From the IMG/VR virus record IMGVR_UViG_3300032007_000057, positions 1-64,000 of that record: a stretch of 64,000 bases of DNA; one strand, given 5' to 3'. The first letter of the stretch is position 1. Every line of letters begins with the position of its first letter. Under the pieces are notes generated by a model. The model did no database searches. It had not been told where the DNA came from and worked only from the letters and a program-made list of their open reading frames with translations. Source of the DNA: a virus. Lineage: Duplodnaviria > Heunggongvirae > Uroviricota > Caudoviricetes. Below, one piece after another: positions 1 to 64,000 of this stretch. The position numbers were made by a program, and so were the translations under genes.

Positions 1-514
1 TTTTTTTAATAAACTCTCCATTCTCATCTTTCTTACGACTAATATCATACGGACAAGTTTTATCTAAACAAGCTGAACAGGATTTCATATGTTTAAGACC
101 ACTAATAAGATATTGTCTAATATTATGACTAAAATCTAGTAATCCTTCAAAGCTTTTATCATCATATTCAAATCTAGCAGCTTTTCTATATCTTTCATCA
201 ACTTTCTTGAGATCTTTATTTAAACTTTCGAGTTCAGCTTCAATTTTTTGTTTATACTCTTTATGTGATTTTTTAGCTTGCCAGAGTCTCCAAGTTAAAA
301 TCTTAATCTTCTTTTCTTCAGGAGTATCTTCTGGAGTAGGTATAAGATTCTCTTTCTCATACCAGTTAAACTTATTATCTTTAAGTCTGTCCAATTCTTC
401 TCTAAGCATCTTATTCTCATTAATTAAAGATAAACCCCATCCTAATACTGTTTTAATTACATTAATGGGCTCTTCTTTTTTTAACTCCTCAAGATTCAAT
501 TCTTTAACTGGCAT
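1..514 (-). CDS. Hypothetical coiled-coil protein, 3' portion runs off the window start (>=171 aa). C-terminal CSACLDKTCPY Cys cluster.
   Basis: Uninterrupted minus-strand frame from ATG at 514 to the window edge, checked codon by codon. Co-oriented with neighbouring genes. The plus-strand ORF 207..575 is its antisense shadow. Confidence 0.5.
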   Translation of the reverse strand, partial: MPVKELNLEELKKEEPINVIKTVLGWGLSLINENKMLREELDRLKDNKFNWYEKENLIPTPEDTPEEKKIKILTWRLWQAKKSHKEYKQKIEAELESLNKDLKKVDERYRKAARFEYDDKSFEGLLDFSHNIRQYLISGLKHMKSCSACLDKTCPYDISRKKDENGEFIKK

Positions 515-995
515 CTCGTGCTTCCTCCCTGAAATTAATCTTAATAATAAACCCATACTTACTCAATTCATCTAACTTAAAAATAGCTAAAAGCCTATAT
601 GCGGGATAATCGATCAAATGCTCTGTTGCATATAAATCTAATGAAGAATCTTCATTATGATATCCTAAAAATATGATAAGTAAATTATCAACATCACAGG
701 CCGCAATCATATTATCTAAATACTTTTCCGTAGTATTACTATTGGTATCAAGTTTAGTTAAATCACTATATCTATAAAATGGAGCATCATCCGTTTCATA
801 AAGATCATAAATATCGCCACTTAAATACTTATCCCAATGATACTCATTAGCATTTAAGCTTTTATAAATATTAGGATTAAACTCTAAAGTAGTTTTACCA
901 ATTTCTTTTAAGAATCTAATTAGATCATCTTTATTCATTTCCAAACCTCTTAACACACTGATTTGGATAAATTCTCCAACAGTAGAAAGTTTCAT
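504..995 (-). CDS. Hypothetical protein (163 aa)
   Basis: Intact ORF, co-oriented in a tightly packed minus-strand block. Confidence 0.5.
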   Translation of the reverse strand: MKLSTVGEFIQISVLRGLEMNKDDLIRFLKEIGKTTLEFNPNIYKSLNANEYHWDKYLSGDIYDLYETDDAPFYRYSDLTKLDTNSNTTEKYLDNMIAACDVDNLLIIFLGYHNEDSSLDLYATEHLIDYPAYRLLAIFKLDELSKYGFIIKINFREEARDAS

Positions 996-1152
996 CTCTT
1001 ACTGTAATCATCTTAGGCCCAATACTATAAACTACTGCCTTAACTAAAGTAGGCCTATATACCCCAAGCCTTTCATCATAAACTTTTTGAATAGCCATAA
1101 CCTTATCACCAATAGTAAGTTCAAATCCAGAAGAATCCTTAGTATAGATCAT
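931..1152 (-). CDS. Hypothetical small protein (73 aa)
   Basis: ORF in minus block. Overlaps the neighbour by 65 nt, so the start is uncertain. Confidence 0.35.
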   Translation of the reverse strand: MIYTKDSSGFELTIGDKVMAIQKVYDERLGVYRPTLVKAVVYSIGPKMITVRDETFYCWRIYPNQCVKRFGNE

Positions 1153-1262
1153 AGTATTATTACTCCTTCCAAAAAAACTTGATTAGACAATACAAAGTCG
1201 CTACGAGCAGAATATAAAATATTATAAAGATATAATCAACATCTCCATAAGGAGTCATGATA

Positions 1263-1790
1263 TCAAATGTTTGTCTCCCCACTGTCAATGGTTTCATCTT
1301 CCTTTACCTCCTCAGTATCTTCTACATTCTCTTTGGTAGCCTCTTCATCAGTAGTAACTGTAAACACAGGTTTTTCAGTCCAAGCCATAACATACTTATC
1401 ATTAATAATATCTTCAAGCATCTTAACAAACTCATTCAGCATATTTGAAAGCTTGTCTTTAACTGCTTTACTATAATTGTCCTCATTATCAACACTAATA
1501 TTACAAGCAAAATTAACTCGCCTAAACAGCTGGAAAATACCTGAAGTAATCAAAAATGAATTTACCCATTTCTTACTACAAATATAATCAATATCTTCTT
1601 CTTTATATGAAGTAACCATAAAATTAATATTAACTACTGGTACTTTTTCTTTATCCTTAAAAGTTTCTTCATCCGGAATAATAGAAACGGACATAATGTC
1701 TGTCATCTCATCAGGATTTTCATTATTTCTACCAGTAATGCCAATCTTTACAGAAAAAATATCAATCTTCATTCTTATTTTCCTCCTCAA
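1263..1790 (-). CDS. Hypothetical protein with acidic C-terminus (175 aa)
   Basis: ORF. The plus-frame ORFs 1257..1448 and 1267..1476 are shadows. Confidence 0.5.
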   Translation of the reverse strand: MRRKIRMKIDIFSVKIGITGRNNENPDEMTDIMSVSIIPDEETFKDKEKVPVVNINFMVTSYKEEDIDYICSKKWVNSFLITSGIFQLFRRVNFACNISVDNEDNYSKAVKDKLSNMLNEFVKMLEDIINDKYVMAWTEKPVFTVTTDEEATKENVEDTEEVKEDETIDSGETNI

Positions 1791-2169
1791 TAACTTTGCC
1801 CAAAGGGTCTTTAGTGTATTCAGAATGTACTGTAAGTACTTTTATATCTGGAAATAGATTTACATTAGAGCCAAAAGCTTGGAGTAATAGATCCGGAGTT
1901 GTTTTATCTTTTAGCTCATAAGTGATTGTAATGGTTCTAAATCTACTTAAATGATTAACAGGAACTTCTTCTCTATTTTTATTATTCTTATGCCAGGAAA
2001 ATATATACTTCTCTATATAGGGATAATCTAAATACGTTCTTCTAAGTTTCTTATAAGCCTTTTCATCAAATTCTTTAAGCCATTTTCTATATTCTGGAGT
2101 ATCTCGATATGCTCTCCATTCATCAGCATCAAAATCTGTTAGTTTTTTCCACTCGTGGTCAGTATCCAA
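1762..2169 (-). CDS. Hypothetical protein (135 aa)
   Basis: ORF in minus block. Confidence 0.5.
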   Translation of the reverse strand: MDTDHEWKKLTDFDADEWRAYRDTPEYRKWLKEFDEKAYKKLRRTYLDYPYIEKYIFSWHKNNKNREEVPVNHLSRFRTITITYELKDKTTPDLLLQAFGSNVNLFPDIKVLTVHSEYTKDPLGKVIEEENKNED

Positions 2170-2170
2170 A

Positions 2171-2944
2171 TTACTTAACCTCGTCTACTGGAATATTACC
2201 TACAATAGGAATACTACCATTAACATTAAGAATCTTTGGCATATGACCATCCCACTTATCAACTGCTTTTTCCATAAGAACAAGTGGGCTAAGTGTTTTA
2301 GTCTTAATAGCCTGAGCTTCACTTTCAAGAATATTCTTCTGCTTAATATACTGCGCAGTAAGAGCTTCTTGTTCAGCTACCTTCTTATTTTCAATAGCTT
2401 TGTTGTACTCATCACTAAAATCATGATTAGTAATATAGAACTTCTTAACCACAATACCTGTTCCAGAAGTCTTTTCAATAATAGCAGTCAAAATCTTATG
2501 TGAAATCTCTTCTCTAGACTCAACAAATTTTTCAATAGGATAAGATGCACAAACACTATTAATAATCTCATACACTGTTGGTCTGATAACAATCTCTTCA
2601 ACTTTATTCTTATATGACTTATAGATATCTCCAAGTTTATCCGGATCAAATGCAAATACTAGTGTAGATTCAATTACAATAGTCTGCATATCCTTAGAGC
2701 TAATCTCAATCTTAGAATTAAAGTTCCTATCTCTAATACTTACTTTAGTCACTGAATCAATAAATGGGACTTTAAAGTTCAGTCCTTCGGTAATACTATA
2801 CTGATACCTGCCAAATCTGAAGATCATTCCCATTTCTCCGCTATCAATAATAGTAAATCCACCCATTACAAGAAACAGAATAAACAGCCCAACCAAACCA
2901 CCAATAGCAAATGAAGATTTAAGTACAAAATTATTTTTAAACAT
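2171..2944 (-). CDS. SPFH/band-7 (prohibitin/HflC-like) membrane protein
   Basis: N-terminal TM helix, then an SPFH-like core (GxxxxxFGRYQ...GLNFKVPFID..V..V..R) and a coiled-coil AEQEA tail. Confidence 0.65.
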   Translation of the reverse strand: MFKNNFVLKSSFAIGGLVGLFILFLVMGGFTIIDSGEMGMIFRFGRYQYSITEGLNFKVPFIDSVTKVSIRDRNFNSKIEISSKDMQTIVIESTLVFAFDPDKLGDIYKSYKNKVEEIVIRPTVYEIINSVCASYPIEKFVESREEISHKILTAIIEKTSGTGIVVKKFYITNHDFSDEYNKAIENKKVAEQEALTAQYIKQKNILESEAQAIKTKTLSPLVLMEKAVDKWDGHMPKILNVNGSIPIVGNIPVDEVK

Positions 2945-2985
2945 TGTAACTCTCCTCCTATATAGTATTTAAACTAAACATCGTT

Positions 2986-3303
2986 TTATGTAATAGATGG
3001 TCCAGGCGGATAATCATTAGGACCTTCTGAGAATGGATAAGAATATCTTACAGGGAAACCAGGCTTATCTGGTCCTTCTGGAAACTGAGGATAATTAGAC
3101 TTATTCCCAGAGTTCTTAACTGTGTTTTCTATAAATTGTAATCTAGAATCAATCCTATCAAGAACTTCACACAAATGATTTAACATTTCTGATAAGTTAA
3201 AATTGTCATAATTACAAATTTTTCGTTCAGGAATCGGAGTTCTAAAAACCCCATCATGAATAAATACTCCATTACCTAAATCTTTAATAATTCCGTCATC
3301 CAT
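2986..3303 (-). CDS. Hypothetical protein, Pro/Gly-rich C-terminus (105 aa)
   Basis: ORF. Confidence 0.45.
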   Translation of the reverse strand: MDDGIIKDLGNGVFIHDGVFRTPIPERKICNYDNFNLSEMLNHLCEVLDRIDSRLQFIENTVKNSGNKSNYPQFPEGPDKPGFPVRYSYPFSEGPNDYPPGPSIT

Positions 3304-3441
3304 TACTTAACTCACCTCCATCAATCTTCATACCATCTAGGCTTGTCAGTATTCTTCTGCAATTTATCAACAAGCTCTTCCAAAAGCCGTCTAATAGCAG
3401 TTAGTTCTCTTAAAATATCCATAGTCTGAGCATCAAACATT

Positions 3442-3993
3442 TTAAATAAACATCTCCTTCTTAATTCGATCTAAACTAATAGGATAATAATGTGTATTCT
3501 CAACGCTTACATTATAATACCTATTACCATCCGCCCAACTTCCACCATTACCATATCTTAGATTATGTGTATGACCGTGTATATTAAGATAAGGACATTC
3601 TGAAGGCATATAGGTAATTGGTTCATGACTTAGCCACAATCCATTATACATAATTGGATATCTTGAAAACTCTACACCAACATACCTGCCATTACCTAAT
3701 AGATAATTCCTATCATGATTCCCCTTAACCACAATCATCTCTATCCATAACTCTTCATCAATTAATCTATCGAGTATCTTATATAAATACTCTTCATTAC
3801 CAAAATCACCCAATATAAAAAATTTAATAGGATTAGCTTGTGTAGGATAATAATCAGTTTTACATGTTTTAAATTTTTCAACAATATTATCTATAAGTTT
3901 CTGATTCATTTCATCTACATCTTTAAAAGGCCTATGGTAATACTTAATTATATTCTCATCATCAAAATGAAGGTCTGCAATAAAGAATTCCAT
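3442..3993 (-). CDS. Calcineurin-like metallophosphoesterase
   Basis: Motifs D-x-H (ADLHFDD), GDFGN, GNHDRN and GHTHN in canonical order. Confidence 0.65.
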   Translation of the reverse strand: MEFFIADLHFDDENIIKYYHRPFKDVDEMNQKLIDNIVEKFKTCKTDYYPTQANPIKFFILGDFGNEEYLYKILDRLIDEELWIEMIVVKGNHDRNYLLGNGRYVGVEFSRYPIMYNGLWLSHEPITYMPSECPYLNIHGHTHNLRYGNGGSWADGNRYYNVSVENTHYYPISLDRIKKEMFI

Positions 3994-4155
3994 CTTAATT
4001 AAACCCTACTTTCTGTTTCTTATTCGATTCAAGTTTTTGCTTCGTGATCGAACCAAAACTAACTATATCTGCTATAATACTAAACACTATATACTGTAAT
4101 ATCCAATATAACCCAGTGATAACTATAAAGAAAACCAAATAATAAATAATATCAA

Positions 4156-4692
4156 TCATTGCTTATCAATTACACTAATTGTGCATCCAGTATAAACTGT
4201 TTTATATGTTGGCAACACTTCTGGAAAGCTGCTTCCCTTTTTGAATATTTGGATAAATGTATTTGGGGCTGTCCCACTAAAAATAACTATCATCGAAGGA
4301 AATGGGGCTGAGTTTTTGCTATTACCAAACTTAAGCCTACCCTTAATAAAAATGATATCTCCCTTTACACAGTACTTATGAAACCATTTAGTGTCAGTTC
4401 TAGCTGGGAGAAGAAGTACTCCTACATTATCATCATGCTTATATGCTTCATTATAAGCTTTTTCTACCCATTTACCAATATCCCTTCCATAAGGAGGGTT
4501 CATCCAAAAAACCCCATCCCAATCTTGTTTAAGTCCATCCATTTCTTTTGTAAAATACTTTTCACATTTATGATTAGTTTCATCGGCACATACATCCAAA
4601 GTAAAATGATAAATACTGTTAAAATAATCAAACAAATCCTGTGGAGTTGCCCATTCATCTGTTTTACTGCTAAACATAACATCTGTATTCAT
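4156..4692 (-). CDS. dam: DNA N6-adenine methyltransferase (phage Dam family, PF05869-like)
   Basis: W.TPQDLF...LDVCA...KYFT...NPPYG (NPPY catalytic motif) in the typical small phage Dam layout. Strong SD AGGGAGG before the ATG. Confidence 0.8.
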   Translation of the reverse strand: MNTDVMFSSKTDEWATPQDLFDYFNSIYHFTLDVCADETNHKCEKYFTKEMDGLKQDWDGVFWMNPPYGRDIGKWVEKAYNEAYKHDDNVGVLLLPARTDTKWFHKYCVKGDIIFIKGRLKFGNSKNSAPFPSMIVIFSGTAPNTFIQIFKKGSSFPEVLPTYKTVYTGCTISVIDKQ

Positions 4693-4723
4693 TAATGAAT
4701 ACCTCCCTAATCTTTATAAGAAG

Positions 4724-4752
4724 ATATTACCAGAAAGTAAAATAGTTGTCAA
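4724..4752 (-). promoter_or_regulatory. Sigma70-like promoter (TTGACA-17-TAATAT) for dam
   Basis: Read on the minus strand: cTTGACA, 17-nt spacer, TAATAT, then SD AGGGAGG and ATG at 4692. Confidence 0.6.
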
Positions 4753-4830
4753 GTAGAAATGTGATGAACTTTGCATATATATTTTATTACTGTGTCATTC
4801 TTATTATAAATCTTAAAGGAGCGTGTTATT

Positions 4831-5184
4831 ATGACAATTGTTAATCTCACCCCTCACGAAATCAACATCAAAACTAGTAACGGCATGATTAGTATTCCAC
4901 CATCTAATCTGCCTCCTGTAAGATTGGTGGAAAAAACTGAAACAAGAAAAACTATCGAAACATCTGAAGGAGAAATTACTGTTAGTGCCAAATACTTTGG
5001 GGAAGTAAAGAATCTTCCTTCTTCAGAAGAAGGCAAAGTGTTTGTTGTATCAGCAATCGCAGGAACTGCAATATGGGAGCTTCTTCCAGAAAGAAGAAAA
5101 GATGTATTCATTACTGGAGAAGCAATCAGAGATAGCGCTGGGAAGCACATTGGATGTAACGGCCTTTGCTGCTATCCTAAATAA
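4831..5184 (+). CDS. Hypothetical protein (117 aa), plus-strand insert in the minus block
   Basis: SD AAAGGAG 8 nt before the ATG. Followed directly by a perfect terminator hairpin. Confidence 0.55.
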   Translation: MTIVNLTPHEINIKTSNGMISIPPSNLPPVRLVEKTETRKTIETSEGEITVSAKYFGEVKNLPSSEEGKVFVVSAIAGTAIWELLPERRKDVFITGEAIRDSAGKHIGCNGLCCYPK

Positions 5185-5218
5185 AACTAGGGGACTATTG
5201 ATAGTCCCCTAGTTTTAT
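5185..5218. terminator. Rho-independent terminator (bidirectional)
   Basis: aactaGGGGACTAttgaTAGTCCCCtagtt perfect stem, flanked by an A-tract and a T-tract. Confidence 0.7.
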
Positions 5219-5224
5219 TAACAT

Positions 5225-5530
5225 ATTTTTATATGTATATTATATTAGCGCTGTTTCAGTTTTAGGGGCAGCGTATTACGGTAAACTCAAGCCGTAAAGT
5301 TGAGTAAGGTGAAAGTCTCTCTTACCTAAAGCAGAGAGTCTAGGTCCAACGTAACACGTAACTCAGGGACCGAAAGCACTAGCTGCAAGTGTGCCTACCA
5401 GCATGGGCAAAGCAGCGTTGGAAAGATATTCACAGCACCCTAAGGGCGACTTTCCAAACTATTTAATCTTAGGGGTCCAGACTGAAAGGAGGAAAGGGTG
5501 TAGTCTGGATTATTCACCAAGGAGGTGAAA
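5225..5530 (+). ncRNA. GC-rich structured non-coding segment (candidate ncRNA or cis-regulatory leader) upstream of a GC-rich small ORF
   Basis: About 300 nt without ORF. GC far above the local average. Several short stem-loops visible (ctcaa..ttgag, ggtcc..ggacc, tccagact..agtctgga). Ends in a strong SD GGAGGTG. Confidence 0.3.
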
Positions 5531-5532
5531 GA

Positions 5533-5754
5533 ATGAACGAAGTGAAGTTTATCGTCATCGCGGTCATCGACCGTGAAGACGAAAGCTTCTACTGGGACGT
5601 TCGCACATCCAACCCCGCCGAAGCGGAGCTGGAGGTGCGCGTCGTTCTCGCTCAGAAGCCCAGCAGAAAATTGCAGGGCCGATGGATCGAGGACGAAACC
5701 GGTCGCGTCCTTCTGTGGTTCAATCCCAAGAGCCACAGATGGGAGCGCTGGTAG
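5533..5754 (+). CDS. Hypothetical small protein (73 aa) encoded by an anomalously GC-rich ORF (about 57% GC)
   Basis: Strong SD (AAGGAGGTGAAAGA) before the ATG. Composition unlike the rest of the phage. Weak hairpin plus T-tract follows. Confidence 0.5.
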   Translation: MNEVKFIVIAVIDREDESFYWDVRTSNPAEAELEVRVVLAQKPSRKLQGRWIEDETGRVLLWFNPKSHRWERW

Positions 5755-5816
5755 CGTCTCCGTAGAGGCGAAAAGAGACCCTGACTGGAAGGGGTTTCTT
5801 TTTGCTTACTCTTGAA

Positions 5817-6260
5817 TTAGTTTTGAACAGTAATCTGTATTGATGGCAAATACTCATTACTCCATTCATCAGTAATCAAAACATTTCCACCATTATTTAG
5901 TTTTGCATACATATTCAATATAAATACAGACTTATCTTGGATAAATGTACAAGGTAAATTATCCCGATTATTCAATTGAGCTTTAATAAGATTTGCAATT
6001 TGACTTTTAATATCTTCATAAACATTGATGTGGCTTTCTTCAGAATAAACGTTTAAATGAGTATCGTCCAGCACATTTATCATAAGTCTGCAATACATAG
6101 TATTTAAATCGATACTAAACTCAGTACAGATTTTTTCTGCAATCCACGGAACCACATCATATAAATTATTTGATTCAACAACATATTCATCACTTTTCCA
6201 GCGGCTAATTTCAATACTTTTATACCCACAATACCTAGTAACTGTTGCAGTAATTTTCAT
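5817..6260 (-). CDS. Hypothetical protein (147 aa)
   Basis: ORF in minus block. Confidence 0.5.
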   Translation of the reverse strand: MKITATVTRYCGYKSIEISRWKSDEYVVESNNLYDVVPWIAEKICTEFSIDLNTMYCRLMINVLDDTHLNVYSEESHINVYEDIKSQIANLIKAQLNNRDNLPCTFIQDKSVFILNMYAKLNNGGNVLITDEWSNEYLPSIQITVQN

Positions 6261-6279
6261 AATCTACTCCTCCTATTGT

Positions 6280-7971
6280 TTAAATATCAGTATCTTCAAG
6301 TCTTTCTTCAAACTTACTAACATTTTCATACTTATCCACAGAGATATCTACATTATTAATAACTTTAGGGTTAACTACTTCGTTAGGATAGTTCAGCATT
6401 CTGTAAGTAGGATAGTCAATATATACTGGGAATTTAACATTATCCTGGCCCATTCTGTTTTTATCAATAATACAATAGACAGGTTCAATAGTATCTAAAG
6501 TGTTCTTAAACTGATCATGTTCATCATAGAAGTCTTTATCAATTTTTTCTTCAGAGAATTCTTCTTGAACACTCAGATCAGTTTCTTCTTTAGACTTAAA
6601 GTTAAAGATAGCGAAAAAGTCAACATTTTCTCTTTTTCTAATTGACCCAGCAATATTTCCACCATTCATATTAAATTCAGAACTATTACCTTTACCCTTA
6701 TTCTTATAAGTATCTCTGTTAAGCTGAGTAACCGTTACAATAGGAATATTAAGGCTAATAGATAGGGATTTAAGTTCATCTACAATATAGCCTAAATCCC
6801 TCCATTCTTGATCTGATTTAGAAGCATTTACAGCAGACATTTTATCTGCATAATCTACAAACAGAATATCTACTTTAGTACCAGTACTTCTTTCAATATC
6901 GGTAATAATGGTTTGGATATCATAGATATCAATACTTTTAGCAGGTCTATAAGTAATATTAATTCTAGTATTATCTGGATTAAAGACTTCTTTAATCTGA
7001 TAATCATACTCTTCTTTAGTAAGAACTTTATTATTAAAGTTGTTCTCAATTTCAACAATAGATTGACCTAAAGCACAACATACAAATCTATCACCAGTCT
7101 CTTTAGTACTATTTTCAAGAGATACATAAAGTACTGTATGCTTATTAGAATCCTCTTTATATTTTTCATCAAGAAACAACTTAGCTCTATAAGCAAAATT
7201 AACTAGTACTAGAGATTTTCCTCCACCTGAAATTCCACCAAACATATAAATTCTTTGATTCTGGAATCCACCCTGAAGGATCTTATCAAACATCTTATAA
7301 CCAGTACTAATCTTAGTTACTTCATTGTTATTAGTAATAAGGTCTGTAATAGTTACTGTAGACAAATCTAATGAATTAGCGGCATCATAAGTGTAAGACT
7401 GAACATCAAGTAAAGCATTTCCTAAAATAGTATGGAGTTTAGTAACAAGTTCATTCCAAGAATTACATTCAAGATATCCATTATTAATAAATTTCTTCAA
7501 TAGCTCAATTTGCCCCAAAGCATTGAACATACATTTCTTATTAGAAAAACTTGTTTGAATTTCATTAACTACATCAAGAATAAGTTCTTCTTGTTTAGCA
7601 ATAGATAACGCTTTATTTTTATCTTCAATAGATAGTTCAACATCATTATCAATAAAAGCCTTATACTTCTCTAAAGCAATATCTCCATCAATTACTTTAT
7701 TATTTAGTGTAAATGATTTAGAGATGTAGGTAAGCATCTTCTGTTGAAGTTTATCCAAAGAAATAAATTCAACATATTGCTGAGATTGCTTATTTTTTAC
7801 CTTATCAATAAAGGTCTTAAATTCTTTACACAGATATGATGCAGATTTAATTACTAGAGGATCATTCTTTTTACCAAAAACTAATCTGGAATATACCGAA
7901 AGAAACTCTTCACCCATAAATTCCTTATCTTTATCCAAAATCTCCCTAAGTTGTACTAACATACTATCCAT
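6280..7971 (-). CDS. DnaB-like replicative DNA helicase (RecA-fold ATPase)
   Basis: Walker A GGISGGGKSLVL, Walker B ILFVDYADKM, and VTQLNRD resembling the DnaB H4 motif. Sits in the replication module. Confidence 0.6.
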   Translation of the reverse strand: MDSMLVQLREILDKDKEFMGEEFLSVYSRLVFGKKNDPLVIKSASYLCKEFKTFIDKVKNKQSQQYVEFISLDKLQQKMLTYISKSFTLNNKVIDGDIALEKYKAFIDNDVELSIEDKNKALSIAKQEELILDVVNEIQTSFSNKKCMFNALGQIELLKKFINNGYLECNSWNELVTKLHTILGNALLDVQSYTYDAANSLDLSTVTITDLITNNNEVTKISTGYKMFDKILQGGFQNQRIYMFGGISGGGKSLVLVNFAYRAKLFLDEKYKEDSNKHTVLYVSLENSTKETGDRFVCCALGQSIVEIENNFNNKVLTKEEYDYQIKEVFNPDNTRINITYRPAKSIDIYDIQTIITDIERSTGTKVDILFVDYADKMSAVNASKSDQEWRDLGYIVDELKSLSISLNIPIVTVTQLNRDTYKNKGKGNSSEFNMNGGNIAGSIRKRENVDFFAIFNFKSKEETDLSVQEEFSEEKIDKDFYDEHDQFKNTLDTIEPVYCIIDKNRMGQDNVKFPVYIDYPTYRMLNYPNEVVNPKVINNVDISVDKYENVSKFEERLEDTDI

Positions 7972-8056
7972 TTAAACTAACCCTCCTTATATAAAAAAGA
8001 AGTGGTACACCTCTCTATATGAGAAGTATACCACTTCGAATGTTTTATGTCAAGCC

Positions 8057-8494
8057 TTAAAGGTCAACATCCTTAATCACATCACCAACAGGTGCTTCCA
8101 GCTTATCCTCAGAAGTATATGATGTGCTAGGATTATCACGCTTAGGGGAATCCAGGAATTTGAAATCATCTGCCATAACCACTGTAATAGTGTTCTTCTT
8201 TTCAGGGTTATTTTCATCTTCCCACATTCGAGTTTCAATATGGCCAATAATCATAACATTTCTACCCTTTTTAAGGTATTTAGCCATTCTTTCAGCATTC
8301 TTGCCCCAGCACTGAACAAGAGGTGCATCAGTAGCTTCCTTACGTTCAAGCTCTCCACTTTCACCCTTAGTGTAATAGCTTCTATTCACAAAGAGCCTAA
8401 AAGAGGTGAAATAACGACCTGATTCATAAACCTTATAAAAAGGATCTGCACCAAGATTTCCACAAAGAATAACCTGATTAAACTGAGCTGCCAT
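8057..8494 (-). CDS. ssb: Single-stranded DNA-binding protein (OB-fold SSB)
   Basis: N.V.L.GNLG.DP......G......F.L.VNR...... W..... WGK.AE....YL.KG..V...G......WED pattern typical of bacterial and phage SSB. Confidence 0.8.
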   Translation of the reverse strand: MAAQFNQVILCGNLGADPFYKVYESGRYFTSFRLFVNRSYYTKGESGELERKEATDAPLVQCWGKNAERMAKYLKKGRNVMIIGHIETRMWEDENNPEKKNTITVVMADDFKFLDSPKRDNPSTSYTSEDKLEAPVGDVIKDVDL

Positions 8495-8517
8495 TATACA
8501 TCAATTCCTTTCAATTA

Positions 8518-9201
8518 TTAATTATTGTCTTCAGAAGGAGCTTCTTCAGTTCCATTGTCTTCATCAATTTCAATATCAGCAGCTTCAAGATCATTCCAAT
8601 CCTGAGCATCAAGATACTGAGAAATATCACTGTCGGGGTCAGTTGGATCATAACCCATATTCACCGCATAAACAATTTCATTATTGATAGTCATCTTCTC
8701 TGTAGCTACTGAGAAACCTTCATTAAGTCTGCTAAGAATTCCAGTTCTAAAATCATTCATCATCATACTAATGTCTGAGAAGATTTCTCCAATAAATCTA
8801 GCCCTAACTCTATAATACTTAGCAAGAAGTTTTGCTTTAGCTACTTCTTTACCAAACTCTTCATTCCAAGTATCATTAGTTTCTGGATTACACTTTGCTA
8901 CTGCAAAAAACTTATCTGGAAACTCTTCAAGGAGTTTCTTATCGATAAGGTCAGCAACAAAATTACAATCACCATTCCTATGAACTGCTGTGCAATTATA
9001 AACAAAATTAACAAAATCACGATTGCAATTTGTCATAAATGCACACACTACACCTTTGTCCTTATTAATACGATACTCAATCATAGTTTCTGCTCCTTCT
9101 TTGTCTGTTATTTTTGCCCTTATTAGGGTCTGCTCGTTTTGACGTATTCTTGTGATAACCCTTATCCTTTTTCTTTTTGGTGTAATCCCAAGAATCCTCA
9201 T
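8518..9201 (-). CDS. Hypothetical protein with acidic C-terminal tail (227 aa)
   Basis: ORF. Confidence 0.5.
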   Translation of the reverse strand: MRILGITPKRKRIRVITRIRQNEQTLIRAKITDKEGAETMIEYRINKDKGVVCAFMTNCNRDFVNFVYNCTAVHRNGDCNFVADLIDKKLLEEFPDKFFAVAKCNPETNDTWNEEFGKEVAKAKLLAKYYRVRARFIGEIFSDISMMMNDFRTGILSRLNEGFSVATEKMTINNEIVYAVNMGYDPTDPDSDISQYLDAQDWNDLEAADIEIDEDNGTEEAPSEDNN

Positions 9202-9274
9202 CCAGCTTAAACTTCTTAAGTTCTTTTCCCATACCTAATTGAATCTACTTCGCTCCTTTTTATAAGATTATTTA

Positions 9275-10270
9275 CTACCAACCTATATCATTAGGATCAT
9301 CAACTTTAATCCCAAAGATATCACAAAAATTAGAAATACGATCATCAACTGCAAATTCTTGCATTTTATTATAATTAATTCTAAACTTAGTTAAATCTAA
9401 TGTACCATTAGTAGGAATAGTAATACAATCTAACTTACCTTCTTTACCCATTGTACCAGATCGAACTAAATCTGTCAAGCGTCTTTGTGTATCTGAATCA
9501 AATTGACCTATATCAATTTCTTCCAAGTCAAATCTATAGCCTCTATCCATTACTCTAAAGGTACTTCCATAAATTGCATTATATACCAACATAGATTTAA
9601 CTGATCTTGGCAGTCTATCTTGGGCATAGTTTTCTTTATTCCAAGAACTTGGAATAGCACAATAAACTGTACCTGTTTTTAACTGCTCAACATATCTACC
9701 TCTATAATCATCAATCTTAGTGGTAAGCTCTTCTTTACTGATTCCTTTCTTAAGGATATGCTCAATAAAATCATTTAACATATCTCTGCTAAATTGAGGA
9801 TAATCAGATCTTACAACTTCTATACCACTAATACTGATTTTATCCAAAGGCTTTCCTTCTTTGGAAACTAACCAAATAGCATACTTCTTTTTGATTTCCA
9901 GAAACAAAGCTCTTCTAATAACAAGTTCCTGTTTAAAATTAAAGTTAAACTTTTTAGCCGAAGATTCTGTAGGAGATGTATTATGCATATTAAGAAGTTC
10001 ATGAATCATTACATTATTAATATACTGTGCTACAGATTCATTCAATTCAATAACTTTATCTATCTTTTCCTTGTCAGAAATTTCATCATAATCTTTTCCA
10101 TAAATTGCTTTCAATGCATCGCCATATTTAGTAAAAATTGAATCTGTATTATGAACTAATATGTCATTTGCAAAAAAACAATGATCATCATCTGGCATTT
10201 CAATATCATATACATCAATAGGTTCTTCTGGAGTAATCACTTCTATTGATTTAACACTCTCTATCTTCAT
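9275..10270 (-). CDS. DNA polymerase B C-terminal fragment, preceded by a split-intein C-half (IntC, about 41 aa)
   Basis: Starts MKIESVKS...VYDIEMPDDDHCFFANDILVHN|TDSIF. That is intein blocks F/G ending in HN, then the +1 Thr, which is the TDS half of pol motif C (YGD|TDS). A KKKYA (KKRY) motif lies further downstream. Confidence 0.8.
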   Translation of the reverse strand: MKIESVKSIEVITPEEPIDVYDIEMPDDDHCFFANDILVHNTDSIFTKYGDALKAIYGKDYDEISDKEKIDKVIELNESVAQYINNVMIHELLNMHNTSPTESSAKKFNFNFKQELVIRRALFLEIKKKYAIWLVSKEGKPLDKISISGIEVVRSDYPQFSRDMLNDFIEHILKKGISKEELTTKIDDYRGRYVEQLKTGTVYCAIPSSWNKENYAQDRLPRSVKSMLVYNAIYGSTFRVMDRGYRFDLEEIDIGQFDSDTQRRLTDLVRSGTMGKEGKLDCITIPTNGTLDLTKFRINYNKMQEFAVDDRISNFCDIFGIKVDDPNDIGW

Positions 10271-10293
10271 TTTCCTTCACCACCCATATAATG

Positions 10294-10322
10294 ATTCTAT
10301 CAGACTCGGCATACTTTGTCAA
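10294..10322 (-). promoter_or_regulatory. Sigma70-like promoter (TTGACA-17-TAGAAT) for the polymerase C-fragment gene
   Basis: Minus-strand TTGACA, 17 nt, TAGAAT, then SD GGTGAAGGAAAATG. The -35 element abuts the degenerate terminal CRISPR repeat. Confidence 0.55.
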
Positions 10323-10324
10323 TA

Positions 10325-10950
10325 ATTACACAATATTCTTATTTGTAGGTCCTGTATAGTATGGGCAATACAATACTAATCAGGTATCAATTATACGATA
10401 TTCTTATTTGTAAGTCCACATGGTAAAACAATTCCACTACTCCAAAAGCTCATAGTTATACGATACCCTTATTTATAAGTAACGTATAGTGAGTATACCA
10501 GAACTGAAAGAGCACGTCAAGTTATACGATACTCTTTATTTGTAAGTGTCGTATAGTGCTAAAATACTCATGTTTAAAATGTCTGTTATACGATACCCTT
10601 ATTTGTAAGTACCGTATAGTAACATCATTAAATTTCATTTTTACATCACTGTTATACGATACCCTTATTTGTAAGTACCGTATAGTATGTGATGGACCAT
10701 GCAGGAAGAAGATAGCGTTATACGATACCCTTATTTGTAAGTACCGTATAGTGATGATGAGGTAATAGCAGTAATAGTTAGAGTTATACGATACCCTTAT
10801 TTGTAAGTACCGTATAGTCACCCAAATCAGCATACTCTTTAATATCATGTTATACGATACCCTTATTTGTAAGTACCGTATAGTTCTTTTTTATCGTCTG
10901 TTGTATCTTCTTTTGTTATACGATACCCTTATTTGTAAGTACCGTATAGT
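10325..10950 (-). CRISPR. CRISPR array. 36-nt repeat GTTATACGATACCCTTATTTGTAAGTACCGTATAGT (plus-strand reading), 10 units, 27-30-nt spacers. Six perfect units (starts 10585, 10651, 10717, 10783, 10849, 10915). Four progressively degenerate units at the distal end (starts about 10325, 10390, 10455, 10521).
   Basis: Read directly. Units are regularly spaced at 66 nt. All nine spacers between them are unique. Repeat ends are palindromic (TATACG...CGTATA). Degeneration increases away from the cas gene, so the leader is on the cas12 side. Confidence 0.9.
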
Positions 10951-11161
10951 ATCCTATACGCAAACTCTTACAAATACTGAGTTTATTCAATATTCAGTTG
11001 TAAAAAACAGCATTTTCCATACGTAAAAACAAATAAAAAGTATCGTATCCGAATAAATCCGGAGGCAGTTAATTTTCATTAACTTTATTTAAATTCACAT
11101 CGCTGATTCTGATGATCTTATTTAAATGGGTTTGCCAAACTTACCCAAATACATCCCCTGT
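10951..11161 (-). promoter_or_regulatory. CRISPR leader / candidate tracrRNA region
   Basis: AT-rich 210-nt region between the array and the cas12 stop. Contains repeat-like segments in inverted orientation at about 11024-11050 and 10968-10977. See findings. Confidence 0.4.
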
Positions 11162-12646
11162 TTATTTAGGGAATTTAGAATACTTTAGACCTTCAATTAC
11201 GTCTTTAACTCTCATCCTAACTGGATGAAATGGATGGTATCCAACCCAACTAAAATCTGGAATTGCTTTTCTCATAATACCCATAGCGCCATTTACATCA
11301 GCATTCACCAACTTTCCAACCCCAGAAGAAAACAATCCTCTGTGAATTCTTTTACCAAAGTTAGCCTCATCTCTAGTTTCAGGGTCTTCTTTAGTAGCCA
11401 AGGGAGCATTTCTAAGATGATCTGTTTTACTAGTATAAGACTCTTCAACAATCTCGAAGCTTATGCCCCTCATTTTACACTTATATTCGAGTTTGTCAAG
11501 TAGTTTTTTAAAAGGAAAGTTAACAATAATTTGATTATTTTTATGCCCAGTATTGATCTTCTGCTTCATATCTTTATTCCAACCGCAAATAACTCTACAA
11601 ATATTATAATGGAGGCAATATCTAACAATATACTTAGTATATGCATCAACGATATAATTTATACGATTAATATGATTCTTTGTCATTGCTTCAATTCTCT
11701 TAGTAGTATACTGCTTAGGTCTTTTCTTCCCATTTTCATCAGTAATAACTTCAATCTTATGTTTAAGTTTATCTACCATTAAATGATAAAATCTAATTTT
11801 AGATTTCAAAGCATTACCATCAAGGATAACTGGATTAAGTTTATCATCACTAGTAATTATAGTACAAAAATTTCTAATACCCAAATCAATACTAAGATAT
11901 CGTTTATTATCAAGTTTAGGAACCGATTCATTATACGTATAAATTATTTCAATCTTAAAATATCCTTTTTTAGGAATTATCCTAACTTGGTCAATTCTTT
12001 TTCCTTTTACATACTCCGAATTATGTGGCAATTTTTGAAGTGGGATATAAATGCTTTTATTATATCCATCCGTTCCCCTCGGCTTAGGAAACACAAGACT
12101 TCTAGTTTTTGAGTTAATTTTAATAGAAGTACCAGAAAAGTATAATGGGCACAGATCTCCTTTTTTATAAAAACCGGGCTTTCTTGGCATTCCTTTATAT
12201 TTTTCCGGGTGCCTACTCCAATCCCCAAGGGATCTTCCATATGATTTTAAATTTTTAGATAGTAATGTTCTAATTACCTCTGTAGTTGCATCTCTACCTA
12301 CAAGATTTTTAAGTAGTTCCCAATTACTTTTACCCTCAAGATTTTTAGTATAATACTCACCGTTCTCATCTTGTTCACTGGCATATCTCCTCAAACTCAT
12401 TACTTTAAAAAAATCATCGACAGGTTTTTCAAAACCAACGTATTCGTCTGGAAACCAAGGAAAAGACTTACCAGTTTCTTTTTTATATTGTTCTCTAACC
12501 GGGTCATAAGCTTCTTTAAACTCATAAGCATAGTACAGTGTCTGATTATACAAATTCTTAGCAACAGTACATGCTTCTACAAGCCAATCATATACTTCTT
12601 CATTTCCAGGTCTTCTATAAAAGTTAAAACTAGCAGTAAGTTGCAT
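11162..12646 (-). CDS. cas12: Miniature type V CRISPR effector (Cas12f/TnpB-like RuvC nuclease), 494 aa
   Basis: TnpB-type N-terminus (..LYNQTLYYAYE). RuvC-I LSIDLGIRNF, RuvC-II IVEESYTSKTD, RuvC-III NADVNGAMGI. No CxxC...CxxC zinc finger between RuvC-II and RuvC-III. SD GAGGGGG before the ATG. Directly flanked by the CRISPR array. Confidence 0.85.
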   Translation of the reverse strand: MQLTASFNFYRRPGNEEVYDWLVEACTVAKNLYNQTLYYAYEFKEAYDPVREQYKKETGKSFPWFPDEYVGFEKPVDDFFKVMSLRRYASEQDENGEYYTKNLEGKSNWELLKNLVGRDATTEVIRTLLSKNLKSYGRSLGDWSRHPEKYKGMPRKPGFYKKGDLCPLYFSGTSIKINSKTRSLVFPKPRGTDGYNKSIYIPLQKLPHNSEYVKGKRIDQVRIIPKKGYFKIEIIYTYNESVPKLDNKRYLSIDLGIRNFCTIITSDDKLNPVILDGNALKSKIRFYHLMVDKLKHKIEVITDENGKKRPKQYTTKRIEAMTKNHINRINYIVDAYTKYIVRYCLHYNICRVICGWNKDMKQKINTGHKNNQIIVNFPFKKLLDKLEYKCKMRGISFEIVEESYTSKTDHLRNAPLATKEDPETRDEANFGKRIHRGLFSSGVGKLVNADVNGAMGIMRKAIPDFSWVGYHPFHPVRMRVKDVIEGLKYSKFPK

Positions 12647-12708
12647 TGCCTTGGTTTCCCCCTCAATTGTCTTTTGTTATAACATAACTATACTATATAA
12701 AACATTTA

Positions 12709-13818
12709 TCAAGAGGCTTTATTAAAAACCTTATATCCATTACGAGCTGTCTTATCTTCACATAAGATAATAAATTTAGGATAGCTATTACTATTAAAAT
12801 AAGTTGCTCTCTTACAGTGCTTACACGATAAGCACTGAATCATCACTGGTGCCTTTTTCCTTATATGGTAGTCCTGAAATTGTGGGCAAAAATTAACGTT
12901 TGATGTAACAATCGACCTTGGAAATTCGTTTCTAAAAAATGTCCACTGTCTTGTTAGATCTAATCCATTAAAATTTTTATTTTCTAATATATTCTTAAAC
13001 TTCTTTTGTTCCATATATTCTATAATGTCAGTCTCTTTTAAAGCATCTAATCCCTCATCAGTTAGATTGTCATAAAACCTATCTACATACCATTTAACTC
13101 CGTTTGTAACTCGAAAAGCGTATTCATAAGATCTATCACAAACTAGGTCGCTCTCACCACTTCTATGAATCCAATTGCATGGAATACTGCCGCTTAAGTA
13201 TGCCTGTTTTAATTCGTCATATGTAGATTCTCTATTTACTTTAGATAAGTCATACTCTACAACATAAAAATTATTAGTATCTATAGATTTAATTAAATCT
13301 AGTTTTACATCATCTACTCCATGGGTTACTGTTACTTCAAGATACACGCTACATGGAGAGCTATTAAATCCAAACATTTCCTCATAACTAACATCATAGC
13401 ATGTCAAATCGGGTCTAATATATTTCCCATTAGCACAATTTAAATTTTTTTCAAGATAACCCTTATTAAATTTATAAAAATTTGATTCTTTAATCCTAAT
13501 ATATGATGTGCCCATACTAAGCGTATTAGGATTTATAATATTACCATTCCAATCAATATCTAATTCAGGCATCCTACATAGGCCTGTTTCCATAATAATC
13601 TTTTTCATGCCTAAATGTAAATTAGTCTCTCCATGAACATAAACTGAAGCTGGACATTTACTATTCGGTAAATGTGAAAAATGATGACCAACAATATTAC
13701 CTTTTTTAGCTACTAAAGGCTCCCCGCATATAGGGCAGATATAATTATGCAACCCAGACACTACTTCAGAAATATTCTTAATGCTACCGTCTATCAAACA
13801 ATATTCTAACTGAGCCAC
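12709..13818 (-). CDS. CoiA-like nuclease-family protein (N-terminal Cys/His zinc finger)
   Basis: CPICGEPLVAKKGNIVGHHFSHLPNSKC matches the CoiA-family N-terminal C..C...HHFAH..C signature. 369 aa, co-oriented and 62 nt upstream of cas12. Confidence 0.55.
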   Translation of the reverse strand: MAQLEYCLIDGSIKNISEVVSGLHNYICPICGEPLVAKKGNIVGHHFSHLPNSKCPASVYVHGETNLHLGMKKIIMETGLCRMPELDIDWNGNIINPNTLSMGTSYIRIKESNFYKFNKGYLEKNLNCANGKYIRPDLTCYDVSYEEMFGFNSSPCSVYLEVTVTHGVDDVKLDLIKSIDTNNFYVVEYDLSKVNRESTYDELKQAYLSGSIPCNWIHRSGESDLVCDRSYEYAFRVTNGVKWYVDRFYDNLTDEGLDALKETDIIEYMEQKKFKNILENKNFNGLDLTRQWTFFRNEFPRSIVTSNVNFCPQFQDYHIRKKAPVMIQCLSCKHCKRATYFNSNSYPKFIILCEDKTARNGYKVFNKAS

Positions 13819-13870
13819 AGCATATACCCTCTTTTCATTTATAAACTCTAGTTTATAATATATCTAATTA

Positions 13871-14581
13871 TTAAATTTTCTCCTTAGGGCAATCCTTAGT
13901 CCTATGCTTTTCAGTGCATTTTCCAAACCAGCACTTAGGACCACAACCAATAATCAACAAAGGAAACTGATTCTGGAAGATAATATAGATCCTATCAGCC
14001 AATTCTCTAATACCACTTTGAGCTCTCATACACATTCGCAATTCCATAAAGTGCCTAAGCTCTCTTAGATTCATAGTCATAACCAAAGAAGTCTGAGTAG
14101 CATTAGGAAGAATCTCTCTAGCATCTTCTTTAGGAATTCCATCTTCAATATATGCATTATACAAATCAAATGTATCCTTAAGATGCTGTTCAAACAAAGC
14201 CTGTGCATGAGGATTATTTTTAATTGATTCTGGGATAGTAAACTCTTCAGGTCGCATCGTAGTATATCTTTGACTTCTCTGAGAATAAGAAGCAATCCTA
14301 TGACGAACAAGCTGATGGCTAACACTTCTACTAATACCTTCAATAAAAAAGGTAAAATTAGCATGTTCAAGTGGAGATTCATGACCATTTTCCAGAAGCA
14401 TTTTTACCATCTTGTCTTGATACTCTTTATTTAAACACTTCTCTTTCAATTTGTCAAGAGTCAAATCTGAATAACATGTGGCAGCAGCTAAAGTAATTAC
14501 AAATTCAGGATCCTCAGTATTACTAATCAAAGTTACATTCATAATCGTCATCATCCCTTCTGATATCATATTTAAAGTCAT
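13871..14581 (-). CDS. thyX: Flavin-dependent thymidylate synthase ThyX
   Basis: ThyX signature RHRIASYSQRSQRY (RHR-x7-S...R). Start may be an internal Met, because the ORF overlaps the upstream gene by 59 nt. Confidence 0.85.
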   Translation of the reverse strand: MTLNMISEGMMTIMNVTLISNTEDPEFVITLAAATCYSDLTLDKLKEKCLNKEYQDKMVKMLLENGHESPLEHANFTFFIEGISRSVSHQLVRHRIASYSQRSQRYTTMRPEEFTIPESIKNNPHAQALFEQHLKDTFDLYNAYIEDGIPKEDAREILPNATQTSLVMTMNLRELRHFMELRMCMRAQSGIRELADRIYIIFQNQFPLLIIGCGPKCWFGKCTEKHRTKDCPKEKI

Positions 14582-14954
14582 TACCTAGGTAATCACCATA
14601 ACTATCATCAAATTCATCAGTTTCTAGCAAAAACTTATCTGATCTAAAATAAACTTCATCTTTAATGCGTTCTTGTTTATCTTCAATAAAAGAGCACAAA
14701 TATGGGTCATCATCATTAAAATGTCTTACAATTGATTCTAGGATATAATATTGTTTTCTTTGTGAATCATTCATACAATCAATACAAACATCTTCTTCAA
14801 AATCTTTTCCAATATCAGATTCATATAATTTAGTAGCCAGTTCAGCAATACTTTCTACAGTTTTCTTATTAAGATCTGTATGTTTTTGAAGTGCATTATC
14901 ATCAAACTTAGCATATTCATTAAGAACATCTTTTTTAGAAATCATCATTATCAC
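14523..14954 (-). CDS. Hypothetical acidic protein (143 aa)
   Basis: ORF. Confidence 0.45.
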   Translation of the reverse strand: MIMMISKKDVLNEYAKFDDNALQKHTDLNKKTVESIAELATKLYESDIGKDFEEDVCIDCMNDSQRKQYYILESIVRHFNDDDPYLCSFIEDKQERIKDEVYFRSDKFLLETDEFDDSYGDYLGNDFKYDIRRDDDDYECNFD

Positions 14955-15615
14955 CTCTGCTCATTTGTGAAAAAACATCAGCCATCCCATCATCATAATG
15001 ACCTTCCAAAAGGTCAATAGCTCTATCAACAGCTTTTTGATCTTTAATATCTCTACTAACTTCAGTTAATACTGCACAAGCTTTTTGAATTATTTCATCA
15101 TCATATTGATGAGAAGTTATTTCGTGGAAATATTTATTTGATCTACTAACAAATTTAATCAGTGTATTCTCATTAAACTTTTTAGATTTAATTTTAGTAA
15201 CTGGATCAATAAGGCTTTTATAAACTTTAATAAAAAATTCTTTATCAATAGGGCCTTCTACAATAGGTTCTATAGGTTTATTAAAAGTACCATCTTTCTT
15301 TTTCTGCTCAATAATCTGCTCTTCAGTATGATTCTCTAGAATATACTGAATTCTAGCTTCAAGTCTTTTTCTAAGAGTAGGATCTTTAGGAACATTTTCC
15401 TGAATAGCTCTAAGAATACAAATCTCTTTAATTTGCTTAGGTAAGTACTTTTTATCTTCAGGCATATTTGGAAGTGTTTCTGGATTCTGAAGATATTCAT
15501 TTCCTTTAGCAGTCATAGCTCTAATAACTGGTCCTTGGAGTTTAGTAGAGGTTACCTGGGCAATCTGATTAAATTTTCTATAGTGTGACAATACATTACC
15601 TTGTGTTACTTGCAT
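14935..15615 (-). CDS. Hypothetical protein (226 aa)
   Basis: ORF. Confidence 0.45.
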   Translation of the reverse strand: MQVTQGNVLSHYRKFNQIAQVTSTKLQGPVIRAMTAKGNEYLQNPETLPNMPEDKKYLPKQIKEICILRAIQENVPKDPTLRKRLEARIQYILENHTEEQIIEQKKKDGTFNKPIEPIVEGPIDKEFFIKVYKSLIDPVTKIKSKKFNENTLIKFVSRSNKYFHEITSHQYDDEIIQKACAVLTEVSRDIKDQKAVDRAIDLLEGHYDDGMADVFSQMSRGDNDDF

Positions 15616-15941
15616 TCACATTCCCTGCCTTTTAAAATGATAGACATATTGTCATAAGCAGAATCCAGAATTAATCCCAAATCATGTATATATGCAGCTA
15701 TACATTCTTCAAAAGCTTTATAGATACTAACTTCTTTTTTACGTTGATCAGATAATTTAAAAAAATTATCCAGTTCAGTTTGATCAAGATTTTTAGGATT
15801 CTCAAGAAATCTATTAGCATAATCCACAATATCTTGTATCAATTCTTTTGGGAGATGATCTCTAGTAGTTATAGAAGATTCATTATCTGAATCATAATTA
15901 CAATATACCCATTCATCAATAACGTCATCTCTGGTTATCAA
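15606..15941 (-). CDS. Hypothetical protein (111 aa)
   Basis: ORF. Confidence 0.4.
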   Translation of the reverse strand: MITRDDVIDEWVYCNYDSDNESSITTRDHLPKELIQDIVDYANRFLENPKNLDQTELDNFFKLSDQRKKEVSIYKAFEECIAAYIHDLGLILDSAYDNMSIILKGRECECK

Positions 15942-16104
15942 TATAAGTATCTCCTTCTAATATCCTCATTTACCCAATTCTTTCTAAACCAAGTATCATC
16001 ATCTAAATGAACCTTATCATATTCACACAGCTTATTCCAAATAGATTGGATAATCAACAGCTCTTTCTCAGTCTTACATGGCATAAAATCAAATAGTAAT
16101 TGTG

Positions 16105-16485
16105 TCATCGTTCTGTAAGGGGTCGTTCTGTATAAAAGTTAGAAGTATTTTCTGATTTAATAACTCTAACTGCATCATCATAAGTTTTATCTTTAAAGTA
16201 TTTCTTATATTTTTCCATTTTCTGTTCAAGTTCACCAGGTCTAAGTCTAACTTCTTTTTGATTAACAAATACCTTAGGCTTAAGAGTAGCTCTATCAACT
16301 ACAATAATATATGATGGAATTTTATCGCTAGGAAGTTTCTGAATAGCTTCTTTCAAAGCTTCATAATGTGCTTTTACTCCAAATTCAGAATATGGTTTAT
16401 AGATATCCTCAGCAATTCTGCTGTCCATTCCAAAATACATAACATCAAAATGACCTGCACCAGTAACTACTTTTGTTTCAGACAT
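16105..16485 (-). CDS. Hypothetical protein (126 aa)
   Basis: ORF. The 16089..16298 ORF is an alternative frame of the same region. Confidence 0.45.
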   Translation of the reverse strand: MSETKVVTGAGHFDVMYFGMDSRIAEDIYKPYSEFGVKAHYEALKEAIQKLPSDKIPSYIIVVDRATLKPKVFVNQKEVRLRPGELEQKMEKYKKYFKDKTYDDAVRVIKSENTSNFYTERPLTER

Positions 16486-16552
16486 TTAATCATTGCTCCT
16501 TTCAATTTTATATAAGGAGTATATCAGAAAATCAAAGCCATGTCAATATAAA

Positions 16553-16592
16553 AAATCTCTGAGATCAAGAGACCTCAGAGATTTGTTTATTT
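16553..16592 (-). terminator. Rho-independent terminator
   Basis: Minus strand: AAATCTCTGAGgtctcttgatCTCAGAGATTT, an 11-bp stem, then TTTTTATATT. Confidence 0.6.
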
Positions 16593-17191
16593 TCATTAGC
16601 ATCTTCTTTTTTAGTGGTTGCTTTTTTTCTTTTAGCCTTTGTTACAGGAGCTGCTAATGGTTCTGGTGCTGATTTCATTTTCATTGCTAATTCTTCCATA
16701 GTAGGTAATGGCTTTTTAGGCATCTTAGGCTTCTTAGGAGCTTGTCTATCTAAGGCAGCCATTTCAGCTTCCAATTGTTTAACTTGTTCGTCAATACCTA
16801 CTACCTCAGGAAACATTTCTTCACTAGATTTAGTTCTAGAGATTCCCTTTGGAAGTTTTTCTTCTTCTTTTTTAATAGCATCTTTTTGAGATGTCCAGGT
16901 AGGATCGAAAGGATTACTATTCTTAGAAGTAATAGCTCTGACACCAGAAGTAAGTTTTTCTACTGGCTTAGGTGACTCCTCCTCAATACTAAATGATGAG
17001 AAATCTTCTACTGGTTCATCCTTAACACTAAGTGTATTAAAATCTAATGGAGATGTAGTAGTAGCTTCAGCTAAAAACTGTTTAAACCTTTTATTCATCA
17101 GATCAACTTTTTTAGCCAATTTCATCTGATTAGTAGCTATTACTTTCATAAGCTCCATTATATTTTTTGACACTGAGTTCATCAAAATCAC
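16565..17191 (-). CDS. Hypothetical Lys-rich protein (208 aa)
   Basis: ORF. Confidence 0.45.
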   Translation of the reverse strand: MILMNSVSKNIMELMKVIATNQMKLAKKVDLMNKRFKQFLAEATTTSPLDFNTLSVKDEPVEDFSSFSIEEESPKPVEKLTSGVRAITSKNSNPFDPTWTSQKDAIKKEEEKLPKGISRTKSSEEMFPEVVGIDEQVKQLEAEMAALDRQAPKKPKMPKKPLPTMEELAMKMKSAPEPLAAPVTKAKRKKATTKKEDANENKQISEVS

Positions 17192-17523
17192 TCAGCTTTC
17201 TTTTTCTTAGGAGGTCTACCTCTTTTTCTCTTAACTGGAGCAGGAGGAGTAACCTCTTCCTTAACTTCTTCAACAACAGGTTTTTCAACAGGTTTTTCAA
17301 CAGGCTTTTCAGCAGGTTGTTCTTTGACCTCTTCAGTCTTAGTCTGCTTACTAGCAGCCTCTGCTTCAAAATCCTCTTTTGTTTTAATTGGAAACTTGTA
17401 AATATGTCCTTTATCATTAGTTCCAATCAAAACACTATCATTACTAAGCGGAGCTTCAGCCAAACCCATTCTTCTGCAAATTTCCAAAGCTTCAGCTCTG
17501 GTATATTTTTTCAAATTAGCCAA
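17188..17523 (-). CDS. Putative DNA-binding protein with PVEKP repeats and a C-terminal AT-hook (RGRPPKKKK)
   Basis: N-terminal helix-rich motif KKYTRAEALEICRRMGL. Three PVEKPVEKPVEKP repeats. GRP AT-hook core. Confidence 0.45.
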   Translation of the reverse strand: MANLKKYTRAEALEICRRMGLAEAPLSNDSVLIGTNDKGHIYKFPIKTKEDFEAEAASKQTKTEEVKEQPAEKPVEKPVEKPVVEEVKEEVTPPAPVKRKRGRPPKKKKAE

Positions 17524-17553
17524 TTAGATCTTCCTTTCTATTATAGTTTATTT

Positions 17554-18093
17554 TTATAAAGTCCAACTCTTTAAAGTATTGGCAAACCAAACTTCACCAT
17601 TTGGAGTAAACATGTCCACGATATCAACACTATTATTACCAGAAGTACCTGGCTCAATACCATTCATCCAAACAACTGAATCAGGCCAAGTAATCCCTTT
17701 AGAAGGATTCTTAATAATCACTTTGATATGCCTTGCTAAAGTACTTCTGTTATTAGTAATTGATGCATCTGTAGGCACATCCAAAATAGATATTGTAACC
17801 GAACCAGCTAATACTAAATAAAACATATCATAATTGTTAGTATTCAACTGGATAGAACCCATAGCGTTCTCATCTATAGAACACATTCTAAAGCCAGCAA
17901 GTCTATTAATATCTGCTAAGGTAGTAGGTCTGGCATCATTACTAACAGTTAAATTAGCCAATTCATGTGTATGATTTCTAAACTGACTAGCAGACACTTT
18001 CTCATTAAGTTCCTGAGTAATCTTTGTCTCCAATTGATTATGGTATCTCTGTAGGTTTTCAAAAGTTACTAAATTATCACTCATAATAATCAT
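17554..18093 (-). CDS. Hypothetical protein (179 aa)
   Basis: ORF immediately downstream of the polymerase N-fragment. Confidence 0.5.
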   Translation of the reverse strand: MIIMSDNLVTFENLQRYHNQLETKITQELNEKVSASQFRNHTHELANLTVSNDARPTTLADINRLAGFRMCSIDENAMGSIQLNTNNYDMFYLVLAGSVTISILDVPTDASITNNRSTLARHIKVIIKNPSKGITWPDSVVWMNGIEPGTSGNNSVDIVDMFTPNGEVWFANTLKSWTL

Positions 18094-18103
18094 TCTCCTT
18101 TCC

Positions 18104-20683
18104 TTATAAGGTGATTAGTTGGTCTGTTACAACTAATTCTGTTGGTTTAATTATAGTTTTAACATTATTTCTCATTACTACCAAACTATGATCTTCAGTT
18201 ACAGTGACTGTTTTTCCAGATTCAGTAGTAATCTTATACAGTTTCTTATTAGTTTTATGCTTCATCAGATACCTTGGGAAATAAAGTCTGTCATCATATC
18301 CAAGTACGCATTTATTAGGATTCTGAATATAATTTTTTCCGAGATAATGCCACACTTTATTATCCGAAGCACACATATCCCAAAGTTCTTTAATAGTTAT
18401 ATTACCTTTACCAGTTCTGATTAAAGAATCTCCAGTAACTGAATCTCCATAAATTACATTTGGTAGAGCTTGTTCTGATTGGTAATCCCAATCAAAAGGA
18501 ATATCTACATGGTCAAATTTATTAGATTTATTTTGAATCATTTGATTAATGCAATTATTAGCAACTACTGCGGCGATTTTAGCAATTTCTCTACCAGTAG
18601 AAGTAATACTTCTGGCAACCTCATAATCATACAATCTGAATCTAATATTGGACTGACCACCATAAAGAGAATTAGTAATGATCTTAACTGTTTTCTGCAT
18701 AGTATCATATCTGTCAACTAGCATTTGGTCTTTACCAATATTATCCTTCATAAGATCTTTATACTCTTTTCTCTTTTTAATGAGCATATCTACAATATCA
18801 TAAAGAACTGACTGCTTATCTTCATGCTTCTTAAAGATAGTGCCAATCTGGGTAATAATATACCCATTCTTAAGCATTCTTTCATGAAAACTTTTAGCAG
18901 ACAATTTATACAATCTCTCAATACCTTGAACTTTCAAATACAAACTTACATCTGTATTGGAATTAACAAATTCTTCTTTATTAAAGATATATTGTCTAGC
19001 AGTATCTGTATCAACTTTTCCTACATAGGTATCTGCACTAATGTTATATCTTGCCATAATGTATGGATAAAGAGAAGTAAGATCCAAATCACCCAACCAA
19101 TCATGTACACCGCTAATTGGTTCTCTAACATAAGCACCCGCAAACTTTTTCTTCTCAATTCCAGCTTTAACAATTTTGGCTACTTTATCTCTATCCATAA
19201 GATACTCATAAAGAATCCCATCACAAATATGTAGAGTAGTATAAATACTATCCCATGAGATATTAGCCAACTGGACTATACTAAAATTAAGGTCAATATA
19301 CTTCAACTTTTCATCCAATTTTCTTACAAGATGAACGTCGTTAATATTGTATGCAATAAACCTTTCAGGTTCTTCCCTAAAGATTTTATCCATGCCATCT
19401 TCAGTATCAAGTTTAGTAATACCCAACTCAATTTTAGAAATAGTTCCAAGCTTATAATTCTCTTTTTTACCAAGAGTTCTTTCCTTATAGCATCTTTGAT
19501 AATCAAGTGCTACAGAATAACCAATATGAGGAATACAATAAGTAACTTCCTCTTCATGTTTATTCATAACTGTTTTATATTCAATTTCAAAAGTTTTATT
19601 ATGAGCCAGTTTAGGATGTTCAATTCCTAAAAATTCTGCTCTATACTTAATATAAGGTAAATCAAATTCATCACTATTCCACCCAGATACTAGATCTGGA
19701 TCAAATTCTTTCAATAAACTGAAGAACTTAAGGAACATATCACTTTCTTTATCAAAGATTTCTACATTGAAAATACACTCATCTTTGTAATCAAGATATT
19801 CCTTAATTTGTTCAGTATTAATTTTAGCTTTGTTTAAATTATAGACCAAAGTATAATATTTGTCAGTATAATTATCATACAAAGTAATCAAGTTAACGGG
19901 AATAACTCTAGCTGACTTCTTAATATCAGCAAAGTCAATAATACCATATCCTTCTTGATACAACTCAATATCAACATAATTTACTCTAAGTTTATAATGA
20001 CCAAGATTATCTTTGTTTTCTTTTTTCCAAAGATAATTCTTATGAATAGCCAAATTAAAATCTACATTATAAATAGCTTTATAAGAAGATTCTGACTGAA
20101 TTTGTTCAATAATGTATTTTCTTTTACCATAATGTACCAGTTCACCTTTTAATCCTGCAATATCATGAACATCTAAATAATCATCTTTACCGGTATACAT
20201 CATAACCATATCATCAGTCTGAGTAATATATCTTTTATCACCAACTCTAATAACATATGCAAATTCCTTATTCACATAGTCTGAATAGAAGTTAAACAGC
20301 ATAGGCTTAGAATACCCATCAGTTGGCTTAGAATCTTCTTTCTCTTTAGAGCTATACAATTTATATTTACTCTTTTTATTAATAACTACATCAGTTTCTT
20401 TCTTTTTAGGTTTTTCTTCAATTTTGGGAAACACGGGTTTAACAGGAATATAATTAAACTTATAAATAGTGTTATACTTCTTATGTACTTTAGCAATATC
20501 TTCAATAGAATACTTATACGCATAAGGATTATTGAAAAGCTGATTCAATACAATAGATGTTTCAAAATCTTCTTCAGCTAAACTTAAAATAGAGGAAATC
20601 TTAAGAGACTTACATTCCTCTGGAAATGGCACATTTCCTTCAGTAGCTAACCATCTTATATATGTAGTTAGTGGTGAAGCCAT
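18104..20683 (-). CDS. DNA polymerase B N-terminal fragment (exonuclease plus pol motifs A and B) fused to a split-intein N-half (IntN, about 112 aa)
   Basis: Exo I VDIEL, motif A DLTSLYPYIM, motif B KIITNSLYGGQSN, then motif C cut at ...VIYGD|SVTGDSLIRTGKGNITIKELWD (intein block A with Ser1). Intein block B VTEDHSLVV follows. The ORF ends at the intein-half boundary. Confidence 0.85.
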   Translation of the reverse strand: MASPLTTYIRWLATEGNVPFPEECKSLKISSILSLAEEDFETSIVLNQLFNNPYAYKYSIEDIAKVHKKYNTIYKFNYIPVKPVFPKIEEKPKKKETDVVINKKSKYKLYSSKEKEDSKPTDGYSKPMLFNFYSDYVNKEFAYVIRVGDKRYITQTDDMVMMYTGKDDYLDVHDIAGLKGELVHYGKRKYIIEQIQSESSYKAIYNVDFNLAIHKNYLWKKENKDNLGHYKLRVNYVDIELYQEGYGIIDFADIKKSARVIPVNLITLYDNYTDKYYTLVYNLNKAKINTEQIKEYLDYKDECIFNVEIFDKESDMFLKFFSLLKEFDPDLVSGWNSDEFDLPYIKYRAEFLGIEHPKLAHNKTFEIEYKTVMNKHEEEVTYCIPHIGYSVALDYQRCYKERTLGKKENYKLGTISKIELGITKLDTEDGMDKIFREEPERFIAYNINDVHLVRKLDEKLKYIDLNFSIVQLANISWDSIYTTLHICDGILYEYLMDRDKVAKIVKAGIEKKKFAGAYVREPISGVHDWLGDLDLTSLYPYIMARYNISADTYVGKVDTDTARQYIFNKEEFVNSNTDVSLYLKVQGIERLYKLSAKSFHERMLKNGYIITQIGTIFKKHEDKQSVLYDIVDMLIKKRKEYKDLMKDNIGKDQMLVDRYDTMQKTVKIITNSLYGGQSNIRFRLYDYEVARSITSTGREIAKIAAVVANNCINQMIQNKSNKFDHVDIPFDWDYQSEQALPNVIYGDSVTGDSLIRTGKGNITIKELWDMCASDNKVWHYLGKNYIQNPNKCVLGYDDRLYFPRYLMKHKTNKKLYKITTESGKTVTVTEDHSLVVMRNNVKTIIKPTELVVTDQLITL

Positions 20684-20703
20684 CTTAGATTTCCTCCCTT
20701 GGA

Positions 20704-22086
20704 TTATTTATTACAAAACTTAATCAATTTATCTACATCATCAATACAGTTCAATTGAACTTGCATACACCCATCAATACTATGGTCATTAATTTCACCA
20801 TAATACTTTTGTCGTATCTTTCTCATATCAACTGTTTTTTGATAAGAAGAATTCACAATATCGATAAGCATAACTTTCTTATTAGGTTCTTTATTGTAAA
20901 CTCTTGCAACTCTGCCAATAGCCTGAATAAGACCATTCTTAGCAGTCAATGGAGTAGCAAAAATTAAAGTATTAAGTCTTGGAACATCCATACCTACTTT
21001 GAACATTCCTAAAGTAGCTAGGATACATCTTTTATCATAATCTTTATTTTTAACTGTACCATGGACTATGCTAATCTCTTCAGGATATTTGGAGAATTGT
21101 GCAATGCTATACAATATATTGATTTGGCTTGAAAGAACTAATGGTTCTCTTCCCTGCTCTAAGCATTTATCTACTATAACCGCAATAGACCGCAAGTACT
21201 CTTCTTTTTTAGATAGAAACTTAGCATATTTAGCACTCCAAGCGGAAGCACTACCATACTCTAAATATCTACCATATCCACCCATCTTAATTGGGATATC
21301 TAAAAGACCTGCATAAATTGGAAGTACAAACCATTGCCCATCATCATAAATAGTTTTGCCCATATTCCAAATAAGGATTGGCGCTAAGCTATCCCTTCTA
21401 ATTAGTGTTGCACTCAGACCATACATTCTTTTACTGAATACTGTTTTAGTAGATTCACTAAATTCAGCAGAGGATGCAGTGATATGACATTCATCATAAA
21501 AGGTGACTCCAAAGTTTCCGTCATACATCATGTTGAAGAAGTCTTGGTCATCTCTTTTAACTCTAGACAATAATGTTTGAACTGTAGTAAGATAAATAGG
21601 TTTATCAATTACTTTTGTCTTAGAATTGAGATACCCGATATCTTCTTCTTTAAGATCAGTGTATCTCAATATGGAGTTTTTCCACTGATCCATGAGGCCG
21701 TCTTCTGTAGATACATGAACTACAATAAGAGTACGCTTCTTAATCTTAGTAATACTATTCACAGCCACATAAGTTTTTCCAAATCCGACTCTGGCAGAAA
21801 CTAATCCATGAACATTTTCTACTATAGCATTAATCGCATTCTCTTGTTGCTCATTCAAAGGTTTAAACTCAGGCTTAAGATTAATTTCAATATCCTCACC
21901 ATCAGTACTGAGGTCTTCAACATCTTTGACTTGCTTGAAGTAACGTGGAATCCGATAATATTTTTTACCGGATACTTCAATCTCATCAAAACACTTGATG
22001 TCTCCTTCATCAGTAGCTATAGTGAGTGTATTTTTATCAAACTCAGTCAAGTCTTCTACATACATACGACCTTTAATAAATGCCAT
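20704..22086 (-). CDS. SF2 DExH-box helicase
   Basis: Walker A VGFGKTYVA, DExH box FYDECH, and C-terminal helicase-domain motifs. Confidence 0.6.
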   Translation of the reverse strand: MAFIKGRMYVEDLTEFDKNTLTIATDEGDIKCFDEIEVSGKKYYRIPRYFKQVKDVEDLSTDGEDIEINLKPEFKPLNEQQENAINAIVENVHGLVSARVGFGKTYVAVNSITKIKKRTLIVVHVSTEDGLMDQWKNSILRYTDLKEEDIGYLNSKTKVIDKPIYLTTVQTLLSRVKRDDQDFFNMMYDGNFGVTFYDECHITASSAEFSESTKTVFSKRMYGLSATLIRRDSLAPILIWNMGKTIYDDGQWFVLPIYAGLLDIPIKMGGYGRYLEYGSASAWSAKYAKFLSKKEEYLRSIAVIVDKCLEQGREPLVLSSQINILYSIAQFSKYPEEISIVHGTVKNKDYDKRCILATLGMFKVGMDVPRLNTLIFATPLTAKNGLIQAIGRVARVYNKEPNKKVMLIDIVNSSYQKTVDMRKIRQKYYGEINDHSIDGCMQVQLNCIDDVDKLIKFCNK

Positions 22087-22119
22087 ACCACTGCCCCTCC
22101 TATCAGATCTGATATAAAG

Positions 22120-22148
22120 AGTATAGCAGACTAAAAAGAATTTGTCAA
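22120..22148 (-). promoter_or_regulatory. Sigma70-like promoter (TTGACA-17-TATACT) for the SF2 helicase
   Basis: Minus-strand TTGACA, 17 nt, TATACT, then AGGAGG SD and ATG at 22086. Confidence 0.55.
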
Positions 22149-22155
22149 TATATTC

Positions 22156-22464
22156 TCATAGAATATAATAATCGTCTTTTTGAATCTCTGGGACTGTTCC
22201 ATACTTCTTTAAATAGAACTCATAGGTATCCTTAGACAACCTAGTCTCAAACCCATAGAATGTTGGGGTTCTAAAAAACTTTATTCCCTTTAAAGCAGTT
22301 GCACTATCTTCCAAATATTCAGTACCAAAGGCATCATATACTTTATTTTTACTTAAAGATAACTCTTCTACTCTTTGACCTAATTCATTTACATAATTTA
22401 CTAATTCAGTTAAGTCTAATTCTTGTACTTCTTGAGTAGTATCATCCATAATAGCTAAAACCAA
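22156..22464 (-). CDS. Hypothetical protein (102 aa)
   Basis: ORF. Confidence 0.45.
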   Translation of the reverse strand: MVLAIMDDTTQEVQELDLTELVNYVNELGQRVEELSLSKNKVYDAFGTEYLEDSATALKGIKFFRTPTFYGFETRLSKDTYEFYLKKYGTVPEIQKDDYYIL

Positions 22465-22969
22465 GATAAATCAGGATACATACAAGAATAATCCCAATAG
22501 TCCACATAGTAATACTATAGATATAATCACTCAGTTTAAAATCACCGTATTCATCTTCTGAGCTACTATCAAAGGCTTCAGCATTATCCAAAATAACAGT
22601 CTTAACATAATCATATCTTTGATCTCTTAATCTGGATTCTGCATAATCCTCCTGAATATCATTAGGATCACCATAATACTTAGACAATTTCTTCATAATA
22701 AACTGCCTAAACTTTTTACTATAGATAGTGTTCTTTACACCAATTACAAGATCTTTATAAAGATGCTCCATATCTTCTTTAGTAAAAGTATCTTTAATCT
22801 TAGCAATTTTACTCATAAGTGCTGTAGTAGATCTTTCTACACCAGTATAATCTTTCATTTCATTAGAAATCTCTTTCCAAGATTTCTCATCTTTAATAAT
22901 ATAATAGAACTTAAGTAGAGTTACTTCTTCTTCAGTCCACAGCTGGTTCTGATTCTTTTCCATACGCAT
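22442..22969 (-). CDS. Hypothetical protein with C-terminal TM helix (175 aa)
   Basis: ORF. C-terminal hydrophobic stretch. Confidence 0.45.
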   Translation of the reverse strand: MRMEKNQNQLWTEEEVTLLKFYYIIKDEKSWKEISNEMKDYTGVERSTTALMSKIAKIKDTFTKEDMEHLYKDLVIGVKNTIYSKKFRQFIMKKLSKYYGDPNDIQEDYAESRLRDQRYDYVKTVILDNAEAFDSSSEDEYGDFKLSDYIYSITMWTIGIILVCILIYLGFSYYG

Positions 22970-23378
22970 TCAACTCCTCCAAAAGATTTTGGTAAATCAA
23001 TAATGCCGAAAAAGTAGATAATTTATCTTCTTCGCTTTCATAATCATAACTACTATCAAAGTTATTAATAGTGTTATTCCATCTAATTTTTAAATCATTA
23101 TCCCAAAATCTTTCATAAAGTTCTTTCCCAAGTTCTTTAGCAATTAATAATACAAAGAACTTTTTCAGATTATTAAACTCAAGATTGTTTTCTTTAAGAT
23201 ATCTAGTAAAGTACGGATTGACATTTAAAGTATTTCCAACAAGTTTAATTTGGGTATTCTTCATTGGCTTAATAAATACTTTGATATAACTTAAATCCCA
23301 ACCATACTCTTTTTTAGCGACTTTAACTACACTATTAAAAGAGCTATAGATTAATCCAGAAGACTTATAATTGATCAT
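22932..23378 (-). CDS. Hypothetical protein (148 aa)
   Basis: ORF. Confidence 0.45.
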   Translation of the reverse strand: MINYKSSGLIYSSFNSVVKVAKKEYGWDLSYIKVFIKPMKNTQIKLVGNTLNVNPYFTRYLKENNLEFNNLKKFFVLLIAKELGKELYERFWDNDLKIRWNNTINNFDSSYDYESEEDKLSTFSALLIYQNLLEELNAYGKESEPAVD

Positions 23379-24900
23379 TAGATAACCATCTCGAATCTAC
23401 TTTAACTTTATCAGTAGAAGGATCATAAGTTACATCTAAGATAAATCCACCTACTGCAGGTACATACGCTCTTCTAATAGTGTATTCATTTGGTTTAACA
23501 AAACAACCTGGAGCTACAGCATATTGAACATCACCATAATCATGAAGTTCCATTGCCTGATGAAGATGACCCATAATAAAGATATGACACTTATTATAAG
23601 TAGTATCAATTAAACCTTTAAGTTTAGTCATAGGTTCTCCAGAATAATTAGAACCATCACAGTGAACTACTCTAATAATAACACCGTGCTTATTAAAATC
23701 TGTATAGTAATCTCCACTATACTTAATATCAAACCTAACTTTAGCCAATTCAATGATAGGATGAATATTATGTTTTTTCATAATATTAACATCATGATTA
23801 CCAGCTACTATATAAGTAGAGATACCTTCATATTTAGGGTAATTCTTTACAATCCAATTGAACTGCTCCCTATATCCAACTAGATTCTGATCTTTTTCTT
23901 GATATGAATATGTAGTACTTCCATCAAAAAGATCTCCAGCATGAATTATTCTGGTAACACCTTCATCCCTACACTTCTTATAAAATCCTTTTAAAGCATC
24001 AGCATCAAACCATTTACTACCAATATGTGTATCCGAAATAATACCTAACTTAAAATGAACAATTTCTGTAGTAGAATTACTTACAGGTTCTTTATCAAGA
24101 GTAGTTTCGGGGACTGCCTCTTCAATCCAATCTTTAAGCTTAGATTGATCAGGTATATTTTCTGTAGTAGGAGTATTATCTTGTTCATTCTCGTCATGCT
24201 CCTTATCATATAAAGAGATGTACTCATCAGATACTCCTAATTTTTTCTTAATCCTTTTAATAGACTTCTTAATAGATTTCTTTCTATTTTTACTGGTCTC
24301 CGGATTATTCAATTCATATCTAAGTTCATTCAACCTATTAAATAGAATATCCTCAGATTCAGCTTTTTCTTTCTTCTCTTTTTTAGTCTTAGGAACAGGG
24401 TCAATAACTTCAATAATCTTAGGCTCAGTTGTAGTCTTATCAAGGATATTCATTTGCTCTTCAAAAAATTCTTTAGCATGAATAACCTTTACTGGTGTAG
24501 ATTCAGTATTACCTTCAACCAAATCTAAAACAGCTCTTACTGAAAAACAAGAAGTCTTTTGATCATAGAAAGAGATATGATGTTTAAATTCAATGGCTTT
24601 AACAATTTTTTCAGCAATATCTACTGGAACATTAAATAAAATAGCTATATCATTGATACTAACAACAGACCTTGGAGTACTCTTAAGATATTCCATAAAT
24701 CTACTGTCAATATCTGTATGTGTTACTGAATTCATTTTATGCCTGATAGAATCAGGGCTTCTACTTGGAAAATTTGGATAACTAATTGACCAAATAGAAC
24801 TAATATACTTAGGGGTTAGTGCATCCTCTTTTGATACCAGATCATTAAAAGATGCTAATACAGAAATTACTTCTACTTCCCATTCAGACCATTTTGTCAT
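23365..24900 (-). CDS. Two-domain protein: N-terminal unknown domain, Lys-rich linker, C-terminal calcineurin-like metallophosphoesterase (Mre11/SbcD-like)
   Basis: C-terminal motifs ISDTHIG, GDLFDG, GNHDVN, GHLHQ. Confidence 0.6.
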   Translation of the reverse strand: MTKWSEWEVEVISVLASFNDLVSKEDALTPKYISSIWSISYPNFPSRSPDSIRHKMNSVTHTDIDSRFMEYLKSTPRSVVSINDIAILFNVPVDIAEKIVKAIEFKHHISFYDQKTSCFSVRAVLDLVEGNTESTPVKVIHAKEFFEEQMNILDKTTTEPKIIEVIDPVPKTKKEKKEKAESEDILFNRLNELRYELNNPETSKNRKKSIKKSIKRIKKKLGVSDEYISLYDKEHDENEQDNTPTTENIPDQSKLKDWIEEAVPETTLDKEPVSNSTTEIVHFKLGIISDTHIGSKWFDADALKGFYKKCRDEGVTRIIHAGDLFDGSTTYSYQEKDQNLVGYREQFNWIVKNYPKYEGISTYIVAGNHDVNIMKKHNIHPIIELAKVRFDIKYSGDYYTDFNKHGVIIRVVHCDGSNYSGEPMTKLKGLIDTTYNKCHIFIMGHLHQAMELHDYGDVQYAVAPGCFVKPNEYTIRRAYVPAVGGFILDVTYDPSTDKVKVDSRWLSNDQL

Positions 24901-24921
24901 TAATTATCAAACCCTTCCAAA

Positions 24922-25494
24922 TTATTTCATAAAGTAATTAATATAAATACCAATAGATATATAGCCAAGAATTACACAACTCATTACTAATGTACCAATT
25001 TTCCACAAAGTAAGACTATCTTCCAAATGTCTAATCTGATGATGAAGCTTTGCAATGGTATCTTCCAGATGATCAGTTTTTCTCTTAATCTCAACTGGTG
25101 GCTCGATATCTTTATCCTTACCATCATTCATAACCTTTCTAATAGTTTCTGCCATCCAACGAAGTTCTTTTTCTTCTTCAGGAGTAGTAACTGTAATAGG
25201 AATTTTTTCACCCAAATGATTCATAGCAGTATCTTCAGCATCATCATTCTTTTTCCTAAAATTCTTACCCTCCACTTCATCCCAAATCCATGATTTCTTA
25301 TCCTTAATTTTATCATCAAGTCTTTTAAGCTCAATAGGGCCAGTCGAAGTCGAATCTGGGTTTGCTTTAATATCCAAATGAACCTTTGTAACTGGGGGAT
25401 GATTATTATCAACAATAAACCCATTAGTTACAGTAGCTGTAACTAAGCTATCATCATAAACTTCTTTATAATTATATTGTTCAATACTAGACAT
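24922..25494 (-). CDS. Hypothetical protein with C-terminal TM anchor (190 aa)
   Basis: ORF. A perfect promoter lies upstream. Confidence 0.45.
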   Translation of the reverse strand: MSSIEQYNYKEVYDDSLVTATVTNGFIVDNNHPPVTKVHLDIKANPDSTSTGPIELKRLDDKIKDKKSWIWDEVEGKNFRKKNDDAEDTAMNHLGEKIPITVTTPEEEKELRWMAETIRKVMNDGKDKDIEPPVEIKRKTDHLEDTIAKLHHQIRHLEDSLTLWKIGTLVMSCVILGYISIGIYINYFMK

Positions 25495-25528
25495 AAAAAT
25501 CCTCCTTAGATATTTAATCTATAGGAGG

Positions 25529-25557
25529 ATTCTAGCACATCTGTAAGTTCTTGTCAA
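25529..25557 (-). promoter_or_regulatory. Sigma70-like promoter (TTGACA-17-TAGAAT)
   Basis: Minus-strand TTGACA, 17 nt, TAGAAT, then AAGGAGG SD and ATG at 25494. Confidence 0.55.
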
Positions 25558-25575
25558 TACTGTTTATGCAGATCT

Positions 25576-25827
25576 TTATATAATCTTTATAATATCTGTG
25601 GTTGTACCACTAAATATAAAATACATAATATCTGTTCCTTCAATGTATGTTACCCCATAGCCAATTTCAACATCTCTATACCCCAGGCTATTATGCATAG
25701 CTCTCAATCTTCTTAAATCTTTAATATATACATCATATGCTTCATGAAATGTTTGATAAAATACTGGACATACCGATTCAAAATACAATTTGTCTTTGCC
25801 TGATGCAGTAAACTTAATTATATTCAT
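25576..25827 (-). CDS. Hypothetical small protein (83 aa)
   Basis: One of ten tightly packed small minus-strand ORFs between 25576 and 28504, a typical early/moron cluster. Confidence 0.4.
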   Translation of the reverse strand: MNIIKFTASGKDKLYFESVCPVFYQTFHEAYDVYIKDLRRLRAMHNSLGYRDVEIGYGVTYIEGTDIMYFIFSGTTTDIIKII

Positions 25828-26054
25828 TTTATACTCCTTTTATTTAGAAAATGTATTACATCAACGCTCCAACTATATCCATCACGAGTCAACTCTAAAA
25901 TACATCCTTTCATAGAATCATCCTCAATAGTTAAAACGCAACTAGGATATTCCTCAAAGGAGTTAACGTATTCAATAGCCTCATAAAGAACCTTCAGACT
26001 ATCACCTTGCGCATAATACTTATCTGAATTTACTACACCTTTAATTGTAATCAT
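25824..26054 (-). CDS. Hypothetical small protein (76 aa)
   Basis: As above. 4-nt overlaps suggest translational coupling. Confidence 0.4.
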   Translation of the reverse strand: MITIKGVVNSDKYYAQGDSLKVLYEAIEYVNSFEEYPSCVLTIEDDSMKGCILELTRDGYSWSVDVIHFLNKRSIK

Positions 26055-26536
26055 TTCAATCCTAAGCTCCTACAAATCATATTAGCAAAATACTCACAAC
26101 AAGTTTCCTCATTAATAACACTACCTGCACTTCCATTAAGACTATCTAAATAAAGACTATGAAAAGATTTATCATTATTAGCCTTATTATAGATATTTGC
26201 CTTGTCTTTCTCTTTCCAATGATTCTTATACAATTCTTTGGCTACCTGATATCCAATAATAAAGGTAAACCATTTCTCTGGAGGCATATCTAAACCAAAG
26301 TAATTAAGTACTTCAGTATAATTAGGATTAATATATATTATACCATTTTCCCCCCAAGAAGATGCCCATATCTGGTCCTTTTTCTGAACTGGTTTTCCAT
26401 TAGTATAATGTGCATTAGAATCTACTACAGGTTTCATATAAGATACATTATACCCAAACTTATTAACTGCATTTATAACATTATTAAAACAATCATTAAC
26501 TAAAGTATATACATCCTTCATAATATATCCCTCCAA
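26051..26536 (-). CDS. Hypothetical protein (161 aa)
   Basis: ORF. Confidence 0.45.
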   Translation of the reverse strand: MEGYIMKDVYTLVNDCFNNVINAVNKFGYNVSYMKPVVDSNAHYTNGKPVQKKDQIWASSWGENGIIYINPNYTEVLNYFGLDMPPEKWFTFIIGYQVAKELYKNHWKEKDKANIYNKANNDKSFHSLYLDSLNGSAGSVINEETCCEYFANMICRSLGLK

Positions 26537-26540
26537 ATAT

Positions 26541-26777
26541 TTAAATTATATCGATCTTTATAGATGTTAAAAAATTTAATGTCAATTGATAATTATCATA
26601 CCTATAGACATAATCTGGCCACGGTGAAGGATAAATTTTAGATATCTTCCGTAATATAATTGATTCATAAAATTTATATTCAAAATTGTTTTGAGCTAAA
26701 TGCATAGTTGCTAATTGATATGACTCGAATAAGCTGCATATAACCAAATTCACGAAAATTTGACTCCTTTTAAACAA
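26541..26777 (-). CDS. Hypothetical small protein (78 aa)
   Basis: ORF. Confidence 0.35.
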   Translation of the reverse strand: MFKRSQIFVNLVICSLFESYQLATMHLAQNNFEYKFYESIILRKISKIYPSPWPDYVYRYDNYQLTLNFLTSIKIDII

Positions 26778-27015
26778 AATTAATCTCTAATCTACTAACT
26801 AAATCAGTAGGCAATTCAAAAACATTAATCATACCGTTTTTTATATGCTGATTTAAAATCTCTTCGGTAGTATAGCCTTTACTAAAACCTATAGATTCAT
26901 AACCAAACTCATTCGATACTTTTTTATACAGTTTTTTTAATTTTAAAGGATAGGTGCTTTTTCCGGAATCATATACTTCTAAACCCGAGTCATATCTTGT
27001 AAAGGTATCCCACAT
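26770..27015 (-). CDS. Hypothetical small protein (81 aa)
   Basis: ORF. Confidence 0.4.
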   Translation of the reverse strand: MWDTFTRYDSGLEVYDSGKSTYPLKLKKLYKKVSNEFGYESIGFSKGYTTEEILNQHIKNGMINVFELPTDLVSRLEINFV

Positions 27016-27017
27016 GT

Positions 27018-27362
27018 TTATACCACCTTTATAAAGTCTTTTCTTACATCTTTCTTAATGACATAATCTCTTTCAATAGTCCAGCATTTTCTTTTTTTAA
27101 AATACTTATAGCATTTAAATCCTCTAATCATAATACCTATGTCTTTAGTAATGAGACCTTCTCTATGATACAAGTTTCTCCAATCAGTTATCTTCAAATT
27201 ATAATCGTTATATAATTCATAAACTGAATCAAAATTACTTATAAAGTTCTTAATGCCAAGAAATATAATACTTGTATCATACCTATTATGCCAATGAATA
27301 CTACCAGGTTCTTCAGTAACATCATATAAACTAACTTTAATAACAGTGTAATTATCAATCAT
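27018..27362 (-). CDS. Hypothetical protein (114 aa)
   Basis: ORF. Confidence 0.4.
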   Translation of the reverse strand: MIDNYTVIKVSLYDVTEEPGSIHWHNRYDTSIIFLGIKNFISNFDSVYELYNDYNLKITDWRNLYHREGLITKDIGIMIRGFKCYKYFKKRKCWTIERDYVIKKDVRKDFIKVV

Positions 27363-27384
27363 ATTAATTCATCAACCCTTCTTA

Positions 27385-27747
27385 TCATATAACAGCTATA
27401 ATTTCATCATTAGTTTGTTTTACAGCTGTAATAAATAAAATCATAGATGTTGTTTTCATTGTGCTATACATCAATGTAATACTAAATGACTTATTAATAG
27501 AGTCCTCATATAGAAGCTGTTTAAATACATCTGAAATTACTGTATTATAAAACATATCATTCTTAAACATCCCATTATCTACTGCATTACAAATAGATTT
27601 TAGATTTTTCAATTTAGTCCTAATATATCTAGTCTTATAAATAGCATTTCTATTACTAAACTCAGATATTGTTATGTTAATAGAATACATTACTATATAA
27701 CCTCTATCATTATATTTGGAACATCTCCTACAATCATATACTCCCAC
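27385..27747 (-). CDS. Hypothetical protein (120 aa)
   Basis: ORF. The 27693..27878 ORF overlaps it and may be a separate small gene. Confidence 0.4.
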   Translation of the reverse strand: MGVYDCRRCSKYNDRGYIVMYSINITISEFSNRNAIYKTRYIRTKLKNLKSICNAVDNGMFKNDMFYNTVISDVFKQLLYEDSINKSFSITLMYSTMKTTSMILFITAVKQTNDEIIAVI

Positions 27748-27879
27748 AGTCCTAGCATTATTTTATTATTAAGGCTAATCCAATAATGCTTACTCTCAAC
27801 TCTATCATCTGGAATCCAGGTATATGACTTATATATCACAGTTTCATTGTATTTAACCTGCCATTCATTAATAAGCATA

Positions 27880-28164
27880 TCAAATCACCTTGATATAATC
27901 CTTAGACTCTTTAAAATCAATTTTTTCAGCATATACTTTTAACTGCCATTTAGGACTTGTATTACTAACCACCTTGCTAAGTTCAATATAACTCTTTCCA
28001 CGAGTCTGGTAAGCTAATGGAAAATTCTTATATATCATCATATATGGATATGTTATAGTTTCTACTGAAGAATTCTTAGTTCTTTTAAAAAATAAAGCAT
28101 TATTATAATACGGACTAATTTTTTCATAATATAAACATGTAGAAATCAAATAATACCTTTTCAT
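27880..28164 (-). CDS. Hypothetical protein (94 aa), tandem paralogue of 28166..28504
   Basis: Shares MKRYY...FFKRT..SS...IT.PY..IY......Y......Y.......P......AKID...SK.YIKVI with the upstream neighbour. Confidence 0.45.
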   Translation of the reverse strand: MKRYYLISTCLYYEKISPYYNNALFFKRTKNSSVETITYPYMMIYKNFPLAYQTRGKSYIELSKVVSNTSPKWQLKVYAEKIDFKESKDYIKVI

Positions 28165-28165
28165 A

Positions 28166-28504
28166 TCAAATCACCTTAATATAAAATTTAGACCCTGATA
28201 AATCTATTTTTGCAGAATATAAAATCAGCTCTAATTTTGGAATAGCATTATTAATAATCATACAATAACTATCATACATAGTACCATGATTTTGATAAGA
28301 TGATGGATAACAGCTATAAATAGTCAAATATGGATGAGTTATATCGCCTAATGAAGAACCTCTAGTCCTTTTAAAAAAGAACTCACTGTTATAATAACTT
28401 ATATTATTATCATCTTCATATACAGTTAATACCACATTATAATACCTTTTCATATACCAATCACCACCCATACAAATATTACCATAAAAAAATAAGAGAG
28501 TCAA
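28166..28504 (-). CDS. Hypothetical protein (112 aa), tandem paralogue of 27880..28164
   Basis: See above. Confidence 0.45.
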   Translation of the reverse strand: MTLLFFYGNICMGGDWYMKRYYNVVLTVYEDDNNISYYNSEFFFKRTRGSSLGDITHPYLTIYSCYPSSYQNHGTMYDSYCMIINNAIPKLELILYSAKIDLSGSKFYIKVI

Positions 28505-28567
28505 GAGGGATTTTGCTCCACTCCTTAGACTCTCTGTTTATACTAAAATATTTACTTTAAATTCTAA

Positions 28568-28645
28568 TGGTCGGGTATGGAGGATTTGAACCTCCGACCC
28601 TCTGCTCCCAAAGCAGATACGCTAACCAGACTGCGCTAATACCCG
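28568..28645 (-). tRNA. tRNA-Pro (anticodon UGG), CCA encoded
   Basis: Minus-strand cloverleaf CGGGTAT...TCTGC-TTTGGGA-GCAGA...GGTTCAAATCC...ATACCCG-A-CCA. Confidence 0.75.
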
Positions 28646-28650
28646 TTTAG

Positions 28651-29187
28651 TTACTCTTTAAAATACAAATCCCCAGTTTTATCTCCATCAATCTTATGCA
28701 GAAATACCCAATCTAAAAACTCACAAGCAGTAGATCTTTCTTCTTCAGAACAATCACTACCATTAATATACTCATCAAACCATTTATAAAACAGTTTCTT
28801 TCTATTGAAAGTTGCATTAATACAACTACTAAGCATATCCAAGTCAATATCTTTAAGATCTGTTTTACCGGCGTTTTTCATTACAGCTTCAATAGTTTCC
28901 CTGATAGCCTTAACATTTTCTGGCTGATAATAACGTTCGGCATTATTAGTCACATTTTCACATTTATTTATAGTCATATTCATATTTGTTATCCCACTTT
29001 CTTTATATTGGTAATAATGATTGGGATACTTAAAGACCAAAACTCTAGCTTTATAGGGAGAGGTTTGATCTCTATCCCAATAAACTAGTTCCATTTCTAA
29101 AAGCTTTCTAGCTTCAAATGGAGTAATCTTGACACTATCTTTTTTAAACTCTGAATCAAATAACTTAATTGTTTTCTCCATACTCAT
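28651..29187 (-). CDS. Hypothetical protein (178 aa)
   Basis: ORF. Confidence 0.45.
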   Translation of the reverse strand: MSMEKTIKLFDSEFKKDSVKITPFEARKLLEMELVYWDRDQTSPYKARVLVFKYPNHYYQYKESGITNMNMTINKCENVTNNAERYYQPENVKAIRETIEAVMKNAGKTDLKDIDLDMLSSCINATFNRKKLFYKWFDEYINGSDCSEEERSTACEFLDWVFLHKIDGDKTGDLYFKE

Positions 29188-29261
29188 TATGGGTAGTCTC
29201 CTTTATATAAGGGTGATTGTCTCTGCTTTTTTAATCAAGAAAAAACAGGTCAAAAAGAAAA

Positions 29262-29295
29262 GGTTTGAGGGGAATTTCACCCCTCTGAGAGGTAT
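29262..29295 (-). terminator. Rho-independent terminator
   Basis: GAGGGGaatttcaCCCCTC stem. On the minus strand it is followed by TTTTCTTTTT. Confidence 0.5.
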
Positions 29296-29488
29296 TAAAT
29301 TTTAAACTAAAAAGCCATAGGAATATACGCAGCTTTATAAGTCTGTTGCTTAGTTGATCAGTATCTAAGCTATCTGGAAGATGCGAAGACCTATGGTTAA
29401 TTCTTTAAAAGGCTATAGGAATATCAGTACTCAAATGATCAGTTTAAGTAGTCTATCTGATAGACCTATAGTCAATGCTTATCTATTA

Positions 29489-30097
29489 TTAGGGCCACTC
29501 ACCAAGAGGCTGTCCAAGAAGACCCTGCTGAGGAACCCCTTCAAGAATCTCCTTGAATTCAATCTTATCGTAATTGGAATACACACTGATAAGAACAACC
29601 CTGTTAGGATTACCCTTAGTCATAGCCTCAGGAGAAAGCACCATCTCTGTTTCACCAGCAAAGACGTACTTCACACCATTGACAACCTGTGTACCAATAA
29701 GTGCAAAAACTGAAACATTACTACCAACAAATCCAGCAAGATTATCCTCAAGAACCTTCATGGCCTCTTCAGGAATATCAGTAGTAGGATTAATCTGAAC
29801 CCCACCCATCTTACCAGAGTCAGACAGGACATTGGTAATCTCCACAATACTGAACTTATCATCCTTCTCATTAAGAACAATAAGAACCACATTATGAACA
29901 TCATTTCCAGTAATCATGGTCTGTGTAGCAAGAATAGCATGATTAACTCCAGAAACAACCTTACTACCAAGGTATGCAATCACATTATACTCAGCACCAA
30001 CCATATTACCAAAAATCTCTGTAAATGCGGAAGCAACCTTCTGAGGAAGCTTACCGGGAACAACATGAATCTCATAACTACCCAACATAAATATCAT
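29489..30097 (-). CDS. Hypothetical protein with internal tandem domain duplication (202 aa), moderately GC-rich
   Basis: Two repeats of ..KVVSGVNHAIL...G..VHNVVLIVL / ..QVVNGVKYVFAG.......NPNRVVLISV. Confidence 0.5.
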   Translation of the reverse strand: MIFMLGSYEIHVVPGKLPQKVASAFTEIFGNMVGAEYNVIAYLGSKVVSGVNHAILATQTMITGNDVHNVVLIVLNEKDDKFSIVEITNVLSDSGKMGGVQINPTTDIPEEAMKVLEDNLAGFVGSNVSVFALIGTQVVNGVKYVFAGETEMVLSPEAMTKGNPNRVVLISVYSNYDKIEFKEILEGVPQQGLLGQPLGEWP

Positions 30098-30422
30098 ATC
30101 CTTTCTTATTTATTTTTATCAAAAATAAAAGCTTTTATCAACATTACAATTATAAAAATTATAACTACGTATTGTATATATGGCAATAACTTTATTGAAC
30201 TATCAAATACTCCTGATAACCAGGAAAAGAATACATCAAACATACAATGTATGCACTACCAAGTTATGTTTAGTAGTATCTACTTTCTGTGGATAAGGAT
30301 CTTCATTATTCTTAAATCTCTGATACTGAAGATCTTTATACTCCTTCTTCTTCACCATTGTTCTAGTACCTGTACTGTCTTCTGTAAAATACCATTCAGT
30401 CATGTTATACATCAATCCTTTC

Positions 30423-30593
30423 TTAAGGCATATCAACTTCGTCTACATAAAGAACAATTTCCTCATTACCATAGCTATCACCAGTTGCTGAAATACTTGA
30501 TTCATCATAAAGTTGCTGAACTGAATCAAAATAGCTCTCAGAAACCTCAACTCTATGCCCTTCATCAGTTTTAAGATAGTATTTAGCAGACAT
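30423..30593 (-). CDS. Hypothetical small acidic protein (56 aa)
   Basis: ATG at 30593 with an upstream SD-like AAAGGGTG. Not in the supplied ORF track because it is under 60 aa. Confidence 0.3.
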   Translation of the reverse strand: MSAKYYLKTDEGHRVEVSESYFDSVQQLYDESSISATGDSYGNEEIVLYVDEVDMP

Positions 30594-30617
30594 ATTAACT
30601 ACACCCTTTCTTTTCTT

Positions 30618-31454
30618 TTATGTTACTGTAAATGTTTTTGAAATATCGTATTGTTCGTTCTGCCACCACGCATCCATTCCTACTCGAAAGTCTATACGGA
30701 CTGTATGTTCACCAACATCACTTACAGAGGCAGGGTCTGGAGCTGTCCAACTTCCAGAAGCAGTTAAACTATTATAAGTCTGAGAATATACCCGATTTTC
30801 ATCATAGTATAAAGTTATAGAATTAAGTTGATATCTAGTTTGTTGAACTGTATACGGAACAAAATCCCATTCAACATATGCACTTTCACCAACCGATATA
30901 TTATTAACCCTTAACACCATACCCTTGTATCTGCCTTCACCTTCTCTATACGAAATATCAACGGTCCTTACGTTATCATTGTTGTCTTCTCTAACATAGG
31001 TGTTAAACAAATCTATTATACGATTATAACAGCTATCTGCCGGTCTACTTGATAAATAAATACTATAAAATGAATCTTCACCATAATCATAATAGGTTAA
31101 AGTTTCTCCGTCATAATTAAATGTTTGATCGATATATGGAAAATAAATAGAAAAAGAGCCTAAATGGGCTATGTCAGGATCAGAGCAATATGCTCTTAGT
31201 TCAAACCATCCCATATCGGGAGGAGTATTATAATAAGGATCGTCTCCATTGCCATATGTACCGTAAGCTGACGCAGCTGGTTTACCAATTAAACGATCAT
31301 TTATAACTAAAACAATTTTAAATTTTTCAGATTTATTTTTAATAACAAACCCAACACTAATAGTCGAATCATAAGTTTGTGCTTCCGCAAAGGTCATTCT
31401 GTATATCTTATACTCATCTTTCCCCCCATTCAACAAAAGAGGTTTTGTAAACAT
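30618..31454 (-). CDS. Hypothetical protein (278 aa), possibly structural
   Basis: ORF. Tyr/Asn/Asp-rich beta-like composition. Confidence 0.45.
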   Translation of the reverse strand: MFTKPLLLNGGKDEYKIYRMTFAEAQTYDSTISVGFVIKNKSEKFKIVLVINDRLIGKPAASAYGTYGNGDDPYYNTPPDMGWFELRAYCSDPDIAHLGSFSIYFPYIDQTFNYDGETLTYYDYGEDSFYSIYLSSRPADSCYNRIIDLFNTYVREDNNDNVRTVDISYREGEGRYKGMVLRVNNISVGESAYVEWDFVPYTVQQTRYQLNSITLYYDENRVYSQTYNSLTASGSWTAPDPASVSDVGEHTVRIDFRVGMDAWWQNEQYDISKTFTVT

Positions 31455-31523
31455 TGATAAACACTCCTTTTATAAGTTTTATATTTGTAAGAACTAGGTA
31501 AACTAGTTTAAAAGTCAAAGGTA

Positions 31524-31599
31524 TGGTGGACTCGCTGGGGTATGATCCCAGAACCTGGCGATTATAAGTCGCCTACTCTACCAATTGAGCTACAAGTCC
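31524..31599 (-). tRNA. tRNA with anticodon read as UAU (Ile2-like). Anticodon assignment tentative.
   Basis: Minus strand: GGACTTG acceptor, GGCGA-CTTATAA-TCGCC anticodon arm, GGTTCTGGGATC T-arm, CGAGTCC-A-CCA. Confidence 0.65.
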
Positions 31600-31608
31600 A
31601 TGTAATAA

Positions 31609-31695
31609 TGGTGCCCAGGGGGGGACTCGAACCCCCACGCCAGAGATGGCAAGGGATTTTAAGTCCCTTGTGTCTACCTATTCCACCACCTGGGC
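31609..31695 (-). tRNA. tRNA-Leu (anticodon UAA), type II with long variable arm
   Basis: Minus strand: GCCCAGG acceptor, AGGGA-CTTAAAA-TCCCT, long extra arm, GGGGGTTCGAGTCCCCC, CCTGGGC-A-CCA. Confidence 0.75.
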
Positions 31696-31717
31696 ATTTA
31701 ACTATTTTTATATTTTA

Positions 31718-31794
31718 TGGAGCCCCTAGGAAAAGAGTTGAACTTCCATCACTTCTTTACAAGAGAAGTATAATAGCCGTTATACTATAGGGGC
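31718..31794 (-). tRNA. tRNA-Thr (anticodon UGU)
   Basis: Minus strand: GCCCCTA acceptor, CTTCT-CTTGTAA-AGAAG, GGAAGTTCAACTCTTTTCC, TAGGGGC-T-CCA. Confidence 0.7.
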
Positions 31795-31963
31795 AAATAA
31801 ATCTTATTTGTAGTCTACATCACTCAAAAGATTTAGGAAAGTTCTATACTATATTTTACTTCTGATTAACAGAGAGTGCTCCATCCTTAGCTATAGTATA
31901 GATAGATGGTTAAAAGGTGTAGATCTTTCAATAACTACTTACTGAAGACCTTTATCCAGGAAA

Positions 31964-31992
31964 ATTATATCAGCAGTATAGTTATTTGTCAA
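31964..31992 (-). promoter_or_regulatory. Perfect consensus sigma70 promoter (TTGACA-17-TATAAT) driving the tRNA cluster
   Basis: Minus strand: TTGACAaataactatactgctgaTATAAT, about 170 nt upstream of tRNA-Thr. Confidence 0.6.
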
Positions 31993-32544
31993 GTACAAAA
32001 CTGACTCACTTATTTATATGATCTACATGACCCTAAGAATAGGTCATTTGTGTAGTACTTTCGATGACTTTAATGGGCGTAATATATGTACTACAATCCT
32101 TTTCCCCTTTCAATCAAAGGATGACAGTTTCTTACCACTTGCAGTAACCTGACAACTCTCCGGAATCCTCCACTCAACACTGCTCTAGCTTCTACTAAAG
32201 GTGGCTCAACATTAAGTTTCATAGGATAACTACTACCTCAAGTGTAGTAGGTTCTAACAGTTTTTATAAAGTCTATCCCTTAGCCAAGGTAATTTTTATT
32301 GAGGGTTACATTCCCTAATAGACTTCTATCCTACTTATGCCAAATGAAGACATTACAATCTTCTAAGTAGATCAGCCTTTATTTACTGTTATTTCCCAAG
32401 CACTGATTTGGGTGAAAGGATTTTAATTGTAACTCATTTTAGGTTACAATTTAATTTTTAATGGCTCCTCCTGGTGGTTACGCTCCACCGTATACGGTTT
32501 AACAGACCGCCACTCTACTATTGAGTTAAGGAGGAATTAGAACT

Positions 32545-32639
32545 GGCTCTGGAGCCCCGATTCGAACGAGGATGAGAAAGGAGGTCCCTTTACTTACTGA
32601 TCCAAAGTCAGCTGTTTTTCCAATTAAACTACTCCAGAG
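32545..32639 (-). ncRNA. Atypical tRNA-like element. 8-bp acceptor stem, long variable arm, anticodon loop CTTTGGA (UUG).
   Basis: Minus strand: CTCTGGAG...GTTT-AATTGGAA-AAAC...GCTGA-CTTTGGA-TCAGT...AAAGG-GACCT-CCTTT...CCTCGTTCGAATCGGGG...CTCCAGAG-CC. Canonical T-loop GTTCGAATC. Non-standard combination of features. Confidence 0.3.
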
Positions 32640-32782
32640 TTAAATTATCAAGGGTTCACTTAAGACTCGCACTTAAGATCTTCAGCTTTCACATTTTCCT
32701 AATTATGCTCTAGAAGCATACATAGAAAACACTACTCAGTGAGATTTTGCTATTTAAACTATGAACCATGTCCAACAAAGAT

Positions 32783-32811
32783 ATTAAAGCATACTGACAA
32801 GAATTTGTCAA
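32783..32811 (-). promoter_or_regulatory. Sigma70-like promoter (TTGACA-17-TTTAAT) inside the ORF-free region, pointing at the tRNA-like element
   Basis: Minus-strand TTGACA, 17 nt, TTTAAT. Confidence 0.45.
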
Positions 32812-33503
32812 GAGGTGATTTTAAAAATTTTATGGCAGGTCCACTACCGCTTGCAGATAGTTCTGAAGTTTTGGAGACTCCTGTTTTACTACATAAACTA
32901 TGGACCCATCAATATTTGTTCAAAAAATTTTAGGTGTGGAGAGAAGTAATGAGGTACTCCTCCCCACTTCAAAGGAGAACGATCATGAGCGGAAAAATAT
33001 ATAGATACTTGATAGCTGTGAGGTATGTTCAGACTCAGACTCTGTTTAAATAGTACAGACCTTTATTCACAGATTTACATAATAATTACCAGCTACTTAC
33101 TATTAGCGAACGAGTTTACGTTATATTAAAGCTAATGTGATTTCACTAAGTAAATCTTAAGTGAGGTTCGACCAAGCCTCTTCATAGGGTCTAACTACTA
33201 AATCAACAATACTAACTACTCCCTACTCAGTAAAGTCTTACTCAATCCAAGATAAAATAGTCATCAATCAAAGACTATTATTTGAAATTAGATGTAAGGC
33301 TTTCTAGTCTCAGGAAAATTGAGAGAAAAGCATTGTTATTATATCGTCACATTTCAGGTGTGAAAATATAATTAGATAACTTTGCGGTCATCTAAATATT
33401 AGGAGAGTATCTTTCTTATTTTTACATGAATAAGATACTCAGAAAATCATGAAACAGAGTATTTAGAACTTTCACCAAGTATCAAATCTTTAAGTACTAA
33501 AAC

Positions 33504-34172
33504 TTAGTACTCAATTTCAATAGTGGTAGTTGCGTTAGAAACCTGAAGTGCTGAATCAACATTGAGTTCAAACTGATCAATCTCAATACTAAGAGCGTTA
33601 ATCTTCTTATTAATATCAATAGGATCAATAAGAACTGGCTGATTCTCCATATTGTACTTTTTCTTAAAGGCCATGATAGCATCTGTATTGATATTGGTTT
33701 TATCCTTATTACCATACAGGGTCTCAATGGTTTTTTCAAGTCTCTGTTCAGCTTTTTTAGTATCCTCTTCAAGCTGACTCTGTGCAAACTGAAGCTGAGT
33801 CTGAAGAGTATTAAGAAGCATTTTCTTAGTCTTAAGCCCATACTTCATCTGATAAATTGCTTCAGCAACAGTCATTTCCTTACCACCAACATTAATGATG
33901 GTTTCAGCATTAGACTTACTGATAGCAGCTTTAATAGCATCAACTCTTCTAATCAGATCAGTAACTGCCTGATAATTACTGCTTACCTTAGAACTAAAAT
34001 CCTGAATTGACATTCCATCAATTCTAAAATTATCATTAGTAGGATTATTATTTACAGCCACATACCTATTGCTAAAACTAGTGTACTGCATAATTTTCTT
34101 ATCTGCAAGTTTGACCTCACAAAGCGCCTTATGAATAGTCATCTTCTCAGTAGTCATTGCTTCAACCTCCAA
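33504..34172 (-). CDS. Hypothetical coiled-coil protein (222 aa)
   Basis: ORF. The 33497..33841 ORF is an alternative frame. Confidence 0.5.
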   Translation of the reverse strand: MEVEAMTTEKMTIHKALCEVKLADKKIMQYTSFSNRYVAVNNNPTNDNFRIDGMSIQDFSSKVSSNYQAVTDLIRRVDAIKAAISKSNAETIINVGGKEMTVAEAIYQMKYGLKTKKMLLNTLQTQLQFAQSQLEEDTKKAEQRLEKTIETLYGNKDKTNINTDAIMAFKKKYNMENQPVLIDPIDINKKINALSIEIDQFELNVDSALQVSNATTTIEIEY

Positions 34173-34182
34173 ATAATAGTTT

Positions 34183-34320
34183 TTACTTAACTCTCTTAAA
34201 ATAAACTACAACACCAGCAATAATAACAAGCAAAGCTACAAGAACTGCACTGGAAGTAATAGGATTAGCAGCTACAGTATTCTTAGCAGCGGTAAGCCAA
34301 GTAAACGCATAATTCAACAT
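34183..34320 (-). CDS. Small hydrophobic protein (45 aa)
   Basis: ATG at 34320 preceded by SD GAGGAGG. One clear TM helix (AVLVALLVIIAGVVVYF). Confidence 0.4.
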   Translation of the reverse strand: MLNYAFTWLTAAKNTVAANPITSSAVLVALLVIIAGVVVYFKRVK

Positions 34321-34392
34321 GTTTAAATTCCTCCTCATAATAAATACTAAGTCTATAAACTCTTACTAATACTACTTTAGTAAGTTTAGGAC

Positions 34393-34478
34393 AGAGGGCA
34401 GGAGACTCGAACTCCCAATACCTTTTCAGGTATGCCTGTTTTCAAGACAGGTTCCTTAACCAATTTGGATAACCCTCT
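34393..34478 (-). tRNA. tRNA-Ser (anticodon UGA), type II
   Basis: Minus strand: AGAGGGT acceptor, CCTGT-CTTGAAA-ACAGG, long variable arm, GGAGTTCGAGTCTCC, GCCCTCT-G. Confidence 0.65.
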
Positions 34479-34574
34479 ATATTAGGGGGAGTAGAATGTA
34501 ACCAAGACCTCCCCATTTTAGGAGATTACATTTTTAAATATTATACTTCTCCCACCAGTCACATTCTAATAATG

Positions 34575-34602
34575 ATTATACACAAGATTTATTTCTTGTC
34601 AA
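34575..34602 (-). promoter_or_regulatory. Sigma70-like promoter (TTGACA-16-TATAAT) upstream of tRNA-Ser
   Basis: Minus-strand TTGACAagaaataaatcttgtgTATAAT. Shares the 16-mer atgattatacacaag with the 35053 promoter. Confidence 0.55.
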
Positions 34603-34723
34603 GTACTTCTTTTTCAAAGTCTTTAAAGGTTCTCATCTTAGGATAAACTTGAATTACTGTAGGCCTCTTACTATTGATTTCAATTTTCCTAAACAACTTC
34701 TTAAAACCATTATCCATAACCAT
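34589..34723 (-). CDS. Hypothetical small protein (44 aa)
   Basis: SD AGGAGG before ATG 34723. Below the ORF-track size threshold. Confidence 0.3.
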   Translation of the reverse strand: MVMDNGFKKLFRKIEINSKRPTVIQVYPKMRTFKDFEKEVLDKK

Positions 34724-34767
34724 ATCCTCCTAAGTAAGATTCATTGCAATTAGTACTTTAGCATAAG

Positions 34768-34939
34768 CAAATTATTTTGTCAATGGGTTAATTTCAAACT
34801 TTTCCAAGATCTTTTTTGCAATATCAATAGCACATTCTTTATTGGTAGAAGTGTATCCAATATCGTCTTCCCATCTAAAGATCTTATCCTCAATAATTCT
34901 AATAAGTTTAACCTTATTCTTTAATTCAGGAGACATCAT
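34768..34939 (-). CDS. Hypothetical small protein (57 aa)
   Basis: SD GAGGTGA, then ATGATG at 34939. Confidence 0.35.
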
Positions 34940-35052
34940 AATCACCTCTAAATATTAAAAAAGGAAGAAGTAGAAAGAGGTAAAGATCTTCTTCCTATAT
35001 TTATGAAGGAGGGCTATGAAAGATCGAAAGGACTGTCCTCTTTCTAAATATG

Positions 35053-35080
35053 ATTATACACAAGTAAAATTTTTTGTCAA
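35053..35080 (-). promoter_or_regulatory. Sigma70-like promoter (TTGACA-16-TATAAT)
   Basis: Minus-strand TTGACAaaaaattttacttgtgTATAAT. Confidence 0.5.
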
Positions 35081-35087
35081 GTACCTA

Positions 35088-35279
35088 TCACAAGAAATTT
35101 TTCAATTTATTGATAAGAAGATCATTAGTAGCAAGAACCACTCCAAACACACACCACCAATAAATATCATAGAAGAGATTAGTGATAAATGCATTATTGG
35201 TAATAAACGCTAAAACAAAAAGAACTGCTGGAGTGAAGATAAAGAATTCAGGGATATATGATACAACTTTTTTAAACAT
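35088..35279 (-). CDS. Small membrane protein (63 aa)
   Basis: Two hydrophobic helices. Co-oriented with the block. The plus ORF 35016..35213 is the less likely alternative. Confidence 0.35.
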   Translation of the reverse strand: MFKKVVSYIPEFFIFTPAVLFVLAFITNNAFITNLFYDIYWWCVFGVVLATNDLLINKLKNFL

Positions 35280-35282
35280 AGT

Positions 35283-35624
35283 CTAAGTCTCCTTTGCAAT
35301 ATCTAAATAATAAGGTGAAGATCCTAATAGACAAATACTTAAATACATGTACACATCATAATTAATAGGATTCAGATCAAACCCAGATATAGCTAAAAGT
35401 AAAAGTGTTATCAAATACATCTGAATTTGATCCATATAATCTCTTTTCTTTAGAATAAGTGATCTACCCATTTTAAAGAATAAGATTCCCATAAGAGTTG
35501 CACTAGTAAAAAGTAATGCTTCAAATATAATGCTACTAATCTTGATCACCTTCTTCTTCTTCAAATAAACCATTAGTATTTGGATTGATATATTCAAGAT
35601 ATCTAGAATCACCAAATAAAACAT
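35283..35624 (-). CDS. Membrane protein (113 aa)
   Basis: Multiple TM helices. Confidence 0.4.
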   Translation of the reverse strand: MFYLVILDILNISIQILMVYLKKKKVIKISSIIFEALLFTSATLMGILFFKMGRSLILKKRDYMDQIQMYLITLLLLAISGFDLNPINYDVYMYLSICLLGSSPYYLDIAKET

Positions 35625-35751
35625 ATGCTATTGCTAAAGCTAAAATTGGAGATAACAGTACTATAAAAAATACTGAAAATAGTCCAAAGATTACCTTATA
35701 GATATGCATACCAATAAAGTTTTTAACGATTGTCATATGGGAAAACCTCAA
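35536..35751 (-). CDS. Small membrane protein (71 aa) with acidic C-terminus
   Basis: TM helix. Overlaps both neighbours in other frames. Confidence 0.3.
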   Translation of the reverse strand: MRFSHMTIVKNFIGMHIYKVIFGLFSVFFIVLLSPILALAIAYVLFGDSRYLEYINPNTNGLFEEEEGDQD

Positions 35752-37156
35752 CTAACTTACTCCTAAGAGCTAAATATTTTTCATTATCTAATAAGGCATT
35801 ATTTTTGATACCTTTTACTTTAAGCTTATCTAATTCAGTTTGATTATTAAATCTAATAGGCATATTCTCTAATGTGAAACCTAACTTAGCAAATCTAGTA
35901 TACAGCTCTTTACATTCATCACATTCACCACAAAGAGTATAATTGCCAAACGTATCTCTATGAAAGTGCTCACATTTAGATTTAAACTTCATAAAGGGTA
36001 TATTCAAATATAACCCTAATAGCAATATCTCTTCAGATTGAAGATTCTTAAATACTGGGGTATAGGTAGAACCTTTATTAAATCTGGTTAAATGAGTATA
36101 TAAATCAATCTCATCTAAATCGTTAGTATAGTCAATATAGTTTACTTTAAACTGATGAAAAAGAGGGTTTAATAAGTGCTCTTTTAATAATGGTGCATTT
36201 ACAATATTAAAAGTATCTATATTGAATGATTCCGTTAATAATGTAAATTCATCTTCACCTATACAATTATAGTCATTGATATTAATCTTGATCGGATGAT
36301 AAAGTTCATTAACTAAATATGGTAAAATAAAAGATTCTATACTGCCATCATAATTACAAGTTAAAACATACTTATTATTAATACTAATTGGATCATCAAT
36401 ATAGATTTGTTTAAAAGCAAATCTACCATCGATCTTAATAGTATAAACTGTCCTGTTTTCAATATTAGAAGAGCTATTTAATTGATACTCTGTAGATGGT
36501 ATATTATCGGAACTAATGAATATAGATTGGTCATCTATATGAACATAACTAGTTCTATTACTGTTAAATAGATAAATGTTATTGGCAGGTGCTTCATATA
36601 AAACTATTGAAAAGTTACCAGTAGTATTCTTCAGTACTTCTTCTAAGCCCATTAAAATATTATTTCTATGAGCTTGAATGTACATATCCAATTGATCTAA
36701 TAAAGTTTTTATATCAACTTCTTTAAATTGATCAGAATTTCTATGAGCCTGAATGTACATATCTAATTGATCTAAAGACTTTATATCAACTTCTTCAAAT
36801 CGATCAGAGGCAATTTTTTGTTTAGGAATGCCACTTACTAATAGATATAAAATATTATCTTTATTAACTAAATTGGATTCGTTAGTATTATTAGCTCCAA
36901 TTAAAACGGTATTCCTAAAGAAACTGTTATTCGATGATCTGTTAATAAGATTATACATATCACCTTTAATCTTGATAATATCATTACCTAATTTGTTTAA
37001 GCTATTAACAACCAGATTAACGTTATTACCAGTATTAACTATTGAACTAAATAAAGTTTTAAAAGTAGATTTATTAGAACTAAGATCTGTATTGAATAAA
37101 TGTACTAATAAAAAACTGGATCTTTTAGTATCCATCACTGTAATCCTCCATAACAT
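35723..37156 (-). CDS. Hypothetical protein (477 aa) with an in-frame tandem repeat and a C-terminal CGECDECK Cys cluster
   Basis: Repeat DIK(S/T)L(L)DQLDMYIQAHRN appears twice, from a roughly 60-nt DNA tandem duplication at about 36660-36800. Confidence 0.5.
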   Translation of the reverse strand: MLWRITVMDTKRSSFLLVHLFNTDLSSNKSTFKTLFSSIVNTGNNVNLVVNSLNKLGNDIIKIKGDMYNLINRSSNNSFFRNTVLIGANNTNESNLVNKDNILYLLVSGIPKQKIASDRFEEVDIKSLDQLDMYIQAHRNSDQFKEVDIKTLLDQLDMYIQAHRNNILMGLEEVLKNTTGNFSIVLYEAPANNIYLFNSNRTSYVHIDDQSIFISSDNIPSTEYQLNSSSNIENRTVYTIKIDGRFAFKQIYIDDPISINNKYVLTCNYDGSIESFILPYLVNELYHPIKININDYNCIGEDEFTLLTESFNIDTFNIVNAPLLKEHLLNPLFHQFKVNYIDYTNDLDEIDLYTHLTRFNKGSTYTPVFKNLQSEEILLLGLYLNIPFMKFKSKCEHFHRDTFGNYTLCGECDECKELYTRFAKLGFTLENMPIRFNNQTELDKLKVKGIKNNALLDNEKYLALRSKLVEVFPYDNR

Positions 37157-37379
37157 CTAAATTACAGTTTTCATGTAATTCATAAATCTTATCTAAAAGA
37201 TTACTTAACTTATTTATATCTGGATTATATGGGTCATATACACTGTATAAATCAATTAATGACTGTAAATTTGATTTTATCCTACAGTATAAAGTATCAG
37301 GGTCCTTTATATTAAGCTGACTTAAATCTGTATCAAATAAGTTTATATTATTATAAGCAGGAAGGCTTTCAATATTCAT
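37125..37379 (-). CDS. Hypothetical protein (84 aa)
   Basis: ORF. Confidence 0.4.
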   Translation of the reverse strand: MNIESLPAYNNINLFDTDLSQLNIKDPDTLYCRIKSNLQSLIDLYSVYDPYNPDINKLSNLLDKIYELHENCNLDVMEDYSDGY

Positions 37380-37736
37380 TTAATGCGCAACTAATAACCC
37401 AGATTTGGTAGCTGCGGAGGATGTAGCTACTGTTAAACCTGTGGTAGCTTGGATATACTCATTTAAGATACCCTGATCAATATCTTTTTCATCTATAGAC
37501 CAGCCAATTTGATTTTTATAAATTTTAACTGGTGCATCTGTACTACTCAATGCGCTGCTTAACATAAACGGGACAATTGCAGCTGCTAACCCTTGAGGTG
37601 TAGGCTGTTTCATAAATGTCTTCAGCTTTTTCATAATATAAAATTCTGAAGTTTCATCTATGACCGTGCCTAAATGCTCATCTGTCCCTTGGGCATAACC
37701 GAATAAAAGCTTGTATTCTTGCATGTGTAAATACAC
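37380..37736 (-). CDS. Hypothetical protein (118 aa), first gene of the leftward transcription unit
   Basis: ORF. A promoter lies just upstream. Confidence 0.45.
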   Translation of the reverse strand: MYLHMQEYKLLFGYAQGTDEHLGTVIDETSEFYIMKKLKTFMKQPTPQGLAAAIVPFMLSSALSSTDAPVKIYKNQIGWSIDEKDIDQGILNEYIQATTGLTVATSSAATKSGLLVAH

Positions 37737-37770
37737 ACTCCTTATTTTTAAAATCTTAGTTTCTGGTTAT

Positions 37771-37799
37771 ATTAAAGCATAACTAAAATATTTTGTCAA
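37771..37799 (-). promoter_or_regulatory. Sigma70-like promoter (TTGACA-17-TTTAAT), leftward
   Basis: Minus-strand TTGACAaaatattttagttatgcTTTAAT. A second TTGACA lies at about 38022 on the minus strand. Confidence 0.5.
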
Positions 37800-38107
37800 G
37801 TATAAAATTAATTTTTCGAAGAAAATTATAAGAATTAAATTTTTTCAGCTGGGTCAATTCAGTGGGTTTACCCCCAAATCAGATTTTTGACCTTTTGAAT
37901 AAAATTTTATATTTGATTTTAAAAGTCTTTGCTGAAGCTTGTTCTTTTATCAGAATTTAATTTTGTTTTGCTTAATAAAAATTTAGCTTTCAGTAATCAT
38001 TTTACATAACTCTTTCATTTTGTCAAGAGGGTAAAATTTAAGTCCTTGGTAATTATTTATTAGGTTTTAACTTGAAAAAAAAAAAATAATAGTTTAACTT
38101 TCAGTAA

Positions 38108-38151
38108 GAGAGTAAGGAGTCGTCGTCTTGAAAAGACGACTCCTTACTCTC
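38108..38151. other. Long near-perfect hairpin (about 18-20 bp stem, GAAA loop) followed by an A/T tract
   Basis: gagagtaaggagtcgtcgtcttGAAAagacgactccttactctc, then tattattatatattttttta. Confidence 0.6.
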
Positions 38152-38194
38152 TATTATTATATATTTTTTTATAGTAGTAGGGAAATGGTAAAAC

Positions 38195-38585
38195 GGTGGA
38201 TAACTCTCTTTTGAAAGTTATGTGCTACGATGGTTGCGTTTTTGTTACTAAACATAAACGGTGGATAACTCTGTGGATAACTCTGTGGATAACCTATTTT
38301 TAGGTTGCATGGGTCATAAAATATAATATTTTATATCATATACTATAAAACATGGCTTAAGCCATTGAGAATACTGAGGTAGCGTAATATTGCCTGAATA
38401 TTCTGTGAATGCAGCGTTATAGTTTACATTGTGGATAACTTTTGACTGAATTGTATGCATCTGTAATTTTTAGATTAAAACTAGTTTAAAGATATTAGTA
38501 TACATTAAATAAGTTTAAATTATAGATAGTTAAATATAAAAACTGTTTGAGGCGGTTGTGGATATGTGGATAAGTATGTGGATAA
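38195..38585. promoter_or_regulatory. Cluster of about 8 DnaA boxes (TGTGGATAA = TTATCCACA), an origin-like region at the strand switch
   Basis: ggtggataa at 38196 and 38260. tgtggataa at 38273, 38285, 38430 and 38577. gtggatatgtggataag at 38557-38573. All in the same orientation within an ORF-free AT-rich region. Confidence 0.6.
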
Positions 38586-38713
38586 CTTGAGATGAAATTT
38601 GCATATATATTATATAAGAGTCCTTTGTCTTTTATTAAAGACAGGGTTATTAAAATAACCTACTATTGTAGGATGATTTTATAAATATTCTTTCATACAA
38701 GGGAGTAGATATA

Positions 38714-39061
38714 ATGGATATGACAAAACTTAAAAAATTTTTGAAAAAAATGTTCCTTGCTTCCGATAGCATTATTCTTGACGGTGAAGAGTTCAAGGGT
38801 CATGAGCTGCTTCAGATGATGCAGCAGTTGTTTAAAATCGAAGGGTACTACGAGTTTCAGAATGGTAATTTGGGCCTCGTTGTGCTTAACGATTTTGACC
38901 GGGGGCATGGCATGCCTGTTCGAGCTATGCTTCAGTGGGCGGAGGGAGGAGTACTTCTTCCTGAGGAGGGGGAAAAGTACCTGAAAGAGTGGGAAGCGGA
39001 GAGGATTCGGAGGGCTTCGGGTGATGAGCCAATCACCTTGAAGGATTTTTTGAATAAGTAG
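38714..39061 (+). CDS. Hypothetical protein (115 aa), GC-rich early gene
   Basis: ORF. GC clearly above the phage average. The minus ORFs 38693..39379 and 38932..39150 are shadows. Confidence 0.5.
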   Translation: MDMTKLKKFLKKMFLASDSIILDGEEFKGHELLQMMQQLFKIEGYYEFQNGNLGLVVLNDFDRGHGMPVRAMLQWAEGGVLLPEEGEKYLKEWEAERIRRASGDEPITLKDFLNK

Positions 39062-39073
39062 GAGGTAATATAC

Positions 39074-39400
39074 ATGATTAAAAGCGTGAAAGTGGTATTT
39101 GCAAATGGTATTCGTCGTTTTGAGAAGGTTCTCTCTTTTGAGGGAACCAACGAAGTGGCGATTGCTGGATTTCGGTTTACAGTTAGTCACAATTTCGAAA
39201 GTGGTAACACCGTTTTGAAGGTGTACAATCCGAATGGGTTGTATAAGGCCTTTCTCATTGAGTTCGATGGAAGGGAAAACACCGAACGTGATTTTTCCCT
39301 GTTGCTTGATGAGCTCAAGCTGAATGGTGTTGAGGTTGCTATCGACACTATTCAGCTTGATAGCGGTAAGCGGTGGCATTGGCTGGATGGCTGGAATTAA
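39074..39400 (+). CDS. Hypothetical protein (108 aa), GC-rich early gene
   Basis: SD GGAGG before the ATG. Confidence 0.5.
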   Translation: MIKSVKVVFANGIRRFEKVLSFEGTNEVAIAGFRFTVSHNFESGNTVLKVYNPNGLYKAFLIEFDGRENTERDFSLLLDELKLNGVEVAIDTIQLDSGKRWHWLDGWN

Positions 39401-39424
39401 ACAGTCCTAAAGGGAGGCATTGGT

Positions 39425-39664
39425 ATGAAGAAAATGGCAGTAGTGTATTACAAGAACGGTGAGCTGCGTCGGTTCACCGTTCTCGCGACTTCACCCCTTG
39501 AGGCTGCTCAGCGAGTTTCCTACCTGATGTTTGTGGGGAATCCGGATTGGGATCGTACTTGTAAAGTGCTTGACGGCTCTCAGGTGAAGATTTTTCAGGT
39601 ATGCGGTCCGTATCCTGAGAATGTGTTTGAGGGGCTCCCGTGGTACGAGCTTGAGGACGAGTAA
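39425..39664 (+). CDS. Hypothetical protein (79 aa), GC-rich early gene
   Basis: SD AGGGAGG before the ATG. Confidence 0.5.
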   Translation: MKKMAVVYYKNGELRRFTVLATSPLEAAQRVSYLMFVGNPDWDRTCKVLDGSQVKIFQVCGPYPENVFEGLPWYELEDE

Positions 39665-39729
39665 AATGTAAGGCTTAAATGCCTATACCTTGTAAATTCA
39701 TCAGGGTGTAGGTTTCTTTTAGTTCAGTC

Positions 39730-39758
39730 TTGACACTTTTCTTTTTGTCTGGTATACT
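39730..39758 (+). promoter_or_regulatory. Sigma70-like promoter (TTGACA-17-TATACT)
   Basis: cTTGACActtttctttttgtctggTATACT, then AAAGGAGG SD and ATG at 39781. Confidence 0.55.
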
Positions 39759-39780
39759 CCCACTTAAAGGAGGGATAAAA

Positions 39781-41703
39781 ATGTTTGAATGGCATGACAT
39801 TGAAGAAGGAAAACTTACATTAAATTTTAGTGGAGTTACATCCAGATTAAACATACAGATAGGAATATATGCTAAGTATAATGATACTACACATTATCTT
39901 GAAGATGTGTATCCTATGGTATCTATTTCAGATAATAAGAATTATTCGATGTCTTTAAATCCCAGTAATGCCCTTATGTTTTCAAGTATAATGTCAGTAT
40001 ACACAGAAGAGGGTACTATTAAGGAGTATTTCAATAAAACTGATATAAGTGATGGCTGGTATGTAACTACAAAGTACGTAGATAAGGTTATTTTTAAAAA
40101 GGTTTTAACTGATAAGATTACATTGAAGATTAAACCAGTTACAGATGAAAGAAGGATACCATTATATCAGTTTAACTTTATTAAGGATAAGAATAGTATT
40201 AGTATTGATTTAACTAAAGCAGAGATTAAGTCATTGATTCTATTTTTTTCTAATTTTGCATCAAATGCCTCAGTATATAGTTTTATGTTTAGGTCTAAGA
40301 ATCAATACAAAGTTATTGAAGACACTATTGATAAGATTAGTAAGAATAATCTGTTACTTGAATCAATTTTAAGATATTTAGAAAAACCGAGTATTAAATC
40401 AGATATAGAGTATCATCCTGATGATACCATGTGTGTAGTTCCAGAGATTGATTTTAGTAATTTAAAGAAAGAAGTAAATAACAACAATATTGTTAAAAAA
40501 GTTAAAAAAGAAATTAAGAAAACAGATGTGGTTGATATTGATAGTATTGAAGTAGATAATACTAGTGAGATTGATGATAAGATTGTAGAAGTAGTTGAAA
40601 GTACTACTGGGGTTAAAGTAGGTAAGAAGGATAGTTTTGATAGCGTAGACATAAAGAAAATTTTAGCAAAGGAGGATATGGAAGTGGTAGAGCCATTGAT
40701 GGAAGTTAGTAAATTTCATAATGCTGTTATAAGAAACTATAAAGAAACGTATATCAATGCAGATACTAAATTTGATCTACTTAATGTATTGGCTAAAACT
40801 GGTAAAGTTGATAGAAGACTTAAAAATAAATCAATAGTGTATAATATTGCTAAGAAGGGAATTCTGGATCCTAAAGCAATTCCTACTCTGTTGGTTAATA
40901 AAGAAGCACTTTGTACACCAGCAACATCTTTGATTTATTCTGCATCTTTGTTTGCATCGGTATATGAGTATAATGAGAATCATCCTAATGAAGATTTTAA
41001 TGATATTATTACTATTGCTTATAAAGCATTACAGTTGAGTTCAGTAGAAGGACAAGATCTATTTGCTAATAATGTTGAACTAAAAGAGTATGGAAATACT
41101 TATATGAATATTCTTACTAATATACTTCTGGGTAATAAGAATAAGCTAGGTATTGGAGGAATTAGGACTATTGATAAGTACCTTACTTTGAATCATACTT
41201 ATGAAAAAGATAATTCAGATGAAGTATATTTTAACTTTGCTTATTTCGATTTTTCAATATTGGATGATTTTGATCAGGATACACTTAATAAGAAAGCATC
41301 TTGCTTAGTTTCAGCACTTACTGATATTTATTTTGTACTGTGGTATGGAGAAAACAAGTATATTAAAGATGTAAAGCTGAGTAATACTACTGGGTATATG
41401 ATGGAAGTTGTTAATAAGCCTATGTATGAACTAGCAAGAGCAATTCTTATTAATCTTGTAAACAGACTTCATCTGAAAGATATTATGCTTAAGGGTATCT
41501 TTGACTTTGATAGCATGGTTAAGTATGCTGGTAGTTGGGATTACGAAACCTATAAAGATGCTCTTGTTGAGCTTATTTCATATAAGAGGGCTTCTTGTGA
41601 TTATTGCCCTTATAATGAAGTACTTCCTTTGGGTTCTGTAGTTAAGAATGATATTAAGGTAGGTATGCCATGCTTCAATTACTCACAAGTTATCTCAGAC
41701 TAA
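39781..41703 (+). CDS. Hypothetical large protein (640 aa)
   Basis: Start reassigned to the ATG at 39781 (MFEWHD), since the promoter and SD lie inside the track ORF 39730..41703. Confidence 0.55.
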   Translation: MFEWHDIEEGKLTLNFSGVTSRLNIQIGIYAKYNDTTHYLEDVYPMVSISDNKNYSMSLNPSNALMFSSIMSVYTEEGTIKEYFNKTDISDGWYVTTKYVDKVIFKKVLTDKITLKIKPVTDERRIPLYQFNFIKDKNSISIDLTKAEIKSLILFFSNFASNASVYSFMFRSKNQYKVIEDTIDKISKNNLLLESILRYLEKPSIKSDIEYHPDDTMCVVPEIDFSNLKKEVNNNNIVKKVKKEIKKTDVVDIDSIEVDNTSEIDDKIVEVVESTTGVKVGKKDSFDSVDIKKILAKEDMEVVEPLMEVSKFHNAVIRNYKETYINADTKFDLLNVLAKTGKVDRRLKNKSIVYNIAKKGILDPKAIPTLLVNKEALCTPATSLIYSASLFASVYEYNENHPNEDFNDIITIAYKALQLSSVEGQDLFANNVELKEYGNTYMNILTNILLGNKNKLGIGGIRTIDKYLTLNHTYEKDNSDEVYFNFAYFDFSILDDFDQDTLNKKASCLVSALTDIYFVLWYGENKYIKDVKLSNTTGYMMEVVNKPMYELARAILINLVNRLHLKDIMLKGIFDFDSMVKYAGSWDYETYKDALVELISYKRASCDYCPYNEVLPLGSVVKNDIKVGMPCFNYSQVISD

Positions 41704-42533
41704 ATACTTTTAATGATGAGTTTACTCCAGATAGCTTAATTAAGTTCTTTGATACTGAGTTGGTGGATATGATTAAGTACCTTTATTCAGATCATAGGCT
41801 TAATTATGATAGACTATATAAGCAAGAACAGATAAATAACATTTATAAAGTAAAGCAGGATAAAAAAGAAAACTATGAACAGCATATAATTAGCTATTGT
41901 AAAAAGAATTTTAATTTGAGTCATACACTGGTTACTTTAATTAGTAATAATGGAGATGCCTATGGTTATGGAGATATAGTTAGATACTCAAATTACATAG
42001 AGGAACATCTGAAAATTTGGAACAAATTATGGGATGAAAATATCTCTTTAGAGAATTTGAAAGAAGTATCTGAACTAAATCTGATTGTAGATAGTGTAAA
42101 GAATTACTACTATGGAAGTATCTATGATTTGCTTTATGATCCTATATGGTCAATGATTAATTACTTTAGCGAAGAGTACTATTTGCATGAAGATGATATT
42201 AACAAAGCATTTCAGTTTAAGTATGATTCTATTTATAACATTACTAAATTGACTAAAGTATTTAAACTAGTTATGATGGATGTCTTAAAATGCATTTATC
42301 AGTATAGTAATAGTAGTACCTTAAGTCCAAAGATTGAGAAGATACTTAGAAAGAGTCTTAATAGTGAAGAAGAAGTATCTAAATGGATGTTTATAGTCTA
42401 CGATATTATGATTAATGGTAGATTAAAGGGAATACTGAAGAATACTGATAAAGAGATTAAAGTATTGGATACCTATTATAAACTCTATAGAGATAATGGA
42501 GTTAGGTTTATATATGAGATTGGCGGTGTTTAA
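41670..42533 (+). CDS. Hypothetical protein (287 aa)
   Basis: ORF. Confidence 0.5.
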   Translation: MLQLLTSYLRLNTFNDEFTPDSLIKFFDTELVDMIKYLYSDHRLNYDRLYKQEQINNIYKVKQDKKENYEQHIISYCKKNFNLSHTLVTLISNNGDAYGYGDIVRYSNYIEEHLKIWNKLWDENISLENLKEVSELNLIVDSVKNYYYGSIYDLLYDPIWSMINYFSEEYYLHEDDINKAFQFKYDSIYNITKLTKVFKLVMMDVLKCIYQYSNSSTLSPKIEKILRKSLNSEEEVSKWMFIVYDIMINGRLKGILKNTDKEIKVLDTYYKLYRDNGVRFIYEIGGV

Positions 42534-42539
42534 TATAAG

Positions 42540-43295
42540 ATGTATTTGGAAAAAGCATTTTGTGAATTTGTAAAACCAAAACAGGTAAATTATGTATTGG
42601 ATGAAGTTTCTGATAAGAAAACCCTATTTGAAGCAGATGAAATAACAAAACGACTTCATAATAGTTATTTGAGATCTGAAATAGATAAAAGTACTTGGAC
42701 TAAAAAGAGTATAAGTGCTTATGACCTTACTGGTTGTATAAAGAAGCTATATTTTAGGTTAAGGGGTATTAGTCCATCTGATACTCCTAATTATCCATAT
42801 TCAAATATAATTTTTGGTATAGGCAATTCAGTACATCAAGCATTAGTGGATGCTATACAACCAGAAGAAGTTGAAGTTTCATTTAAGTCATATATTATTG
42901 GTTTTGAATTGAATATGAGATGTGATGCTATTTGCTATGGTAAGATATTGCATGAGTATAAAACTGTGGAAAAGATAGATGATGACACTGAATTAAAACC
43001 AGAGCATTTACAACAAGCAGTTATTTATGCATACTTATTGAATAAAATACATCATAGAAATATACAGTATATTCAGATTATATATGTTTCTAGAGGTAAA
43101 GTTAGCGTTAAAGTATTTAATGTTGAAGTTAATGAAGATATAATGAATAAGGTTGGTAATAGATTGAACAAGCAATTGAGAGAACTTAAAGATTGCTTAG
43201 ATCAATATAGAGTACCTTCTTTTGATAGTGAGTATTGTTCAAAAGATTGTAAGTTTTGTGAGTATGCAACTTTTTGTAGATGTTTAAGTAGTTAA
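42540..43295 (+). CDS. PD-(D/E)xK nuclease, RecB/Cas4-like, with C-terminal four-Cys cluster
   Basis: N-terminal Cys (LTGCIKK). D...EYK nuclease core (CDAICYGKILHEYK). QQAVIYAYLL (QxxxY). C-terminal C-x4-C-x2-C-x5-C (CSKDCKFCEYATFC). Confidence 0.5.
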   Translation: MYLEKAFCEFVKPKQVNYVLDEVSDKKTLFEADEITKRLHNSYLRSEIDKSTWTKKSISAYDLTGCIKKLYFRLRGISPSDTPNYPYSNIIFGIGNSVHQALVDAIQPEEVEVSFKSYIIGFELNMRCDAICYGKILHEYKTVEKIDDDTELKPEHLQQAVIYAYLLNKIHHRNIQYIQIIYVSRGKVSVKVFNVEVNEDIMNKVGNRLNKQLRELKDCLDQYRVPSFDSEYCSKDCKFCEYATFCRCLSS

Positions 43296-43321
43296 TATAA
43301 TAAGAAGAAAGGGGTTAGTCT

Positions 43322-43939
43322 ATGTTTGGATTAACTTTTAAAGATTTAAGTAAATATTTTACAGTGTTAGATCCAGTTCAATTAGAAGATTTATATCCAA
43401 TTAGAACTGAAAATGATATGACTGCTTGGAAGTTTTCATTTGATGATAATGTGATATGGCTTCCAGTTAGTAATATGCTGGATGTAACTGATTACGCAGC
43501 AGCTTTTAAACTATTACTGAATGGTGGTCTTTATAATGTTTATAATGATTATGAAGTATACGGTGATGAGGTAGGATTAGTTAATAAGGCATTAGGTATT
43601 ACAGACAGAAGTATTGTTAAAAGTGAGTATGATGAAAAGAATACTTGTATGAATTATAATTTATCTACAGTTAAATATAAGCATATAGATGATGCTGTTA
43701 TTGAAAAGAAGAATCATGTTGGTATTTTCTTTAAAGATATCTTTGAAGCATTAAGAGAAGATAATCAGTATAATGAAATTGTAGTTATAGTTAAAGGTGA
43801 GATTACAGAAATCGCGGCATATTTGTTTAGAGTTCAAATAGAACTTACTAATAAAGATAAGCAGATTTTGTGTAATCAGGTAATCCAATGTAATGATTTT
43901 GCATTACTTAAATTTAAAATTGTCCGAAAGGAGGAATAA
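43322..43939 (+). CDS. Hypothetical protein (205 aa)
   Basis: ORF. Confidence 0.5.
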   Translation: MFGLTFKDLSKYFTVLDPVQLEDLYPIRTENDMTAWKFSFDDNVIWLPVSNMLDVTDYAAAFKLLLNGGLYNVYNDYEVYGDEVGLVNKALGITDRSIVKSEYDEKNTCMNYNLSTVKYKHIDDAVIEKKNHVGIFFKDIFEALREDNQYNEIVVIVKGEITEIAAYLFRVQIELTNKDKQILCNQVIQCNDFALLKFKIVRKEE

Positions 43940-43940
43940 T

Positions 43941-44504
43941 ATGTTAAAATTAGATTTAGATATGAAAGATTATAGTGATGTTGAGTTAGAAGTTTTCTTA
44001 GTTGAGCTTACTAAAGCCTATGACCATATGATGTGTTTATCGGAGCCAACTGAAGAGTATTCTATGTTTGAACTTGATGTTACTAAGAATGCTATTTATA
44101 ATGGCTATGTTGAGTCAACTAGAAAGTCTATTGAAAGACTTATGGAGACTATTAAAACTGAACAGACCTTAAGAGCTACACTTAAGGAAGAGATGATGAA
44201 GAAGTTAGATAGTTATACTATTGCTGAACTTACCGATCTTCACTTTAATGTTCAGAATGAAATTGCACATCAGAGAGATATTCTTGAAAAGATTTCTGAT
44301 TCTGATGGTACTAATATTAAAAGAGATATTAAAGACTTTATTGAGAAACAGGAGAACTACCTTACTCTTCTTACTGATACAATCAAGAAGAGAGCTTCTG
44401 AAAGTAGCAGCCCTACTGAACCAACTACTGATGAAGGTGAAACTACAGACCCTGAACAAGGTGTGACTCCTTTAGGAATGACACTTGGTAGTTCGAGAGG
44501 TTAA
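43941..44504 (+). CDS. Hypothetical protein, acidic C-terminus (187 aa)
   Basis: Start moved to the ATG at 43941, preceded by SD AAAGGAGG. Confidence 0.5.
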   Translation: MLKLDLDMKDYSDVELEVFLVELTKAYDHMMCLSEPTEEYSMFELDVTKNAIYNGYVESTRKSIERLMETIKTEQTLRATLKEEMMKKLDSYTIAELTDLHFNVQNEIAHQRDILEKISDSDGTNIKRDIKDFIEKQENYLTLLTDTIKKRASESSSPTEPTTDEGETTDPEQGVTPLGMTLGSSRG

Positions 44505-44578
44505 TAATTGTTTAATTAGAGGTAAAGGTATTATATCCTTTGCCTCTTTTATTTTACCTGAAAGGAGTTCTATATATA

Positions 44579-45229
44579 ATGCCTTTTGCAGGTATTGAGG
44601 ATAGATTAGTATCATTAGAGAGTGCTAATTATGGTAAAGAATATTTCTGTTTTGTAGATCAAGATATCTTTGAAGATGATGAGAAAGCTAAAACTAAGTT
44701 TATAAGAAATGTTGAAAAGACTGTAAGATCTTCTGCAGAATATAAGAAATGGCTAAATTTCTTGAAGAGCACTTTATCTATAGATTTACAATGTTATCAT
44801 ACTGGGAATCTTCCTGGGATGTGTTCTTTAGAAATACATCATCACCCGTATACCTTATTTCAATTGGTTGATATAAGTATGTATAATATGCAGGATCAAT
44901 TGTATACTATATTTGATTTAGCAAAAAATGTGATGAAGTTACATTTTATGAATCTAGTAGGTTTTGTACCATTATGCATATCTTCACATGAAAATTATCA
45001 TAACCAGATATTGGATATCCCAATAGAAGTATGCGAGGGAAATTGGAAAGATTTGGAGTCAGTATTAAATATACCAGAATATATTGAATCAGATGTAAAA
45101 AGAAAAAGTGCTATTACCTTTGAGAATGCCAGAAGTAAAGATGAGTGGAAAGTACATGGTGGATTGTATAGGTTAGATAAAACGGTTGAACCAGAAATTA
45201 AACGTGTAGACACTTCAGAATGGGAGTGA
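44579..45229 (+). CDS. Hypothetical protein (216 aa) with Cys/His-rich segment (CYHTGN...MCSLEIHHHP)
   Basis: Start moved to the ATG at 44579 after SD GAAAGGAG. Confidence 0.5.
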   Translation: MPFAGIEDRLVSLESANYGKEYFCFVDQDIFEDDEKAKTKFIRNVEKTVRSSAEYKKWLNFLKSTLSIDLQCYHTGNLPGMCSLEIHHHPYTLFQLVDISMYNMQDQLYTIFDLAKNVMKLHFMNLVGFVPLCISSHENYHNQILDIPIEVCEGNWKDLESVLNIPEYIESDVKRKSAITFENARSKDEWKVHGGLYRLDKTVEPEIKRVDTSEWE

Positions 45230-45237
45230 GATAAAGA

Positions 45238-45648
45238 ATGTCTATTATTAACAAAGAAGAGCTTAAGGAAAAAGCTAAAGAAGTTGCTATTAATATTGGT
45301 AATGATTTAAAAGAAGCTAATTCTACTAGTAAGACTCTTATTATAGTTTTACTTATTTTATTTATTCTTTCATTTAGTACAGCATATAGGTTATATAGAA
45401 CTGATGCTGAAATTAAGACATTGAAAACTGAGAATCTTATGATTAAAAATAGAATGAAGGATTTAGATAGAGAAGTTAAACAGAATAAAATGGAGTTTTT
45501 AGAAATAGCTAATAGAGTTGATAAGATTAATACTAATTTAGAAACTAAACTTAAGGAAGCAAAGGAGGTAGTAATTGATGAAGTTAAGACATCTAGTGAC
45601 ATCATTAGTGTGCTTGATGGTTTGTCTGACCTCACCACAGGCAAGTAA
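45238..45648 (+). CDS. Membrane-anchored coiled-coil protein (136 aa)
   Basis: One TM helix (LIIVLLILFILSF), then a coiled coil. Confidence 0.45.
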   Translation: MSIINKEELKEKAKEVAINIGNDLKEANSTSKTLIIVLLILFILSFSTAYRLYRTDAEIKTLKTENLMIKNRMKDLDREVKQNKMEFLEIANRVDKINTNLETKLKEAKEVVIDEVKTSSDIISVLDGLSDLTTGK

Positions 45649-46054
45649 TGCAGGTATTGAAGTATTACAAGTAACCAGTGCTAAAGTTATAGCAGCTAAT
45701 AAGTCTTATGATTTTGATTCAGGGTGGTATGTAACTGATAAGAAGATGACTGCTATAGCTAATGGTGCTAAGAAATTACAGGCGCAGGTTAAGTCATTAA
45801 CTATTGAAAGAGATGCTTATAAAGAAGCTTATGAAAAGTTAAGTACTGAACACGATAATCTTAAGATTACGTATAATAGACTTTATGAGACTCATGAACA
45901 GTATAAATTGGAAACTACTGCTTTAATTAAGAATTATGAAGATCAAATTAATTTTTATCAGAAGGAGAACTATAAACTCAAGAGAAATGCTACCACTTAT
46001 AAATGGCTTTCAGGAGCTTTAGCAGTAGGTGGGATTATAGCATTATGCAAGTAA
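45575..46054 (+). CDS. Secreted or membrane coiled-coil protein (159 aa) with N-terminal signal-like and C-terminal hydrophobic segments
   Basis: MMKLRHLVTSLVCLMVCLTSPQASNA N-terminus. Overlaps the upstream gene out of frame. Confidence 0.4.
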   Translation: MMKLRHLVTSLVCLMVCLTSPQASNAGIEVLQVTSAKVIAANKSYDFDSGWYVTDKKMTAIANGAKKLQAQVKSLTIERDAYKEAYEKLSTEHDNLKITYNRLYETHEQYKLETTALIKNYEDQINFYQKENYKLKRNATTYKWLSGALAVGGIIALCK

Positions 46055-47076
46055 AATTATGGTATCCTGATGATGCTGTTATAGCAACAGAAGTACCTTT
46101 TTATGTTCCAGTAAAAGCTACTGTAACAGATACTGAAAGGGTGTTAAATGAAAAAGATTTAGAGTATGAATGGGAGATAAATAATAATTTATTATCAGAA
46201 CCTATTCCATATTCAGCTTACGGTAGAAAGCATATTCTTTGTTTAGCATTTTCTTCAGTAGGATTAATTAGGGTTACTGTAACTGTTAAAGATACAGTAA
46301 CTGGAGAAACTGTTACAGATACAATTGATGTTTTCGGTCAGATTAAAGGTGCTGATGGTATTTATAGATGGGATGAAGAGCCTGTAGCAACTTATTATGA
46401 TGATAGGTATGTACCTAATTTTACAGTGCAATTTAGGAAGAAGTTTAAAGCTGGTGATGAGTTTTCTGGAGCTTATAACTATTTCTTAGGTAGATGGTTT
46501 GTTTCTTCAAGTGACTATAGCTTTGATTATGAAAGTATTGAAAATGCAGTTAGAGAGCTTATCAATAGAACAACTCAACCAGATCAAATGTGGGAGAGAT
46601 TCTTGGATTCAGATTGTAAGTGCTATTATTATATGAAAGACCCTGTAGATGCATATTATCCCAATAAGTTTAATTTAATGCAGTTGTATAATTATACTAC
46701 AGGTATAGGGTATCATATTAAAGTTAATAATGATTATCCTATAGAATTAGCTCAAGAAAGATTATTCCAAGCAGTTAGATTTGTGTTATATCTTAAGGGA
46801 GTAGAAGTGCAGAGGCATGATTGGCAAAAATATGTTTGTAGCTATCCTATAGAAGAGTATGACGATGTTCTTGATAAACTGGATGTTTATATGGACCAAA
46901 AATATACTGAAATGAAATCAGTTATAGACTTAGACAATATGTACGAACTTTTAAGTGATACCGTTGATGATTTCTTAGGTCAGAAATCTTATGATGATAA
47001 TATGGTGGTTTATGATTGGGAAGAAAGCGATAAAGATTATTTGGAGAGACCTCTTGAAGAACCCGCTCAAGTATGA
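46045..47076 (+). CDS. Hypothetical protein (about 343 aa)
   Basis: Start is uncertain: Met at 46003 or at 46045 (MQVKLWYPDD). Confidence 0.5.
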   Translation: MQVKLWYPDDAVIATEVPFYVPVKATVTDTERVLNEKDLEYEWEINNNLLSEPIPYSAYGRKHILCLAFSSVGLIRVTVTVKDTVTGETVTDTIDVFGQIKGADGIYRWDEEPVATYYDDRYVPNFTVQFRKKFKAGDEFSGAYNYFLGRWFVSSSDYSFDYESIENAVRELINRTTQPDQMWERFLDSDCKCYYYMKDPVDAYYPNKFNLMQLYNYTTGIGYHIKVNNDYPIELAQERLFQAVRFVLYLKGVEVQRHDWQKYVCSYPIEEYDDVLDKLDVYMDQKYTEMKSVIDLDNMYELLSDTVDDFLGQKSYDDNMVVYDWEESDKDYLERPLEEPAQV

Positions 47077-47119
47077 TATACTCCTCCCTAGAGAGAACAA
47101 TATCTAGGGAGGTTTTGTC

Positions 47120-48061
47120 ATGTGGGTAGATAAGTACAGACCTAAGACAATTTATGATGTAGCTCTTGAAGATGATATTAAAACCAAACTTATTAATCAG
47201 CTCAATAATAAATCTATTAATCATTCTATTTTTGTAGGAAAACCTGGTACAGGCAAAACATCTTTAGCATTAGTTATTAGGGATACTCTTATTAAAGACG
47301 ATTCAGATGTATTGTTTATGAATGCCTCTGGAGACAGAGGAATTGATACTATTAGAGATGTGGTAATTGATTTCATTAAGACACCTCCATTCAAATCTAA
47401 TATTAAATTAGTTATAATGGATGAAGCAGATAATCTTACATCTGATGCGTGGAAGACTTTAAGAAATCCTATTGAGAACCCAGAGATTAATGTTAATTTA
47501 AGCTCTAGGTTTATCTTTACAGCAAACTATGAACAAGGTATTCCTGATTTTATTAAAAGCAGATGTGATTTGTACAAGTTCTATGGTATGCCTAAAGAAA
47601 AAGCATACGATAAAGCTTTTAGTATACTACAGAATGAGATGGTAGAATATGAAGAAAAGGATGTATATAGTTTAGTTAATGATAAGTATCCAGATCTAAG
47701 GGCTATTATTAATAGTTTAGAAAGTAATACAATTGATAATAAGTTTAGTTATAATTATACAGAATCTGTAGAGAGTATTGTTAAATCTTTATTTAATCAG
47801 TTTATTGATGCGATAATTCATGATAAAGATTATGATAAAGCATCTACTATAATTTATCAGATCAGAAATAGTATTGGTTCTAATGTGGTAAATTATATAG
47901 AACTTACAAGATACTTTATGGATAATGTTGATTTACCTATTGCTATGATTCCAATAATGAATCACTATTTTAACCAATTTAATATGGTTATAGACCCAAG
48001 ATTACATTTTATTGCGATGCTAGGAGATATGATGCTTGTATACAAGAGAATTGGGGGTTAA
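47120..48061 (+). CDS. Clamp loader ATPase subunit (RFC-small/gp44-like AAA+)
   Basis: Walker A GKPGTGKTS. Walker B LVIMDEADNLT. Sensor-1 FIFTAN. SRC motif SRCDLYKF. Confidence 0.8.
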   Translation: MWVDKYRPKTIYDVALEDDIKTKLINQLNNKSINHSIFVGKPGTGKTSLALVIRDTLIKDDSDVLFMNASGDRGIDTIRDVVIDFIKTPPFKSNIKLVIMDEADNLTSDAWKTLRNPIENPEINVNLSSRFIFTANYEQGIPDFIKSRCDLYKFYGMPKEKAYDKAFSILQNEMVEYEEKDVYSLVNDKYPDLRAIINSLESNTIDNKFSYNYTESVESIVKSLFNQFIDAIIHDKDYDKASTIIYQIRNSIGSNVVNYIELTRYFMDNVDLPIAMIPIMNHYFNQFNMVIDPRLHFIAMLGDMMLVYKRIGG

Positions 48062-48064
48062 GAT

Positions 48065-48991
48065 ATGTTTGAGGATTTCTTCAGAGAATTAGGTAAGCAC
48101 CTTAAGTATATTACAACTACTTCTGGGCATAAAATCTATAGATGCCCTTTTTGTGGAGATTCTAGTAATACTAATAAAGGTCATCTGTACGTAGCTACAG
48201 ATAAGCCAGTATTTAGATGTGCAAAATGTGGTGAATCTGGTCATTTCAGTAAGCTTATTAATCTGTTTAATTTAGATAATATTGTATTACCTAAAACTAA
48301 GATATCTGGTAATAAGTATAGTAATACTCCTGTGTCCAATATAATTAAGTATACTTTGGATGAAGATACTGAAAATTATTTGGAGAGCAGATTAGGTAAA
48401 GTTACAATTGATCCAGATGAAGCTAATATTATTAATAATGATGAACTTAATAATATCTGGACTGGTAGTTCTAAATATACTTCAGATAGAGTTATACCCA
48501 AACATTCTGTGAACTTTTTAACCTACTTTAAAAAGAAAGTTGTTGTAAGATTGTATAATGAAGATGACTTGAAGTATTTTGGAAGATATGATACAATTCA
48601 GTTATCAGAGGGATCTGACGTTTATATACTGAACAATAAAAGAATTTTTTCAGAATACTTTAAGCATCGAACTATAGTTATTGCTGAAGGTATCTTTGAC
48701 ATACTTAATACATATTATAATCTTAATATGTTTCCCAAGGATGCTATTTATACAGCGGCTCTTAATGCACATATAGGTAAAGCATATGAAATAGCATCTT
48801 CAGTAGCAATTAGTTTTAATCCAAATATAATTGTATTAGCTGATAATGATAAGAAAGACATAGATTATTTGAAATGTTTGCCTAAGTCTCTATGGAACAG
48901 TACAGTTATCTATAGGAATACTTTAGGTAAAGACTTTGGAGAAAAAGAAGTGAAGGGAGAAATCTCTTATGGTCGAGCTAACCAAAGATAA
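48065..48991 (+). CDS. DNA primase (zinc-ribbon plus TOPRIM)
   Basis: CPFCGDS...H...FRCAKCGESGHF zinc-binding domain. TOPRIM E (IVIAEGIFD) and DxD (LADNDKKD). Confidence 0.7.
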   Translation: MFEDFFRELGKHLKYITTTSGHKIYRCPFCGDSSNTNKGHLYVATDKPVFRCAKCGESGHFSKLINLFNLDNIVLPKTKISGNKYSNTPVSNIIKYTLDEDTENYLESRLGKVTIDPDEANIINNDELNNIWTGSSKYTSDRVIPKHSVNFLTYFKKKVVVRLYNEDDLKYFGRYDTIQLSEGSDVYILNNKRIFSEYFKHRTIVIAEGIFDILNTYYNLNMFPKDAIYTAALNAHIGKAYEIASSVAISFNPNIIVLADNDKKDIDYLKCLPKSLWNSTVIYRNTLGKDFGEKEVKGEISYGRANQR

Positions 48992-49694
48992 ATACACAGA
49001 TCTTTGTGCTATTATTAATAAGATAAGCTATATTACTACGGATATGGATATGAGGCATTCTGAAATGAGCCAAAGATCTGGTGATAATACTTATAATATC
49101 AATATAGATTTTACTCCTATACATTCTGATCTTAATCTTGGTATCATCAATATACCTACGAAATATCCTCTCCTTAAATCATTAATGGATACCACTTCAG
49201 AAAAGTATATTATTGATACACTTAAAGATAAGAATTCCTATATTATTACAGATACTATTAGTGATATAGAATTAGCTATTCCAGATTTTACTAATTTCAC
49301 TACTAAGTATGATGAAAGTCTTAAGATTGATTTAAATCAAAATGATAAGATTTTTACAGTAAATTTGGATAAAACTCTTATAAAGAAACTCAATAATTTT
49401 GTAAGAATCCTTGGTGCTGAAACAGTTAATATTGATATAACTAATGGTGAAGGTAAGATAAACATTAGTAGTAAGTCAAAAGTATCTACAGTTAAACTTA
49501 TTTCTGGCTTTGAAACTAATGTTGATAATTTTAAAACAGATATTAATATGGAGTGTTTTAAAATGAGTGTAGGTGATGAATGTGTGATTACTGCTTATAA
49601 GAGATCAAAAACAGCTTGTTATGTGGATATTCAAACTGAGCTATCTGGATGTAAAGTTAGCTATAAACAAAATAGACAGGGGATATTCAAATGA
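48969..49694 (+). CDS. Probable sliding clamp (gp45-like)
   Basis: Size 241 aa. Position next to the clamp loader. N-terminal M.LTKD....L..I.N. and central ...L.RI.....V.IDIT.GEGKI.I. patterns resemble T4 gp45. Confidence 0.4.
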   Translation: MVELTKDKYTDLCAIINKISYITTDMDMRHSEMSQRSGDNTYNINIDFTPIHSDLNLGIINIPTKYPLLKSLMDTTSEKYIIDTLKDKNSYIITDTISDIELAIPDFTNFTTKYDESLKIDLNQNDKIFTVNLDKTLIKKLNNFVRILGAETVNIDITNGEGKINISSKSKVSTVKLISGFETNVDNFKTDINMECFKMSVGDECVITAYKRSKTACYVDIQTELSGCKVSYKQNRQGIFK

Positions 49695-50476
49695 TTTACC
49701 TTACTGGTGATACTCATGGAGAAATGTCTAGGTTTAAATTCCTAGATTATAGTTATGGTGATATTGTTATTATTCTAGGTGATTTTGGTGGAATCTTCTT
49801 TAATGAGTCACGGCAGTTTAAAGAGGTAAGAATTCAATATGAAAAAGAGATATTTGATACTCTGAATGATTTCAGATGTACTTTTCTTTTTATTGATGGG
49901 AATCACGATAATATTGATAGGCTTGAAAACCTTCCTATTAAGTATAAGTTTGGTAATCAGGTAGGAGAAGTTTCAGATAATGTATTCTATCTAAAACGTG
50001 GTCATATTTATACTATTGAAGATAAGAAGTTTATGTGTATGGGTGGAGCATTAAGTCAAGATAGAAACCATAGAACTGAAGGTGTAGATTACTGGAGAGA
50101 TGAAAATCCTACTTTTAAAGACTGGAACAAACTAGAAATGGAACTAGTTAATAACCAGTATAAAGTAGATTATGTTCTTACACACACTCCACCCGAGTTC
50201 ATTACAGAAAAGTGTTTAAAGTATCAATATTTTAGTGAACCAAGTACTCCTTCTTACATGCTTGAGGATGATTATATTAAAGGTAAATTAAATGATCCTA
50301 CTGCTAGGACTTTAAATAAAGTATATGATATGATTAAGTTTAAGATTTGGTTCTTCGGTCATATGCATCTCAATATTACCTTTAAAGATTATCCTAAGTT
50401 TGTAGGTCTTTATGAAAAAATTGTACCATTGAAAGATGATGTAGATGAATATCATAAGTTATTATCCAACTTTTGA
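49691..50476 (+). CDS. Calcineurin-like metallophosphoesterase
   Basis: GDTHGE, ILGDFGG, DGNHDN, GHMH. Confidence 0.65.
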   Translation: MIYLTGDTHGEMSRFKFLDYSYGDIVIILGDFGGIFFNESRQFKEVRIQYEKEIFDTLNDFRCTFLFIDGNHDNIDRLENLPIKYKFGNQVGEVSDNVFYLKRGHIYTIEDKKFMCMGGALSQDRNHRTEGVDYWRDENPTFKDWNKLEMELVNNQYKVDYVLTHTPPEFITEKCLKYQYFSEPSTPSYMLEDDYIKGKLNDPTARTLNKVYDMIKFKIWFFGHMHLNITFKDYPKFVGLYEKIVPLKDDVDEYHKLLSNF

Positions 50477-51503
50477 AGAACTTGACAGCCTTAGGGAATC
50501 GCATCCTAAGGCTAATTGTTTAAATATATTTTTAGACTTAAAGAATGCTTTAGGTATACTTTATGTTAAAAATGTTGTAGAGAATTTATTAGAGATTTCC
50601 AATAAGACTGGTAAGCCCAATAGTATGATATTTTTATCCTGGTTAGACTTTTTAATGTTTCACTATGATTACGCTATTAAAAATAATGTTAATATTAGAA
50701 TTATAACTTATGCTGATGTAGGAGAATATCAATATCATAAAGCTATCTATAAAGATTATAAAAGTAATAGAAGCATTACTAAAAAACGAACTCATTCGGA
50801 TTTATGTGATTCAGATGATTTTCATAAAGTAATGCTGTCTAATATAGAAACGATTATGAAAGCTTGTAATAAATTTTATCATACTAAAGGAGTATACCTT
50901 TCTTTCTGTGAATCTGATTTTGTTCCAGAATACTATATTGAAAAGTACTTTACTGATGAAAAGTATTTGAATATTATTTATAGTTCTGATAGAGATTATG
51001 TTCAGACTCTTAGATTTAAGAATACAGTTCAATTTATGAAGAAAAGTAATCATGAAAGAGAATTCTTAGATTACAGTAATTGGTCAAATATCTTGGATAA
51101 GCCTACTACTCTTCCAGTAGATTCTTATATTTATATTAAATCTATTATGGGTGATAAAGGTGATGGTATTGATGGTATTGGTAAAGTAGGTCCAGTAAAG
51201 GCTACTCAGTTTATAGAGTACTGTTATAATACATTGAATAACGCATCTATAGAACAAATATTGGAAGAAGCTACTAACTGTTGTAATAATGCTGATATAA
51301 AGGAATCTAAGATCGCTAAAGCTATTGAAGAGAAAAAAGATATAGTCTATAGAAACTATAGATTAATGTCTTTTAATGAATTGATTCAAAATCTATCGTT
51401 ACCTACTATAGAAAAGTTAATTAAAAAAGAAGAAAATCACTTGACATTAGAACAAACTTTTGATACTATTAAATTATTAAGAGAAAAACTAAAACTTTGG
51501 TAG
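50445..51503 (+). CDS. 5'-3' exonuclease / flap endonuclease (T4 RNase H-like)
   Basis: H3TH motif SIMGDKGDGIDGIGKVGPVKATQF. Confidence 0.7.
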   Translation: MNIISYYPTFEELDSLRESHPKANCLNIFLDLKNALGILYVKNVVENLLEISNKTGKPNSMIFLSWLDFLMFHYDYAIKNNVNIRIITYADVGEYQYHKAIYKDYKSNRSITKKRTHSDLCDSDDFHKVMLSNIETIMKACNKFYHTKGVYLSFCESDFVPEYYIEKYFTDEKYLNIIYSSDRDYVQTLRFKNTVQFMKKSNHEREFLDYSNWSNILDKPTTLPVDSYIYIKSIMGDKGDGIDGIGKVGPVKATQFIEYCYNTLNNASIEQILEEATNCCNNADIKESKIAKAIEEKKDIVYRNYRLMSFNELIQNLSLPTIEKLIKKEENHLTLEQTFDTIKLLREKLKLW

Positions 51504-52237
51504 TTATACTAAAGAAGGTGATATTTAAATTGTTATCTAAACAGAAAGTAATCTTTTTTGTTAAACAAAGATTAGGATTTCCAAATGTTACCATTGAAAA
51601 GTCTGATGAAGATATGTGGGAATATATTAGAAACTTCTCTATAATGGAGTTCAGCAAGTATGTTCCGGATTATCAGGAAATGACTTTAGATTGTAATGAT
51701 TCTGATAATAAGACTGATGATGAGAATATGTTTTTACTGCATGAGCCTGAAGGTGCTCAAATTATGGATATAGTAGATATTCCAATGCCTTGGAATAATG
51801 CATTTATTAATGGCTGGGAATATCAAGCTCCTATAGCGTCATATGATTCTTTAGCTAATTATGCTCAGTCAGTTGAGAGAGAAAAGACAGTAGAGCATTT
51901 CTCTAAAGCAGGTCTTTCATGGAGATTCTTTCCCCCAAATAGATTAAGAATCAACATGAGCATGCGGCCTGATAAGTTAAAGATTATGTACTATAGAGCT
52001 CAGCCAGAATCACTTTACTATATTCCATATCAGTATGAATCAGAATTTTTATTCTTATGTTTAGCTGATATTATGACTATAATTGGTAATATTAGACTAA
52101 AATATTCTTCATTGACCACACCTTTTGGAGAAATACCAGTTAGTGGAGACATAGCTAATACAGGTAATGAGCTAAAAGATAAAGTTATCCAGAGACTTGA
52201 GCAGTTACCTCCTAATGCACTTATTTATGTGGATTAA
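51497..52237 (+). CDS. Hypothetical protein (246 aa)
   Basis: ORF. Confidence 0.5.
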   Translation: MVVILKKVIFKLLSKQKVIFFVKQRLGFPNVTIEKSDEDMWEYIRNFSIMEFSKYVPDYQEMTLDCNDSDNKTDDENMFLLHEPEGAQIMDIVDIPMPWNNAFINGWEYQAPIASYDSLANYAQSVEREKTVEHFSKAGLSWRFFPPNRLRINMSMRPDKLKIMYYRAQPESLYYIPYQYESEFLFLCLADIMTIIGNIRLKYSSLTTPFGEIPVSGDIANTGNELKDKVIQRLEQLPPNALIYVD

Positions 52238-52240
52238 AAT

Positions 52241-52741
52241 ATGACTAGTAAACAAAAAGCTAAAGGTAAATACTTTGAAGATAAAATTGCTACGCATTTA
52301 AGGAATACTCTTAATCTAAGAGAAAATGAGTGTGTTAGGTCTCCTAATTCTGGAAATGGAGAATTTGAATTTGGTGATTTATTTTTTACAGACCCTATTA
52401 AGTATCCATTTATATTTGAATGTAAGTTTGGATATGATTGGGATTTGAAATCAATATTCCCTAAATTAAATAAACAATTAAGTAAATTTCTAAAGCAGAA
52501 TAAAGAAGCTGTTGAAAAGTATAAAATAAAAATGAAACAAGAACCAAGATTCTCAGGAGTAATACTTTCAAAACCTTATTCTGAAATTTTGGTGTTGACA
52601 AATTTTTATGAATGCGATTTAATTGATTGTACTAGGATAGTTACAGAAGATATTGATGGAAATAGAGTATATGTGTATCCTCTTAATAAAGCTTTAGAGA
52701 TTATTTTAGAACTGCAGGAGGATCCTCTTTATGGTAGATAA
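52241..52741 (+). CDS. Hypothetical protein (166 aa)
   Basis: ORF. Confidence 0.5.
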   Translation: MTSKQKAKGKYFEDKIATHLRNTLNLRENECVRSPNSGNGEFEFGDLFFTDPIKYPFIFECKFGYDWDLKSIFPKLNKQLSKFLKQNKEAVEKYKIKMKQEPRFSGVILSKPYSEILVLTNFYECDLIDCTRIVTEDIDGNRVYVYPLNKALEIILELQEDPLYGR

Positions 52742-53123
52742 GTATAAAGAGCTAGAGTTGATCCTTGAAGATTTAGCAAAAAGAAAAGAGAAGTATGAGG
52801 GGATTAGTTCTCAGGCAACTAAAGTTATAGATGAACTTGAAGCTAAAATTATGCATGCAGTAAGAGGTAGCCAAAATTTACCAAGAACTGCTGATATTAG
52901 TATTATAATTCAAACATTTAGTCAATTACTTAAAACTAAGTTAGATGCTGAAGATTCTATTACAAGATCCTTAGAAAAGAGATATGACTTAGTTAATAAG
53001 TTTGAGAATCCTGATAATACAACTGATCCTAATTCAATTACTGCTGATTCAGTTGATAAACTTCTTGTTCTTTTTGAAAAATCTAAGCAAAAGGATCTTG
53101 ACAAAAGTTCTGAAGAAGAGTAA
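52731..53123 (+). CDS. Hypothetical protein (130 aa)
   Basis: ORF. Confidence 0.5.
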   Translation: MVDKYKELELILEDLAKRKEKYEGISSQATKVIDELEAKIMHAVRGSQNLPRTADISIIIQTFSQLLKTKLDAEDSITRSLEKRYDLVNKFENPDNTTDPNSITADSVDKLLVLFEKSKQKDLDKSSEEE

Positions 53124-53261
53124 AATATTTTTACTGAGTTGTTAACTGCCCTGTTAAATAAATTGGCCCTTTAGTCTGAGGATTACTGGGTGGGGAGTTA
53201 ATAGCATGCTATTCTTTGGTAGACAACTGCCATCAGTTAACAACCAGTATACATTTTAAAT

Positions 53262-53337
53262 GCCTCGCCATAGTTCAATGGAAAGAATCCGGGTCTTCTA
53301 AACCCATGATCTCAGTTCGATTCTGAGTGGCGAGGCC
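53262..53337 (+). tRNA. tRNA-Arg (anticodon UCU)
   Basis: GCCTCGC acceptor, GGGT-CTTCTAA-ACCC anticodon arm, TCAGTTCGATTCTGA T-arm, GCGAGGC-C. Confidence 0.65.
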
Positions 53338-53402
53338 AGTATTTATCAATATTTACATGCTGTTAACAAAATCTAAAATAGAAAGGCAGTGGTAATGACC
53401 CT

Positions 53403-53717
53403 ATGAATAAAGAGGAAAAAGCATTATCAATTGTATATGGTATAACAACTTGTTTAACATTAGGATTATTTATTTTTATGTACTATACAATGTATCAGGA
53501 AATTTTTGTAGCAAATAGTATTACCTTAACAACCTGGGGAATAGTGTTGCTTATATTATTTGCAGGATATCCTGTAGTATTTGCTATGAAATTGCTATCA
53601 TTAGTTATGCCATTGCCATTTATTATTTCAGATAAACTTCTTTGGATTGCTATATCAGTTGCTGTAGCAAGGGGACTTATGGATATTTTTGAAAAAACTT
53701 TGAAGGGGGATAAGTAG
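53403..53717 (+). CDS. Small integral membrane protein (104 aa, about 3 TM)
   Basis: Three hydrophobic helices. Confidence 0.5.
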   Translation: MNKEEKALSIVYGITTCLTLGLFIFMYYTMYQEIFVANSITLTTWGIVLLILFAGYPVVFAMKLLSLVMPLPFIISDKLLWIAISVAVARGLMDIFEKTLKGDK

Positions 53718-53721
53718 AGCT

Positions 53722-54936
53722 ATGCCAAGAAAAAAAGCAGATGGTACTGAAGTAGAACAGGTTGCTGATGATCTTATTGCTGGATTGGACGATGCATTAA
53801 GTAAAATTAGTGGTTTGGAAGATCTGACTGGTAGTGATGAAATTAGGTGTGTTCCTACTGGAATAGACCTTCTTGATGAAGTCCTTGGCGGCGGAGTTCC
53901 AGTAGGTAAACTGTGCTCAATGACTGGTGCCGCTGGGTCCGCAAAGAGCTCGTGTGCGATTCAGTATATTGTAGGCTTTCAGCATTATGACCCTCGTTCA
54001 ATTGGAGTATTTATTGATGTTGAGCAAGCAATTAGTATGAAGAGACTTATTGAATTGGGTTGTGATCCTAAAAGAACTAAACTTTTTAGCAATTCTGAAT
54101 TAACAATGGAAAGAATAGCTTCAATTGTTAGAGGATTGGCTAAGTTTAAAATAGAGCATAAGGTTAAAGATGTTCCATATATTGTAGTGTGGGATTCTGA
54201 ATCAGTGACACCTACACAAAAAAGCCTTGAAGCAGCTGAGTCTTCTAAAGTAATGGGAGAGCATTCAAGAACTTTGGGATTTATTATGAATCAGTTAATC
54301 CCATATATTGCTAAAACAAACATCACTTTGGTTATTATTTCTCAATTAAGAGATAAGATTAGTCAGAATCCTTATGAAGTAAGGTTTGATATGAATTTTG
54401 GATCTAATCAGAAGATTACTGGTGGTTCTGTAATGCAGTATTATCCCTTTAATATGTGCCGAACTAGGAATAAGGGTGAATTGGATTATGATATGATGGG
54501 TATTAGAGGGTTTAAAACAGAGATGACATTTCTTAAAAATAAGAACTTTGCCCCTAAAATTCCTATCCAAGTAGTTCTCGATTATGCAACAGGATTTTCA
54601 GATTTTTGGACTAAAGAGAATCTTATTAGGGAAGCTAAATGTTTTATTACTTCTGGACCTAAGAATGCTTTGAAAAATTATAAAGATTTTAAATTCAGTA
54701 GAAGAGACATTAAAAAACTTTATGATACTGACGAAACCTTTAGGGAAAAGTTTGAAGAGCAGTATAACATCTGTAAATCAGAAATTCAAACAAATAATCC
54801 GTGGGATAAAAATCTTCAGATCAAGAAAGTTAAAGAAGTTGAATCTGATTTGTCTGATGAAGATCAGGATCTTCTTAGTAAACTTGATTCTCTTGGTTCA
54901 GAACCTACAGATGAATTGAATTTGGATAATCTTTAA
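53722..54936 (+). CDS. RecA/UvsX-like recombinase
   Basis: PTGIDLLDEVLGGGVPVGKL..MTGAAGSAKSS (Walker A), IVVWDSESVTP (Walker B-like), SQLRDKI. Confidence 0.65.
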   Translation: MPRKKADGTEVEQVADDLIAGLDDALSKISGLEDLTGSDEIRCVPTGIDLLDEVLGGGVPVGKLCSMTGAAGSAKSSCAIQYIVGFQHYDPRSIGVFIDVEQAISMKRLIELGCDPKRTKLFSNSELTMERIASIVRGLAKFKIEHKVKDVPYIVVWDSESVTPTQKSLEAAESSKVMGEHSRTLGFIMNQLIPYIAKTNITLVIISQLRDKISQNPYEVRFDMNFGSNQKITGGSVMQYYPFNMCRTRNKGELDYDMMGIRGFKTEMTFLKNKNFAPKIPIQVVLDYATGFSDFWTKENLIREAKCFITSGPKNALKNYKDFKFSRRDIKKLYDTDETFREKFEEQYNICKSEIQTNNPWDKNLQIKKVKEVESDLSDEDQDLLSKLDSLGSEPTDELNLDNL

Positions 54937-54957
54937 AGAAAGAAGGTTTGCATTAAT

Positions 54958-55260
54958 ATGAAAATCTTTATTTCTCAGCCTATTACAGGTAAATCAAATT
55001 CAGAAATCTTTGCAACTAGGAAAAATATTGTATCCAAACTTCATACTAAATATCCAGATGCTACTATCATTAACTCTATTATCTTAGGTGGTAATGATAC
55101 TAATGATATTAAATATCTTGGACTTACTCTCAATCTTATGGCTGATGCAGATCTAGTAGTTATGGCTAAAGATAGAGCAAATTCTAAGGGATGCCAAGTT
55201 GAGCAGTATGTTGCGACAATCTATAATAAAGAAATCATTGAAGAAAGTGAGTTGGATTAA
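54958..55260 (+). CDS. Hypothetical protein (100 aa)
   Basis: ORF. Confidence 0.45.
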   Translation: MKIFISQPITGKSNSEIFATRKNIVSKLHTKYPDATIINSIILGGNDTNDIKYLGLTLNLMADADLVVMAKDRANSKGCQVEQYVATIYNKEIIEESELD

Positions 55261-55262
55261 TT

Positions 55263-55850
55263 TTGTTTAATGATTTTAATGTGGTCATAAGCATTACTTT
55301 ATCTGGTAAATCTTATGAAGAATCTATGCATCTTAGTGATGATGTAATTATGGGTATTTGTAGGAATTGTAATCCTAAATATAGCCCTAAAACTTATTTT
55401 CATCCTAAAACTTTTGAATCAAATATTAAAGTTCCAGATATGGATAAAGAACTAAAAGAGATGGTTAATAGAAGGAAATGCATTATAATCACTCCTAAAA
55501 TTAATGACTATGATGTGGTTATTAACCTTCTTTCAGCAGTAAAAAGATGGAGAGAAAACTGTGATGAAAATGTTTTTGGTAAAACTATTGAAATCACGGC
55601 AGAGTCTAAAAGCTTTGATGGAACTCTTCATTACAATATCTCTAATAAAATGTTCATTCCATCAAGAACTAAACTGGAAATTGAAGGGGTTACCCAGTCT
55701 TTTATTGATAAAATTAACGCATTCAATAAAGATATTGATGATATCCCAGTTGTTGTTCTTACTGAAGAGGAGTTGGCTGAAATCAATAAGCCAAAAATTA
55801 AACAGGAAACCTTTGTTGATAAACTTCTTAAAGATTTTCCTATAAAATAA
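55263..55850 (+). CDS. Hypothetical protein (195 aa)
   Basis: ORF. Confidence 0.45.
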   Translation: MFNDFNVVISITLSGKSYEESMHLSDDVIMGICRNCNPKYSPKTYFHPKTFESNIKVPDMDKELKEMVNRRKCIIITPKINDYDVVINLLSAVKRWRENCDENVFGKTIEITAESKSFDGTLHYNISNKMFIPSRTKLEIEGVTQSFIDKINAFNKDIDDIPVVVLTEEELAEINKPKIKQETFVDKLLKDFPIK

Positions 55851-55867
55851 TTAAATAAATCTTTTAA

Positions 55868-55915
55868 AGAGACTCCTCTTCTGGTATAATATCTCCAGAG
55901 TGAGGAGTTTTTCTT
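55868..55915 (+). promoter_or_regulatory. Terminator hairpin with embedded extended -10 (TGGTATAAT) before the nrd cluster
   Basis: aGACTCCTCttctggtataatatctccagagtGAGGAGTtTTTCTTT. Confidence 0.4.
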
Positions 55916-55947
55916 TACTCAAATATAAATGGAGGTAATGATATAAT

Positions 55948-56157
55948 ATGCTGTTATATACGACTGGATGTTCAAAATGTAAAATCCTTGAGTCAAAACT
56001 TAATGAAAAAGAAATTAAGTATGAAGTGTGTGAAGATAAAGAGCTGATGAAATCTAAAGGATTCAGATCAGTACCTGTTCTTGAATTGGATGATGGAACT
56101 ATACTGACCTATGGTAAAGCAGTCAAGTATGTGAATAATTGGGAGGATAATCAGTAG
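55948..56157 (+). CDS. nrdH: Glutaredoxin-like protein NrdH
   Basis: 69 aa. CSKC redox motif. VPVLELDDG. Confidence 0.65.
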   Translation: MLLYTTGCSKCKILESKLNEKEIKYEVCEDKELMKSKGFRSVPVLELDDGTILTYGKAVKYVNNWEDNQ

Positions 56158-56158
56158 T

Positions 56159-56695
56159 ATGGCTGGATACTTAGATATTAGTATTAAGTTAGATGAAGAC
56201 TTTGTTGAATGTCTTAAAGGATTAAAGAAAGAATACGGTAATAAATTAACTATACTCAATGGTTTGAGTAATAGCCAATTAAATAATACAGAATTTATAG
56301 ATAACTTTGTTGATAAGAATACCTCCACAGCAGATGCATCTATAGATGGTAATGCTAATGCAAGTACTAAAGATATCTGCTCATTAATGGTAGAAATGAG
56401 AAAACCAGAACTTAAGCTTGAATCATTTAATAAAATATTCTATGAGTTAAAGAAGAAGTATGGTGTTGAAGTAGCTAGAGACTGGTTAAAGAATGAGTGG
56501 GATGGGCACTTTTATAATCATGATGCCTACAGTACTAGCTTTTTGCCTTACTGCTTTGCTTATGATTTAAAAGATCTGGCTGAGAAGGGGTTGTATTTTA
56601 TTAAGGACAACTTTAACCATCAACCACCACAGCATTTAACTACCTTTACAGACTTTGTTGGAGAATTCGTGTCCTATATGAGCAATCGTGGATAA
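56159..56695 (+). CDS. nrdD: Anaerobic ribonucleotide reductase NrdD, exon 1
   Basis: FYNHDAYSTSFLPYCFAYDLKDL...VGEFVSYMSNRG aligns with the T4 NrdD region HVHDIDYSPALPFTNCCLVDLKG...QYGG. The frame stops exactly where the conserved sequence should continue. Confidence 0.65.
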   Translation: MAGYLDISIKLDEDFVECLKGLKKEYGNKLTILNGLSNSQLNNTEFIDNFVDKNTSTADASIDGNANASTKDICSLMVEMRKPELKLESFNKIFYELKKKYGVEVARDWLKNEWDGHFYNHDAYSTSFLPYCFAYDLKDLAEKGLYFIKDNFNHQPPQHLTTFTDFVGEFVSYMSNRG

Positions 56696-57069
56696 AACTG
56701 CGACTTTATAGAGTAATCTATATTGTAATTCAATTGTGAACTGCTGGAAAGGTTAATTAACCTAATCAGCATCTACGTTTAATAATAATTAAACAAGATC
56801 AACGACTATTCCTTTAAAAGGAAGTAAAACTAACTTTCATAAAGTTAAAGTTTGAAGTGCAAGGGCCTAAATATTAGGTTGAAGATATAGTCTTTTAGTT
56901 TTTTAAGCTAAAAAGTTCAGGAGCTTGTGGACTCCCCAATTTCTTAATTTACTCATTTTATTTTTGGAAGAAAGATTGTGAGAATGGGTATTACCCCAAA
57001 AGTCAAGAATATTATAGAGACAATGAGTTCCAACGCATAATTTTTAAACTGAACCAACCGTACCTGAGA
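56696..57069 (+). other. Intervening sequence splitting nrdD (candidate group I intron, about 375 nt, no ORF)
   Basis: Flanking ORFs align to contiguous NrdD sequence (..QYGG|TTFANVD.. versus ..SNRG* / ..SSFTNFTIFD..). Confidence 0.45.
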
Positions 57070-58323
57070 GTGAACCAAAGTTCATTTACAAATTTTACTA
57101 TTTTTGATAGAGAATATTTTGAAGCACTTTTTGGAGATAAAACCTTCCCTGATGGAAGTTATATGATTGATTTTGAGGAAGAGTTTATTAATTATGAAAA
57201 GGCGTTTATGAAAGTTGTGTCAAAGATTAGAGAAACTAATATGATGACATTCCCAGTATTAACCTTTTCATTGCTTAGAGTTGATGGTAAGTTTATAGAT
57301 GAAGAATTTGCAAGGTTTGCTGTGCAGCATAATATGCGTTGGAATGACAGCAATTTCTATATTTCTGAGGATGTGACAAGTCTCAGTAACTGCTGTAGAC
57401 TGGTCTCTGACATTAATACTCCCTTCTTTAACAGCATTGGGGGCACAGCATTAGAAGTAGGATCTATTAAGGTTAATACAATTAATCTTGCTAGAATTGC
57501 ATATGAAACCAATACTAAAGAAGAGTATATGAAATTATTAGAAGAAAAAACTATTTTGTGCTTACAGACATTGGATGTAATTAGACACATTATAAAGAGA
57601 AATATTGAAAAAGGATTACTTCCAAATTATTCTTGTGGAGCACTTCATTTGGAATCTCAGTATAATACTATTGGTATTATTGGCATATATGAGGCAATTC
57701 AGAAGTTTGGTTTTACCTATAAAGATGAATTTGGTAATACCTTCTATACTGATGAAGGACTTCAGTTTGCCAAAGATTTTATGCAGAAGATGATTGATGT
57801 TAAGACTGAATTTGCTAAAGATAAGGATTATATGATTAATATTGAACAGATTCCTGGAGAAAGAGCTGCGGCTGTTCTTATGCAGAAAGATCAGATATTC
57901 TTCCCAGATGAAGCTTATGAGTTACCACTGTATGGAAATCAATTTATACCATTAGGTGTTAAGACTACTTTACAAGAAAAAGTCAGAGTGTCTGCGGTAT
58001 TAGATGCTGCCTGTTCAGGCGGTTCAATACTGCACGCAAACGTTGATGCACCTATACATGATTTTGATACTGCATGGAGATTGATTAACTATATTGCTGA
58101 TAGTGGCGTAAAGTACTTTGCTTTATGTGTAAGGATTAGCACCTGTAAAAATAACCATGCATATTATGGGTCCAGGTGTCCAATCTGTGGAGATCCTACA
58201 GAAACCACATGGCAGAGAATAGTTGGCTTTTTAACACCAGAGAAATCATACTCTAAAGAAAGAAAGGCTGAATTTGCTTTGAGAGATTGGTTTAAAATTA
58301 ATGATATGGGAGAAACCTTTTGA
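57070..58323 (+). CDS. nrdD: Anaerobic ribonucleotide reductase NrdD, exon 2 (Zn-ribbon and glycyl-radical region)
   Basis: NCCRLVSD, TALEVGSIKVNTINLARIA, C-terminal CVRISTC...CPICG and RIVGFL (glycyl-radical-like). Confidence 0.65.
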   Translation: MNQSSFTNFTIFDREYFEALFGDKTFPDGSYMIDFEEEFINYEKAFMKVVSKIRETNMMTFPVLTFSLLRVDGKFIDEEFARFAVQHNMRWNDSNFYISEDVTSLSNCCRLVSDINTPFFNSIGGTALEVGSIKVNTINLARIAYETNTKEEYMKLLEEKTILCLQTLDVIRHIIKRNIEKGLLPNYSCGALHLESQYNTIGIIGIYEAIQKFGFTYKDEFGNTFYTDEGLQFAKDFMQKMIDVKTEFAKDKDYMINIEQIPGERAAAVLMQKDQIFFPDEAYELPLYGNQFIPLGVKTTLQEKVRVSAVLDAACSGGSILHANVDAPIHDFDTAWRLINYIADSGVKYFALCVRISTCKNNHAYYGSRCPICGDPTETTWQRIVGFLTPEKSYSKERKAEFALRDWFKINDMGETF

Positions 58324-58808
58324 GATTAACTAATCTTAAAGATGAAGACTTTGTGAACTATAAGAAGCCATCACTTTTTATAGGCACATGTTATTGTGAT
58401 TTTAAGTGCTGTGATGAGGGTGGTTTTGACAGGTCAATCTGTCAGAACCATTCTCTCTACAATTCAAAACAGCATGAGCTTACTTCAGAACAACTTTATA
58501 ACAGATACATCAATAATCCAATTACTTCAGCTATAGTTATAGGTGGATTAGAACCTATATTACAAGTGGAAGAAGTTATTGAGCTTATATCATATTTTAG
58601 ATCTAAAGATTGTAAAGATGATTTTGTTATATATACAGGTTATACTGAAGAAGAACTCATTAATAATCATATTCTTGACAAATTTAAGAAATATGATAAT
58701 ATTATATTCAAATTTGGTAGATTCAAACCAAACCAAGAAAAACATTGGGATGAAGTATTGGGAGTATATTTGATTTCAGATAATCAATACGGAAAGAAGG
58801 TATCTTAA
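58320..58808 (+). CDS. nrdG: Probable anaerobic RNR activating protein NrdG
   Basis: 162 aa directly downstream of nrdD. Cys cluster GTCYCDFKCC. Non-canonical CxxxCxxC spacing, so confidence is moderate. Confidence 0.5.
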   Translation: MRLTNLKDEDFVNYKKPSLFIGTCYCDFKCCDEGGFDRSICQNHSLYNSKQHELTSEQLYNRYINNPITSAIVIGGLEPILQVEEVIELISYFRSKDCKDDFVIYTGYTEEELINNHILDKFKKYDNIIFKFGRFKPNQEKHWDEVLGVYLISDNQYGKKVS

Positions 58809-58812
58809 AACT

Positions 58813-59070
58813 ATGTCTATACCTGTAATTACTGGTGCAACTTTAGCTTGTTCAGTTGGAGCCATTCATAATGAGACTATGAATAGATCCAATGAAAAAT
58901 ATGATACCGATGACTTGATGGATATGCTTAATTTAATAGAAGCTCATTACTTTATGATGTTGAATCGTATAGATTGGGAAAAGAGTTATAATCCTAATTT
59001 AAGATCTAAATTGATTAAAGATTTTGATAGCTTTAAAGAAGAGCTATTTAAAGTACTAATTAATAAGTAA
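58813..59070 (+). CDS. Hypothetical protein (85 aa)
   Basis: ORF. Confidence 0.45.
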   Translation: MSIPVITGATLACSVGAIHNETMNRSNEKYDTDDLMDMLNLIEAHYFMMLNRIDWEKSYNPNLRSKLIKDFDSFKEELFKVLINK

Positions 59071-59190
59071 ATATAAGGATATATTATATAGATAAAATGT
59101 GAATGAATTGGTATTAAATTATTATAGAAAGCGTGATTATATATAGTTCATTTTGTAAGAGCATTTGATTTAGAGAATGAAATAAAACGA

Positions 59191-59442
59191 ATGGAGAGTA
59201 CTCCTATTGGTTATAATAATAGACCTATAGGAGTTACTTCCAATGAAAAAACAGTTACAATAGATTTATCATTAGCTCAATATAGAACTTTGATTATAGA
59301 TGTGTATGGTATTGAAATATTGAATAAGTTATTATCGGGAGAATATGAAAGTTATAGTGGTGAACATAAAGAAGGTGGAAAATTTAAGTTTGATAGAGTT
59401 AAAGATAATATCTGGAAGATAACTGAATATATTTTAGATTAA
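59191..59442 (+). CDS. Hypothetical protein (83 aa)
   Basis: ORF. Confidence 0.45.
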   Translation: MESTPIGYNNRPIGVTSNEKTVTIDLSLAQYRTLIIDVYGIEILNKLLSGEYESYSGEHKEGGKFKFDRVKDNIWKITEYILD

Positions 59443-59470
59443 GTTTTTATTTGGAGGTGGTTGGAGGAGG

Positions 59471-60193
59471 ATGTTTAATAAAAAATTATTGATGAAGAAC
59501 TTTGATGAGAAAGAAAAACCTCTAGTAGATCTTTCTAATTGGGCTTATAACACTTATACTAAAACATATAGTACCATGACTGAATTAGACCAAACAGGAA
59601 TTGATTATTTAAATTCCGTTAGAGGGACCGGTATGGGTAACATGTTTTATAATTGTAGTTCATTAACTTCATTAGATGTATCTAATTGGGATACTAGTAA
59701 TGTTACTAGTATGGACTATGTGTTTTCTGGGTGTCGTTCATTAACTTTATTAGACGTATCTAATTGGGATACTAGTAATGTTATGTATATGAGCTATATG
59801 TTTGATAATTGTAGTTCATTAACTACATTAGATGTTTCTAATTGGGATACTAGTAACGTAACTGATATGGAGAATATGTTTTATGATTGTAATTCATTAA
59901 CTTCATTAGATGTATCTAATTGGGATACTGGTAAGGTTAATCATATGATGGATATGTTCGAAGAGTGTAGTTCATTAGAATATTTAATTATTGGATCTCC
60001 TACTTTTAAATTTCGGATGATTGATTCTAGTTGTGGAAACCTTAACACTACTTGTAAGATTTTAGTTCCATCAGCATTACTTGATACATTTAAAACTGCC
60101 ACTAACTGGTCTTCAAGAGCCTCACAGTTTGATGCAATAGAAAACTATACAATAACTAGATCAAATGGTCAGGTTACTGTGACACCCAAATAG
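59471..60193 (+). CDS. DUF285-type repeat protein (four or more LDVSNWDTSNVT.M..MF..C.SLT repeats)
   Basis: Four consecutive roughly 26-aa repeats. Matches the Mycoplasma/Firmicutes DUF285 surface-protein repeat. Confidence 0.6.
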   Translation: MFNKKLLMKNFDEKEKPLVDLSNWAYNTYTKTYSTMTELDQTGIDYLNSVRGTGMGNMFYNCSSLTSLDVSNWDTSNVTSMDYVFSGCRSLTLLDVSNWDTSNVMYMSYMFDNCSSLTTLDVSNWDTSNVTDMENMFYDCNSLTSLDVSNWDTGKVNHMMDMFEECSSLEYLIIGSPTFKFRMIDSSCGNLNTTCKILVPSALLDTFKTATNWSSRASQFDAIENYTITRSNGQVTVTPK

Positions 60194-60256
60194 GTTATGC
60201 AAATATTTATGCTATCTGGTTAGACTAAAAATATTTAAAGAAGGTGATACTCAAAC

Positions 60257-60829
60257 ATGTTAGAAAATTGGCAGAAATCATTTAATTCAGTTTTAAGATA
60301 TGAAGGTGGCTATGTTAATGACCCATTAGATATGGGTGGAGAAACCAATCTTGGTATTACAAAGAGTACATTAAATAAAGCTATAAGAGAAGGTGTAGTT
60401 GATTCATCAGTTACAGTAAGGACTTTAAAGAAATGTGATGCTGAAAAGATATATAAGAAGTATTACTGGGATAAGATGTTTTGTGATGATATGCCTACTC
60501 CAATAGATCATATGATATTTGATACAGTAGTTAATCATGGTATAATTGGAGGATCAAGAATTATCCAAAGAGCTATTAATTCGGCTGGAATATCTAATGA
60601 TATTAGTATAGTAGTTGATGGTAAATTTGGTAAACTTTCTAAAGAAGCGGTAGATAGATTAGATGCTTTGGAAGAAACTCCATATTTAGCTAGAATGATT
60701 CTTATTAAGAGAAAAGCATACTATGATGATATTATTGCTAATAAACCATCTCAAGCTAAGTTTAGAAGAGGCTGGTATAATAGAATCAATAATTTGGCTA
60801 AAGATTGTTGTATTGATTGGACGGCATAA
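60257..60829 (+). CDS. Endolysin: GH108 lysozyme domain plus PG_binding_3 C-terminal domain
   Basis: N-terminal LRYEGGYVNDPLDMGGETNLGIT is the GH108 signature. C-terminal ..KRKAYYDDIIANKP.QAKFRRGWYNRINNL. Confidence 0.8.
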   Translation: MLENWQKSFNSVLRYEGGYVNDPLDMGGETNLGITKSTLNKAIREGVVDSSVTVRTLKKCDAEKIYKKYYWDKMFCDDMPTPIDHMIFDTVVNHGIIGGSRIIQRAINSAGISNDISIVVDGKFGKLSKEAVDRLDALEETPYLARMILIKRKAYYDDIIANKPSQAKFRRGWYNRINNLAKDCCIDWTA

Positions 60830-60942
60830 CATAATTAATTATAGCTATTAGGTCAATACCTATACTAGATAAAACAGTAGCATACTCTCCGACAGTTAGT
60901 GTAGCACTAGTACAAATTTCACTATAGTAATAAAAAGGAGGC

Positions 60943-61467
60943 TTGACAAGAATAAAAATTTATGTTTATAATGAAGTAACATATACAGATCCTGATCAGT
61001 TCAGGAAAGTATTTAAGAATGTTTCATTTCCAAAAACAATAACAGATGACATGTTAATGGCAAGAGGAGTTGTTGTTAAGGAAGAAGTGGAACCAGAAGA
61101 ATCATTTGAAGATAAAAAGAAAAAGAAACTTTTAGAGCTTCAAACTGCATATAATACAGCAGTTAGTGGATCAGTTTCAGTTCAGTTAAATGATACAACA
61201 ACTATCAGAATGTTATTTGCAGAAAAAGATCTTTTGATGGTTAGGGCTATGCTTGATAAGATGACTGATGCATCTGTTGATAATGGAGTCTTAGTTGATG
61301 TTGATGATAATGTTTATATGAATTTAGATAAAGATACAGTTAATAAAGTATATCTGGCTATGCTGGATAAACAGTTTGGAGTGTATATGCAAATGAAGCA
61401 GTATCAGATTCAGATTAATAATGCTTCTAATGAAGAAGATCTAGAAGGGATTAGAATATCTTTTTAA
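60943..61467 (+). CDS. Hypothetical protein (up to 174 aa)
   Basis: ORF. Start uncertain: a TTGACA-17-TTATAA promoter-like sequence sits at 60942-60972, inside the annotated 5' end. Confidence 0.4.
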   Translation: MTRIKIYVYNEVTYTDPDQFRKVFKNVSFPKTITDDMLMARGVVVKEEVEPEESFEDKKKKKLLELQTAYNTAVSGSVSVQLNDTTTIRMLFAEKDLLMVRAMLDKMTDASVDNGVLVDVDDNVYMNLDKDTVNKVYLAMLDKQFGVYMQMKQYQIQINNASNEEDLEGIRISF

Positions 61468-61487
61468 AGAAGGGAACTGAATAAGAT

Positions 61488-64000
61488 ATGGCCTATATTT
61501 TTGATAATAAAGATACAGTAGTTGAATACTTAAGACAATTAGAAATTACTGTTGGAGAAGAGTACAATCACTATATAGTTCCTCATCATTCTTATGTAAG
61601 AAGATTTGACATTTTTTATAATAGTGAAAACATTGGCTATGTTGAAAATGAAGAGCTTACTCCAAATGCTAAAAGTGAATGGGTTATACATATTCCTTCT
61701 GAAAAGAGAGCATATTTGGAAGCAAAACAAAAAGGATTATATGGCGCTATTTATGATTTACCTAATGAATCCTATGGAGATATTGATAAGAAGTACTATA
61801 TAGAGCCTAGAGCTTTTACTAGAATAATTGCTAAGAAATCAGATAATACTCCTATTCAAGTTGATGCAAATGGACCCGGTGCATATGTTGGATTAAAGTT
61901 TAACAATAGTTTTGTTAATTTAGATAAAACTGAAGTAGCATTAGGATCAACACAGTTAAATATAACTATAGACCCTAAAAAATTAGCTAATGAACTTAAG
62001 TATTCTTTTGCTGAAATCTCTGGTTCATTACCTACTGGAGTAGTTGTAGAACCAGAAGGGATTTCAATTCAGAAGTGTTTAGAGTATCCTTCAATAATAG
62101 TTGCTACAGAACCTGGTGAAAGGCCAAAGTGGGTTAAAGCAGAAGAACTTACAGTTGGAAAAGCAGCTTCAGCAGCTAATGCAGATTTATTTGGTTTTAA
62201 GAAACCTGAAGATTACGTAACTTATCAGAATATTAATACAGATATTACATCATACTTTGACAACAGTTATGAATATGGCTTTAGAACTGGTTATGATTTA
62301 GAAAAAGAGCAGTCTTATGTTTATACCAGAGCATACAGAGTTCATTTGGTTGGGGATGTTTCCGGAGATGCTGAAGTTCATAATTTTGAAGACATAGATA
62401 TTGAAACTAAGCTTGCTGACCAGAGTAAACTGGTATTTATAAAAAATGTTGAAGATGGTACAGAATTTCATAGTGGGCTTAGAATAAATGGTCCGGTTAC
62501 TTTAGCTTATGGAAATGAAGGACCTTACTCTACTGCGTCCACATCTGAAAACCCAAGAGGGGAAGTTATTTATAATCAAGTAACAGGTCTTATGGCGTTT
62601 AGTGATATGTGGAGAATGGGTGCCGGATCAGTTGCGAGTGATAGAGGTTTCTTAGAAATTGCCACAGGTGATGATGCTAATAGTCCCACTTCTGAAGCGA
62701 TTTATGTATCACAGTATAGTGGTAATAAGTTTAATACTTTAGTTAGAAGGGCCGCACTTCTTGATTCCGATGGAAATACGAGTTTTCCTGGAACAGTAAC
62801 TTCAGCTGGATTAACGGCTGGAGATCTTACAATTAGTACAGATAGACTTGGAAATACCGTTTTTGATATTTCAAGAAGTAAGGAATATAAATTTAATATA
62901 AATGGTATAAATGTCTTAACTTTAGATGAACGTGGAACTCCTTATGATAGTGTTTATGCTAAGTTAGTTTCTCCTCATTTTACAGGTACTCCGACAGCAC
63001 CAACTCCAGAAAGTACAGATAATTCTGATAAAGTTGCAACAACCGCATATGTTAAAGCTAATGTTCCAGTTTCAATTGGGTCTGATGTTACACCTGTGTA
63101 TACAAATGAAAATGGTGTTATTACAGCGTCTAATGCCACTGTTGGATCAGAAACAGTTCCAGTTTATATTAAAGATGGTGTAATTACTTCTACGGATGTT
63201 TCATTTATTGACTATGCTGCTAAAGAATCTCCGATATTAACTGGTGTCCCTAAAGCACCAACTGCTGAAGCAGGAACAAATAATAAGCAAATTGCTACTA
63301 CGGAATTTGTACAGACAGCTATTGATAATTTAGTAAATGGTGCTCCAGAACAATTAGATACTTTAAAAGAATTAGCTGATGCTTTAAATAATAATGCTGA
63401 TATGGCTAATGCTCTTACAGCAAACTTAGCATCTAAAATTGATAGGATTGGTGATGGGTATATTAAGGAATTAAGTATAGATGGGCAAAGTATTACAGTT
63501 ACAAAAGGTGATGGCTCACAGGATACTCTTGTTACTAAAGATACTACATATACTGATGCTACTTCATCTAAAGCGGGTCTTATGTCTGCCGAAGATAAGG
63601 CTAAATTAGATACTATTGAGGCTAATGCTAATGCATATACATATACTCTTACAGCAGCTAATAGTTCTACTTTAGGTGGTATTAAAGTAGGAACGAACTT
63701 AAGCATAGATAATGATGGGGTATTATCTGCTAAAGATACTGTTTATAGTAATGCAACTTCTGTTATATCAGGTCTTATGTCAGCAGCTGATAAAGCAAAA
63801 CTTGATACCATTTCTGAAAATGCTAATAATTTTACCTATACATTGCCTAAGGCAACTACAAATGTTCTTGGTGGTATTAAGGTAGGAACTAATTTAAGTA
63901 TTGATGCTGATGGAGTTTTATCTGCTGATGCTCAGGCTTATGCGGATGTTACTGCTACAGCGTCAGGATTAATGACTCCAGAAGATAAAGTTAAGTTAGA
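61488..64000 (+). CDS. Tail fibre protein, 5' portion (continues past the window end)
   Basis: ATG at 61488, open to the window edge. C-terminal repeats of GLMSA(E/A)DKAKLDTI..NAN..TYTL......LGGIKVGTNLSID.DGVLSA, a typical phage tail-fibre repeat. The minus ORF 63212..63706 is a shadow. Confidence 0.75.
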   Translation, partial: MAYIFDNKDTVVEYLRQLEITVGEEYNHYIVPHHSYVRRFDIFYNSENIGYVENEELTPNAKSEWVIHIPSEKRAYLEAKQKGLYGAIYDLPNESYGDIDKKYYIEPRAFTRIIAKKSDNTPIQVDANGPGAYVGLKFNNSFVNLDKTEVALGSTQLNITIDPKKLANELKYSFAEISGSLPTGVVVEPEGISIQKCLEYPSIIVATEPGERPKWVKAEELTVGKAASAANADLFGFKKPEDYVTYQNINTDITSYFDNSYEYGFRTGYDLEKEQSYVYTRAYRVHLVGDVSGDAEVHNFEDIDIETKLADQSKLVFIKNVEDGTEFHSGLRINGPVTLAYGNEGPYSTASTSENPRGEVIYNQVTGLMAFSDMWRMGAGSVASDRGFLEIATGDDANSPTSEAIYVSQYSGNKFNTLVRRAALLDSDGNTSFPGTVTSAGLTAGDLTISTDRLGNTVFDISRSKEYKFNINGINVLTLDERGTPYDSVYAKLVSPHFTGTPTAPTPESTDNSDKVATTAYVKANVPVSIGSDVTPVYTNENGVITASNATVGSETVPVYIKDGVITSTDVSFIDYAAKESPILTGVPKAPTAEAGTNNKQIATTEFVQTAIDNLVNGAPEQLDTLKELADALNNNADMANALTANLASKIDRIGDGYIKELSIDGQSITVTKGDGSQDTLVTKDTTYTDATSSKAGLMSAEDKAKLDTIEANANAYTYTLTAANSSTLGGIKVGTNLSIDNDGVLSAKDTVYSNATSVISGLMSAADKAKLDTISENANNFTYTLPKATTNVLGGIKVGTNLSIDADGVLSADAQAYADVTATASGLMTPEDKVKL

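What the first reader, a model, noticed from the sequence alone, without database searches (positions are those of the whole stretch)
5220..5815. Compositionally foreign GC-rich cassette: a structured RNA of about 300 nt plus a 73-aa ORF on the opposite strand to its neighbours
Within an AT-rich minus-strand block sits a short plus-strand unit. A 117-aa gene (4831-5184) with a perfect bidirectional terminator is followed by a segment of about 300 nt at roughly 50% GC with multiple stem-loops and a strong SD. Then comes ORF 5533..5754, whose codon usage (about 57% GC) is alien to the phage. This pattern (structured RNA plus small protein, terminator-bounded, horizontally acquired) fits moron cassettes such as toxin-antitoxin (type III RNA antitoxin) modules, anti-defence genes or riboregulated host-takeover genes.
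Basis: partly seen in the sequence, partly recalled or inferred. Interest (0 to 1): 0.55.

Follow-up and report, generated by a model that had tools for sequence, protein, structure and literature searches.

The report
Foreign gene cassette beside phage Crn4
A GC-rich, self-contained transcription unit (promoter-like motif, about 285 nt of folded leader RNA, a 73-codon gene, terminator) sits in a swap-prone slot of an AT-rich gut phage, next to a gene for an enzyme that destroys CRISPR alarm molecules. It is most likely an ordinary accessory ("moron") cassette with a regulatory leader, and a candidate counter-defence gene, not a new RNA machine.

Summary
Window 5228-5803 is a plus-strand unit at 47-57% GC in a 31% GC phage. 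It has a promoter-like motif, a 286-nt leader, ORF73 (GC3 0.76 against 0.20-0.30 in core genes) and a terminator.

- **ORF73 is a real gene.** Substitutions fall 9/0/17 by codon position, and a 33%-identical 73-aa homologue occupies the same slot in sister phages. It has no relatives outside this clade and no known family.
- **The upstream 117-aa gene is a Crn4b-type viral ring nuclease**, a probable anti-type-III-CRISPR gene.
- **The slot between Dam and the 147-aa gene is a cassette hot spot.** Close relatives carry three alternative contents.
- **The leader matches no Rfam family** and has no tandem repeats, so a type III toxin-antitoxin module is rejected.
- **Evidence for RNA structure is real but thin:** z = -2.7, two hairpins kept through sequence replacement, and no substitution that breaks a proposed pair.
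- **Two features stand out.** GAAAG occurs six times against 0.8 expected. The 9-mer AGGUGAAAG occurs twice, and the second copy is the ribosome-binding region, half-sequestered by an anti-SD.
- **The 3' 116 nt of the leader is absent from the sister cassette.**

Best reading: an accessory cassette with a cis-acting regulatory leader. The function of ORF73 is unknown; counter-defence is inferred only from its neighbourhood.

The parts
4831..5184 (+). Neighbouring 117-aa gene: a Crn4b-type ring nuclease. It is context, not part of the ORF73 transcript.
   Evidence: phmmer against PDB gives Crn4b 9r7b at E 2.3e-8 and Crn4a 9sma at 2.3e-7, both full length. The NLTPHE (Thr-x-His) and AIRD (Arg) motifs are kept. 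PADLOC Unk_01 'sometimes fused to CARF' matches at E 1.6e-14. The top 7 Foldseek hits are all Crn4, but TM is about 0.37 on a model with pLDDT 61.
5180..5219 (.). Bidirectional terminator hairpin of the Crn4 gene. With the promoter-like motif that follows, it forms a composite terminator/promoter.
   Evidence: The 19-nt arms are 100% complementary. The scan flags a terminator of 18 pairs followed by a T run.
5228..5245 (+). Promoter-like motif TTTATATGTATATTATAT, with a -10-like TATTAT at 5238-5243. The inferred transcription start is about 5249-5251.
   Evidence: The motif recurs at 4770 (before Crn4) and at 38598 (before another GC-rich cassette). It aligns to TTTGTATGTATATAATA before the type B cassette. 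It is an island of conservation (5218-5241, 96%) between replaced segments in L003-L005. The sigma-70-type scan scores TTAACA-17-TATATT at 10/12. The transcription start is inferred, not shown.
5248..5274 (+). HP1, a 5'-terminal hairpin of the leader (10 bp, 7-nt loop).
   Evidence: The 5242-5312 segment has z -3.08. At the same place, L003/L001 carry a 9-bp hairpin of unrelated sequence, with z -2.6 and -2.4.
5285..5305 (+). HP2, ACUCAA/UUGAGU.
   Evidence: It becomes GCUUAA/UUAAGC in L003, with two pairs changed on both sides. It is intact in L019 although 4 nearby bases differ.
5307..5338 (+). The first copy of the 9-mer AGGUGAAAG (an SD mimic), inside a possible H-type pseudoknot. S1 is 5308-5312/5322-5326 and S2 is 5317-5321/5334-5338.
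   Evidence: There is an exact 9-nt direct repeat with 5523-5531. The two substitutions in S1 are G-C/G-U exchanges that keep pairing. S1 was proposed after seeing the data.
5343..5371 (+). HP4, GGUCC/GGACC, with a 19-nt loop that holds ACGUAAC twice.
   Evidence: It appears in the predicted folds. The stem is invariant, and the two variable sites (5354, 5357) are in the loop.
5382..5416 (+). HP5, a nested hairpin (GCUGC/GCAGC around UGCCUA/UGGGCA). It marks the end of the leader part shared with the sister (A2) cassette.
   Evidence: It appears in the predicted folds. Similarity to L019/L020 stops at 5416. The one variable site, 5403, is in the loop.
5417..5512 (+). The window-type-only 3' leader. 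It holds a strong hairpin at 5474-5511 with a purine-rich 16-nt loop (GAAAGGAGGAAAGGGU), and possible alternative helices (UUGGAAAG 5418-5425 / CUUUCCAA 5450-5457; CCCUAAGG 5438-5445 / CUUAGGGG 5468-5475).
   Evidence: In L019-L021, L024, L025 and L029 it is replaced by 38 nt. The hairpin is in every fold. The pseudoknot helices are only sequence complementarity; their probability in nested-fold ensembles is at most 0.02.
5513..5529 (+). Anti-SD UUCACC (5513-5518) paired with the GGUGAA half of the SD region (5524-5529). AAGGA lies in the loop.
   Evidence: Pair probability is 0.72-0.99. The same anti-SD can pair with the upstream copy at 5308-5313 at a cost of +1.6 to +2.6 kcal/mol.
5533..5754 (+). 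ORF73, a 73-aa protein with pI 5.8 and five Trp. The family is known only from this phage clade.
   Evidence: Against the 89%-identical allele, differences by codon position are 9/0/17, with 15 synonymous and 8 non-synonymous codons. A 33%-identical 73-aa homologue sits in the same slot (BLASTP 3e-7). There are no Pfam, PHROG, NCBIfam, PADLOC or PDB matches.
5771..5803 (.). Terminator shared by the convergent ORF73 and 147-aa-gene transcripts: A run, GAGACCCU/GGGGUUUC stem, T run.
   Evidence: The RNAfold result is. The 3' arm and T run are kept in all three slot types, while the 5' arm comes with each cassette.

Best explanation
Window 5228-5803 is an accessory ('moron'-type) transcription unit. 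It lies in a recombination hot spot of a large AT-rich phage from ruminant-gut metagenomes, between the Dam methylase operon and the DnaB/147-aa operon.

**How it is probably built and expressed**
- It is transcribed from a phage-type promoter motif that it shares with the adjacent Crn4b ring-nuclease gene and with another GC-rich cassette.
- It ends at a terminator that it shares with the convergent backbone operon.

**What the roughly 285-nt GC-rich segment is**
- It is the 5' leader of the ORF73 mRNA, not an independent RNA gene.
- Its 5' end starts with a terminal hairpin of the kind that protects mRNAs from 5'-end-dependent decay.
- Its 3' end holds the ribosome-binding site in a 6-bp anti-SD:SD hairpin. 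The anti-SD can instead pair with an exact upstream copy of the SD-region 9-mer (AGGUGAAAG).
- Translation of ORF73 is therefore probably set by which of two nearly isoenergetic folds forms. The choice may be modulated by a factor that recognises the repeated GAAAG motif.

**What ORF73 is**
- It is a fast-evolving small protein of foreign codon usage.
- It is one of several interchangeable cargo genes at this slot and sits next to a probable anti-type-III-CRISPR enzyme, so it is a candidate counter-defence protein.

**Shown:** composition, coding, slot polymorphism, Crn4 homology, the motifs and the fold energetics.
**Inferred:** promoter use, the switch, and any counter-defence role.
For: **Unit anatomy:**

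**Foreign origin:** GC3 is 0.757 against 0.20-0.30 in core genes.

**Coding:** codon-position pattern 9/0/17 and a diverged homologue.

**Hot spot:** in relatives with about 95% identical flanks, the slot holds one of three contents.
- Crn4 + leader + ORF73: window, L001-L005, L008, L010.
- Crn4 + the same 5' leader (5200-5416, 94.5%) + 38 nt + a 33%-identical ORF: L019-L021, L024, L025, L029.
- An unrelated 130-nt leader + an 85-aa GC-rich ORF, with no Crn4: L011-L018, L028.

**Neighbour is Crn4b:**; the proposed anti-CRISPR role in phages is from PMC12830947.

**Leader structure**
- z = -2.74.
- HP1 is kept in unrelated sequence.
- HP2 has two compensatory pairs, and 99.3% of cells are paired across 32 pairs in 5 haplotypes.

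**Switch elements**
- Exact 9-mer repeat.
- Anti-SD:SD pair probability about 0.99, with the alternative helix only 1.6-2.6 kcal/mol worse.

**GAAAG enrichment:** 6 observed against 0.78 expected, with 0 of 3000 dinucleotide shuffles reaching 6. It is the densest spot in the window.
Against: - No transcript data exist, so the promoter and transcription start are consensus-level inferences.
- Only five leader haplotypes exist, and 28 of the 32 proposed pairs never vary, so most helices are untested.
- Divergence is mosaic. ORF73 differs by 0% from L003 and 12% from L001, the leader by 3-7% and the flanks by 4.7%. Leader conservation therefore says nothing about selection on RNA.
- The anti-SD and the 3' half of the leader are absent from the sister cassette. 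The proposed switch cannot be a general property of the family.
- A 9-mer repeat within about 290 nt has a chance expectation of roughly 0.16 (my estimate), and the 6-bp alternative helix is short.
- The counter-defence role rests on guilt by association only. ORF73 matches nothing, and its structure model is unreliable (pLDDT 55).
Confidence: 0.5

Rival explanations
1. The leader has no RNA-level function of its own. It is foreign, GC-richer DNA (an old UTR or a decayed upstream gene) that travelled with ORF73. GC-rich sequence in an AT-rich setting simply folds more stably, and recombination explains its conservation.
For: - Every cargo ORF at this slot is GC-rich, so GC richness marks foreign origin rather than RNA structure.
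- Mosaic divergence removes the conservation argument.
- The central sub-segments fold no better than shuffles (z -0.25 and -0.87).
- The 3' 116 nt are dispensable in the sister cassette.
- There is no Rfam hit.
Against: - HP1 and HP2 keep their pairing through wholesale sequence replacement.
- None of the six variable sites in 5306-5416 breaks a proposed pair (my rough estimate of chance is about 0.08).
- GAAAG is enriched eightfold, with 0 of 3000 shuffles matching.
- The SD-region 9-mer is duplicated and an anti-SD lies next to the SD.
- No reading frame in the leader is open throughout.
Confidence: 0.2
2. The leader also acts in trans as a decoy or sponge RNA. Its six GAAAG motifs, some of them in predicted single-stranded linkers and loops, would titrate a host RNA-binding protein or nuclease. 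This would resemble CsrB/RsmZ-type sponges or RNA anti-CRISPRs. ORF73 would be a partner or a separate cargo. The whole would be an RNA-protein counter-defence module next to Crn4.
For: - GAAAG enrichment.
- Three of the six motifs have a mean unpaired probability of 0.73 or more.
- The anti-defence neighbourhood.
- There is precedent for RNA taking part in anti-type-III activity (AcrIIIA1 with host t(m)RNA fragments, PMC11662646). This is an analogy only.
Against: - Motif exposure is not significant (P = 0.055).
- No binder is known; a literature search for GAAAG binders gave nothing.
- No terminator or processing signal would release the RNA from the mRNA.
- The sister cassette keeps only two of the six motifs.
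- There are no repeat-like units resembling CRISPR repeats or ToxI.
Confidence: 0.1
3. The region 5308-5518 is a large ligand-sensing aptamer (a riboswitch). A closing helix formed by the SD mimic and the anti-SD would be stabilised by a ligand, freeing the SD and turning ORF73 on.
For: - Its architecture resembles a riboswitch: a long-range helix (5308-5313/5513-5518) encloses a multi-hairpin domain and competes with the SD-sequestering hairpin at a small energy cost.
Against: - It matches no riboswitch family.
- It has no homologues outside one phage clade.
- The sister cassette keeps only the 5' half of the supposed aptamer and has no anti-SD.
- The closing helix has probability 0.01 or less in the ensemble.
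- No covariation supports it.
Confidence: 0.07
4. It is a type III toxin-antitoxin module, with the RNA as antitoxin and ORF73 as toxin.
For:
Against: - No tandem direct repeats.
- ORF73 is 73 aa, acidic to neutral (pI 5.8), and has no ToxN/AbiQ/CptN/TenpN or other PADLOC match.
- No terminator lies between the RNA and the ORF.
- The sister cassette drops 116 nt of the RNA.
Confidence: 0.02
5. Part of the leader is translated. A 41-codon upstream ORF (ATG 5403 to TGA 5526-5528) ends 4 nt before the ORF73 start and couples translation into ORF73.
For: - The frame is open, and its stop lies inside the SD region of ORF73.
- The ATG is kept in all haplotypes.
Against: - No SD precedes ATG 5403.
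- In the sister cassette the same ATG opens only 6 codons.
- The first 28 codons are invariant, including third positions, while ORF73 accumulates third-position changes.
Confidence: 0.05

Closest known systems
Phage morons / accessory ORFs of hyperplastic regions, shuffled through composite terminator-promoter motifs (PeSLs of T4-like phages; PMC4122927, PMC2839356)
   Same: - A small ORF with its own promoter and terminator sits between conserved backbone genes.
- Its composition differs from the backbone.
- Near-identical phages carry alternative cargo genes at the same site.
- A conserved terminator + promoter island (5180-5245) lies exactly between the swapped segments.
   Different: - The phage is not a T4-like phage as far as shown.
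- The promoter motif is different.
- An unusually long leader (about 285 nt) is part of the conserved 'frame', and recombination breakpoints fall inside it (5286 and 5416).
- PeSL-mediated recombination itself was not tested.
Anti-CRISPR / anti-defence loci that contain viral ring nucleases (AcrIII-1/Crn2; phage Crn4b, PMC12830947)
   Same: - A phage-encoded Crn4b homologue with the catalytic Thr-x-His and Arg residues lies immediately upstream, under the same promoter motif.
- The neighbouring small ORFs are fast-evolving and orphan, as is typical of counter-defence genes.
   Different: - No aca-type HTH regulator was found.
- ORF73 matches no known Acr or defence-related model.
- No activity has been tested.
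- The type B slot variant has neither Crn4 nor ORF73.
Translational control by SD sequestration with competing anti-anti-SD elements (riboswitch expression platforms, RNA thermometers, standby-site leaders)
   Same: - A 6-bp anti-SD:SD hairpin.
- An upstream exact copy of the SD-region sequence that can capture the anti-SD at a cost of 1.6-2.6 kcal/mol.
- A purine-rich, SD-like exposed loop 30 nt upstream.
   Different: - No known aptamer or thermometer family matches.
- No ligand or covariation is known for the switch helices.
- The sister cassette lacks the switch.
Type III toxin-antitoxin systems (ToxIN, CptIN, TenpIN)
   Same: - An RNA segment precedes a small protein gene in a phage or mobile context.
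   Different: - No tandem 34-36-nt repeats.
- No terminator between the RNA and the ORF.
- The protein is less than half the size of ToxN-like toxins and unrelated to them.
AcrIIIA1 protein-RNA anti-CRISPR complex (PMC11662646)
   Same: - A small phage protein acts against a type III system and works together with RNA.
   Different: - AcrIIIA1 binds fragments of host tRNA and tmRNA, not an RNA encoded next to it.
- There is no sequence relation, and nothing links ORF73 to Csm2 binding.

Membership tests
Type III toxin-antitoxin (ToxIN-like) | Antitoxin made of tandem direct repeats (about 34-36 nt) upstream of the toxin gene | tested here: not met
   TRF at minimum score 30 finds nothing in 4700-5900. 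The repeat finder reports only 9-20-nt two-copy matches.
Type III toxin-antitoxin (ToxIN-like) | Toxin is a ToxN/AbiQ/CptN/TenpN-type endoribonuclease of about 170 aa | tested here: not met
   ORF73 is 73 aa. It has no PADLOC, Pfam, PHROG, NCBIfam or PDB match.
Type III toxin-antitoxin (ToxIN-like) | Terminator between the repeats and the toxin gene, setting the RNA:protein ratio | tested here: not met
   No terminator-like site lies between 5247 and 5533. Hairpin 5474-5511 is followed by AUUCACC, not a U run.
Any Rfam 15 RNA family | Score at or above the family's gathering threshold | tested here: not met
   Only tRNAs pass in the window. The permissive scan of 5100-5900 gives only sub-threshold hits on the AT-rich terminator. 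The sister and type B leaders also give nothing.
Moron / accessory cassette of a phage hyperplastic region | Own promoter and terminator, inserted between backbone genes | tested here: met
   The promoter-like motif is shared with two other units. Terminators flank both sides. Promoter activity was not tested experimentally.
Moron / accessory cassette of a phage hyperplastic region | Composition unlike the backbone, and presence/absence or replacement among close relatives | tested here: met
   GC3 is 0.757 against 0.20-0.30. Three slot types occur in phages with about 95% identical flanks.
PeSL-type modular shuffling (T4-like phages) | Conserved composite terminator/promoter at the junctions of swapped segments | tested here: met
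   5218-5241 is 96% conserved, while 4783-5217 and 5242-5285 are replaced in L003-L005. The concept is from PMC4122927.
PeSL-type modular shuffling (T4-like phages) | Recombination actually mediated by the motif; T4-like lineage | not testable with these tools
   Other breakpoints (5286, 5416, about 5773) lie outside the motif. The lineage of the phage was not established.
Crn4 ring nuclease (the neighbouring gene 4831-5184) | Full-length sequence similarity to solved Crn4a/Crn4b | tested here: met
   9r7b at E 2.3e-8 (residues 2-112) and 9sma at E 2.3e-7 (residues 1-117). PADLOC Unk_01 at 1.6e-14.
Crn4 ring nuclease (the neighbouring gene 4831-5184) | Conserved Thr13, His15 and Arg112 (A. procaprae numbering), implicated in catalysis | tested here: met
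   T7-P-H9 in NLTPHE and R100 in EAIRD are invariant in the window protein, P0008 and P0009, and align to the PDB chains. The residue roles are from PMC12830947.
Crn4 ring nuclease (the neighbouring gene 4831-5184) | Crn4 fold | tested here: inconclusive
   The model has pLDDT 61. The top 7 Foldseek PDB hits are all Crn4 (E 5e-4 to 4e-3), but TM is 0.35-0.38.
Crn4 ring nuclease (the neighbouring gene 4831-5184) | Degrades cyclic oligoadenylates | not testable with these tools
   This needs a biochemical assay.
Riboswitch | Conserved aptamer with covariation across many lineages, coupled to an expression platform | tested here: not met
   An expression-platform-like anti-SD exists. However, no homologues occur outside one clade, and the sister cassette keeps only half of the domain.
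Anti-CRISPR locus | Adjacent aca-type HTH regulator, or a demonstrated inhibitor | tested here: not met
   No HTH or any other domain was found in ORF73, its homologue or the slot variants. Inhibition cannot be tested here.

The most novel reading that the evidence does not exclude
The cassette is a two-component RNA-protein counter-defence module linked to the viral ring nuclease. The leader displays multiple GAAAG motifs and acts beyond its own mRNA, as a decoy or sponge for a host defence RNA-binding protein or nuclease, or as a sensor that switches ORF73 on during a defence response. ORF73 founds a new anti-defence protein family.
Probability: 0.1. Interest if true: 0.75.

Novelty: new member of a known kind. 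Interest (0 to 1): 0.4.

Why it matters
If the reading is right, this slot is a natural 'test bench' of interchangeable counter-defence candidates in an uncultured large gut phage.

- **What the slot holds.** A Crn4b ring nuclease in two very different alleles, two ORF73 subfamilies and an unrelated 85-aa ORF. All sit behind one promoter type.
- **Candidates for anti-defence screens.** This gives three orphan protein families with a concrete reason to be tested against type III CRISPR and CBASS signalling. Few inhibitors of those systems are known.
- **A database blind spot.** Gene callers often annotate the antisense strand of such GC-rich cassettes in AT-rich phages. These small genes are therefore under-represented in protein databases.
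- **The leader.** It is a compact case for testing SD-mimic/anti-SD competition. The unexplained GAAAG enrichment is a specific, cheap lead for an RNA-binding factor.

On present evidence none of this changes how phage accessory genes are understood.

Tried and rejected
**Known RNA families**
- Rfam at gathering and at permissive thresholds on the window, the sister leader and the type B leader gave only tRNAs and sub-threshold noise.
- ARAGORN found no tmRNA.
- I checked the sequence by eye for a canonical 11-nt GAAA-tetraloop receptor and for group I P7/R-S elements. The UAUGG/CCUAAG segments cannot form the receptor helix, and the window has CAUGG, so I dropped this.

**More distant RNA homologues**
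- blastn against 50,697 phage records gave no match.
- Six exact or degenerate DNA patterns gave no match: IMG/VR, the JGI metagenome set and GTDB genomes.
- A covariation test beyond five haplotypes was therefore impossible.

**ORF73 relatives**
- The word-indexed search returned only its own cluster.
- Full HMMER against 1.84 billion representatives gave five extra hits at E 5e-5 to 6e-4. All are repeat proteins of unrelated families (fn3, G5, zinc-ribbon repeats), so I judged them spurious.
- tblastn-type scans found nothing.
- A profile of the family against PDB found nothing.
- hhalign against the type B ORF85 and the 79-aa ORF of the 38.7-kb cassette showed no relation.
- AlphaFold of ORF73 gave pLDDT 55 and is unusable.

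**Other ideas tested and dropped**
- Conservation as evidence of RNA-level selection: divergence is mosaic.
- A 12-nt perfect complement between the HP1 loop (5252-5263) and the Crn4 coding region (4933-4944): it is AT-rich and is broken in L019.
- Homology between type A and type B leaders: only the promoter motif aligns.
- GGUGAAA as the phage's usual ribosome-binding context: not so.
- Significant exposure of the GAAAG motifs: P = 0.055.
- A literature search for a GAAAG-binding factor found nothing.
Full report

Yes.
- **Composition.** The window averages 31.4% GC. Across 5300-5800, GC climbs to 0.47-0.60.
- **Gene layout.** Plus-strand genes at 4831-5184 (117 aa) and 5533-5754 (73 aa) lie between minus-strand genes. 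These are Dam at 4156-4692, a 147-aa gene at 5817-6260, DnaB-like at 6280-7971 and SSB at 8057-8494.
- **Terminators.** The 117-aa gene is followed by a perfect 19-nt inverted repeat with A and T runs. ORF73 is followed by a second terminator-like hairpin at 5771-5803.
- **Ribosome-binding site.** ORF73 has a strong site, AAGGAGGUG, 7 nt before the ATG.
- **Codon usage.** ORF73 has GC3 0.757, against 0.20-0.30 in the backbone genes.
- **Folding.** The leader folds better than dinucleotide shuffles: -89.6 against -76.3 +/- 4.85 kcal/mol, z -2.74, with 1 of 200 shuffles as good. The signal comes mainly from its two ends (z -3.08 and -2.52). The middle is ordinary (z -0.25 and -0.87).

**2. ORF73 is a gene, but an orphan**

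- **Coding evidence.** Against the 89%-identical allele on contig L001, the 26 nucleotide differences fall 9/0/17 on codon positions 1/2/3. Read on the antisense ORF (5440-5736), the same changes would put 17 at first positions, so the plus strand is the coding one (inference).
- **A diverged homologue.** A second 73-aa ORF occupies the same place in sister phages: 33% identity, BLASTP E 3e-7, with a shared EDES motif.
- **No relatives beyond that.**
  - The word-indexed search of 5.8 billion proteins found nothing else.
  - Full HMMER against 1.84 billion representatives gave five weak extra hits, all repeat proteins of unrelated families.
  - tblastn-type scans of phage records, IMG/VR and GTDB genomes found nothing.
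  - Pfam, PHROGs, NCBIfam, PADLOC and PDB found nothing.
- **Structure.** The model is unreliable (pLDDT 55).

**3. The neighbour changes the context**

- **Sequence match.** The 117-aa protein aligns over its full length with the solved ring nucleases Crn4b (9r7b, E 2.3e-8) and Crn4a (9sma, E 2.3e-7). It keeps the Thr-x-His (NLTPHE) and Arg (AIRD) residues.
- **Defence-library match.** It matches the PADLOC model 'unknown small protein, sometimes fused to CARF' at E 1.6e-14.
- **Fold search.** A modest structure model returns only Crn4 entries as its top seven PDB matches, although TM is about 0.37.
- **Known biology.** Crn4 degrades the cyclic oligoadenylate messengers of type III CRISPR systems. 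Its authors found Crn4b in a few phages and plasmids and proposed an anti-CRISPR role (PMC12830947).

The finding therefore sits in what looks like a counter-defence neighbourhood.

**4. Sister phages show a cassette hot spot**

All relatives are metagenome contigs, many of them from sample series whose names suggest ruminant or other gut studies. The longest carrying contig is 288 kb. Their flanks are about 95% identical to the window. Between Dam and the 147-aa gene they carry one of three contents.

- **Type A: Crn4b + leader + ORF73.**
  - Found in the window, L001-L005, L008 and L010.
  - In L001 and L003-L005, the segment 4783-5285 is replaced by a 58%-identical Crn4 allele with GC3 0.72-0.78, against 0.28 for the window allele.
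  - The first two leader hairpins are replaced too. An island at 5218-5241 remains conserved.
- **Type A2: the same Crn4b and the same leader up to 5416 (94.5%).**
  - The segment 5417-5772 is then replaced by 38 nt plus the diverged 73-aa ORF.
  - Found in L019-L021, L024, L025 and L029.
- **Type B: no Crn4, an unrelated 130-nt leader and an 85-aa GC-rich ORF.**
  - Found in L011-L018 and L028.

All three types share the promoter-like motif TTT(A/G)TATGTATAT(T/A)ATA and the 3' arm and T run of the terminator.

The same motif (TTTGCATATATATT...) precedes the Crn4 gene at 4770. It also precedes a second GC-rich three-gene cassette at 38598.

This is the pattern described for hyperplastic regions of T4-like phages. 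There, composite terminator/promoter motifs (PeSLs) flank swapped small ORFs (PMC4122927, PMC2839356).

Because divergence is mosaic, conservation of the leader cannot be used as evidence for selection on RNA. ORF73 differs by 0% from L003 and 12% from L001, the leader by 3-7%, and the flanks by 4.7%.

**5. What the 'structured RNA' is**

Nothing separates 5248-5532 from ORF73. No terminator-like site lies between them, so it is the 5' leader of the ORF73 mRNA. It matches no Rfam family, no tmRNA was found, and it has no tandem repeats.

*Structural evidence*
- **HP1 (5248-5274).** It starts at the inferred 5' end. In L003/L001 it is replaced by a 9-bp hairpin of unrelated sequence at the same place.
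- **HP2 (5285-5305).** It keeps pairing through two double changes: A-U to G-C and C-G to U-A.
- **Region 5306-5416.** The six variable sites are either unpaired or G-C/G-U exchanges. None breaks a proposed pair. My rough estimate of the chance of that is about 0.08, and one helix was proposed after I had seen the data.
- **Limit.** Twenty-eight of the 32 proposed pairs never vary, so HP3-HP5 remain predictions.

*Two features beyond generic folding*
- **GAAAG enrichment.**
  - The pentamer occurs six times in 286 nt against 0.78 expected.
  - None of 3000 dinucleotide shuffles reached six.
  - This is the densest spot for the motif in the window.
  - Several copies lie in predicted single-stranded stretches, but this is not significant (P 0.055).
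- **A duplicated 9-mer, AGGUGAAAG (5307-5315 and 5523-5531).**
  - The second copy is the 3' part of the ribosome-binding region.
  - UUCACC (5513-5518) pairs with GGUGAA (5524-5529) with probability about 0.99.
  - It can instead pair with the upstream copy at a cost of only 1.6-2.6 kcal/mol.
  - This is the layout of an SD / anti-SD / anti-anti-SD switch.
  - It cannot be general, because type A2 lacks the anti-SD and the whole 3' 116 nt.

**6. Most likely mechanism**

Confidence is about 0.5.
- It is an accessory cassette, transcribed from a phage promoter motif and terminated at a hairpin shared with the convergent backbone operon.
- The leader acts in cis. A 5'-terminal hairpin stabilises the mRNA (inference from the established role of 5' stem-loops against 5'-end-dependent decay). 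The 3' end sets ORF73 translation through competing pairings of the anti-SD. A factor that binds GAAAG may tune this, and ORF73 itself is one candidate (speculation).
- ORF73 is a candidate counter-defence protein, purely by association with Crn4b and by its hot-spot, orphan, fast-evolving character.

*Rivals*

| Reading | Confidence |
|---|---|
| Leader is functionless foreign DNA | 0.2 |
| Trans-acting decoy or sponge RNA | 0.1 |
| Large riboswitch | 0.07 |
| 41-codon upstream ORF with translational coupling | 0.05 |
| Type III toxin-antitoxin | 0.02 |

**7. Comparison with known systems**

- **What it works like.** A moron or hyperplastic-region cassette. It meets the defining features that can be checked in sequence.
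- **Type III toxin-antitoxin.** It is not one; three defining features were tested and not met.
- **Rfam families and riboswitches.** It belongs to no Rfam family and is not a documented riboswitch.
- **Anti-CRISPR locus.** The Crn4b neighbour meets the sequence and catalytic-residue tests for Crn4. No aca regulator or known Acr is present.
- **AcrIIIA1.** This is a type III anti-CRISPR protein that carries host t(m)RNA fragments (PMC11662646). It is only a loose analogy.

**8. Novelty and score**

- ORF73 and its sister form a new small protein family, and the leader is an unclassified RNA element.
- The kind of thing, a swappable accessory cassette in a phage plasticity zone, is well known. 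I therefore rate it a new member of a known kind.
- Interest is 0.4. The Crn4b linkage, the three interchangeable orphan cargos, the GAAAG enrichment and the SD-mimic arrangement are concrete, cheap leads. Nothing here is yet surprising to a phage biologist.
- The most novel reading not excluded is an RNA-protein counter-defence module. I give it about 0.1.

**9. What failed**

- Every attempt to find the RNA or the protein outside this clade came back empty. This covered phage records, IMG/VR, a JGI metagenome set, GTDB genomes and 1.84 billion protein representatives.
- Covariation analysis is therefore limited to five haplotypes, and the donor of the GC-rich DNA remains unknown.

Noticed in passing
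window 4831-5184 (+): The 117-aa gene upstream of the finding is a Crn4b-type viral ring nuclease, with the catalytic Thr-x-His and Arg kept. The clade holds two alleles only 58% identical. The window allele has native-like codons (GC3 0.28), while the L003/L001 allele has GC3 0.72-0.78.
   Followed up: yes
window 38598-39664 (+): A second GC-rich plus-strand cassette holds three small ORFs (115, 108 and 79 aa; GC3 0.47-0.58). It follows the same promoter-like motif (TTTGCATATATATTATAT at 38598) and a 5' hairpin. It has no family matches in Pfam, NCBIfam or PADLOC.
   Followed up: partly
window 32652-32745 (-), within the tRNA cluster 28568-34479: ARAGORN calls a tRNA with anticodon CTA (labelled tRNA-Pyl), which would read TAG. 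The Rfam tRNA model did not list it. It may indicate TAG suppression or recoding in this phage. ORF73 ends in TAG in the window but in TAA in L001.
   Followed up: no
L019 2892-3281, L014 2941-3408 (and the same in L015, L016, L020, L021, L029): Public gene calls in these GC-rich cassettes pick long antisense ORFs (129 and 155 aa) instead of the real 73- and 85-aa genes. Protein databases therefore under-represent these small genes.
   Followed up: partly
L011 2997-3254 (-) and the same slot in L012-L018, L028: The alternative cargo at the same slot is an 85-aa GC-rich ORF (GC3 0.61). Its leader of about 130 nt holds an 8-10-bp hairpin with a purine-rich loop (UGGUGAAACGCAGAAACGGAG) and a CCCCCC/GGGGGG hairpin before the SD. 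The leader is nearly invariant between L011 and L014, while the ORF differs at many sites.
   Followed up: partly
L006 706-785 and 1449-1528: A GC-rich phage-like contig carries a distant Crn4 homologue (P0008, 134 aa). An element of about 80 nt that looks structured occurs twice on it, once before and once after the Crn4-containing gene block.
   Followed up: no
window 5403-5528 (+): A 41-codon upstream ORF (ATG 5403) ends in a TGA inside the ORF73 ribosome-binding region, 4 nt before the ORF73 ATG. It has no SD of its own and is cut to 6 codons in the sister cassette.
   Followed up: partly
window 4933-4944 and 5252-5263: There is a 12-nt perfect complementarity between the Crn4 coding region and the first leader hairpin. 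It is AT-rich and is not kept in L019, so it is probably chance.
   Followed up: partly

What the first reader, a model, noticed from the sequence alone, without database searches (positions are those of the whole stretch)
9275..20683. DNA polymerase B split into two genes about 7.8 kb apart, joined by a naturally split intein at motif C (YGD|TDS)
ORF 18104..20683 (-) encodes exo and pol motifs A and B and ends ...VIYGD, followed by SVTGDSLIRTGKGNITIKELWD...VTEDHSLVV. Those are intein blocks A and B with Ser1 as nucleophile, and then a stop. ORF 9275..10270 (-) begins with about 41 aa carrying intein blocks F/G (VYDIEMPDDDHCFFANDILVHN), then T+1 DSIF...KKKYA, which is the rest of motif C and the thumb. 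The two halves are separated by about 20 genes, including thyX and the CRISPR-Cas locus. A functional polymerase therefore requires protein trans-splicing. Split inteins in phage replication genes are known from metagenomes, but a split family-B polymerase with a CRISPR-Cas unit inserted between the halves is unusual.
Basis: partly seen in the sequence, partly recalled or inferred. Interest (0 to 1): 0.8.

Follow-up and report, generated by a model that had tools for sequence, protein, structure and literature searches.

The report
Split-intein DNA polymerase in a jumbo phage
A large phage encodes its replicative family-B DNA polymerase as two genes 7.8 kb apart that carry the two halves of a split intein, so the enzyme is most likely stitched together after translation; the feature is real, but this kind of split phage polymerase has already been described and tested biochemically.

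Summary
ORF 18104..20683(-) is a T4 gp43-like PolB (exonuclease, motifs A and B) ending ...VIYGD, followed by a 112-aa intein N-fragment and a TAA stop. ORF 9275..10270(-) starts with a 41-aa intein C-fragment (...ILVHN), followed by TDSIF and the rest of the polymerase. Joining the exteins restores YGDTDS in a 1037-aa product.

Misassembly is excluded. The exact C-half occurs on 17 contigs from independent samples (longest 288 kb). All 26 C-half and 21 N-half relatives (38-100% identity) are split at the same place, with Ser1, the NX-motif His, block B, His-Asn and Thr+1 conserved. Both fragments show dN/dS of about 0.2-0.3.

thyX lay in the gap at all eight loci read across it, and gap length ranges from 1.3 to 7.8 kb. 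In this strain the gap also holds a 494-aa TnpB-derived Cas12-like gene and a 10-repeat CRISPR array whose spacers differ between near-identical strains.

The kind is already known:
- Neq Pol.
- Aes123, CP21 and LCGC14 PolB split inteins.
- PA5oct/MIJ3 and PTm1.

What is new is modest: the Ser1/Thr+1 (YGD|TDS) allele in naturally split form, a multi-gene gap without a recognisable homing endonuclease, and the CRISPR insertion. Splicing itself was not tested.

The parts
18443..20683 (-). PolB N-extein (residues 1-747): N-terminal extension, 3'-5' exonuclease, palm/fingers with motifs A and B, ending ...NVIYGD (first half of motif C)
   Evidence: Pfam DNA_pol_B_exo1 and DNA_pol_B. The joined product aligns to RB69 gp43 residues 102-757. 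Junction read from the sequence.
18107..18442 (-). Intein N-fragment, 112 aa: Ser1 (block A, SVTGDSLIRTG), NX-motif Lys-His (LMKHKT), block B (TVTEDHS); followed by TAA stop at 18104..18106
   Evidence: Pfam Intein_splicing E 3.1e-8. PDB 9hth_A E 1.7e-15. Ser1, NX-motif His and block B Thr invariant in alignment A3. dN/dS 0.18-0.28.
10148..10270 (-). Intein C-fragment, 41 aa, net charge -9: block F (DVYDIEMPDDDHCFFAN), block G (DILVHN)
   Evidence: Pfam Intein_splicing profile 121-155. All 26 clade C-halves end ...(I/L)LVHN|TDS. Charges.
9278..10147 (-). PolB C-extein (290 aa) starting Thr+1-Asp-Ser (rest of motif C), KKKYA motif and thumb; stop at 9275..9277
   Evidence: Pfam DNA_pol_B profile 231-354. 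Translation.
10294..10322 (-). Sigma-70-like promoter (TTGACA-17-TAGAAT with TG) 24 nt upstream of the PolB-C start. It is followed by RBS GGTGAAGGA.
   Evidence: A promoter of the same form sits at the same position in L001 and L002, although the flanking DNA is unrelated. This is a consensus match only.
10325..10950 (-). CRISPR array: 10 repeats of 36 nt (ACTATACGGTACTTACAAATAAGGGTATCGTATAAC), 9 spacers of 29-30 nt, with repeats degenerating toward PolB-C
   Evidence: Spacer content differs between near-identical strains.
10964..11048 (-). Leader region with two anti-repeat-like segments (11029..11048 and 10964..10982), a candidate tracrRNA
   Evidence: Inverted repeats I3 (95% over 20 nt) and I19. 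Not tested further.
11162..12646 (-). 494-aa TnpB-derived Cas12f/V-U-like effector
   Evidence: Pfam OrfB_IS605 and Cas12f1-like_TNB. PADLOC Cas12u3/Cas12f, E 1e-11 to 1e-12. 31-39% identity to ordinary TnpBs. RuvC Asp254/Glu401-402/Asp450 invariant.
12709..13818 (-). 369-aa ORF with a CoiA_N-like zinc-ribbon N-terminus; strain-variable gap cargo of unknown function
   Evidence: Pfam CoiA_N E 9.6e-11 at residues 24-58 only. Replaced by a different ORF in L015.
13871..14581 (-). thyX (flavin-dependent thymidylate synthase), present in the gap at every clade locus examined
   Evidence: Pfam Thy1 E 3.3e-67. Present between the halves in L001, L002, L005, L008, L010, L011 and L015.
14523..15941 (-). 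Three ORFs (143, 226 and 111 aa) of unknown function. The first two are found only in this strain group; the 111-aa ORF had no relative in the loci compared.
15938..18093 (-). Five small ORFs (179, 111, 208, 126 and 56 aa) conserved in the gap of the closer relatives. A terminator-like hairpin and a promoter-like site lie at 16518..16584.
   Evidence: Families F3-F7..

Best explanation
This is a naturally split class-1, cysteine-independent (Ser1/Thr+1) intein. It sits at the YGD|TDS position of motif C of a T4 gp43-like family-B DNA polymerase in a jumbo phage of about 288 kb.

Proposed mechanism, with each step marked as shown or inferred:
1. The two genes are translated separately. The N-half follows the upstream helicase-like gene directly. 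The C-half has its own RBS and probably its own sigma-70-type promoter (inferred from consensus matches).
2. The basic N2 lobe of IntN (+6) and the acidic IntC (-9) associate and fold into a HINT domain (inferred).
3. An N-O acyl shift occurs at Ser1, assisted by the NX-motif His. Transesterification to Thr+1, Asn cyclisation and an O-N shift follow. The result is a 1037-aa polymerase with an intact YGDTDS catalytic motif (inferred from conserved residues and from characterised homologues).

The split is ancestral to a whole phage clade. The gap probably arose at the homing-endonuclease insertion point of a contiguous intein of the type still seen in Salicola phage SCTP-2. It has since kept thyX and acted as a spot where genes come and go. 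In this strain it acquired a TnpB-derived Cas12-like effector with a CRISPR array directly upstream of the C-half.
For: Anatomy and intein blocks.

Homology of the fused intein to solved PolB, gp41-1 and NrdJ-1 inteins.

The spliced sequence restores YGDTDS and aligns through RB69 gp43.

Conservation:
- 26 of 26 C-halves have a 38-43 aa IntC ending HN|TDS (one is a truncated gene call).
- 21 of 21 N-halves end in IntN. The (I/V)(I/V)YGD|S junction is visible in 19; for the other two (P0046, P0047) the printed tail shows only the NX motif and block B.
- Ser1, the NX-motif His, block B Thr, block F VYD and the terminal Asn are invariant in A3.

Selection: dN/dS is 0.18-0.28 for IntN and about 0.28 for IntC.

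Independent assemblies: the exact C-half is on 17 contigs from Logan, JGI and ENA samples. The same gene order appears in L016 and L017, and both halves lie on a 288,112-bp contig.

Other support:
- Charge complementarity between the fragments.
- A promoter conserved in position before PolB-C.
- No intron-like RNA in the gap.
- No second polB copy in the window.
- Homologous PolB split inteins splice in vitro (PMC12707363, PMC11923092, PMC10189870).
- SCTP-2 has a contiguous mini-intein at the identical YGD|TDS site.
Against: - Splicing was not demonstrated for this intein.
- Thr+1 inteins can be slow, and some characterised natural PolB split inteins splice poorly. Aes123 reaches about 30% (PMC11923092).
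- A single-sequence AlphaFold model of the fused intein was uninformative (pLDDT 43).
- Two clade members (P0050, P0051) lack the block B His. That His is dispensable in the PolB16 intein (PMC10189870).
- The promoter is only a consensus match, in a region where such matches are not enriched.
- Only 64 kb of the roughly 288-kb genome was inspected for a second polymerase.
Confidence: 0.85

Rival explanations
1. The two polymerase pieces assemble non-covalently. The intein fragments serve only as a dimerisation module and no splicing occurs, as in the intein-less split gp43 of Aeromonas phages or the Aeh1 NrdA fragments.
For: Intein-less split gp43 and split NrdA work as non-covalent complexes (PMC2677866; PMC3045599, listed). 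Some natural PolB split inteins splice inefficiently in vitro (PMC11923092). The split lies inside catalytic motif C, but the HINT fold would hold the two ends together.
Against: All residues needed only for chemistry, not for binding, are invariant or nearly so over 38-100% identity: Ser1, NX-motif His, block B Thr/His, penultimate His, terminal Asn and Thr+1. An unspliced 153-aa HINT domain lodged inside YGD/TDS would sit in the active site between the two catalytic aspartates.
Confidence: 0.08
2. The arrangement is an assembly artefact, or a rearranged or defective variant. The true genome has a contiguous polB, with or without a contiguous intein.
For: The window is a metagenomic assembly, and a repeat-rich CRISPR array abuts the C-half.
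Against: The same split, with different gap contents, appears in at least 9 independent loci and 17 contigs carrying the identical C-half, from different samples and assemblers. Each half has its own stop or start codon and RBS. No contiguous relative appears among 47 clade proteins.
Confidence: 0.01
3. The halves are joined at the nucleic-acid level, by intron-like trans-splicing, by programmed excision of the gap, or by ribosomal bypass, rather than at the protein level.
For: The same window has a group I intron in nrdD, so RNA-level mobile elements are present in this genome.
Against: No intron family matches the gap even at E 0.1. No long direct repeats flank the gap. The gap is 1.3-7.8 kb of ordinary genes on the same strand. 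The junction residues are precisely those of an intein.
Confidence: 0.01
4. The split polymerase is a decaying pseudogene pair, and replication relies on another polymerase encoded elsewhere in the roughly 288-kb genome or by the host.
For: Only 64 kb of the genome was visible.
Against: Exteins are under strong purifying selection (dN/dS 0.09-0.18). Both ORFs are intact in all relatives. They are embedded in a replication module with helicase, SSB, DnaB, clamp loader and RecA-like genes.
Confidence: 0.03

Closest known systems
Aes123 PolB1, CP21 PolB1, LCGC14 PolB2 and GOM-OPS-1 PolB2 natural split inteins of T4-like phage PolB (Mootz and Pietrokovski labs; PMC12707363, PMC11923092)
   Same: Typically split (IntN 115-120 aa, IntC 39-46 aa), Ser1, cysteine-independent, with the NX-motif His. 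They lie in motif C of a gp43-like PolB and are clearly homologous in sequence (the CP21 intein is aligned in A3). Trans-splicing has been shown in vitro.
   Different: Those use Ser+1. The relatives whose junction I read here (CP21, PTm1, PA5oct) are inserted two codons later (YGDTD|S); I infer the same site for the others from their Ser+1. The window intein uses Thr+1 at YGD|TDS. It is not strictly cysteine-free, with 3 non-catalytic Cys. It has not been tested.
Pseudomonas jumbo phages MIJ3/PA5oct, Tenacibaculum jumbo phage PTm1 and Campylobacter phage CP21: genomic 'fractured' polB
   Same: The PolB of large phages (183-288 kb; jumbo for MIJ3/PA5oct and PTm1) is encoded as two genes carrying split-intein halves at motif C (PMC6892783).
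   Different: There the halves are separated by a single gene. It is an annotated homing endonuclease in MIJ3/PA5oct (HNH/Hef-like) and PTm1 (VSR), and a 333-aa hypothetical ORF in CP21. Here the gap is 1.3-7.8 kb, thyX was present at every locus examined, no recognisable homing endonuclease is present in the window, and this strain carries a CRISPR-Cas unit.
Neq Pol split intein of Nanoarchaeum equitans PolB
   Same: A naturally split, cysteine-less intein in a family-B polymerase, with the halves encoded at separate loci and no intervening endonuclease (PMC2677866, PMC10189870).
   Different: It is archaeal and thermophilic, and the halves are far apart in the genome. Whether its insertion site is identical (the archaeal pol-c site, Ser1/Thr+1) rests on my recollection and was not verified here.
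Salicola phage SCTP-2 PolB mini-intein
   Same: Same insertion point (IIYGD|S...N|TDS), same Ser1/Thr+1 pair, a homologous sequence, and a jumbo phage host (A3).
   Different: It is contiguous (163 aa, cis-splicing) and has Lys-Asn instead of His-Asn at its C-terminus.
Intein-less split gp43 of Aeromonas phages (Aeh1, 25) and 'fractured genes' (Dassa et al. 2009)
   Same: An essential phage replication gene broken in two, with mobile DNA in between. The Dassa model predicts later loss of the endonuclease and uncoupling of the halves (PMC2677866).
   Different: Split gp43 in Aeh1 and phage 25 has no intein. Fractured genes are defined by a free-standing homing endonuclease in the gap, which was not found here.
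Cyanobacterial DnaE split intein
   Same: A replicative polymerase that depends on trans-splicing. The split is fixed across a whole clade after a single ancestral event.
   Different: It is a family-C polymerase with Cys1/Cys+1, in a cellular genome, with the halves hundreds of kb apart.

Membership tests
Class-1 intein (HINT domain), cysteine-independent Ser1 subgroup | Nucleophile at intein position 1 (block A) | tested here: met
   Ser748 of the N-half follows YGD. Ser1 is invariant in the 20 aligned inteins and visible in 19 of 21 N-halves.
Class-1 intein (HINT domain), cysteine-independent Ser1 subgroup | Block B (N3) Thr-x-x-His | tested here: met
   T-E-D-H in the window. Thr is invariant and His is present in at least 90%. 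P0050 and P0051 have TEDE.
Class-1 intein (HINT domain), cysteine-independent Ser1 subgroup | NX motif: His preceded by Lys or Arg, specific to Ser1 inteins (PMC10189870) | tested here: met
   LMKHKT in the window. The His is invariant and is preceded by K or R in all 20 sequences.
Class-1 intein (HINT domain), cysteine-independent Ser1 subgroup | Blocks F and G with C-terminal His-Asn, followed by a Cys/Ser/Thr +1 nucleophile | tested here: met
   DVYDIEMPDDDHCFFANDILVHN|T. HN|TDS is present in 26 of 26 clade C-halves.
Class-1 intein (HINT domain), cysteine-independent Ser1 subgroup | HINT fold of the assembled fragments | tested here: inconclusive
   Sequence homology to solved inteins is strong (9hth_A, E 1.7e-15).
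Naturally split intein (typical split) | Two separate ORFs, each with its own stop or start. The break lies at the endonuclease-insertion position, giving IntN of about 100-120 aa and IntC of about 35-45 aa. | tested here: met
   IntN is 112 aa and ends in TAA. IntC is 41 aa and starts at an ATG with an RBS. The same holds in all relatives.
Naturally split intein (typical split) | Extein ligation restores a conserved host motif | tested here: met
   VIYGD + TDSIF gives YGDTDS. The product aligns to RB69 gp43.
Naturally split intein (typical split) | Protein trans-splicing activity | not testable with these tools
   This needs co-expression or in vitro mixing. Homologous inteins are active (PMC12707363).
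'Fractured gene' arrangement (Dassa et al. 2009) | A free-standing homing endonuclease gene between the split-intein halves | tested here: not met
   No HNH, GIY-YIG, LAGLIDADG or Vsr/EDxHD domain was found in any window gap ORF (Pfam, PHROGs and PADLOC). The CoiA_N-like ORF is unassigned. An RRXRR+HNH (IscB-like) gene is present only in strain L015.
T4 gp43-like family-B DNA polymerase | Exonuclease domain plus polymerase motifs A (DxxSLYPS), B (KxxxNSxYG) and C (YGDTDS) | tested here: met
   DLDLTSLYPY, KIITNSLYGG and the reconstituted YGDTDS. Pfam. Best PDB hit is RB69 gp43, E 6.9e-37.
Type V CRISPR-Cas (Cas12f / V-U-like) | A TnpB-like RuvC + TNB effector adjacent to a CRISPR array, with the RuvC triad intact | tested here: met
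   Pfam and PADLOC hits. The array has 10 repeats. Asp254/Glu401-402/Asp450 are invariant with TnpBs.
Type V CRISPR-Cas (Cas12f / V-U-like) | Adaptation module (cas1/cas2) and RNA-guided interference | tested here: not met
   No cas1 or cas2 in the gap. The rest of the window was scanned only in part, and none was seen. Spacers do turn over between strains. Interference cannot be tested here, and no protospacer was found in IMG/VR for 2 spacers.

The most novel reading that the evidence does not exclude
The interval between the two split-intein halves is not just debris left by a lost homing endonuclease. It may be a maintained 'cargo bay'. In this reading the essential, co-dependent polymerase halves act as anchors that keep whatever lies between them from being lost (thyX was there at every locus examined). 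The site has become a preferred landing pad for RNA-guided nuclease elements: a TnpB-derived CRISPR effector here, and an IscB-like gene in a sister strain. The separately promoted C-half would give the phage a post-translational timing switch for replication. A by-product would be a set of more than 25 natural mesophilic Ser1/Thr+1 typically split inteins, an allele not among the characterised cysteine-independent split inteins.
Probability: 0.2. Interest if true: 0.55.

Novelty: new member of a known kind. Interest (0 to 1): 0.35.

Why it matters
The locus adds a well-populated natural clade to the known split-intein PolBs of T4-like and jumbo phages: at least 26 C-half and 21 N-half sequence clusters, spanning 38-100% identity.

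Three points are worth keeping:
1. It is the naturally split form of the YGD|TDS (Ser1/Thr+1) allele. The characterised mesophilic cysteine-independent split inteins (Aes123/CL, PolB16, LCGC14, CP21, GOM-OPS-1) are all Ser+1. This clade is therefore a ready source of possibly orthogonal candidates for protein engineering.
2. It documents a later stage of the Dassa gene-breaking model. The endonuclease is gone, the halves have drifted 1.3-7.8 kb apart, and the gap keeps gaining and losing genes between strains.
3. It shows a compact TnpB-derived CRISPR effector, with a turning-over array, inside a phage replication module.

None of this changes how split inteins are understood.

Tried and rejected
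- **Misassembly or inversion:** rejected by 17 contigs with the identical C-half and by the conserved split in all relatives.
- **Stop-codon recoding:** ARAGORN called a CTA-anticodon tRNA, which could have merged ORFs. The N-half stop is TAA, and reading through TAG or TGA does not create longer coherent genes. Rfam does not confirm that tRNA at its gathering score.
- **Intron or RNA-level joining:** no Rfam match in the gap at E 0.1.
- **Homing endonuclease in the gap:** Pfam, PHROGs, PADLOC and PDB searches of all gap ORFs found none.
- **Second polB or second intein copy in the window:** none found by tblastn.
- **Protospacers:** no self-matches in the window or fetched loci (up to 5 mismatches allowed), and no exact IMG/VR matches for two spacer cores.
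- **Filing as a 'fractured gene':** considered and not adopted, because the defining endonuclease is missing.

Full report
**1. Observation**

ORF 18104..20683(-) encodes 859 aa. Pfam finds the family-B exonuclease domain (E 4.7e-16), the polymerase domain up to profile position 232 of 453 (E 2.1e-26), and the first 93 positions of the intein splicing domain at residues 760-857 (E 3.1e-8). The protein ends ...NVIYGD|SVTGDSLIRTGKGN...YLMKHKT...TVTEDHSLVV...DQLITL, followed by TAA and then the RBS and start of the next gene.

ORF 9275..10270(-) encodes 331 aa. It begins MKIESVKSIEVITPEEPIDVYDIEMPDDDHCFFANDILVHN|TDSIFTKYG. Pfam matches intein profile positions 121-155 at residues 4-41, and polymerase profile positions 231-354 further on. 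An RBS (GGTGAAGGA) precedes the ATG.

Boundaries read from the DNA:
- N-extein 18443..20683
- IntN 18107..18442 (112 aa)
- IntC 10148..10270 (41 aa)
- C-extein 9278..10147

The fused 153-aa intein matches a solved PolB intein (PDB 9hth_A, E 1.7e-15). It also matches gp41-1, PolB16, NrdJ-1 and several archaeal inteins. Joining the exteins gives a 1037-aa protein with VIYGDTDSIF. That product aligns to RB69 gp43 residues 102-757 (E 6.9e-37).

Two details of the finding need correction. The gap holds 11 plausible genes plus a CRISPR array, not about 20 genes, and ORF 10522..10848 is an artefact inside the array. The product is 1037 aa, not about 1080 aa.

**2. Is the arrangement real?**

The exact C-half protein is recorded on 17 contigs from independent samples and assemblers: Logan SRR7971122 and SRR7971121, and JGI 3300039431 and 3300037696. 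Three of these contigs fall in the 0.2-1 Mb class. Both halves are recorded on a contig of 288,112 bp, which is why I call this a jumbo phage.

L016 and L017 reproduce the full order: PolB-N, small ORFs, thyX, CoiA_N-like ORF, Cas12-like gene, array, PolB-C. Two IMG/VR relatives keep the split with gaps of 4.1 and 4.4 kb: L001 (78-81% identity) and L002 (69-70% identity, on a 275-kb contig).

More distant relatives found through the protein searches also keep it:
- L008, 3.7 kb
- L010, 2.5 kb
- L011, 5.0 kb
- L005, 1.3 kb

All 26 C-half clusters (39-99% identity) are 308-347 aa. All 21 N-half clusters (38-100% identity) end in an intein N-fragment. No contiguous version appears in the clade. 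Misassembly is excluded.

**3. Is the intein likely to be active?**

Twenty fused inteins were aligned: the clade plus PTm1, CP21 and SCTP-2. Invariant residues are Ser1, the His of the NX motif (always preceded by Lys or Arg), the block B Thr, the block F Val-Tyr-Asp and the terminal Asn. The block B His, the penultimate His and Thr+1 are present in at least 90%.

The NX-motif His is the signature of Ser1, cysteine-independent inteins (PMC10189870). The same paper shows that the block B His can be dispensable. That fits the two clade members with TEDE.

A Nei-Gojobori estimate gives dN/dS of 0.18-0.28 for IntN and about 0.28 for IntC. The exteins give 0.09-0.18. Synonymous sites are close to saturation, so these numbers are rough. 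Still, both fragments are clearly constrained.

IntC carries net charge -9, and the C-terminal lobe of IntN carries +6. This is the kind of complementarity described for the capture step of split inteins (PMC12707363).

Splicing itself is inferred and not shown.

**4. Expression**

The N-half starts 20 nt after the upstream helicase-like gene (20704..22086) and is followed 10 nt later by the next ORF. It is therefore probably part of a longer transcript.

A terminator-like hairpin and a strong promoter-like site lie at 16518..16584. Directly before the C-half is TTGACA-17-TAGAAT with an upstream TG (10294..10322). A promoter of the same form sits at the same distance from the start in L001 and L002, although the DNA upstream is unrelated in those phages. 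These are consensus matches only.

**5. The gap**

thyX lies between the halves at all eight loci I could read across: the window, L001, L002, L005, L008, L010, L011 and L015. In L007 it lies just upstream of the C-half. In the closer relatives, three to five small ORFs of unknown function are also conserved.

The stretch immediately upstream of the C-half is variable:
- L001 has a 269-aa ORF.
- L002 has five small opposite-strand ORFs.
- The window has a CoiA_N-like ORF, a Cas12-like gene and an array.
- L015, whose C-half is 99% identical, has a different ORF in place of the CoiA_N-like one, and an RRXRR+HNH (IscB-like) gene further upstream.

No homing endonuclease domain was found in any window gap ORF. 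No intron-like RNA was found in the gap.

**6. The CRISPR-Cas unit**

The array has 10 repeats of 36 nt and 9 spacers of 29-30 nt. The repeats degenerate toward PolB-C. Two anti-repeat-like segments lie between the effector gene and the array.

The 494-aa effector carries OrfB_IS605 and Cas12f1-like TNB domains. It matches Cas12u3 and Cas12f models weakly. It is 31-39% identical over most of its length to ordinary TnpBs of about 410 aa, and only five clusters are close relatives. The RuvC acidic residues are conserved.

Array content varies between strains:
- The window, L017 and L019 share the same array.
- L016 lacks the five leader-proximal spacers.
- L015 has entirely different spacers.

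So the array turns over between near-identical strains. Two spacer cores gave no exact match in IMG/VR.

**7. Comparison with what is known**

Split family-B polymerases joined by split inteins are established:
- Neq Pol in Nanoarchaeum (PMC2677866, PMC10189870).
[quoted passage not shown] Its relative PA5oct has the same layout with a Hef-like endonuclease.
- Tenacibaculum jumbo phage PTm1, whose GenBank record already reads 'intein-containing split DNA polymerase precursor', 'VSR endonuclease', 'DNA polymerase'.
- Campylobacter phage CP21.
- The Aes123 PolB1, CP21 PolB1, LCGC14 PolB2, GOM-OPS-1 PolB2 and PolB16 inteins, which have been expressed and spliced in vitro (PMC12707363, PMC11923092, PMC10189870).

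My exhaustive search of 1.84 billion cluster representatives points the same way. By a rough motif-based sorting of the 150 best hits, about 18 are typically split C-halves, about 12 have a long IntC, and about 9 carry contiguous inteins at this motif.

Three things differ here:
- The relatives whose junction I read (PTm1, CP21, PA5oct) and the outgroup C-halves P0027-P0030 are inserted after YGDTD or have Ser+1. The published Aes123, CP21, LCGC14, GOM-OPS-1 and PolB16 inteins also have Ser+1 (PMC12707363, PMC10189870). The window clade is inserted two codons earlier (YGD|TDS) and has Thr+1. Salicola phage SCTP-2 has a contiguous mini-intein at exactly this earlier site, so the clade looks like the split form of that allele.
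- The gap is multi-genic and lacks an endonuclease. This corresponds to the late, 'uncoupled' stage of the gene-breaking model of Dassa et al..
- A CRISPR-Cas unit sits in the gap in this strain.

**8. Verdict**

The finding is real and correctly interpreted. It is a new member of a known kind rather than something unexpected. I put the probability that the polymerase is made by protein trans-splicing at 0.85. The main rival is non-covalent assembly without splicing, at about 0.08. Interest is 0.35. The value lies in a new natural Ser1/Thr+1 split-intein clade and in a tidy evolutionary series of gap expansion.

Noticed in passing
window 56159..58323 (+), intron at about 56680..56915: nrdD (anaerobic ribonucleotide reductase) is interrupted. 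ORF 56159..56695 matches NRDD profile positions 14-100, and ORF 57070..58323 matches positions 155-560. A group I intron match lies between them (Rfam RF00028, 47.3 bits against a gathering score of 50, E 8e-11 in an 801-nt search). A second essential gene in the window is therefore broken by a mobile element, this time at the RNA level.
   Followed up: partly
window 10325..12646 (-): The CRISPR-associated effector looks like a recent TnpB derivative. It is 494 aa and 31-39% identical across nearly its full length to ordinary IS605 OrfB/TnpB proteins of about 410 aa. Only five close clusters exist. The RuvC triad is conserved, and candidate tracrRNA anti-repeats lie at 11029..11048 and 10964..10982. 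No cas1 or cas2 lies nearby.
   Followed up: partly
L015 8328..8878, L016 9651..9946, L017 9321..9946, window 10325..10950: Phage strains with 99-100% identical PolB-C carry different CRISPR arrays. L016 lacks the five leader-proximal spacers and L015 has a completely different spacer set. This implies spacer gain or loss on a short time scale even though no adaptation genes were seen.
   Followed up: partly
L015 1708..2961: In a near-identical strain, a 417-aa RRXRR+HNH protein (IscB-like architecture) is inserted inside the PolB gap. The gap has therefore received both TnpB-type and IscB-type RNA-guided nuclease genes.
   Followed up: no
window 32652..32745 (-): ARAGORN calls a 94-nt tRNA with a CTA (amber-reading) anticodon. 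Rfam does not report it at its gathering score. TAG is a rare stop (4 of 54 long ORFs), but reading through TAG or TGA does not merge genes, so recoding is not evident.
   Followed up: partly
L007 2894..5870: In a relative with 44% identity, thyX itself contains an intein (Thy1-Intein-Thy1, 528 aa). No PolB N-half lies within the 5 kb upstream of the C-half, so the halves may be fully uncoupled there.
   Followed up: no
protein cluster of P0051 (relative of the N-half): One member of this phage PolB cluster is deposited at NCBI as 'MAG: family B DNA polymerase, partial [Candidatus Dojkabacteria bacterium]' on a 3-kb contig. This is either mis-binned phage DNA or a hint about the host.
   Followed up: no
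window 9275..20683 compared with PTm1 (L003), CP21 (L004), PA5oct (L012) and SCTP-2 (L013): Homologous inteins occupy two insertion points only two codons apart in motif C: YGD|TDS with Thr+1, and YGDTD|S with Ser+1. How a related intein comes to sit at both positions is unexplained.
   Followed up: partly
L005 983..4312 and proteins P0045, P0049, P0052: In the deeper branch of the clade, the PolB N-half carries an N-terminal uracil-DNA glycosylase (UDG) domain fused to the polymerase.
   Followed up: no

Follow-up and report, generated by a model that had tools for sequence, protein, structure and literature searches.

A probable miniature type V CRISPR-Cas cassette of IS607-type TnpB ancestry in a phage genome

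Closest described systems

That phages encode compact Cas12 nucleases was already known, as were about 50 independent captures of TnpB. Cas12j (CasPhi) and Cas-lambda are effectors of 700-800 aa that need no tracrRNA and process their crRNAs themselves. The locus described here lies in a stretch of phage DNA of 64,000 nucleotides, the whole of which was analyzed and is hereafter called the window. It resembles these two systems in being a phage-borne type V unit with a single effector and no adaptation genes, but its effector has 494 aa and is accompanied by a predicted tracrRNA, and the fold matches to both are remote (E 5e-6 to 1e-6). The CasPhi/Cas12j-like arrangement put forward in the original prediction can be retained for the solo effector and the missing adaptation genes but not for the guide, the predicted tracrRNA being unlike CasPhi.

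The best structural match of the effector is Cas12f of type V-F (AsCas12f, E 6e-16, TM 0.56/0.65), which is also miniature and tracrRNA-dependent, with a downstream array. However, identity is 14%, and Cas12f has a canonical RuvC-II glutamate and a zinc finger, both of which the effector lacks. The Cas12f subtype models did not recognize it (NF049972 Cas12f2, 37.4 bits against a cutoff of 450), and the best E value of a phmmer search against the PDB was 0.034. The Cas12p 'hacker' system (bioRxiv 10.1101/2025.01.20.633832) is likewise phage-encoded and has been described as an early TnpB-to-Cas12 intermediate, with a repeat of ~37 nt, a long tracrRNA and a PAM that is not T-rich (GTN). It differs by its size (500-700 aa), its large thioredoxin-binding REC domain and its zinc finger, and its solved chain gave no sequence match and a Foldseek E value of 2.5e-10 (TM 0.38).

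The closest class is that of the TnpB-derived type V-U or TranC systems. These combine a TnpB-sized nuclease placed among TnpBs, a short array of 3-20 repeats, each 32-38 nt long, the absence of cas1 and cas2 and a tracrRNA between gene and array, and IS607 origins have been reported for them; our locus is like them in all these respects. One of them, CauTranC9, is encoded by Caudoviricetes (Jin et al. Cell 2025 via PMC13565253; bioRxiv 10.64898/2026.03.27.714800). On the other hand, the solved LaTranC is undetectable by sequence and is a distant fold match (E 3e-7, TM 0.40), and no description of a TranC with a rearranged RuvC-II site or with a RecE/RecT island as target was found. The locus fits this class and no named subtype. 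The earlier view that it matches no described subtype thus holds for the named subtypes but overlooked the V-U/TranC class, which had already been described and of which some members are phage-encoded. What is new here is the lineage and not the principle, since this kind of system was already known.

We consider it likely that the locus is an accessory cassette of a jumbo phage and constitutes a minimal CRISPR-Cas system of type V, whose effector recently arose from an IS607-type TnpB. A phage-borne miniature type V unit had been predicted, and this proposal gained support from (i) the conserved linkage of its parts, (ii) the turnover of its spacers, (iii) the protospacers of sister arrays, and (iv) the absence of TnpA.

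The effector and its transposon relatives

The effector gene is an ORF of 494 codons' worth of protein (494 aa) at 11162..12646 on the - strand, as originally reported. Its product matches the NCBIfam family NF040570 guided_TnpB (112.9 bits, 2e-32, cutoff 100) and the Pfam family PF07282, Cas12f1-like_TNB (38.5 bits, cutoff 26.3); PF01385 scored 27.1, under its cutoff of 30.5. By these matches it is a predicted RuvC nuclease of the TnpB superfamily. The AF2 model (pLDDT 82) has a predicted WED-REC-RuvC-TNB fold, and its top Foldseek matches were AsCas12f, ISDra2 TnpB and ISFba1 TnpB (identity 12-16%, probability 1.00).

The catalytic motifs had been described as apparently intact, which is correct for RuvC-I (D254, in IDLG) and RuvC-III (D450, in NADVNG) but not for RuvC-II, which is rearranged. 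D254 is aligned to D225 of AsCas12f, the residue replaced by alanine in the dead-mutant chain 7wju. EESYTSKTD, which had been taken for the canonical RuvC-II motif, is located elsewhere: the canonical glutamate position is occupied by a glycine (G355), so that the D-E-D triad is not intact, and the EESYTS motif provides alternative glutamates (E401/E402) immediately after the strand 396-400 of the model. The C4 zinc finger is absent. D254, G355, N357, E401, E402 and D450 are all invariant in an alignment of 30 sequences. A large TnpB branch with a documented Glu-to-Gly rearrangement of RuvC-II is predicted to be still active, through an alternative glutamate on beta-5 (Altae-Tran et al. 2023, PMC10691335). 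The IS607 TnpBs of this branch have the KNLYNQ, IDLG, GxN, EESYTS and NADVNG motifs in common with the effector, lack the zinc finger and have a glycine at the canonical RuvC-II position. The alignment thus points to EESYTS as the carrier of the relocated glutamate of this "rearranged" (RIIr) branch.

The loss of the canonical glutamate raises the possibility that the effector, like Cas12c, Cas12m and TldR, binds DNA without cutting it, in which case the phage would silence its target genes instead of cleaving them. The glycine at position 355 and the missing zinc finger are in keeping with this, and such type V systems exist (PMC12669027). However, D254, E401/E402 and D450 are conserved both in the clade and in IS607 relatives that still adjoin a serine-recombinase TnpA, the Glu-to-Gly branch is predicted to cut, and the model places the alternative glutamates directly behind a strand. 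Silencing without cleavage is therefore very unlikely, and nuclease activity with a rearranged RuvC-II site is plausible from the conserved residues.

Beyond its own clade, all database neighbours of the effector are TnpBs. The nearest are IS607-type TnpBs of 404-430 aa with ~36% identity (range 33-42%). The effector exceeds them in length by ~70 aa and has insertions near residues 40-50, 64-100, 300-312 and 421-427. The next-best representative, P0361, is 42% identical to it. A serine recombinase lies directly upstream of the nearest TnpBs and is absent from the window and the clade loci: tblastn with two IS607 recombinases gave matches in L008-L013, L021, L043, L048 and L050, and none in the window, in L001-L007 or in L051. 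IS ends or a TnpA remnant had been named beforehand as evidence that would speak against a CRISPR system. Since the IS607 relatives have a serine-recombinase TnpA and the locus has none, this comparison does not refute the CRISPR reading. Unlike IS607 TnpBs, the gene is single-copy and syntenic within a phage lineage, and the single guide is replaced by a predicted tracrRNA and a multi-spacer array. The effector would then be a recent IS607-type TnpB offshoot that no longer has its transposase partner and has grown by ~70 residues, chiefly in its N-terminal part (WED/REC). As its predicted place is within TnpB diversity and its guide is apparently split into a predicted tracrRNA and a crRNA, it has the features by which TranC systems are recognized.

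The array, its predicted tracrRNA and their conservation

The CRISPR array (10325..10950, - strand) contains ten repeats of ~36 nt, with a period of 65-66 nt, and nine spacers. Its leader-proximal part (10585..10950, - strand) consists of six identical 36-mers, R1-R6 (- strand, ACTATACGGTACTTACAAATAAGGGTATCGTATAAC), separated by five 30-nt spacers. Its distal part (10325..10584, - strand) includes spacer 6 (27 nt), the degenerate repeats R7-R10 (10325..10557, 35-37 nt each) and spacers 7-9. The nine spacers, of 30, 30, 30, 30, 30, 27, 30, 30 and 29 nt in this order, are all unique. This reproduces the ten repeats, six of them perfect, and the 27-30-nt spacers of the original prediction; the distance from the effector stop codon to the first repeat, given there as ~190 nt, is 211 nt. 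The TRF score is 373 and the six perfect 36-mers recur at an exact 66-nt period: this pattern is not due to chance.

The interval between the gene and the array would encode a tracrRNA. The predicted scaffold (10989..11175, - strand, ~170-185 nt) begins in the last codons of the gene and comprises four conserved hairpins followed by a bipartite anti-repeat (11016..11049, - strand, inverted repeat I1), for which pairing is predicted along the 36-nt repeat from position 2 to position 34. On its 3' side, a T-run, TTTTT(T)ACAA (11002..11007, - strand), occupies conserved alignment columns in all lineages and probably marks the 3' end of the tracrRNA or its terminator, although the terminator scan made no call there; sigma-70 promoter and terminator scans found no more sites than in shuffled sequence. 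The segment from the tracrRNA to the first repeat (10951..11001, - strand) would be the leader; it is placed on this side from array polarity, because the far-end repeats are degenerate in the window, L005, L007 and L051.

Several observations support the scaffold. RNAalifold on four loci gave 38 pairs, 13 of them with compensatory changes. A covariance model of the scaffold matched downstream of clade genes only (E 1e-37 to 1e-43); it missed the L007 scaffold and all TnpB omega-RNA regions, and the equivalent region of L007 has a fold z of -6.4. Nothing credible was found in Rfam with 10000..13000, and no family corresponds to the scaffold. Strand discrimination is weak (alifold, -19.7 sense vs -15.0 antisense), and the - strand sense is moderately supported. 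Repeat and anti-repeat co-vary across four lineages, and among these the cognate tracr:repeat pair is the best of each row and column (z -4.9 to -6.7). Folding of the sequences that follow the two nearest TnpB genes gave no recognizable common layout. Since neither such a layout nor a covariance-model match was found there, it is on the literature that we base the suggestion that the tracrRNA descended from an omega RNA.

A genuine type V system without tracrRNA could also be envisaged, in which a hairpin within the repeat serves as crRNA handle, as in Cas12a, Cas12j and Cas-lambda, and in which the intergenic RNA acts as a leader or regulatory element or is a remnant of the ancestral omega RNA. 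The repeat of the window does form an internal hairpin of 10-12 bp (TATACGGTAC/GTATCGTATA), which is kept with compensatory changes in three lineages (shifted in L004 and L005), and phage-encoded Cas12j and Cas-lambda use no tracrRNA. However, the tracr:repeat duplex (-28.2 kcal/mol) is about twice as stable as this hairpin (-12.8 kcal/mol) or the opposite-strand control (-13.9 kcal/mol), and the L007 repeat combines a weak hairpin of its own (-6.5) with strong pairing to its cognate anti-repeat (-30.2). In addition to the co-variation of repeat and anti-repeat, the 13 compensated scaffold pairs would not be retained by a mere relic, and the TnpB-sized effectors characterized to date use a large scaffold RNA. 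Independence from a tracrRNA is thus improbable, and the pairing data argue that the system is tracrRNA-dependent in design.

The array is found at the same place in all five homologue clusters (52-99% identity) and in L051. The clade has four repeat types, the repeats having diverged, and spacer sets differ. The window and L001 have no spacer in common despite 98.7% nucleotide identity over gene and scaffold; L051 and L004 are 99% identical at the nucleotide level, and L051 has one more spacer at the gene-proximal end, a difference best read as a spacer gained or lost there. The effector is thus stably associated with an array whose spacers vary, as type V effectors are. In database searches, (i) 9000..14000 had no megablast match among GenBank phages, (ii) no clade member was found in IMG/VR, (iii) neither IMG/VR nor the JGI metagenomes contained the repeat pattern, and (iv) among 185,579 species representatives this pattern occurs in one phage contig of this clade and in no other genome.

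These data bear on the reading of the gene as an ordinary IS607/IS605 TnpB copy with its omega RNA, next to repeats that are an unrelated tandem repeat or a mini-array served by host Cas proteins. The guided_TnpB score and the exclusively TnpB neighbours beyond the clade favour it, and phage mini-arrays borrowing host Cas proteins are known (PMC11656645). Against it, neither a TnpA nor a second copy is present in the window; the gene-tracr-array order is kept at 52-99% identity while repeats and anti-repeat diverge together; the repeat pattern is confined to this clade among the species representatives; and spacers of sister arrays match foreign DNA. The single guide and multiple copies of a mobile OMEGA element are likewise not found here, the locus having ten repeats, one copy in the window and a constant position. 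An ordinary transposon copy is already contradicted by these data and can be regarded as extremely improbable.

If the locus is a type V system derived from TnpB, the cassette would be transcribed on the - strand into the effector mRNA, a ~170-nt tracrRNA just past the stop codon and a pre-crRNA. The 36-nt repeat would pair over nearly its full length with the bipartite anti-repeat, and a host RNase III-type enzyme would probably cut this long duplex, releasing crRNAs made of a repeat handle and a spacer. The effector:tracrRNA:crRNA complex could then locate double-stranded DNA beside a 5' PAM (tentatively NAA/GAA) and cleave it by its RuvC site, the second acidic residue coming from E401/E402 and not from the canonical position. 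Its role would be to act by interference on other genetic elements present in the cell during infection. New spacers would enter at the gene-proximal end; no adaptation gene was found inside the cassette, so that the machinery for acquisition has to be supplied in trans, either by the host or by another part of the phage genome.

Sister-array targets, probable host and phage context

Three spacers of two sister lineages, none of them from the window array, match protospacers with 1-3 mismatches: B1/E2 (29/30, in L056/L057), D1 (32/33, in L054) and D9 (30/33). The D1 and D9 protospacers were found without selecting for them. The matched region is a chromosomal RecE/RecT-like island (9157..15227 in L057) of Pyramidobacter-like bacteria, and the targeted genes encode a phrog_2554 protein and an exonuclease VIII/DUF3799 protein, the latter gene adjoining RecT. 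The two lineages, whose repeats have fully diverged, target the same 1.4 kb of this island, which is found in two different chromosomal contexts amid housekeeping genes; the XseA encoded beside it has 68-72% identity to proteins of Pyramidobacter. Pyramidobacter-like Synergistota are thus probably in or near the phage host. The three protospacers tentatively suggest, for those two other lineages, a 5' PAM NAA/GAA.

The nine spacers of the window gave no match in the rest of the window (up to 6 mismatches), in 50,697 GenBank phages or in the target loci of the sister arrays. The concatenation of 30 spacers gave a single chance-level 28-nt match in GenBank phages (E 0.4), and neither exact 24-mers of spacers W4, A4 and D2 nor a wobble pattern for spacer W7 were found in IMG/VR. 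A common target gene of W7 and B1, which share TCTTTCAGTTC, was rejected because W7 has 11-14 mismatches at the B1 site.

The sister-array targets recall ICP1, whose type I-F CRISPR has spacers matching a host chromosomal island (Seed et al. 2013 via PMC11656645). The CRISPR-Cas system targeting PLE is present in only some ICP1 strains, at a variable locus occupied by other nucleases in the remaining strains; unlike our locus, for which the host link is inferred, it belongs to class 1 and includes an adaptation module. By analogy, a Synergistota jumbo phage might destroy, through a RuvX-like non-canonical site, a host RecE/RecT island acting as a phage-interfering satellite, and the site of its cassette, between the halves of a split-intein DNA polymerase, might be a variable slot for nucleases. 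We regard this counter-defence scenario as tentative and rather doubtful. If true, it would be the first case of a type V (and TnpB-like) phage CRISPR aimed at an island of the host, and would also provide an example of a CRISPR effector that is active although its RuvC-II site is rearranged.

More broadly, the locus shows the transposon-to-CRISPR transition cleanly and at a young stage: identity to IS607 TnpBs is only ~36%, yet a predicted tracrRNA, a turning-over array and targets of sister arrays are already present. It suggests that this transition can begin in the RuvC-II-rearranged, zinc-finger-less TnpB branch. It also connects a lineage of uncultured jumbo phages, whose source is probably the rumen, with Synergistota as the probable host and with one particular island in the chromosome. 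Should this 494-aa nuclease, whose PAM is possibly A-rich, prove active, and only then, it could be of interest for genome editing.

The phage genome, of which 64 kb were seen, is probably large or jumbo (>200 kb). Neither Cas1 nor Cas2 was among the 25 listed of the 33 PADLOC families matched by 85 ORFs of the window. The earlier statement that cas1, cas2 and cas4 are not nearby is correct locally, but a Cas4-family nuclease is encoded 30 kb from the cassette (42540..43295, + strand). This gene, the predicted tracrRNA and the relocated RuvC-II glutamate had all been missed in the original prediction. In every locus that reaches past the array (the window, L005, L007 and L051), the cassette lies just upstream of the C-terminal half of polB; in the related phages L052 and L053 (275-kb contig), polB is split in the same way but the cassette is absent.

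The effector and its kin

The window carries, on its minus strand, an ORF of 494 aa (11162..12646) followed by a CRISPR array of ten direct repeats with a period of 65-66 nt (10325..10950). The distance between the stop codon and the first repeat is 211 nt, instead of the approximately 190 nt initially estimated. The six gene-proximal repeats are identical 36-mers (ACTATACGGTACTTACAAATAAGGGTATCGTATAAC on the gene's strand) and the four distal ones are degenerate copies of 35-37 nt. Nine spacers of 27-30 nt separate the repeats; they are all different, and none has a second copy within the window, even with up to six mismatches. The protein exceeds the cutoffs of the NCBIfam model of RNA-guided TnpB (112.9 bits, cutoff 100) and of the Pfam TNB-domain model. 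Altogether, the ORF, the repeat period and the family models confirm the predicted association of a TnpB-like nuclease with a ten-repeat array.

Among 5.8 billion proteins, a word-indexed search turned up no more than five related clusters, P0001 to P0005 (99%, 85%, 80%, 77% and 52% identity, respectively), below which identity falls to about 36% with TnpBs of 404-430 aa. When 1.84 billion cluster representatives were searched exhaustively with phmmer, the outcome agreed, with one 50% cluster (498 bits) and a fragment, the next match scoring 217 bits. The nearest TnpBs (clusters P0006 and P0033 and several IMG/VR loci) are encoded directly after a serine recombinase and are therefore of the IS607 type; sequence comparison thus indicates that the effector probably descends from an IS607-type TnpB. 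The original prediction considered that IS ends or a TnpA remnant would argue against a CRISPR system, but neither the window nor any clade locus contains a recombinase or a remnant of one, and the CRISPR reading stands. In none of 39 IMG/VR TnpB loci is the gene immediately followed by an array.

TnpB has been captured by CRISPR arrays about 50 times independently, in most cases with no further cas genes (PMC10691335; PMC12669027). "TranC" intermediates derive from IS605 or IS607 TnpB, their omega RNA being split into tracrRNA and crRNA (PMC13565253). Phage-encoded members of this class include CauTranC9, Cas12p and Cas12r. The system of the window is therefore of a known kind (TnpB-derived type V-U/TranC, some of which are phage-borne) but lies outside the named subtypes. 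The initial reading as a phage-borne miniature type V system was thus essentially right, and its lack of match with described subtypes holds for the named ones but not for the kind itself.

The AlphaFold2 model of the effector (pLDDT 82, pTM 0.69) was compared with solved structures using Foldseek. The listed matches, all at 12-16% identity, are AsCas12f (E 6e-16, TM 0.56/0.65), ISDra2 TnpB (E 2.9e-13, TM 0.45/0.58), ISFba1 TnpB (E 4.6e-12, TM 0.44/0.53), Cas12p (E 2.5e-10, TM 0.38/0.36), LaTranC (E 3.3e-7, TM 0.40/0.41), the best chain of Cas-lambda (E 8.4e-7, TM 0.42/0.30) and CasPhi (Cas12j; E 5.5e-6, TM 0.36/0.27). A single-sequence search retrieved no solved relative; a family profile search recovered ISDra2-type TnpB and AsCas12f. 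Compared to TnpB relatives, the clade has insertions around residues 40-50, 64-100, 300-312 and 421-427, and its C-terminus also differs.

In the RuvC domain, D254 (IDLG) aligns with D225 of AsCas12f and the RuvC-III residue is D450 (NADVNG). The RuvC-II motif had been assigned to EESYTS, but its counterpart in alignments with canonical proteins is ..DPQYTSQ, located before the zinc finger; all four zinc-finger cysteines are absent from the effector. The canonical position is instead occupied by G355: a gapless reading of the RuvC-II strand places it (..RVICG355WN) opposite E324 of AsCas12f (..TIQME324DL), where HMMER put a 6-residue gap. G355 and N357 are invariant in a 30-sequence alignment, as are E401/E402, located directly after strand 396-400 of the model. 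In the largest branch of RuvC-II-rearranged TnpBs, the glutamate is replaced by glycine, and an alternative beta-5 glutamate is predicted to serve in the site instead, as it does in RuvX (Altae-Tran et al., PMC10691335). The RuvC site of the effector appears to be of this rearranged type, and its nuclease activity would be expected from the conservation of these residues in relatives still located beside a transposase.

A predicted tracrRNA between gene and array

The gene-array interval (about 210 nt) is conserved; its predicted fold has four hairpins, after which comes a segment complementary to the repeat. RNAalifold predicted 38 pairs from four loci, with compensatory changes in 13 of them, and the covariance model built from these loci has no matches outside the clade (E 1e-37 to 1e-43 for those within it). 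The counterpart in L007, the most distant clade contig, is too diverged for this model but has the same layout and folds far better than shuffled sequences (z = -6.4). No Rfam family matches the interval. In the window, a bipartite anti-repeat (11016..11049, minus strand) pairs with repeat positions 2-34, and a conserved T-run follows it (11002..11007, minus strand). The duplex has a dG of -28.2 kcal/mol, whereas the hairpin formed by the repeat itself reaches -12.8 and the control on the opposite strand -13.9. When the tracrRNAs and repeats of four lineages are cross-paired, every row and column of the matrix has its most stable duplex at the cognate pair (z -4.9 to -6.7 against shuffled repeats). 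We assign the predicted tracrRNA to the gene's strand with moderate confidence.

Because of this conserved fold and of an anti-repeat that covaries with the repeat, the system is read as tracrRNA-dependent by design, similarly to Cas12f, Cas12p and TranC systems and unlike CasPhi. Therefore, the proposed likeness to CasPhi/Cas12j is retained for the solo phage-borne effector but not for tracrRNA dependence. By analogy with other tracrRNA systems, RNase III would process the tracrRNA:crRNA duplex (PMC12669027). Neither a covariance-model search nor folding downstream of the nearest TnpBs supported an omega-RNA ancestry of the tracrRNA.

Array turnover and spacer targets

Every contig encoding P0001-P0005 proteins carries an array about 200-220 nt past the gene on the same strand, several of these contigs breaking off within it. 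A sixth contig (L051, binned in MAG RUG11211), found through the repeat pattern, likewise has its array after the gene. The clade repeats are of four diverged types, the most distant being that of L007 (about 29 nt, period 61, ten copies), and the spacer sets are unrelated to one another. The window and the clade contig L001 share 98.7% DNA identity across gene and intergenic region, a similarity that begins merely 17 nt upstream of the start codon, but no spacer. L051 and L004 are 99% identical, L051 having one additional spacer at the gene-proximal end, and degenerate repeats are always found at the far end of the array. Such conserved linkage, spacer turnover and end-polarity are characteristic of a CRISPR array that is live and polarised. 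Apart from a clade phage contig, the repeat pattern was not found in 185,579 species representatives, and no host array sharing the repeat is known. The system is very rare in public data.

PADLOC on 85 window ORFs found no Cas1 or Cas2 model in the best 25 of 33 matched families, the others having E > 4e-6. The predicted absence of cas1, cas2 and cas4 therefore holds beside the array, but a Cas4-family PD-(D/E)XK nuclease (251 aa, 42540..43295, plus strand) is encoded 30 kb away in the replication/recombination module (Pfam Cas_Cas4 25.1 bits, cutoff 22.7; PADLOC Cas4 E 2e-10), with a C-terminal cysteine cluster CxxCxxCx5CxC. It may be a plain recombination enzyme or have a role in spacer acquisition.

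It had been proposed to search for targets of the nine window spacers; none was found in the window, GenBank phages, IMG/VR (one spacer, exact 24-mer) or the target loci. A wobble-degenerate pattern of spacer B1/E2 from the L004/L051 arrays matched three JGI or NCBI metagenome contigs, the best match (29/30) being in L056, part of a 230-kb contig. The first and last spacers of the L007 array, D1 (32/33 in L054, 30/33 in L056) and D9 (30/33), match the same element 1.3 kb away, without having been selected for. Their protospacers abut on the same strand with a 3-nt overlap (L054 93..155; L056 1361..1423), which may reflect repeated sampling of a hotspot or ruler-like acquisition. The GAA immediately 5' of the D9 protospacer falls within that of D1.

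The targeted genes encode a phrog_2554 protein and a DUF3799/exonuclease VIII protein, the latter adjoining a RecT-like gene. They belong to a module of about 6 kb (L057 9157..15227; L058 8538..14249; also in L059) found at two different sites of Pyramidobacter-like bacterial chromosomes, surrounded by housekeeping genes such as those for EF-P, NusB and XseA; the flanking XseA is 68-72% identical to Pyramidobacter proteins. This island encodes a 255-aa protein, the phrog_2554 protein, LPD28, DUF3799/exonuclease VIII, RecT and proteins of 534 and 165 aa, with no integrase visible among them, and may be satellite-like or a cryptic prophage. On the spacer-identical strand, the 5' flanks CTGAA, GCGGAA (GCGCAA in L056) and CCCAA (CCCAG in L054 and L055) suggest a 5' PAM of NAA/GAA type, which three sites of two sister lineages are too few to fix. 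That two diverged arrays converge on this one chromosomal RecE/RecT island suggests that selection is strong, and it resembles the ICP1-PLE conflict (PMC11656645).

Phage genome setting

The window (31% GC) encodes a DnaB-like helicase, SSB, ThyX, a helicase, an SbcD-like nuclease, a UvsX-like recombinase, a clamp loader, FEN and NrdD. Two genes 7.8 kb apart encode the halves of its family B DNA polymerase, which a split intein joins: the N-half (18104..20683, minus strand) ends in an intein-N domain (residues 760-857) and the C-half (9275..10270, minus strand) starts with an intein-C domain (residues 4-41) ending ..FFANDILVHN/TDS at the YGDTDS motif. The interval between the halves holds about a dozen genes, among them those of the CRISPR cassette, thyX, one for a CoiA-like nuclease, and small ORFs. 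Two IMG/VR relatives, L052 and L053 (the latter on a 275,466-bp viral contig), keep the split polymerase (81% and 69% identity of the C-half, respectively) but lack the cassette. Cultured jumbo phages have polymerases with only 26-31% identity to that of the window.

Just upstream of the cassette, the window encodes a 369-aa CoiA_N-domain protein (12709..13818, minus strand); in the same slot, L001-L003 and L006 carry an HNH_3 protein and two small ORFs (L001 6306..7723). In L006, ThyX (2870..4645) has a LAGLIDADG-type insertion (591 aa vs 236 aa). This slot appears to be a hotspot of nucleases, either selfish or accessory. Since the cassette is absent from L052 and L053 and its neighbours vary, it is accessory cargo of a jumbo-phage lineage, carried in a slot that is variable and rich in nucleases.

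Elsewhere in the window, PADLOC matched, among others, an orphan DNA methyltransferase (E 2e-54), a homing endonuclease, PbeA-like and AbiO-like proteins, a small protein "sometimes fused to CARF" and, weakly, a type I specificity subunit (ORF 504..995, minus strand). Eight tRNA genes were found. One of them (32652..32745, minus strand), adjoining tRNA-Gln (32544..32638) and labelled "Pyl" by ARAGORN, has a CTA anticodon and is therefore a putative amber-suppressor tRNA. This suggests that TAG may be recoded in part of the phage genome, which would account for the stretches poor in long ORFs at 31.5-35 kb and 61.8-63.2 kb. Lastly, ORF 59471..60193 includes a coding tandem repeat (59642..59977, plus strand) of 78 nt (26 aa) x 4.3 with the consensus ..MFYDCSSLTSLDVSNWDTSNVT.., and its product looks like a BspA-type leucine-rich repeat protein.
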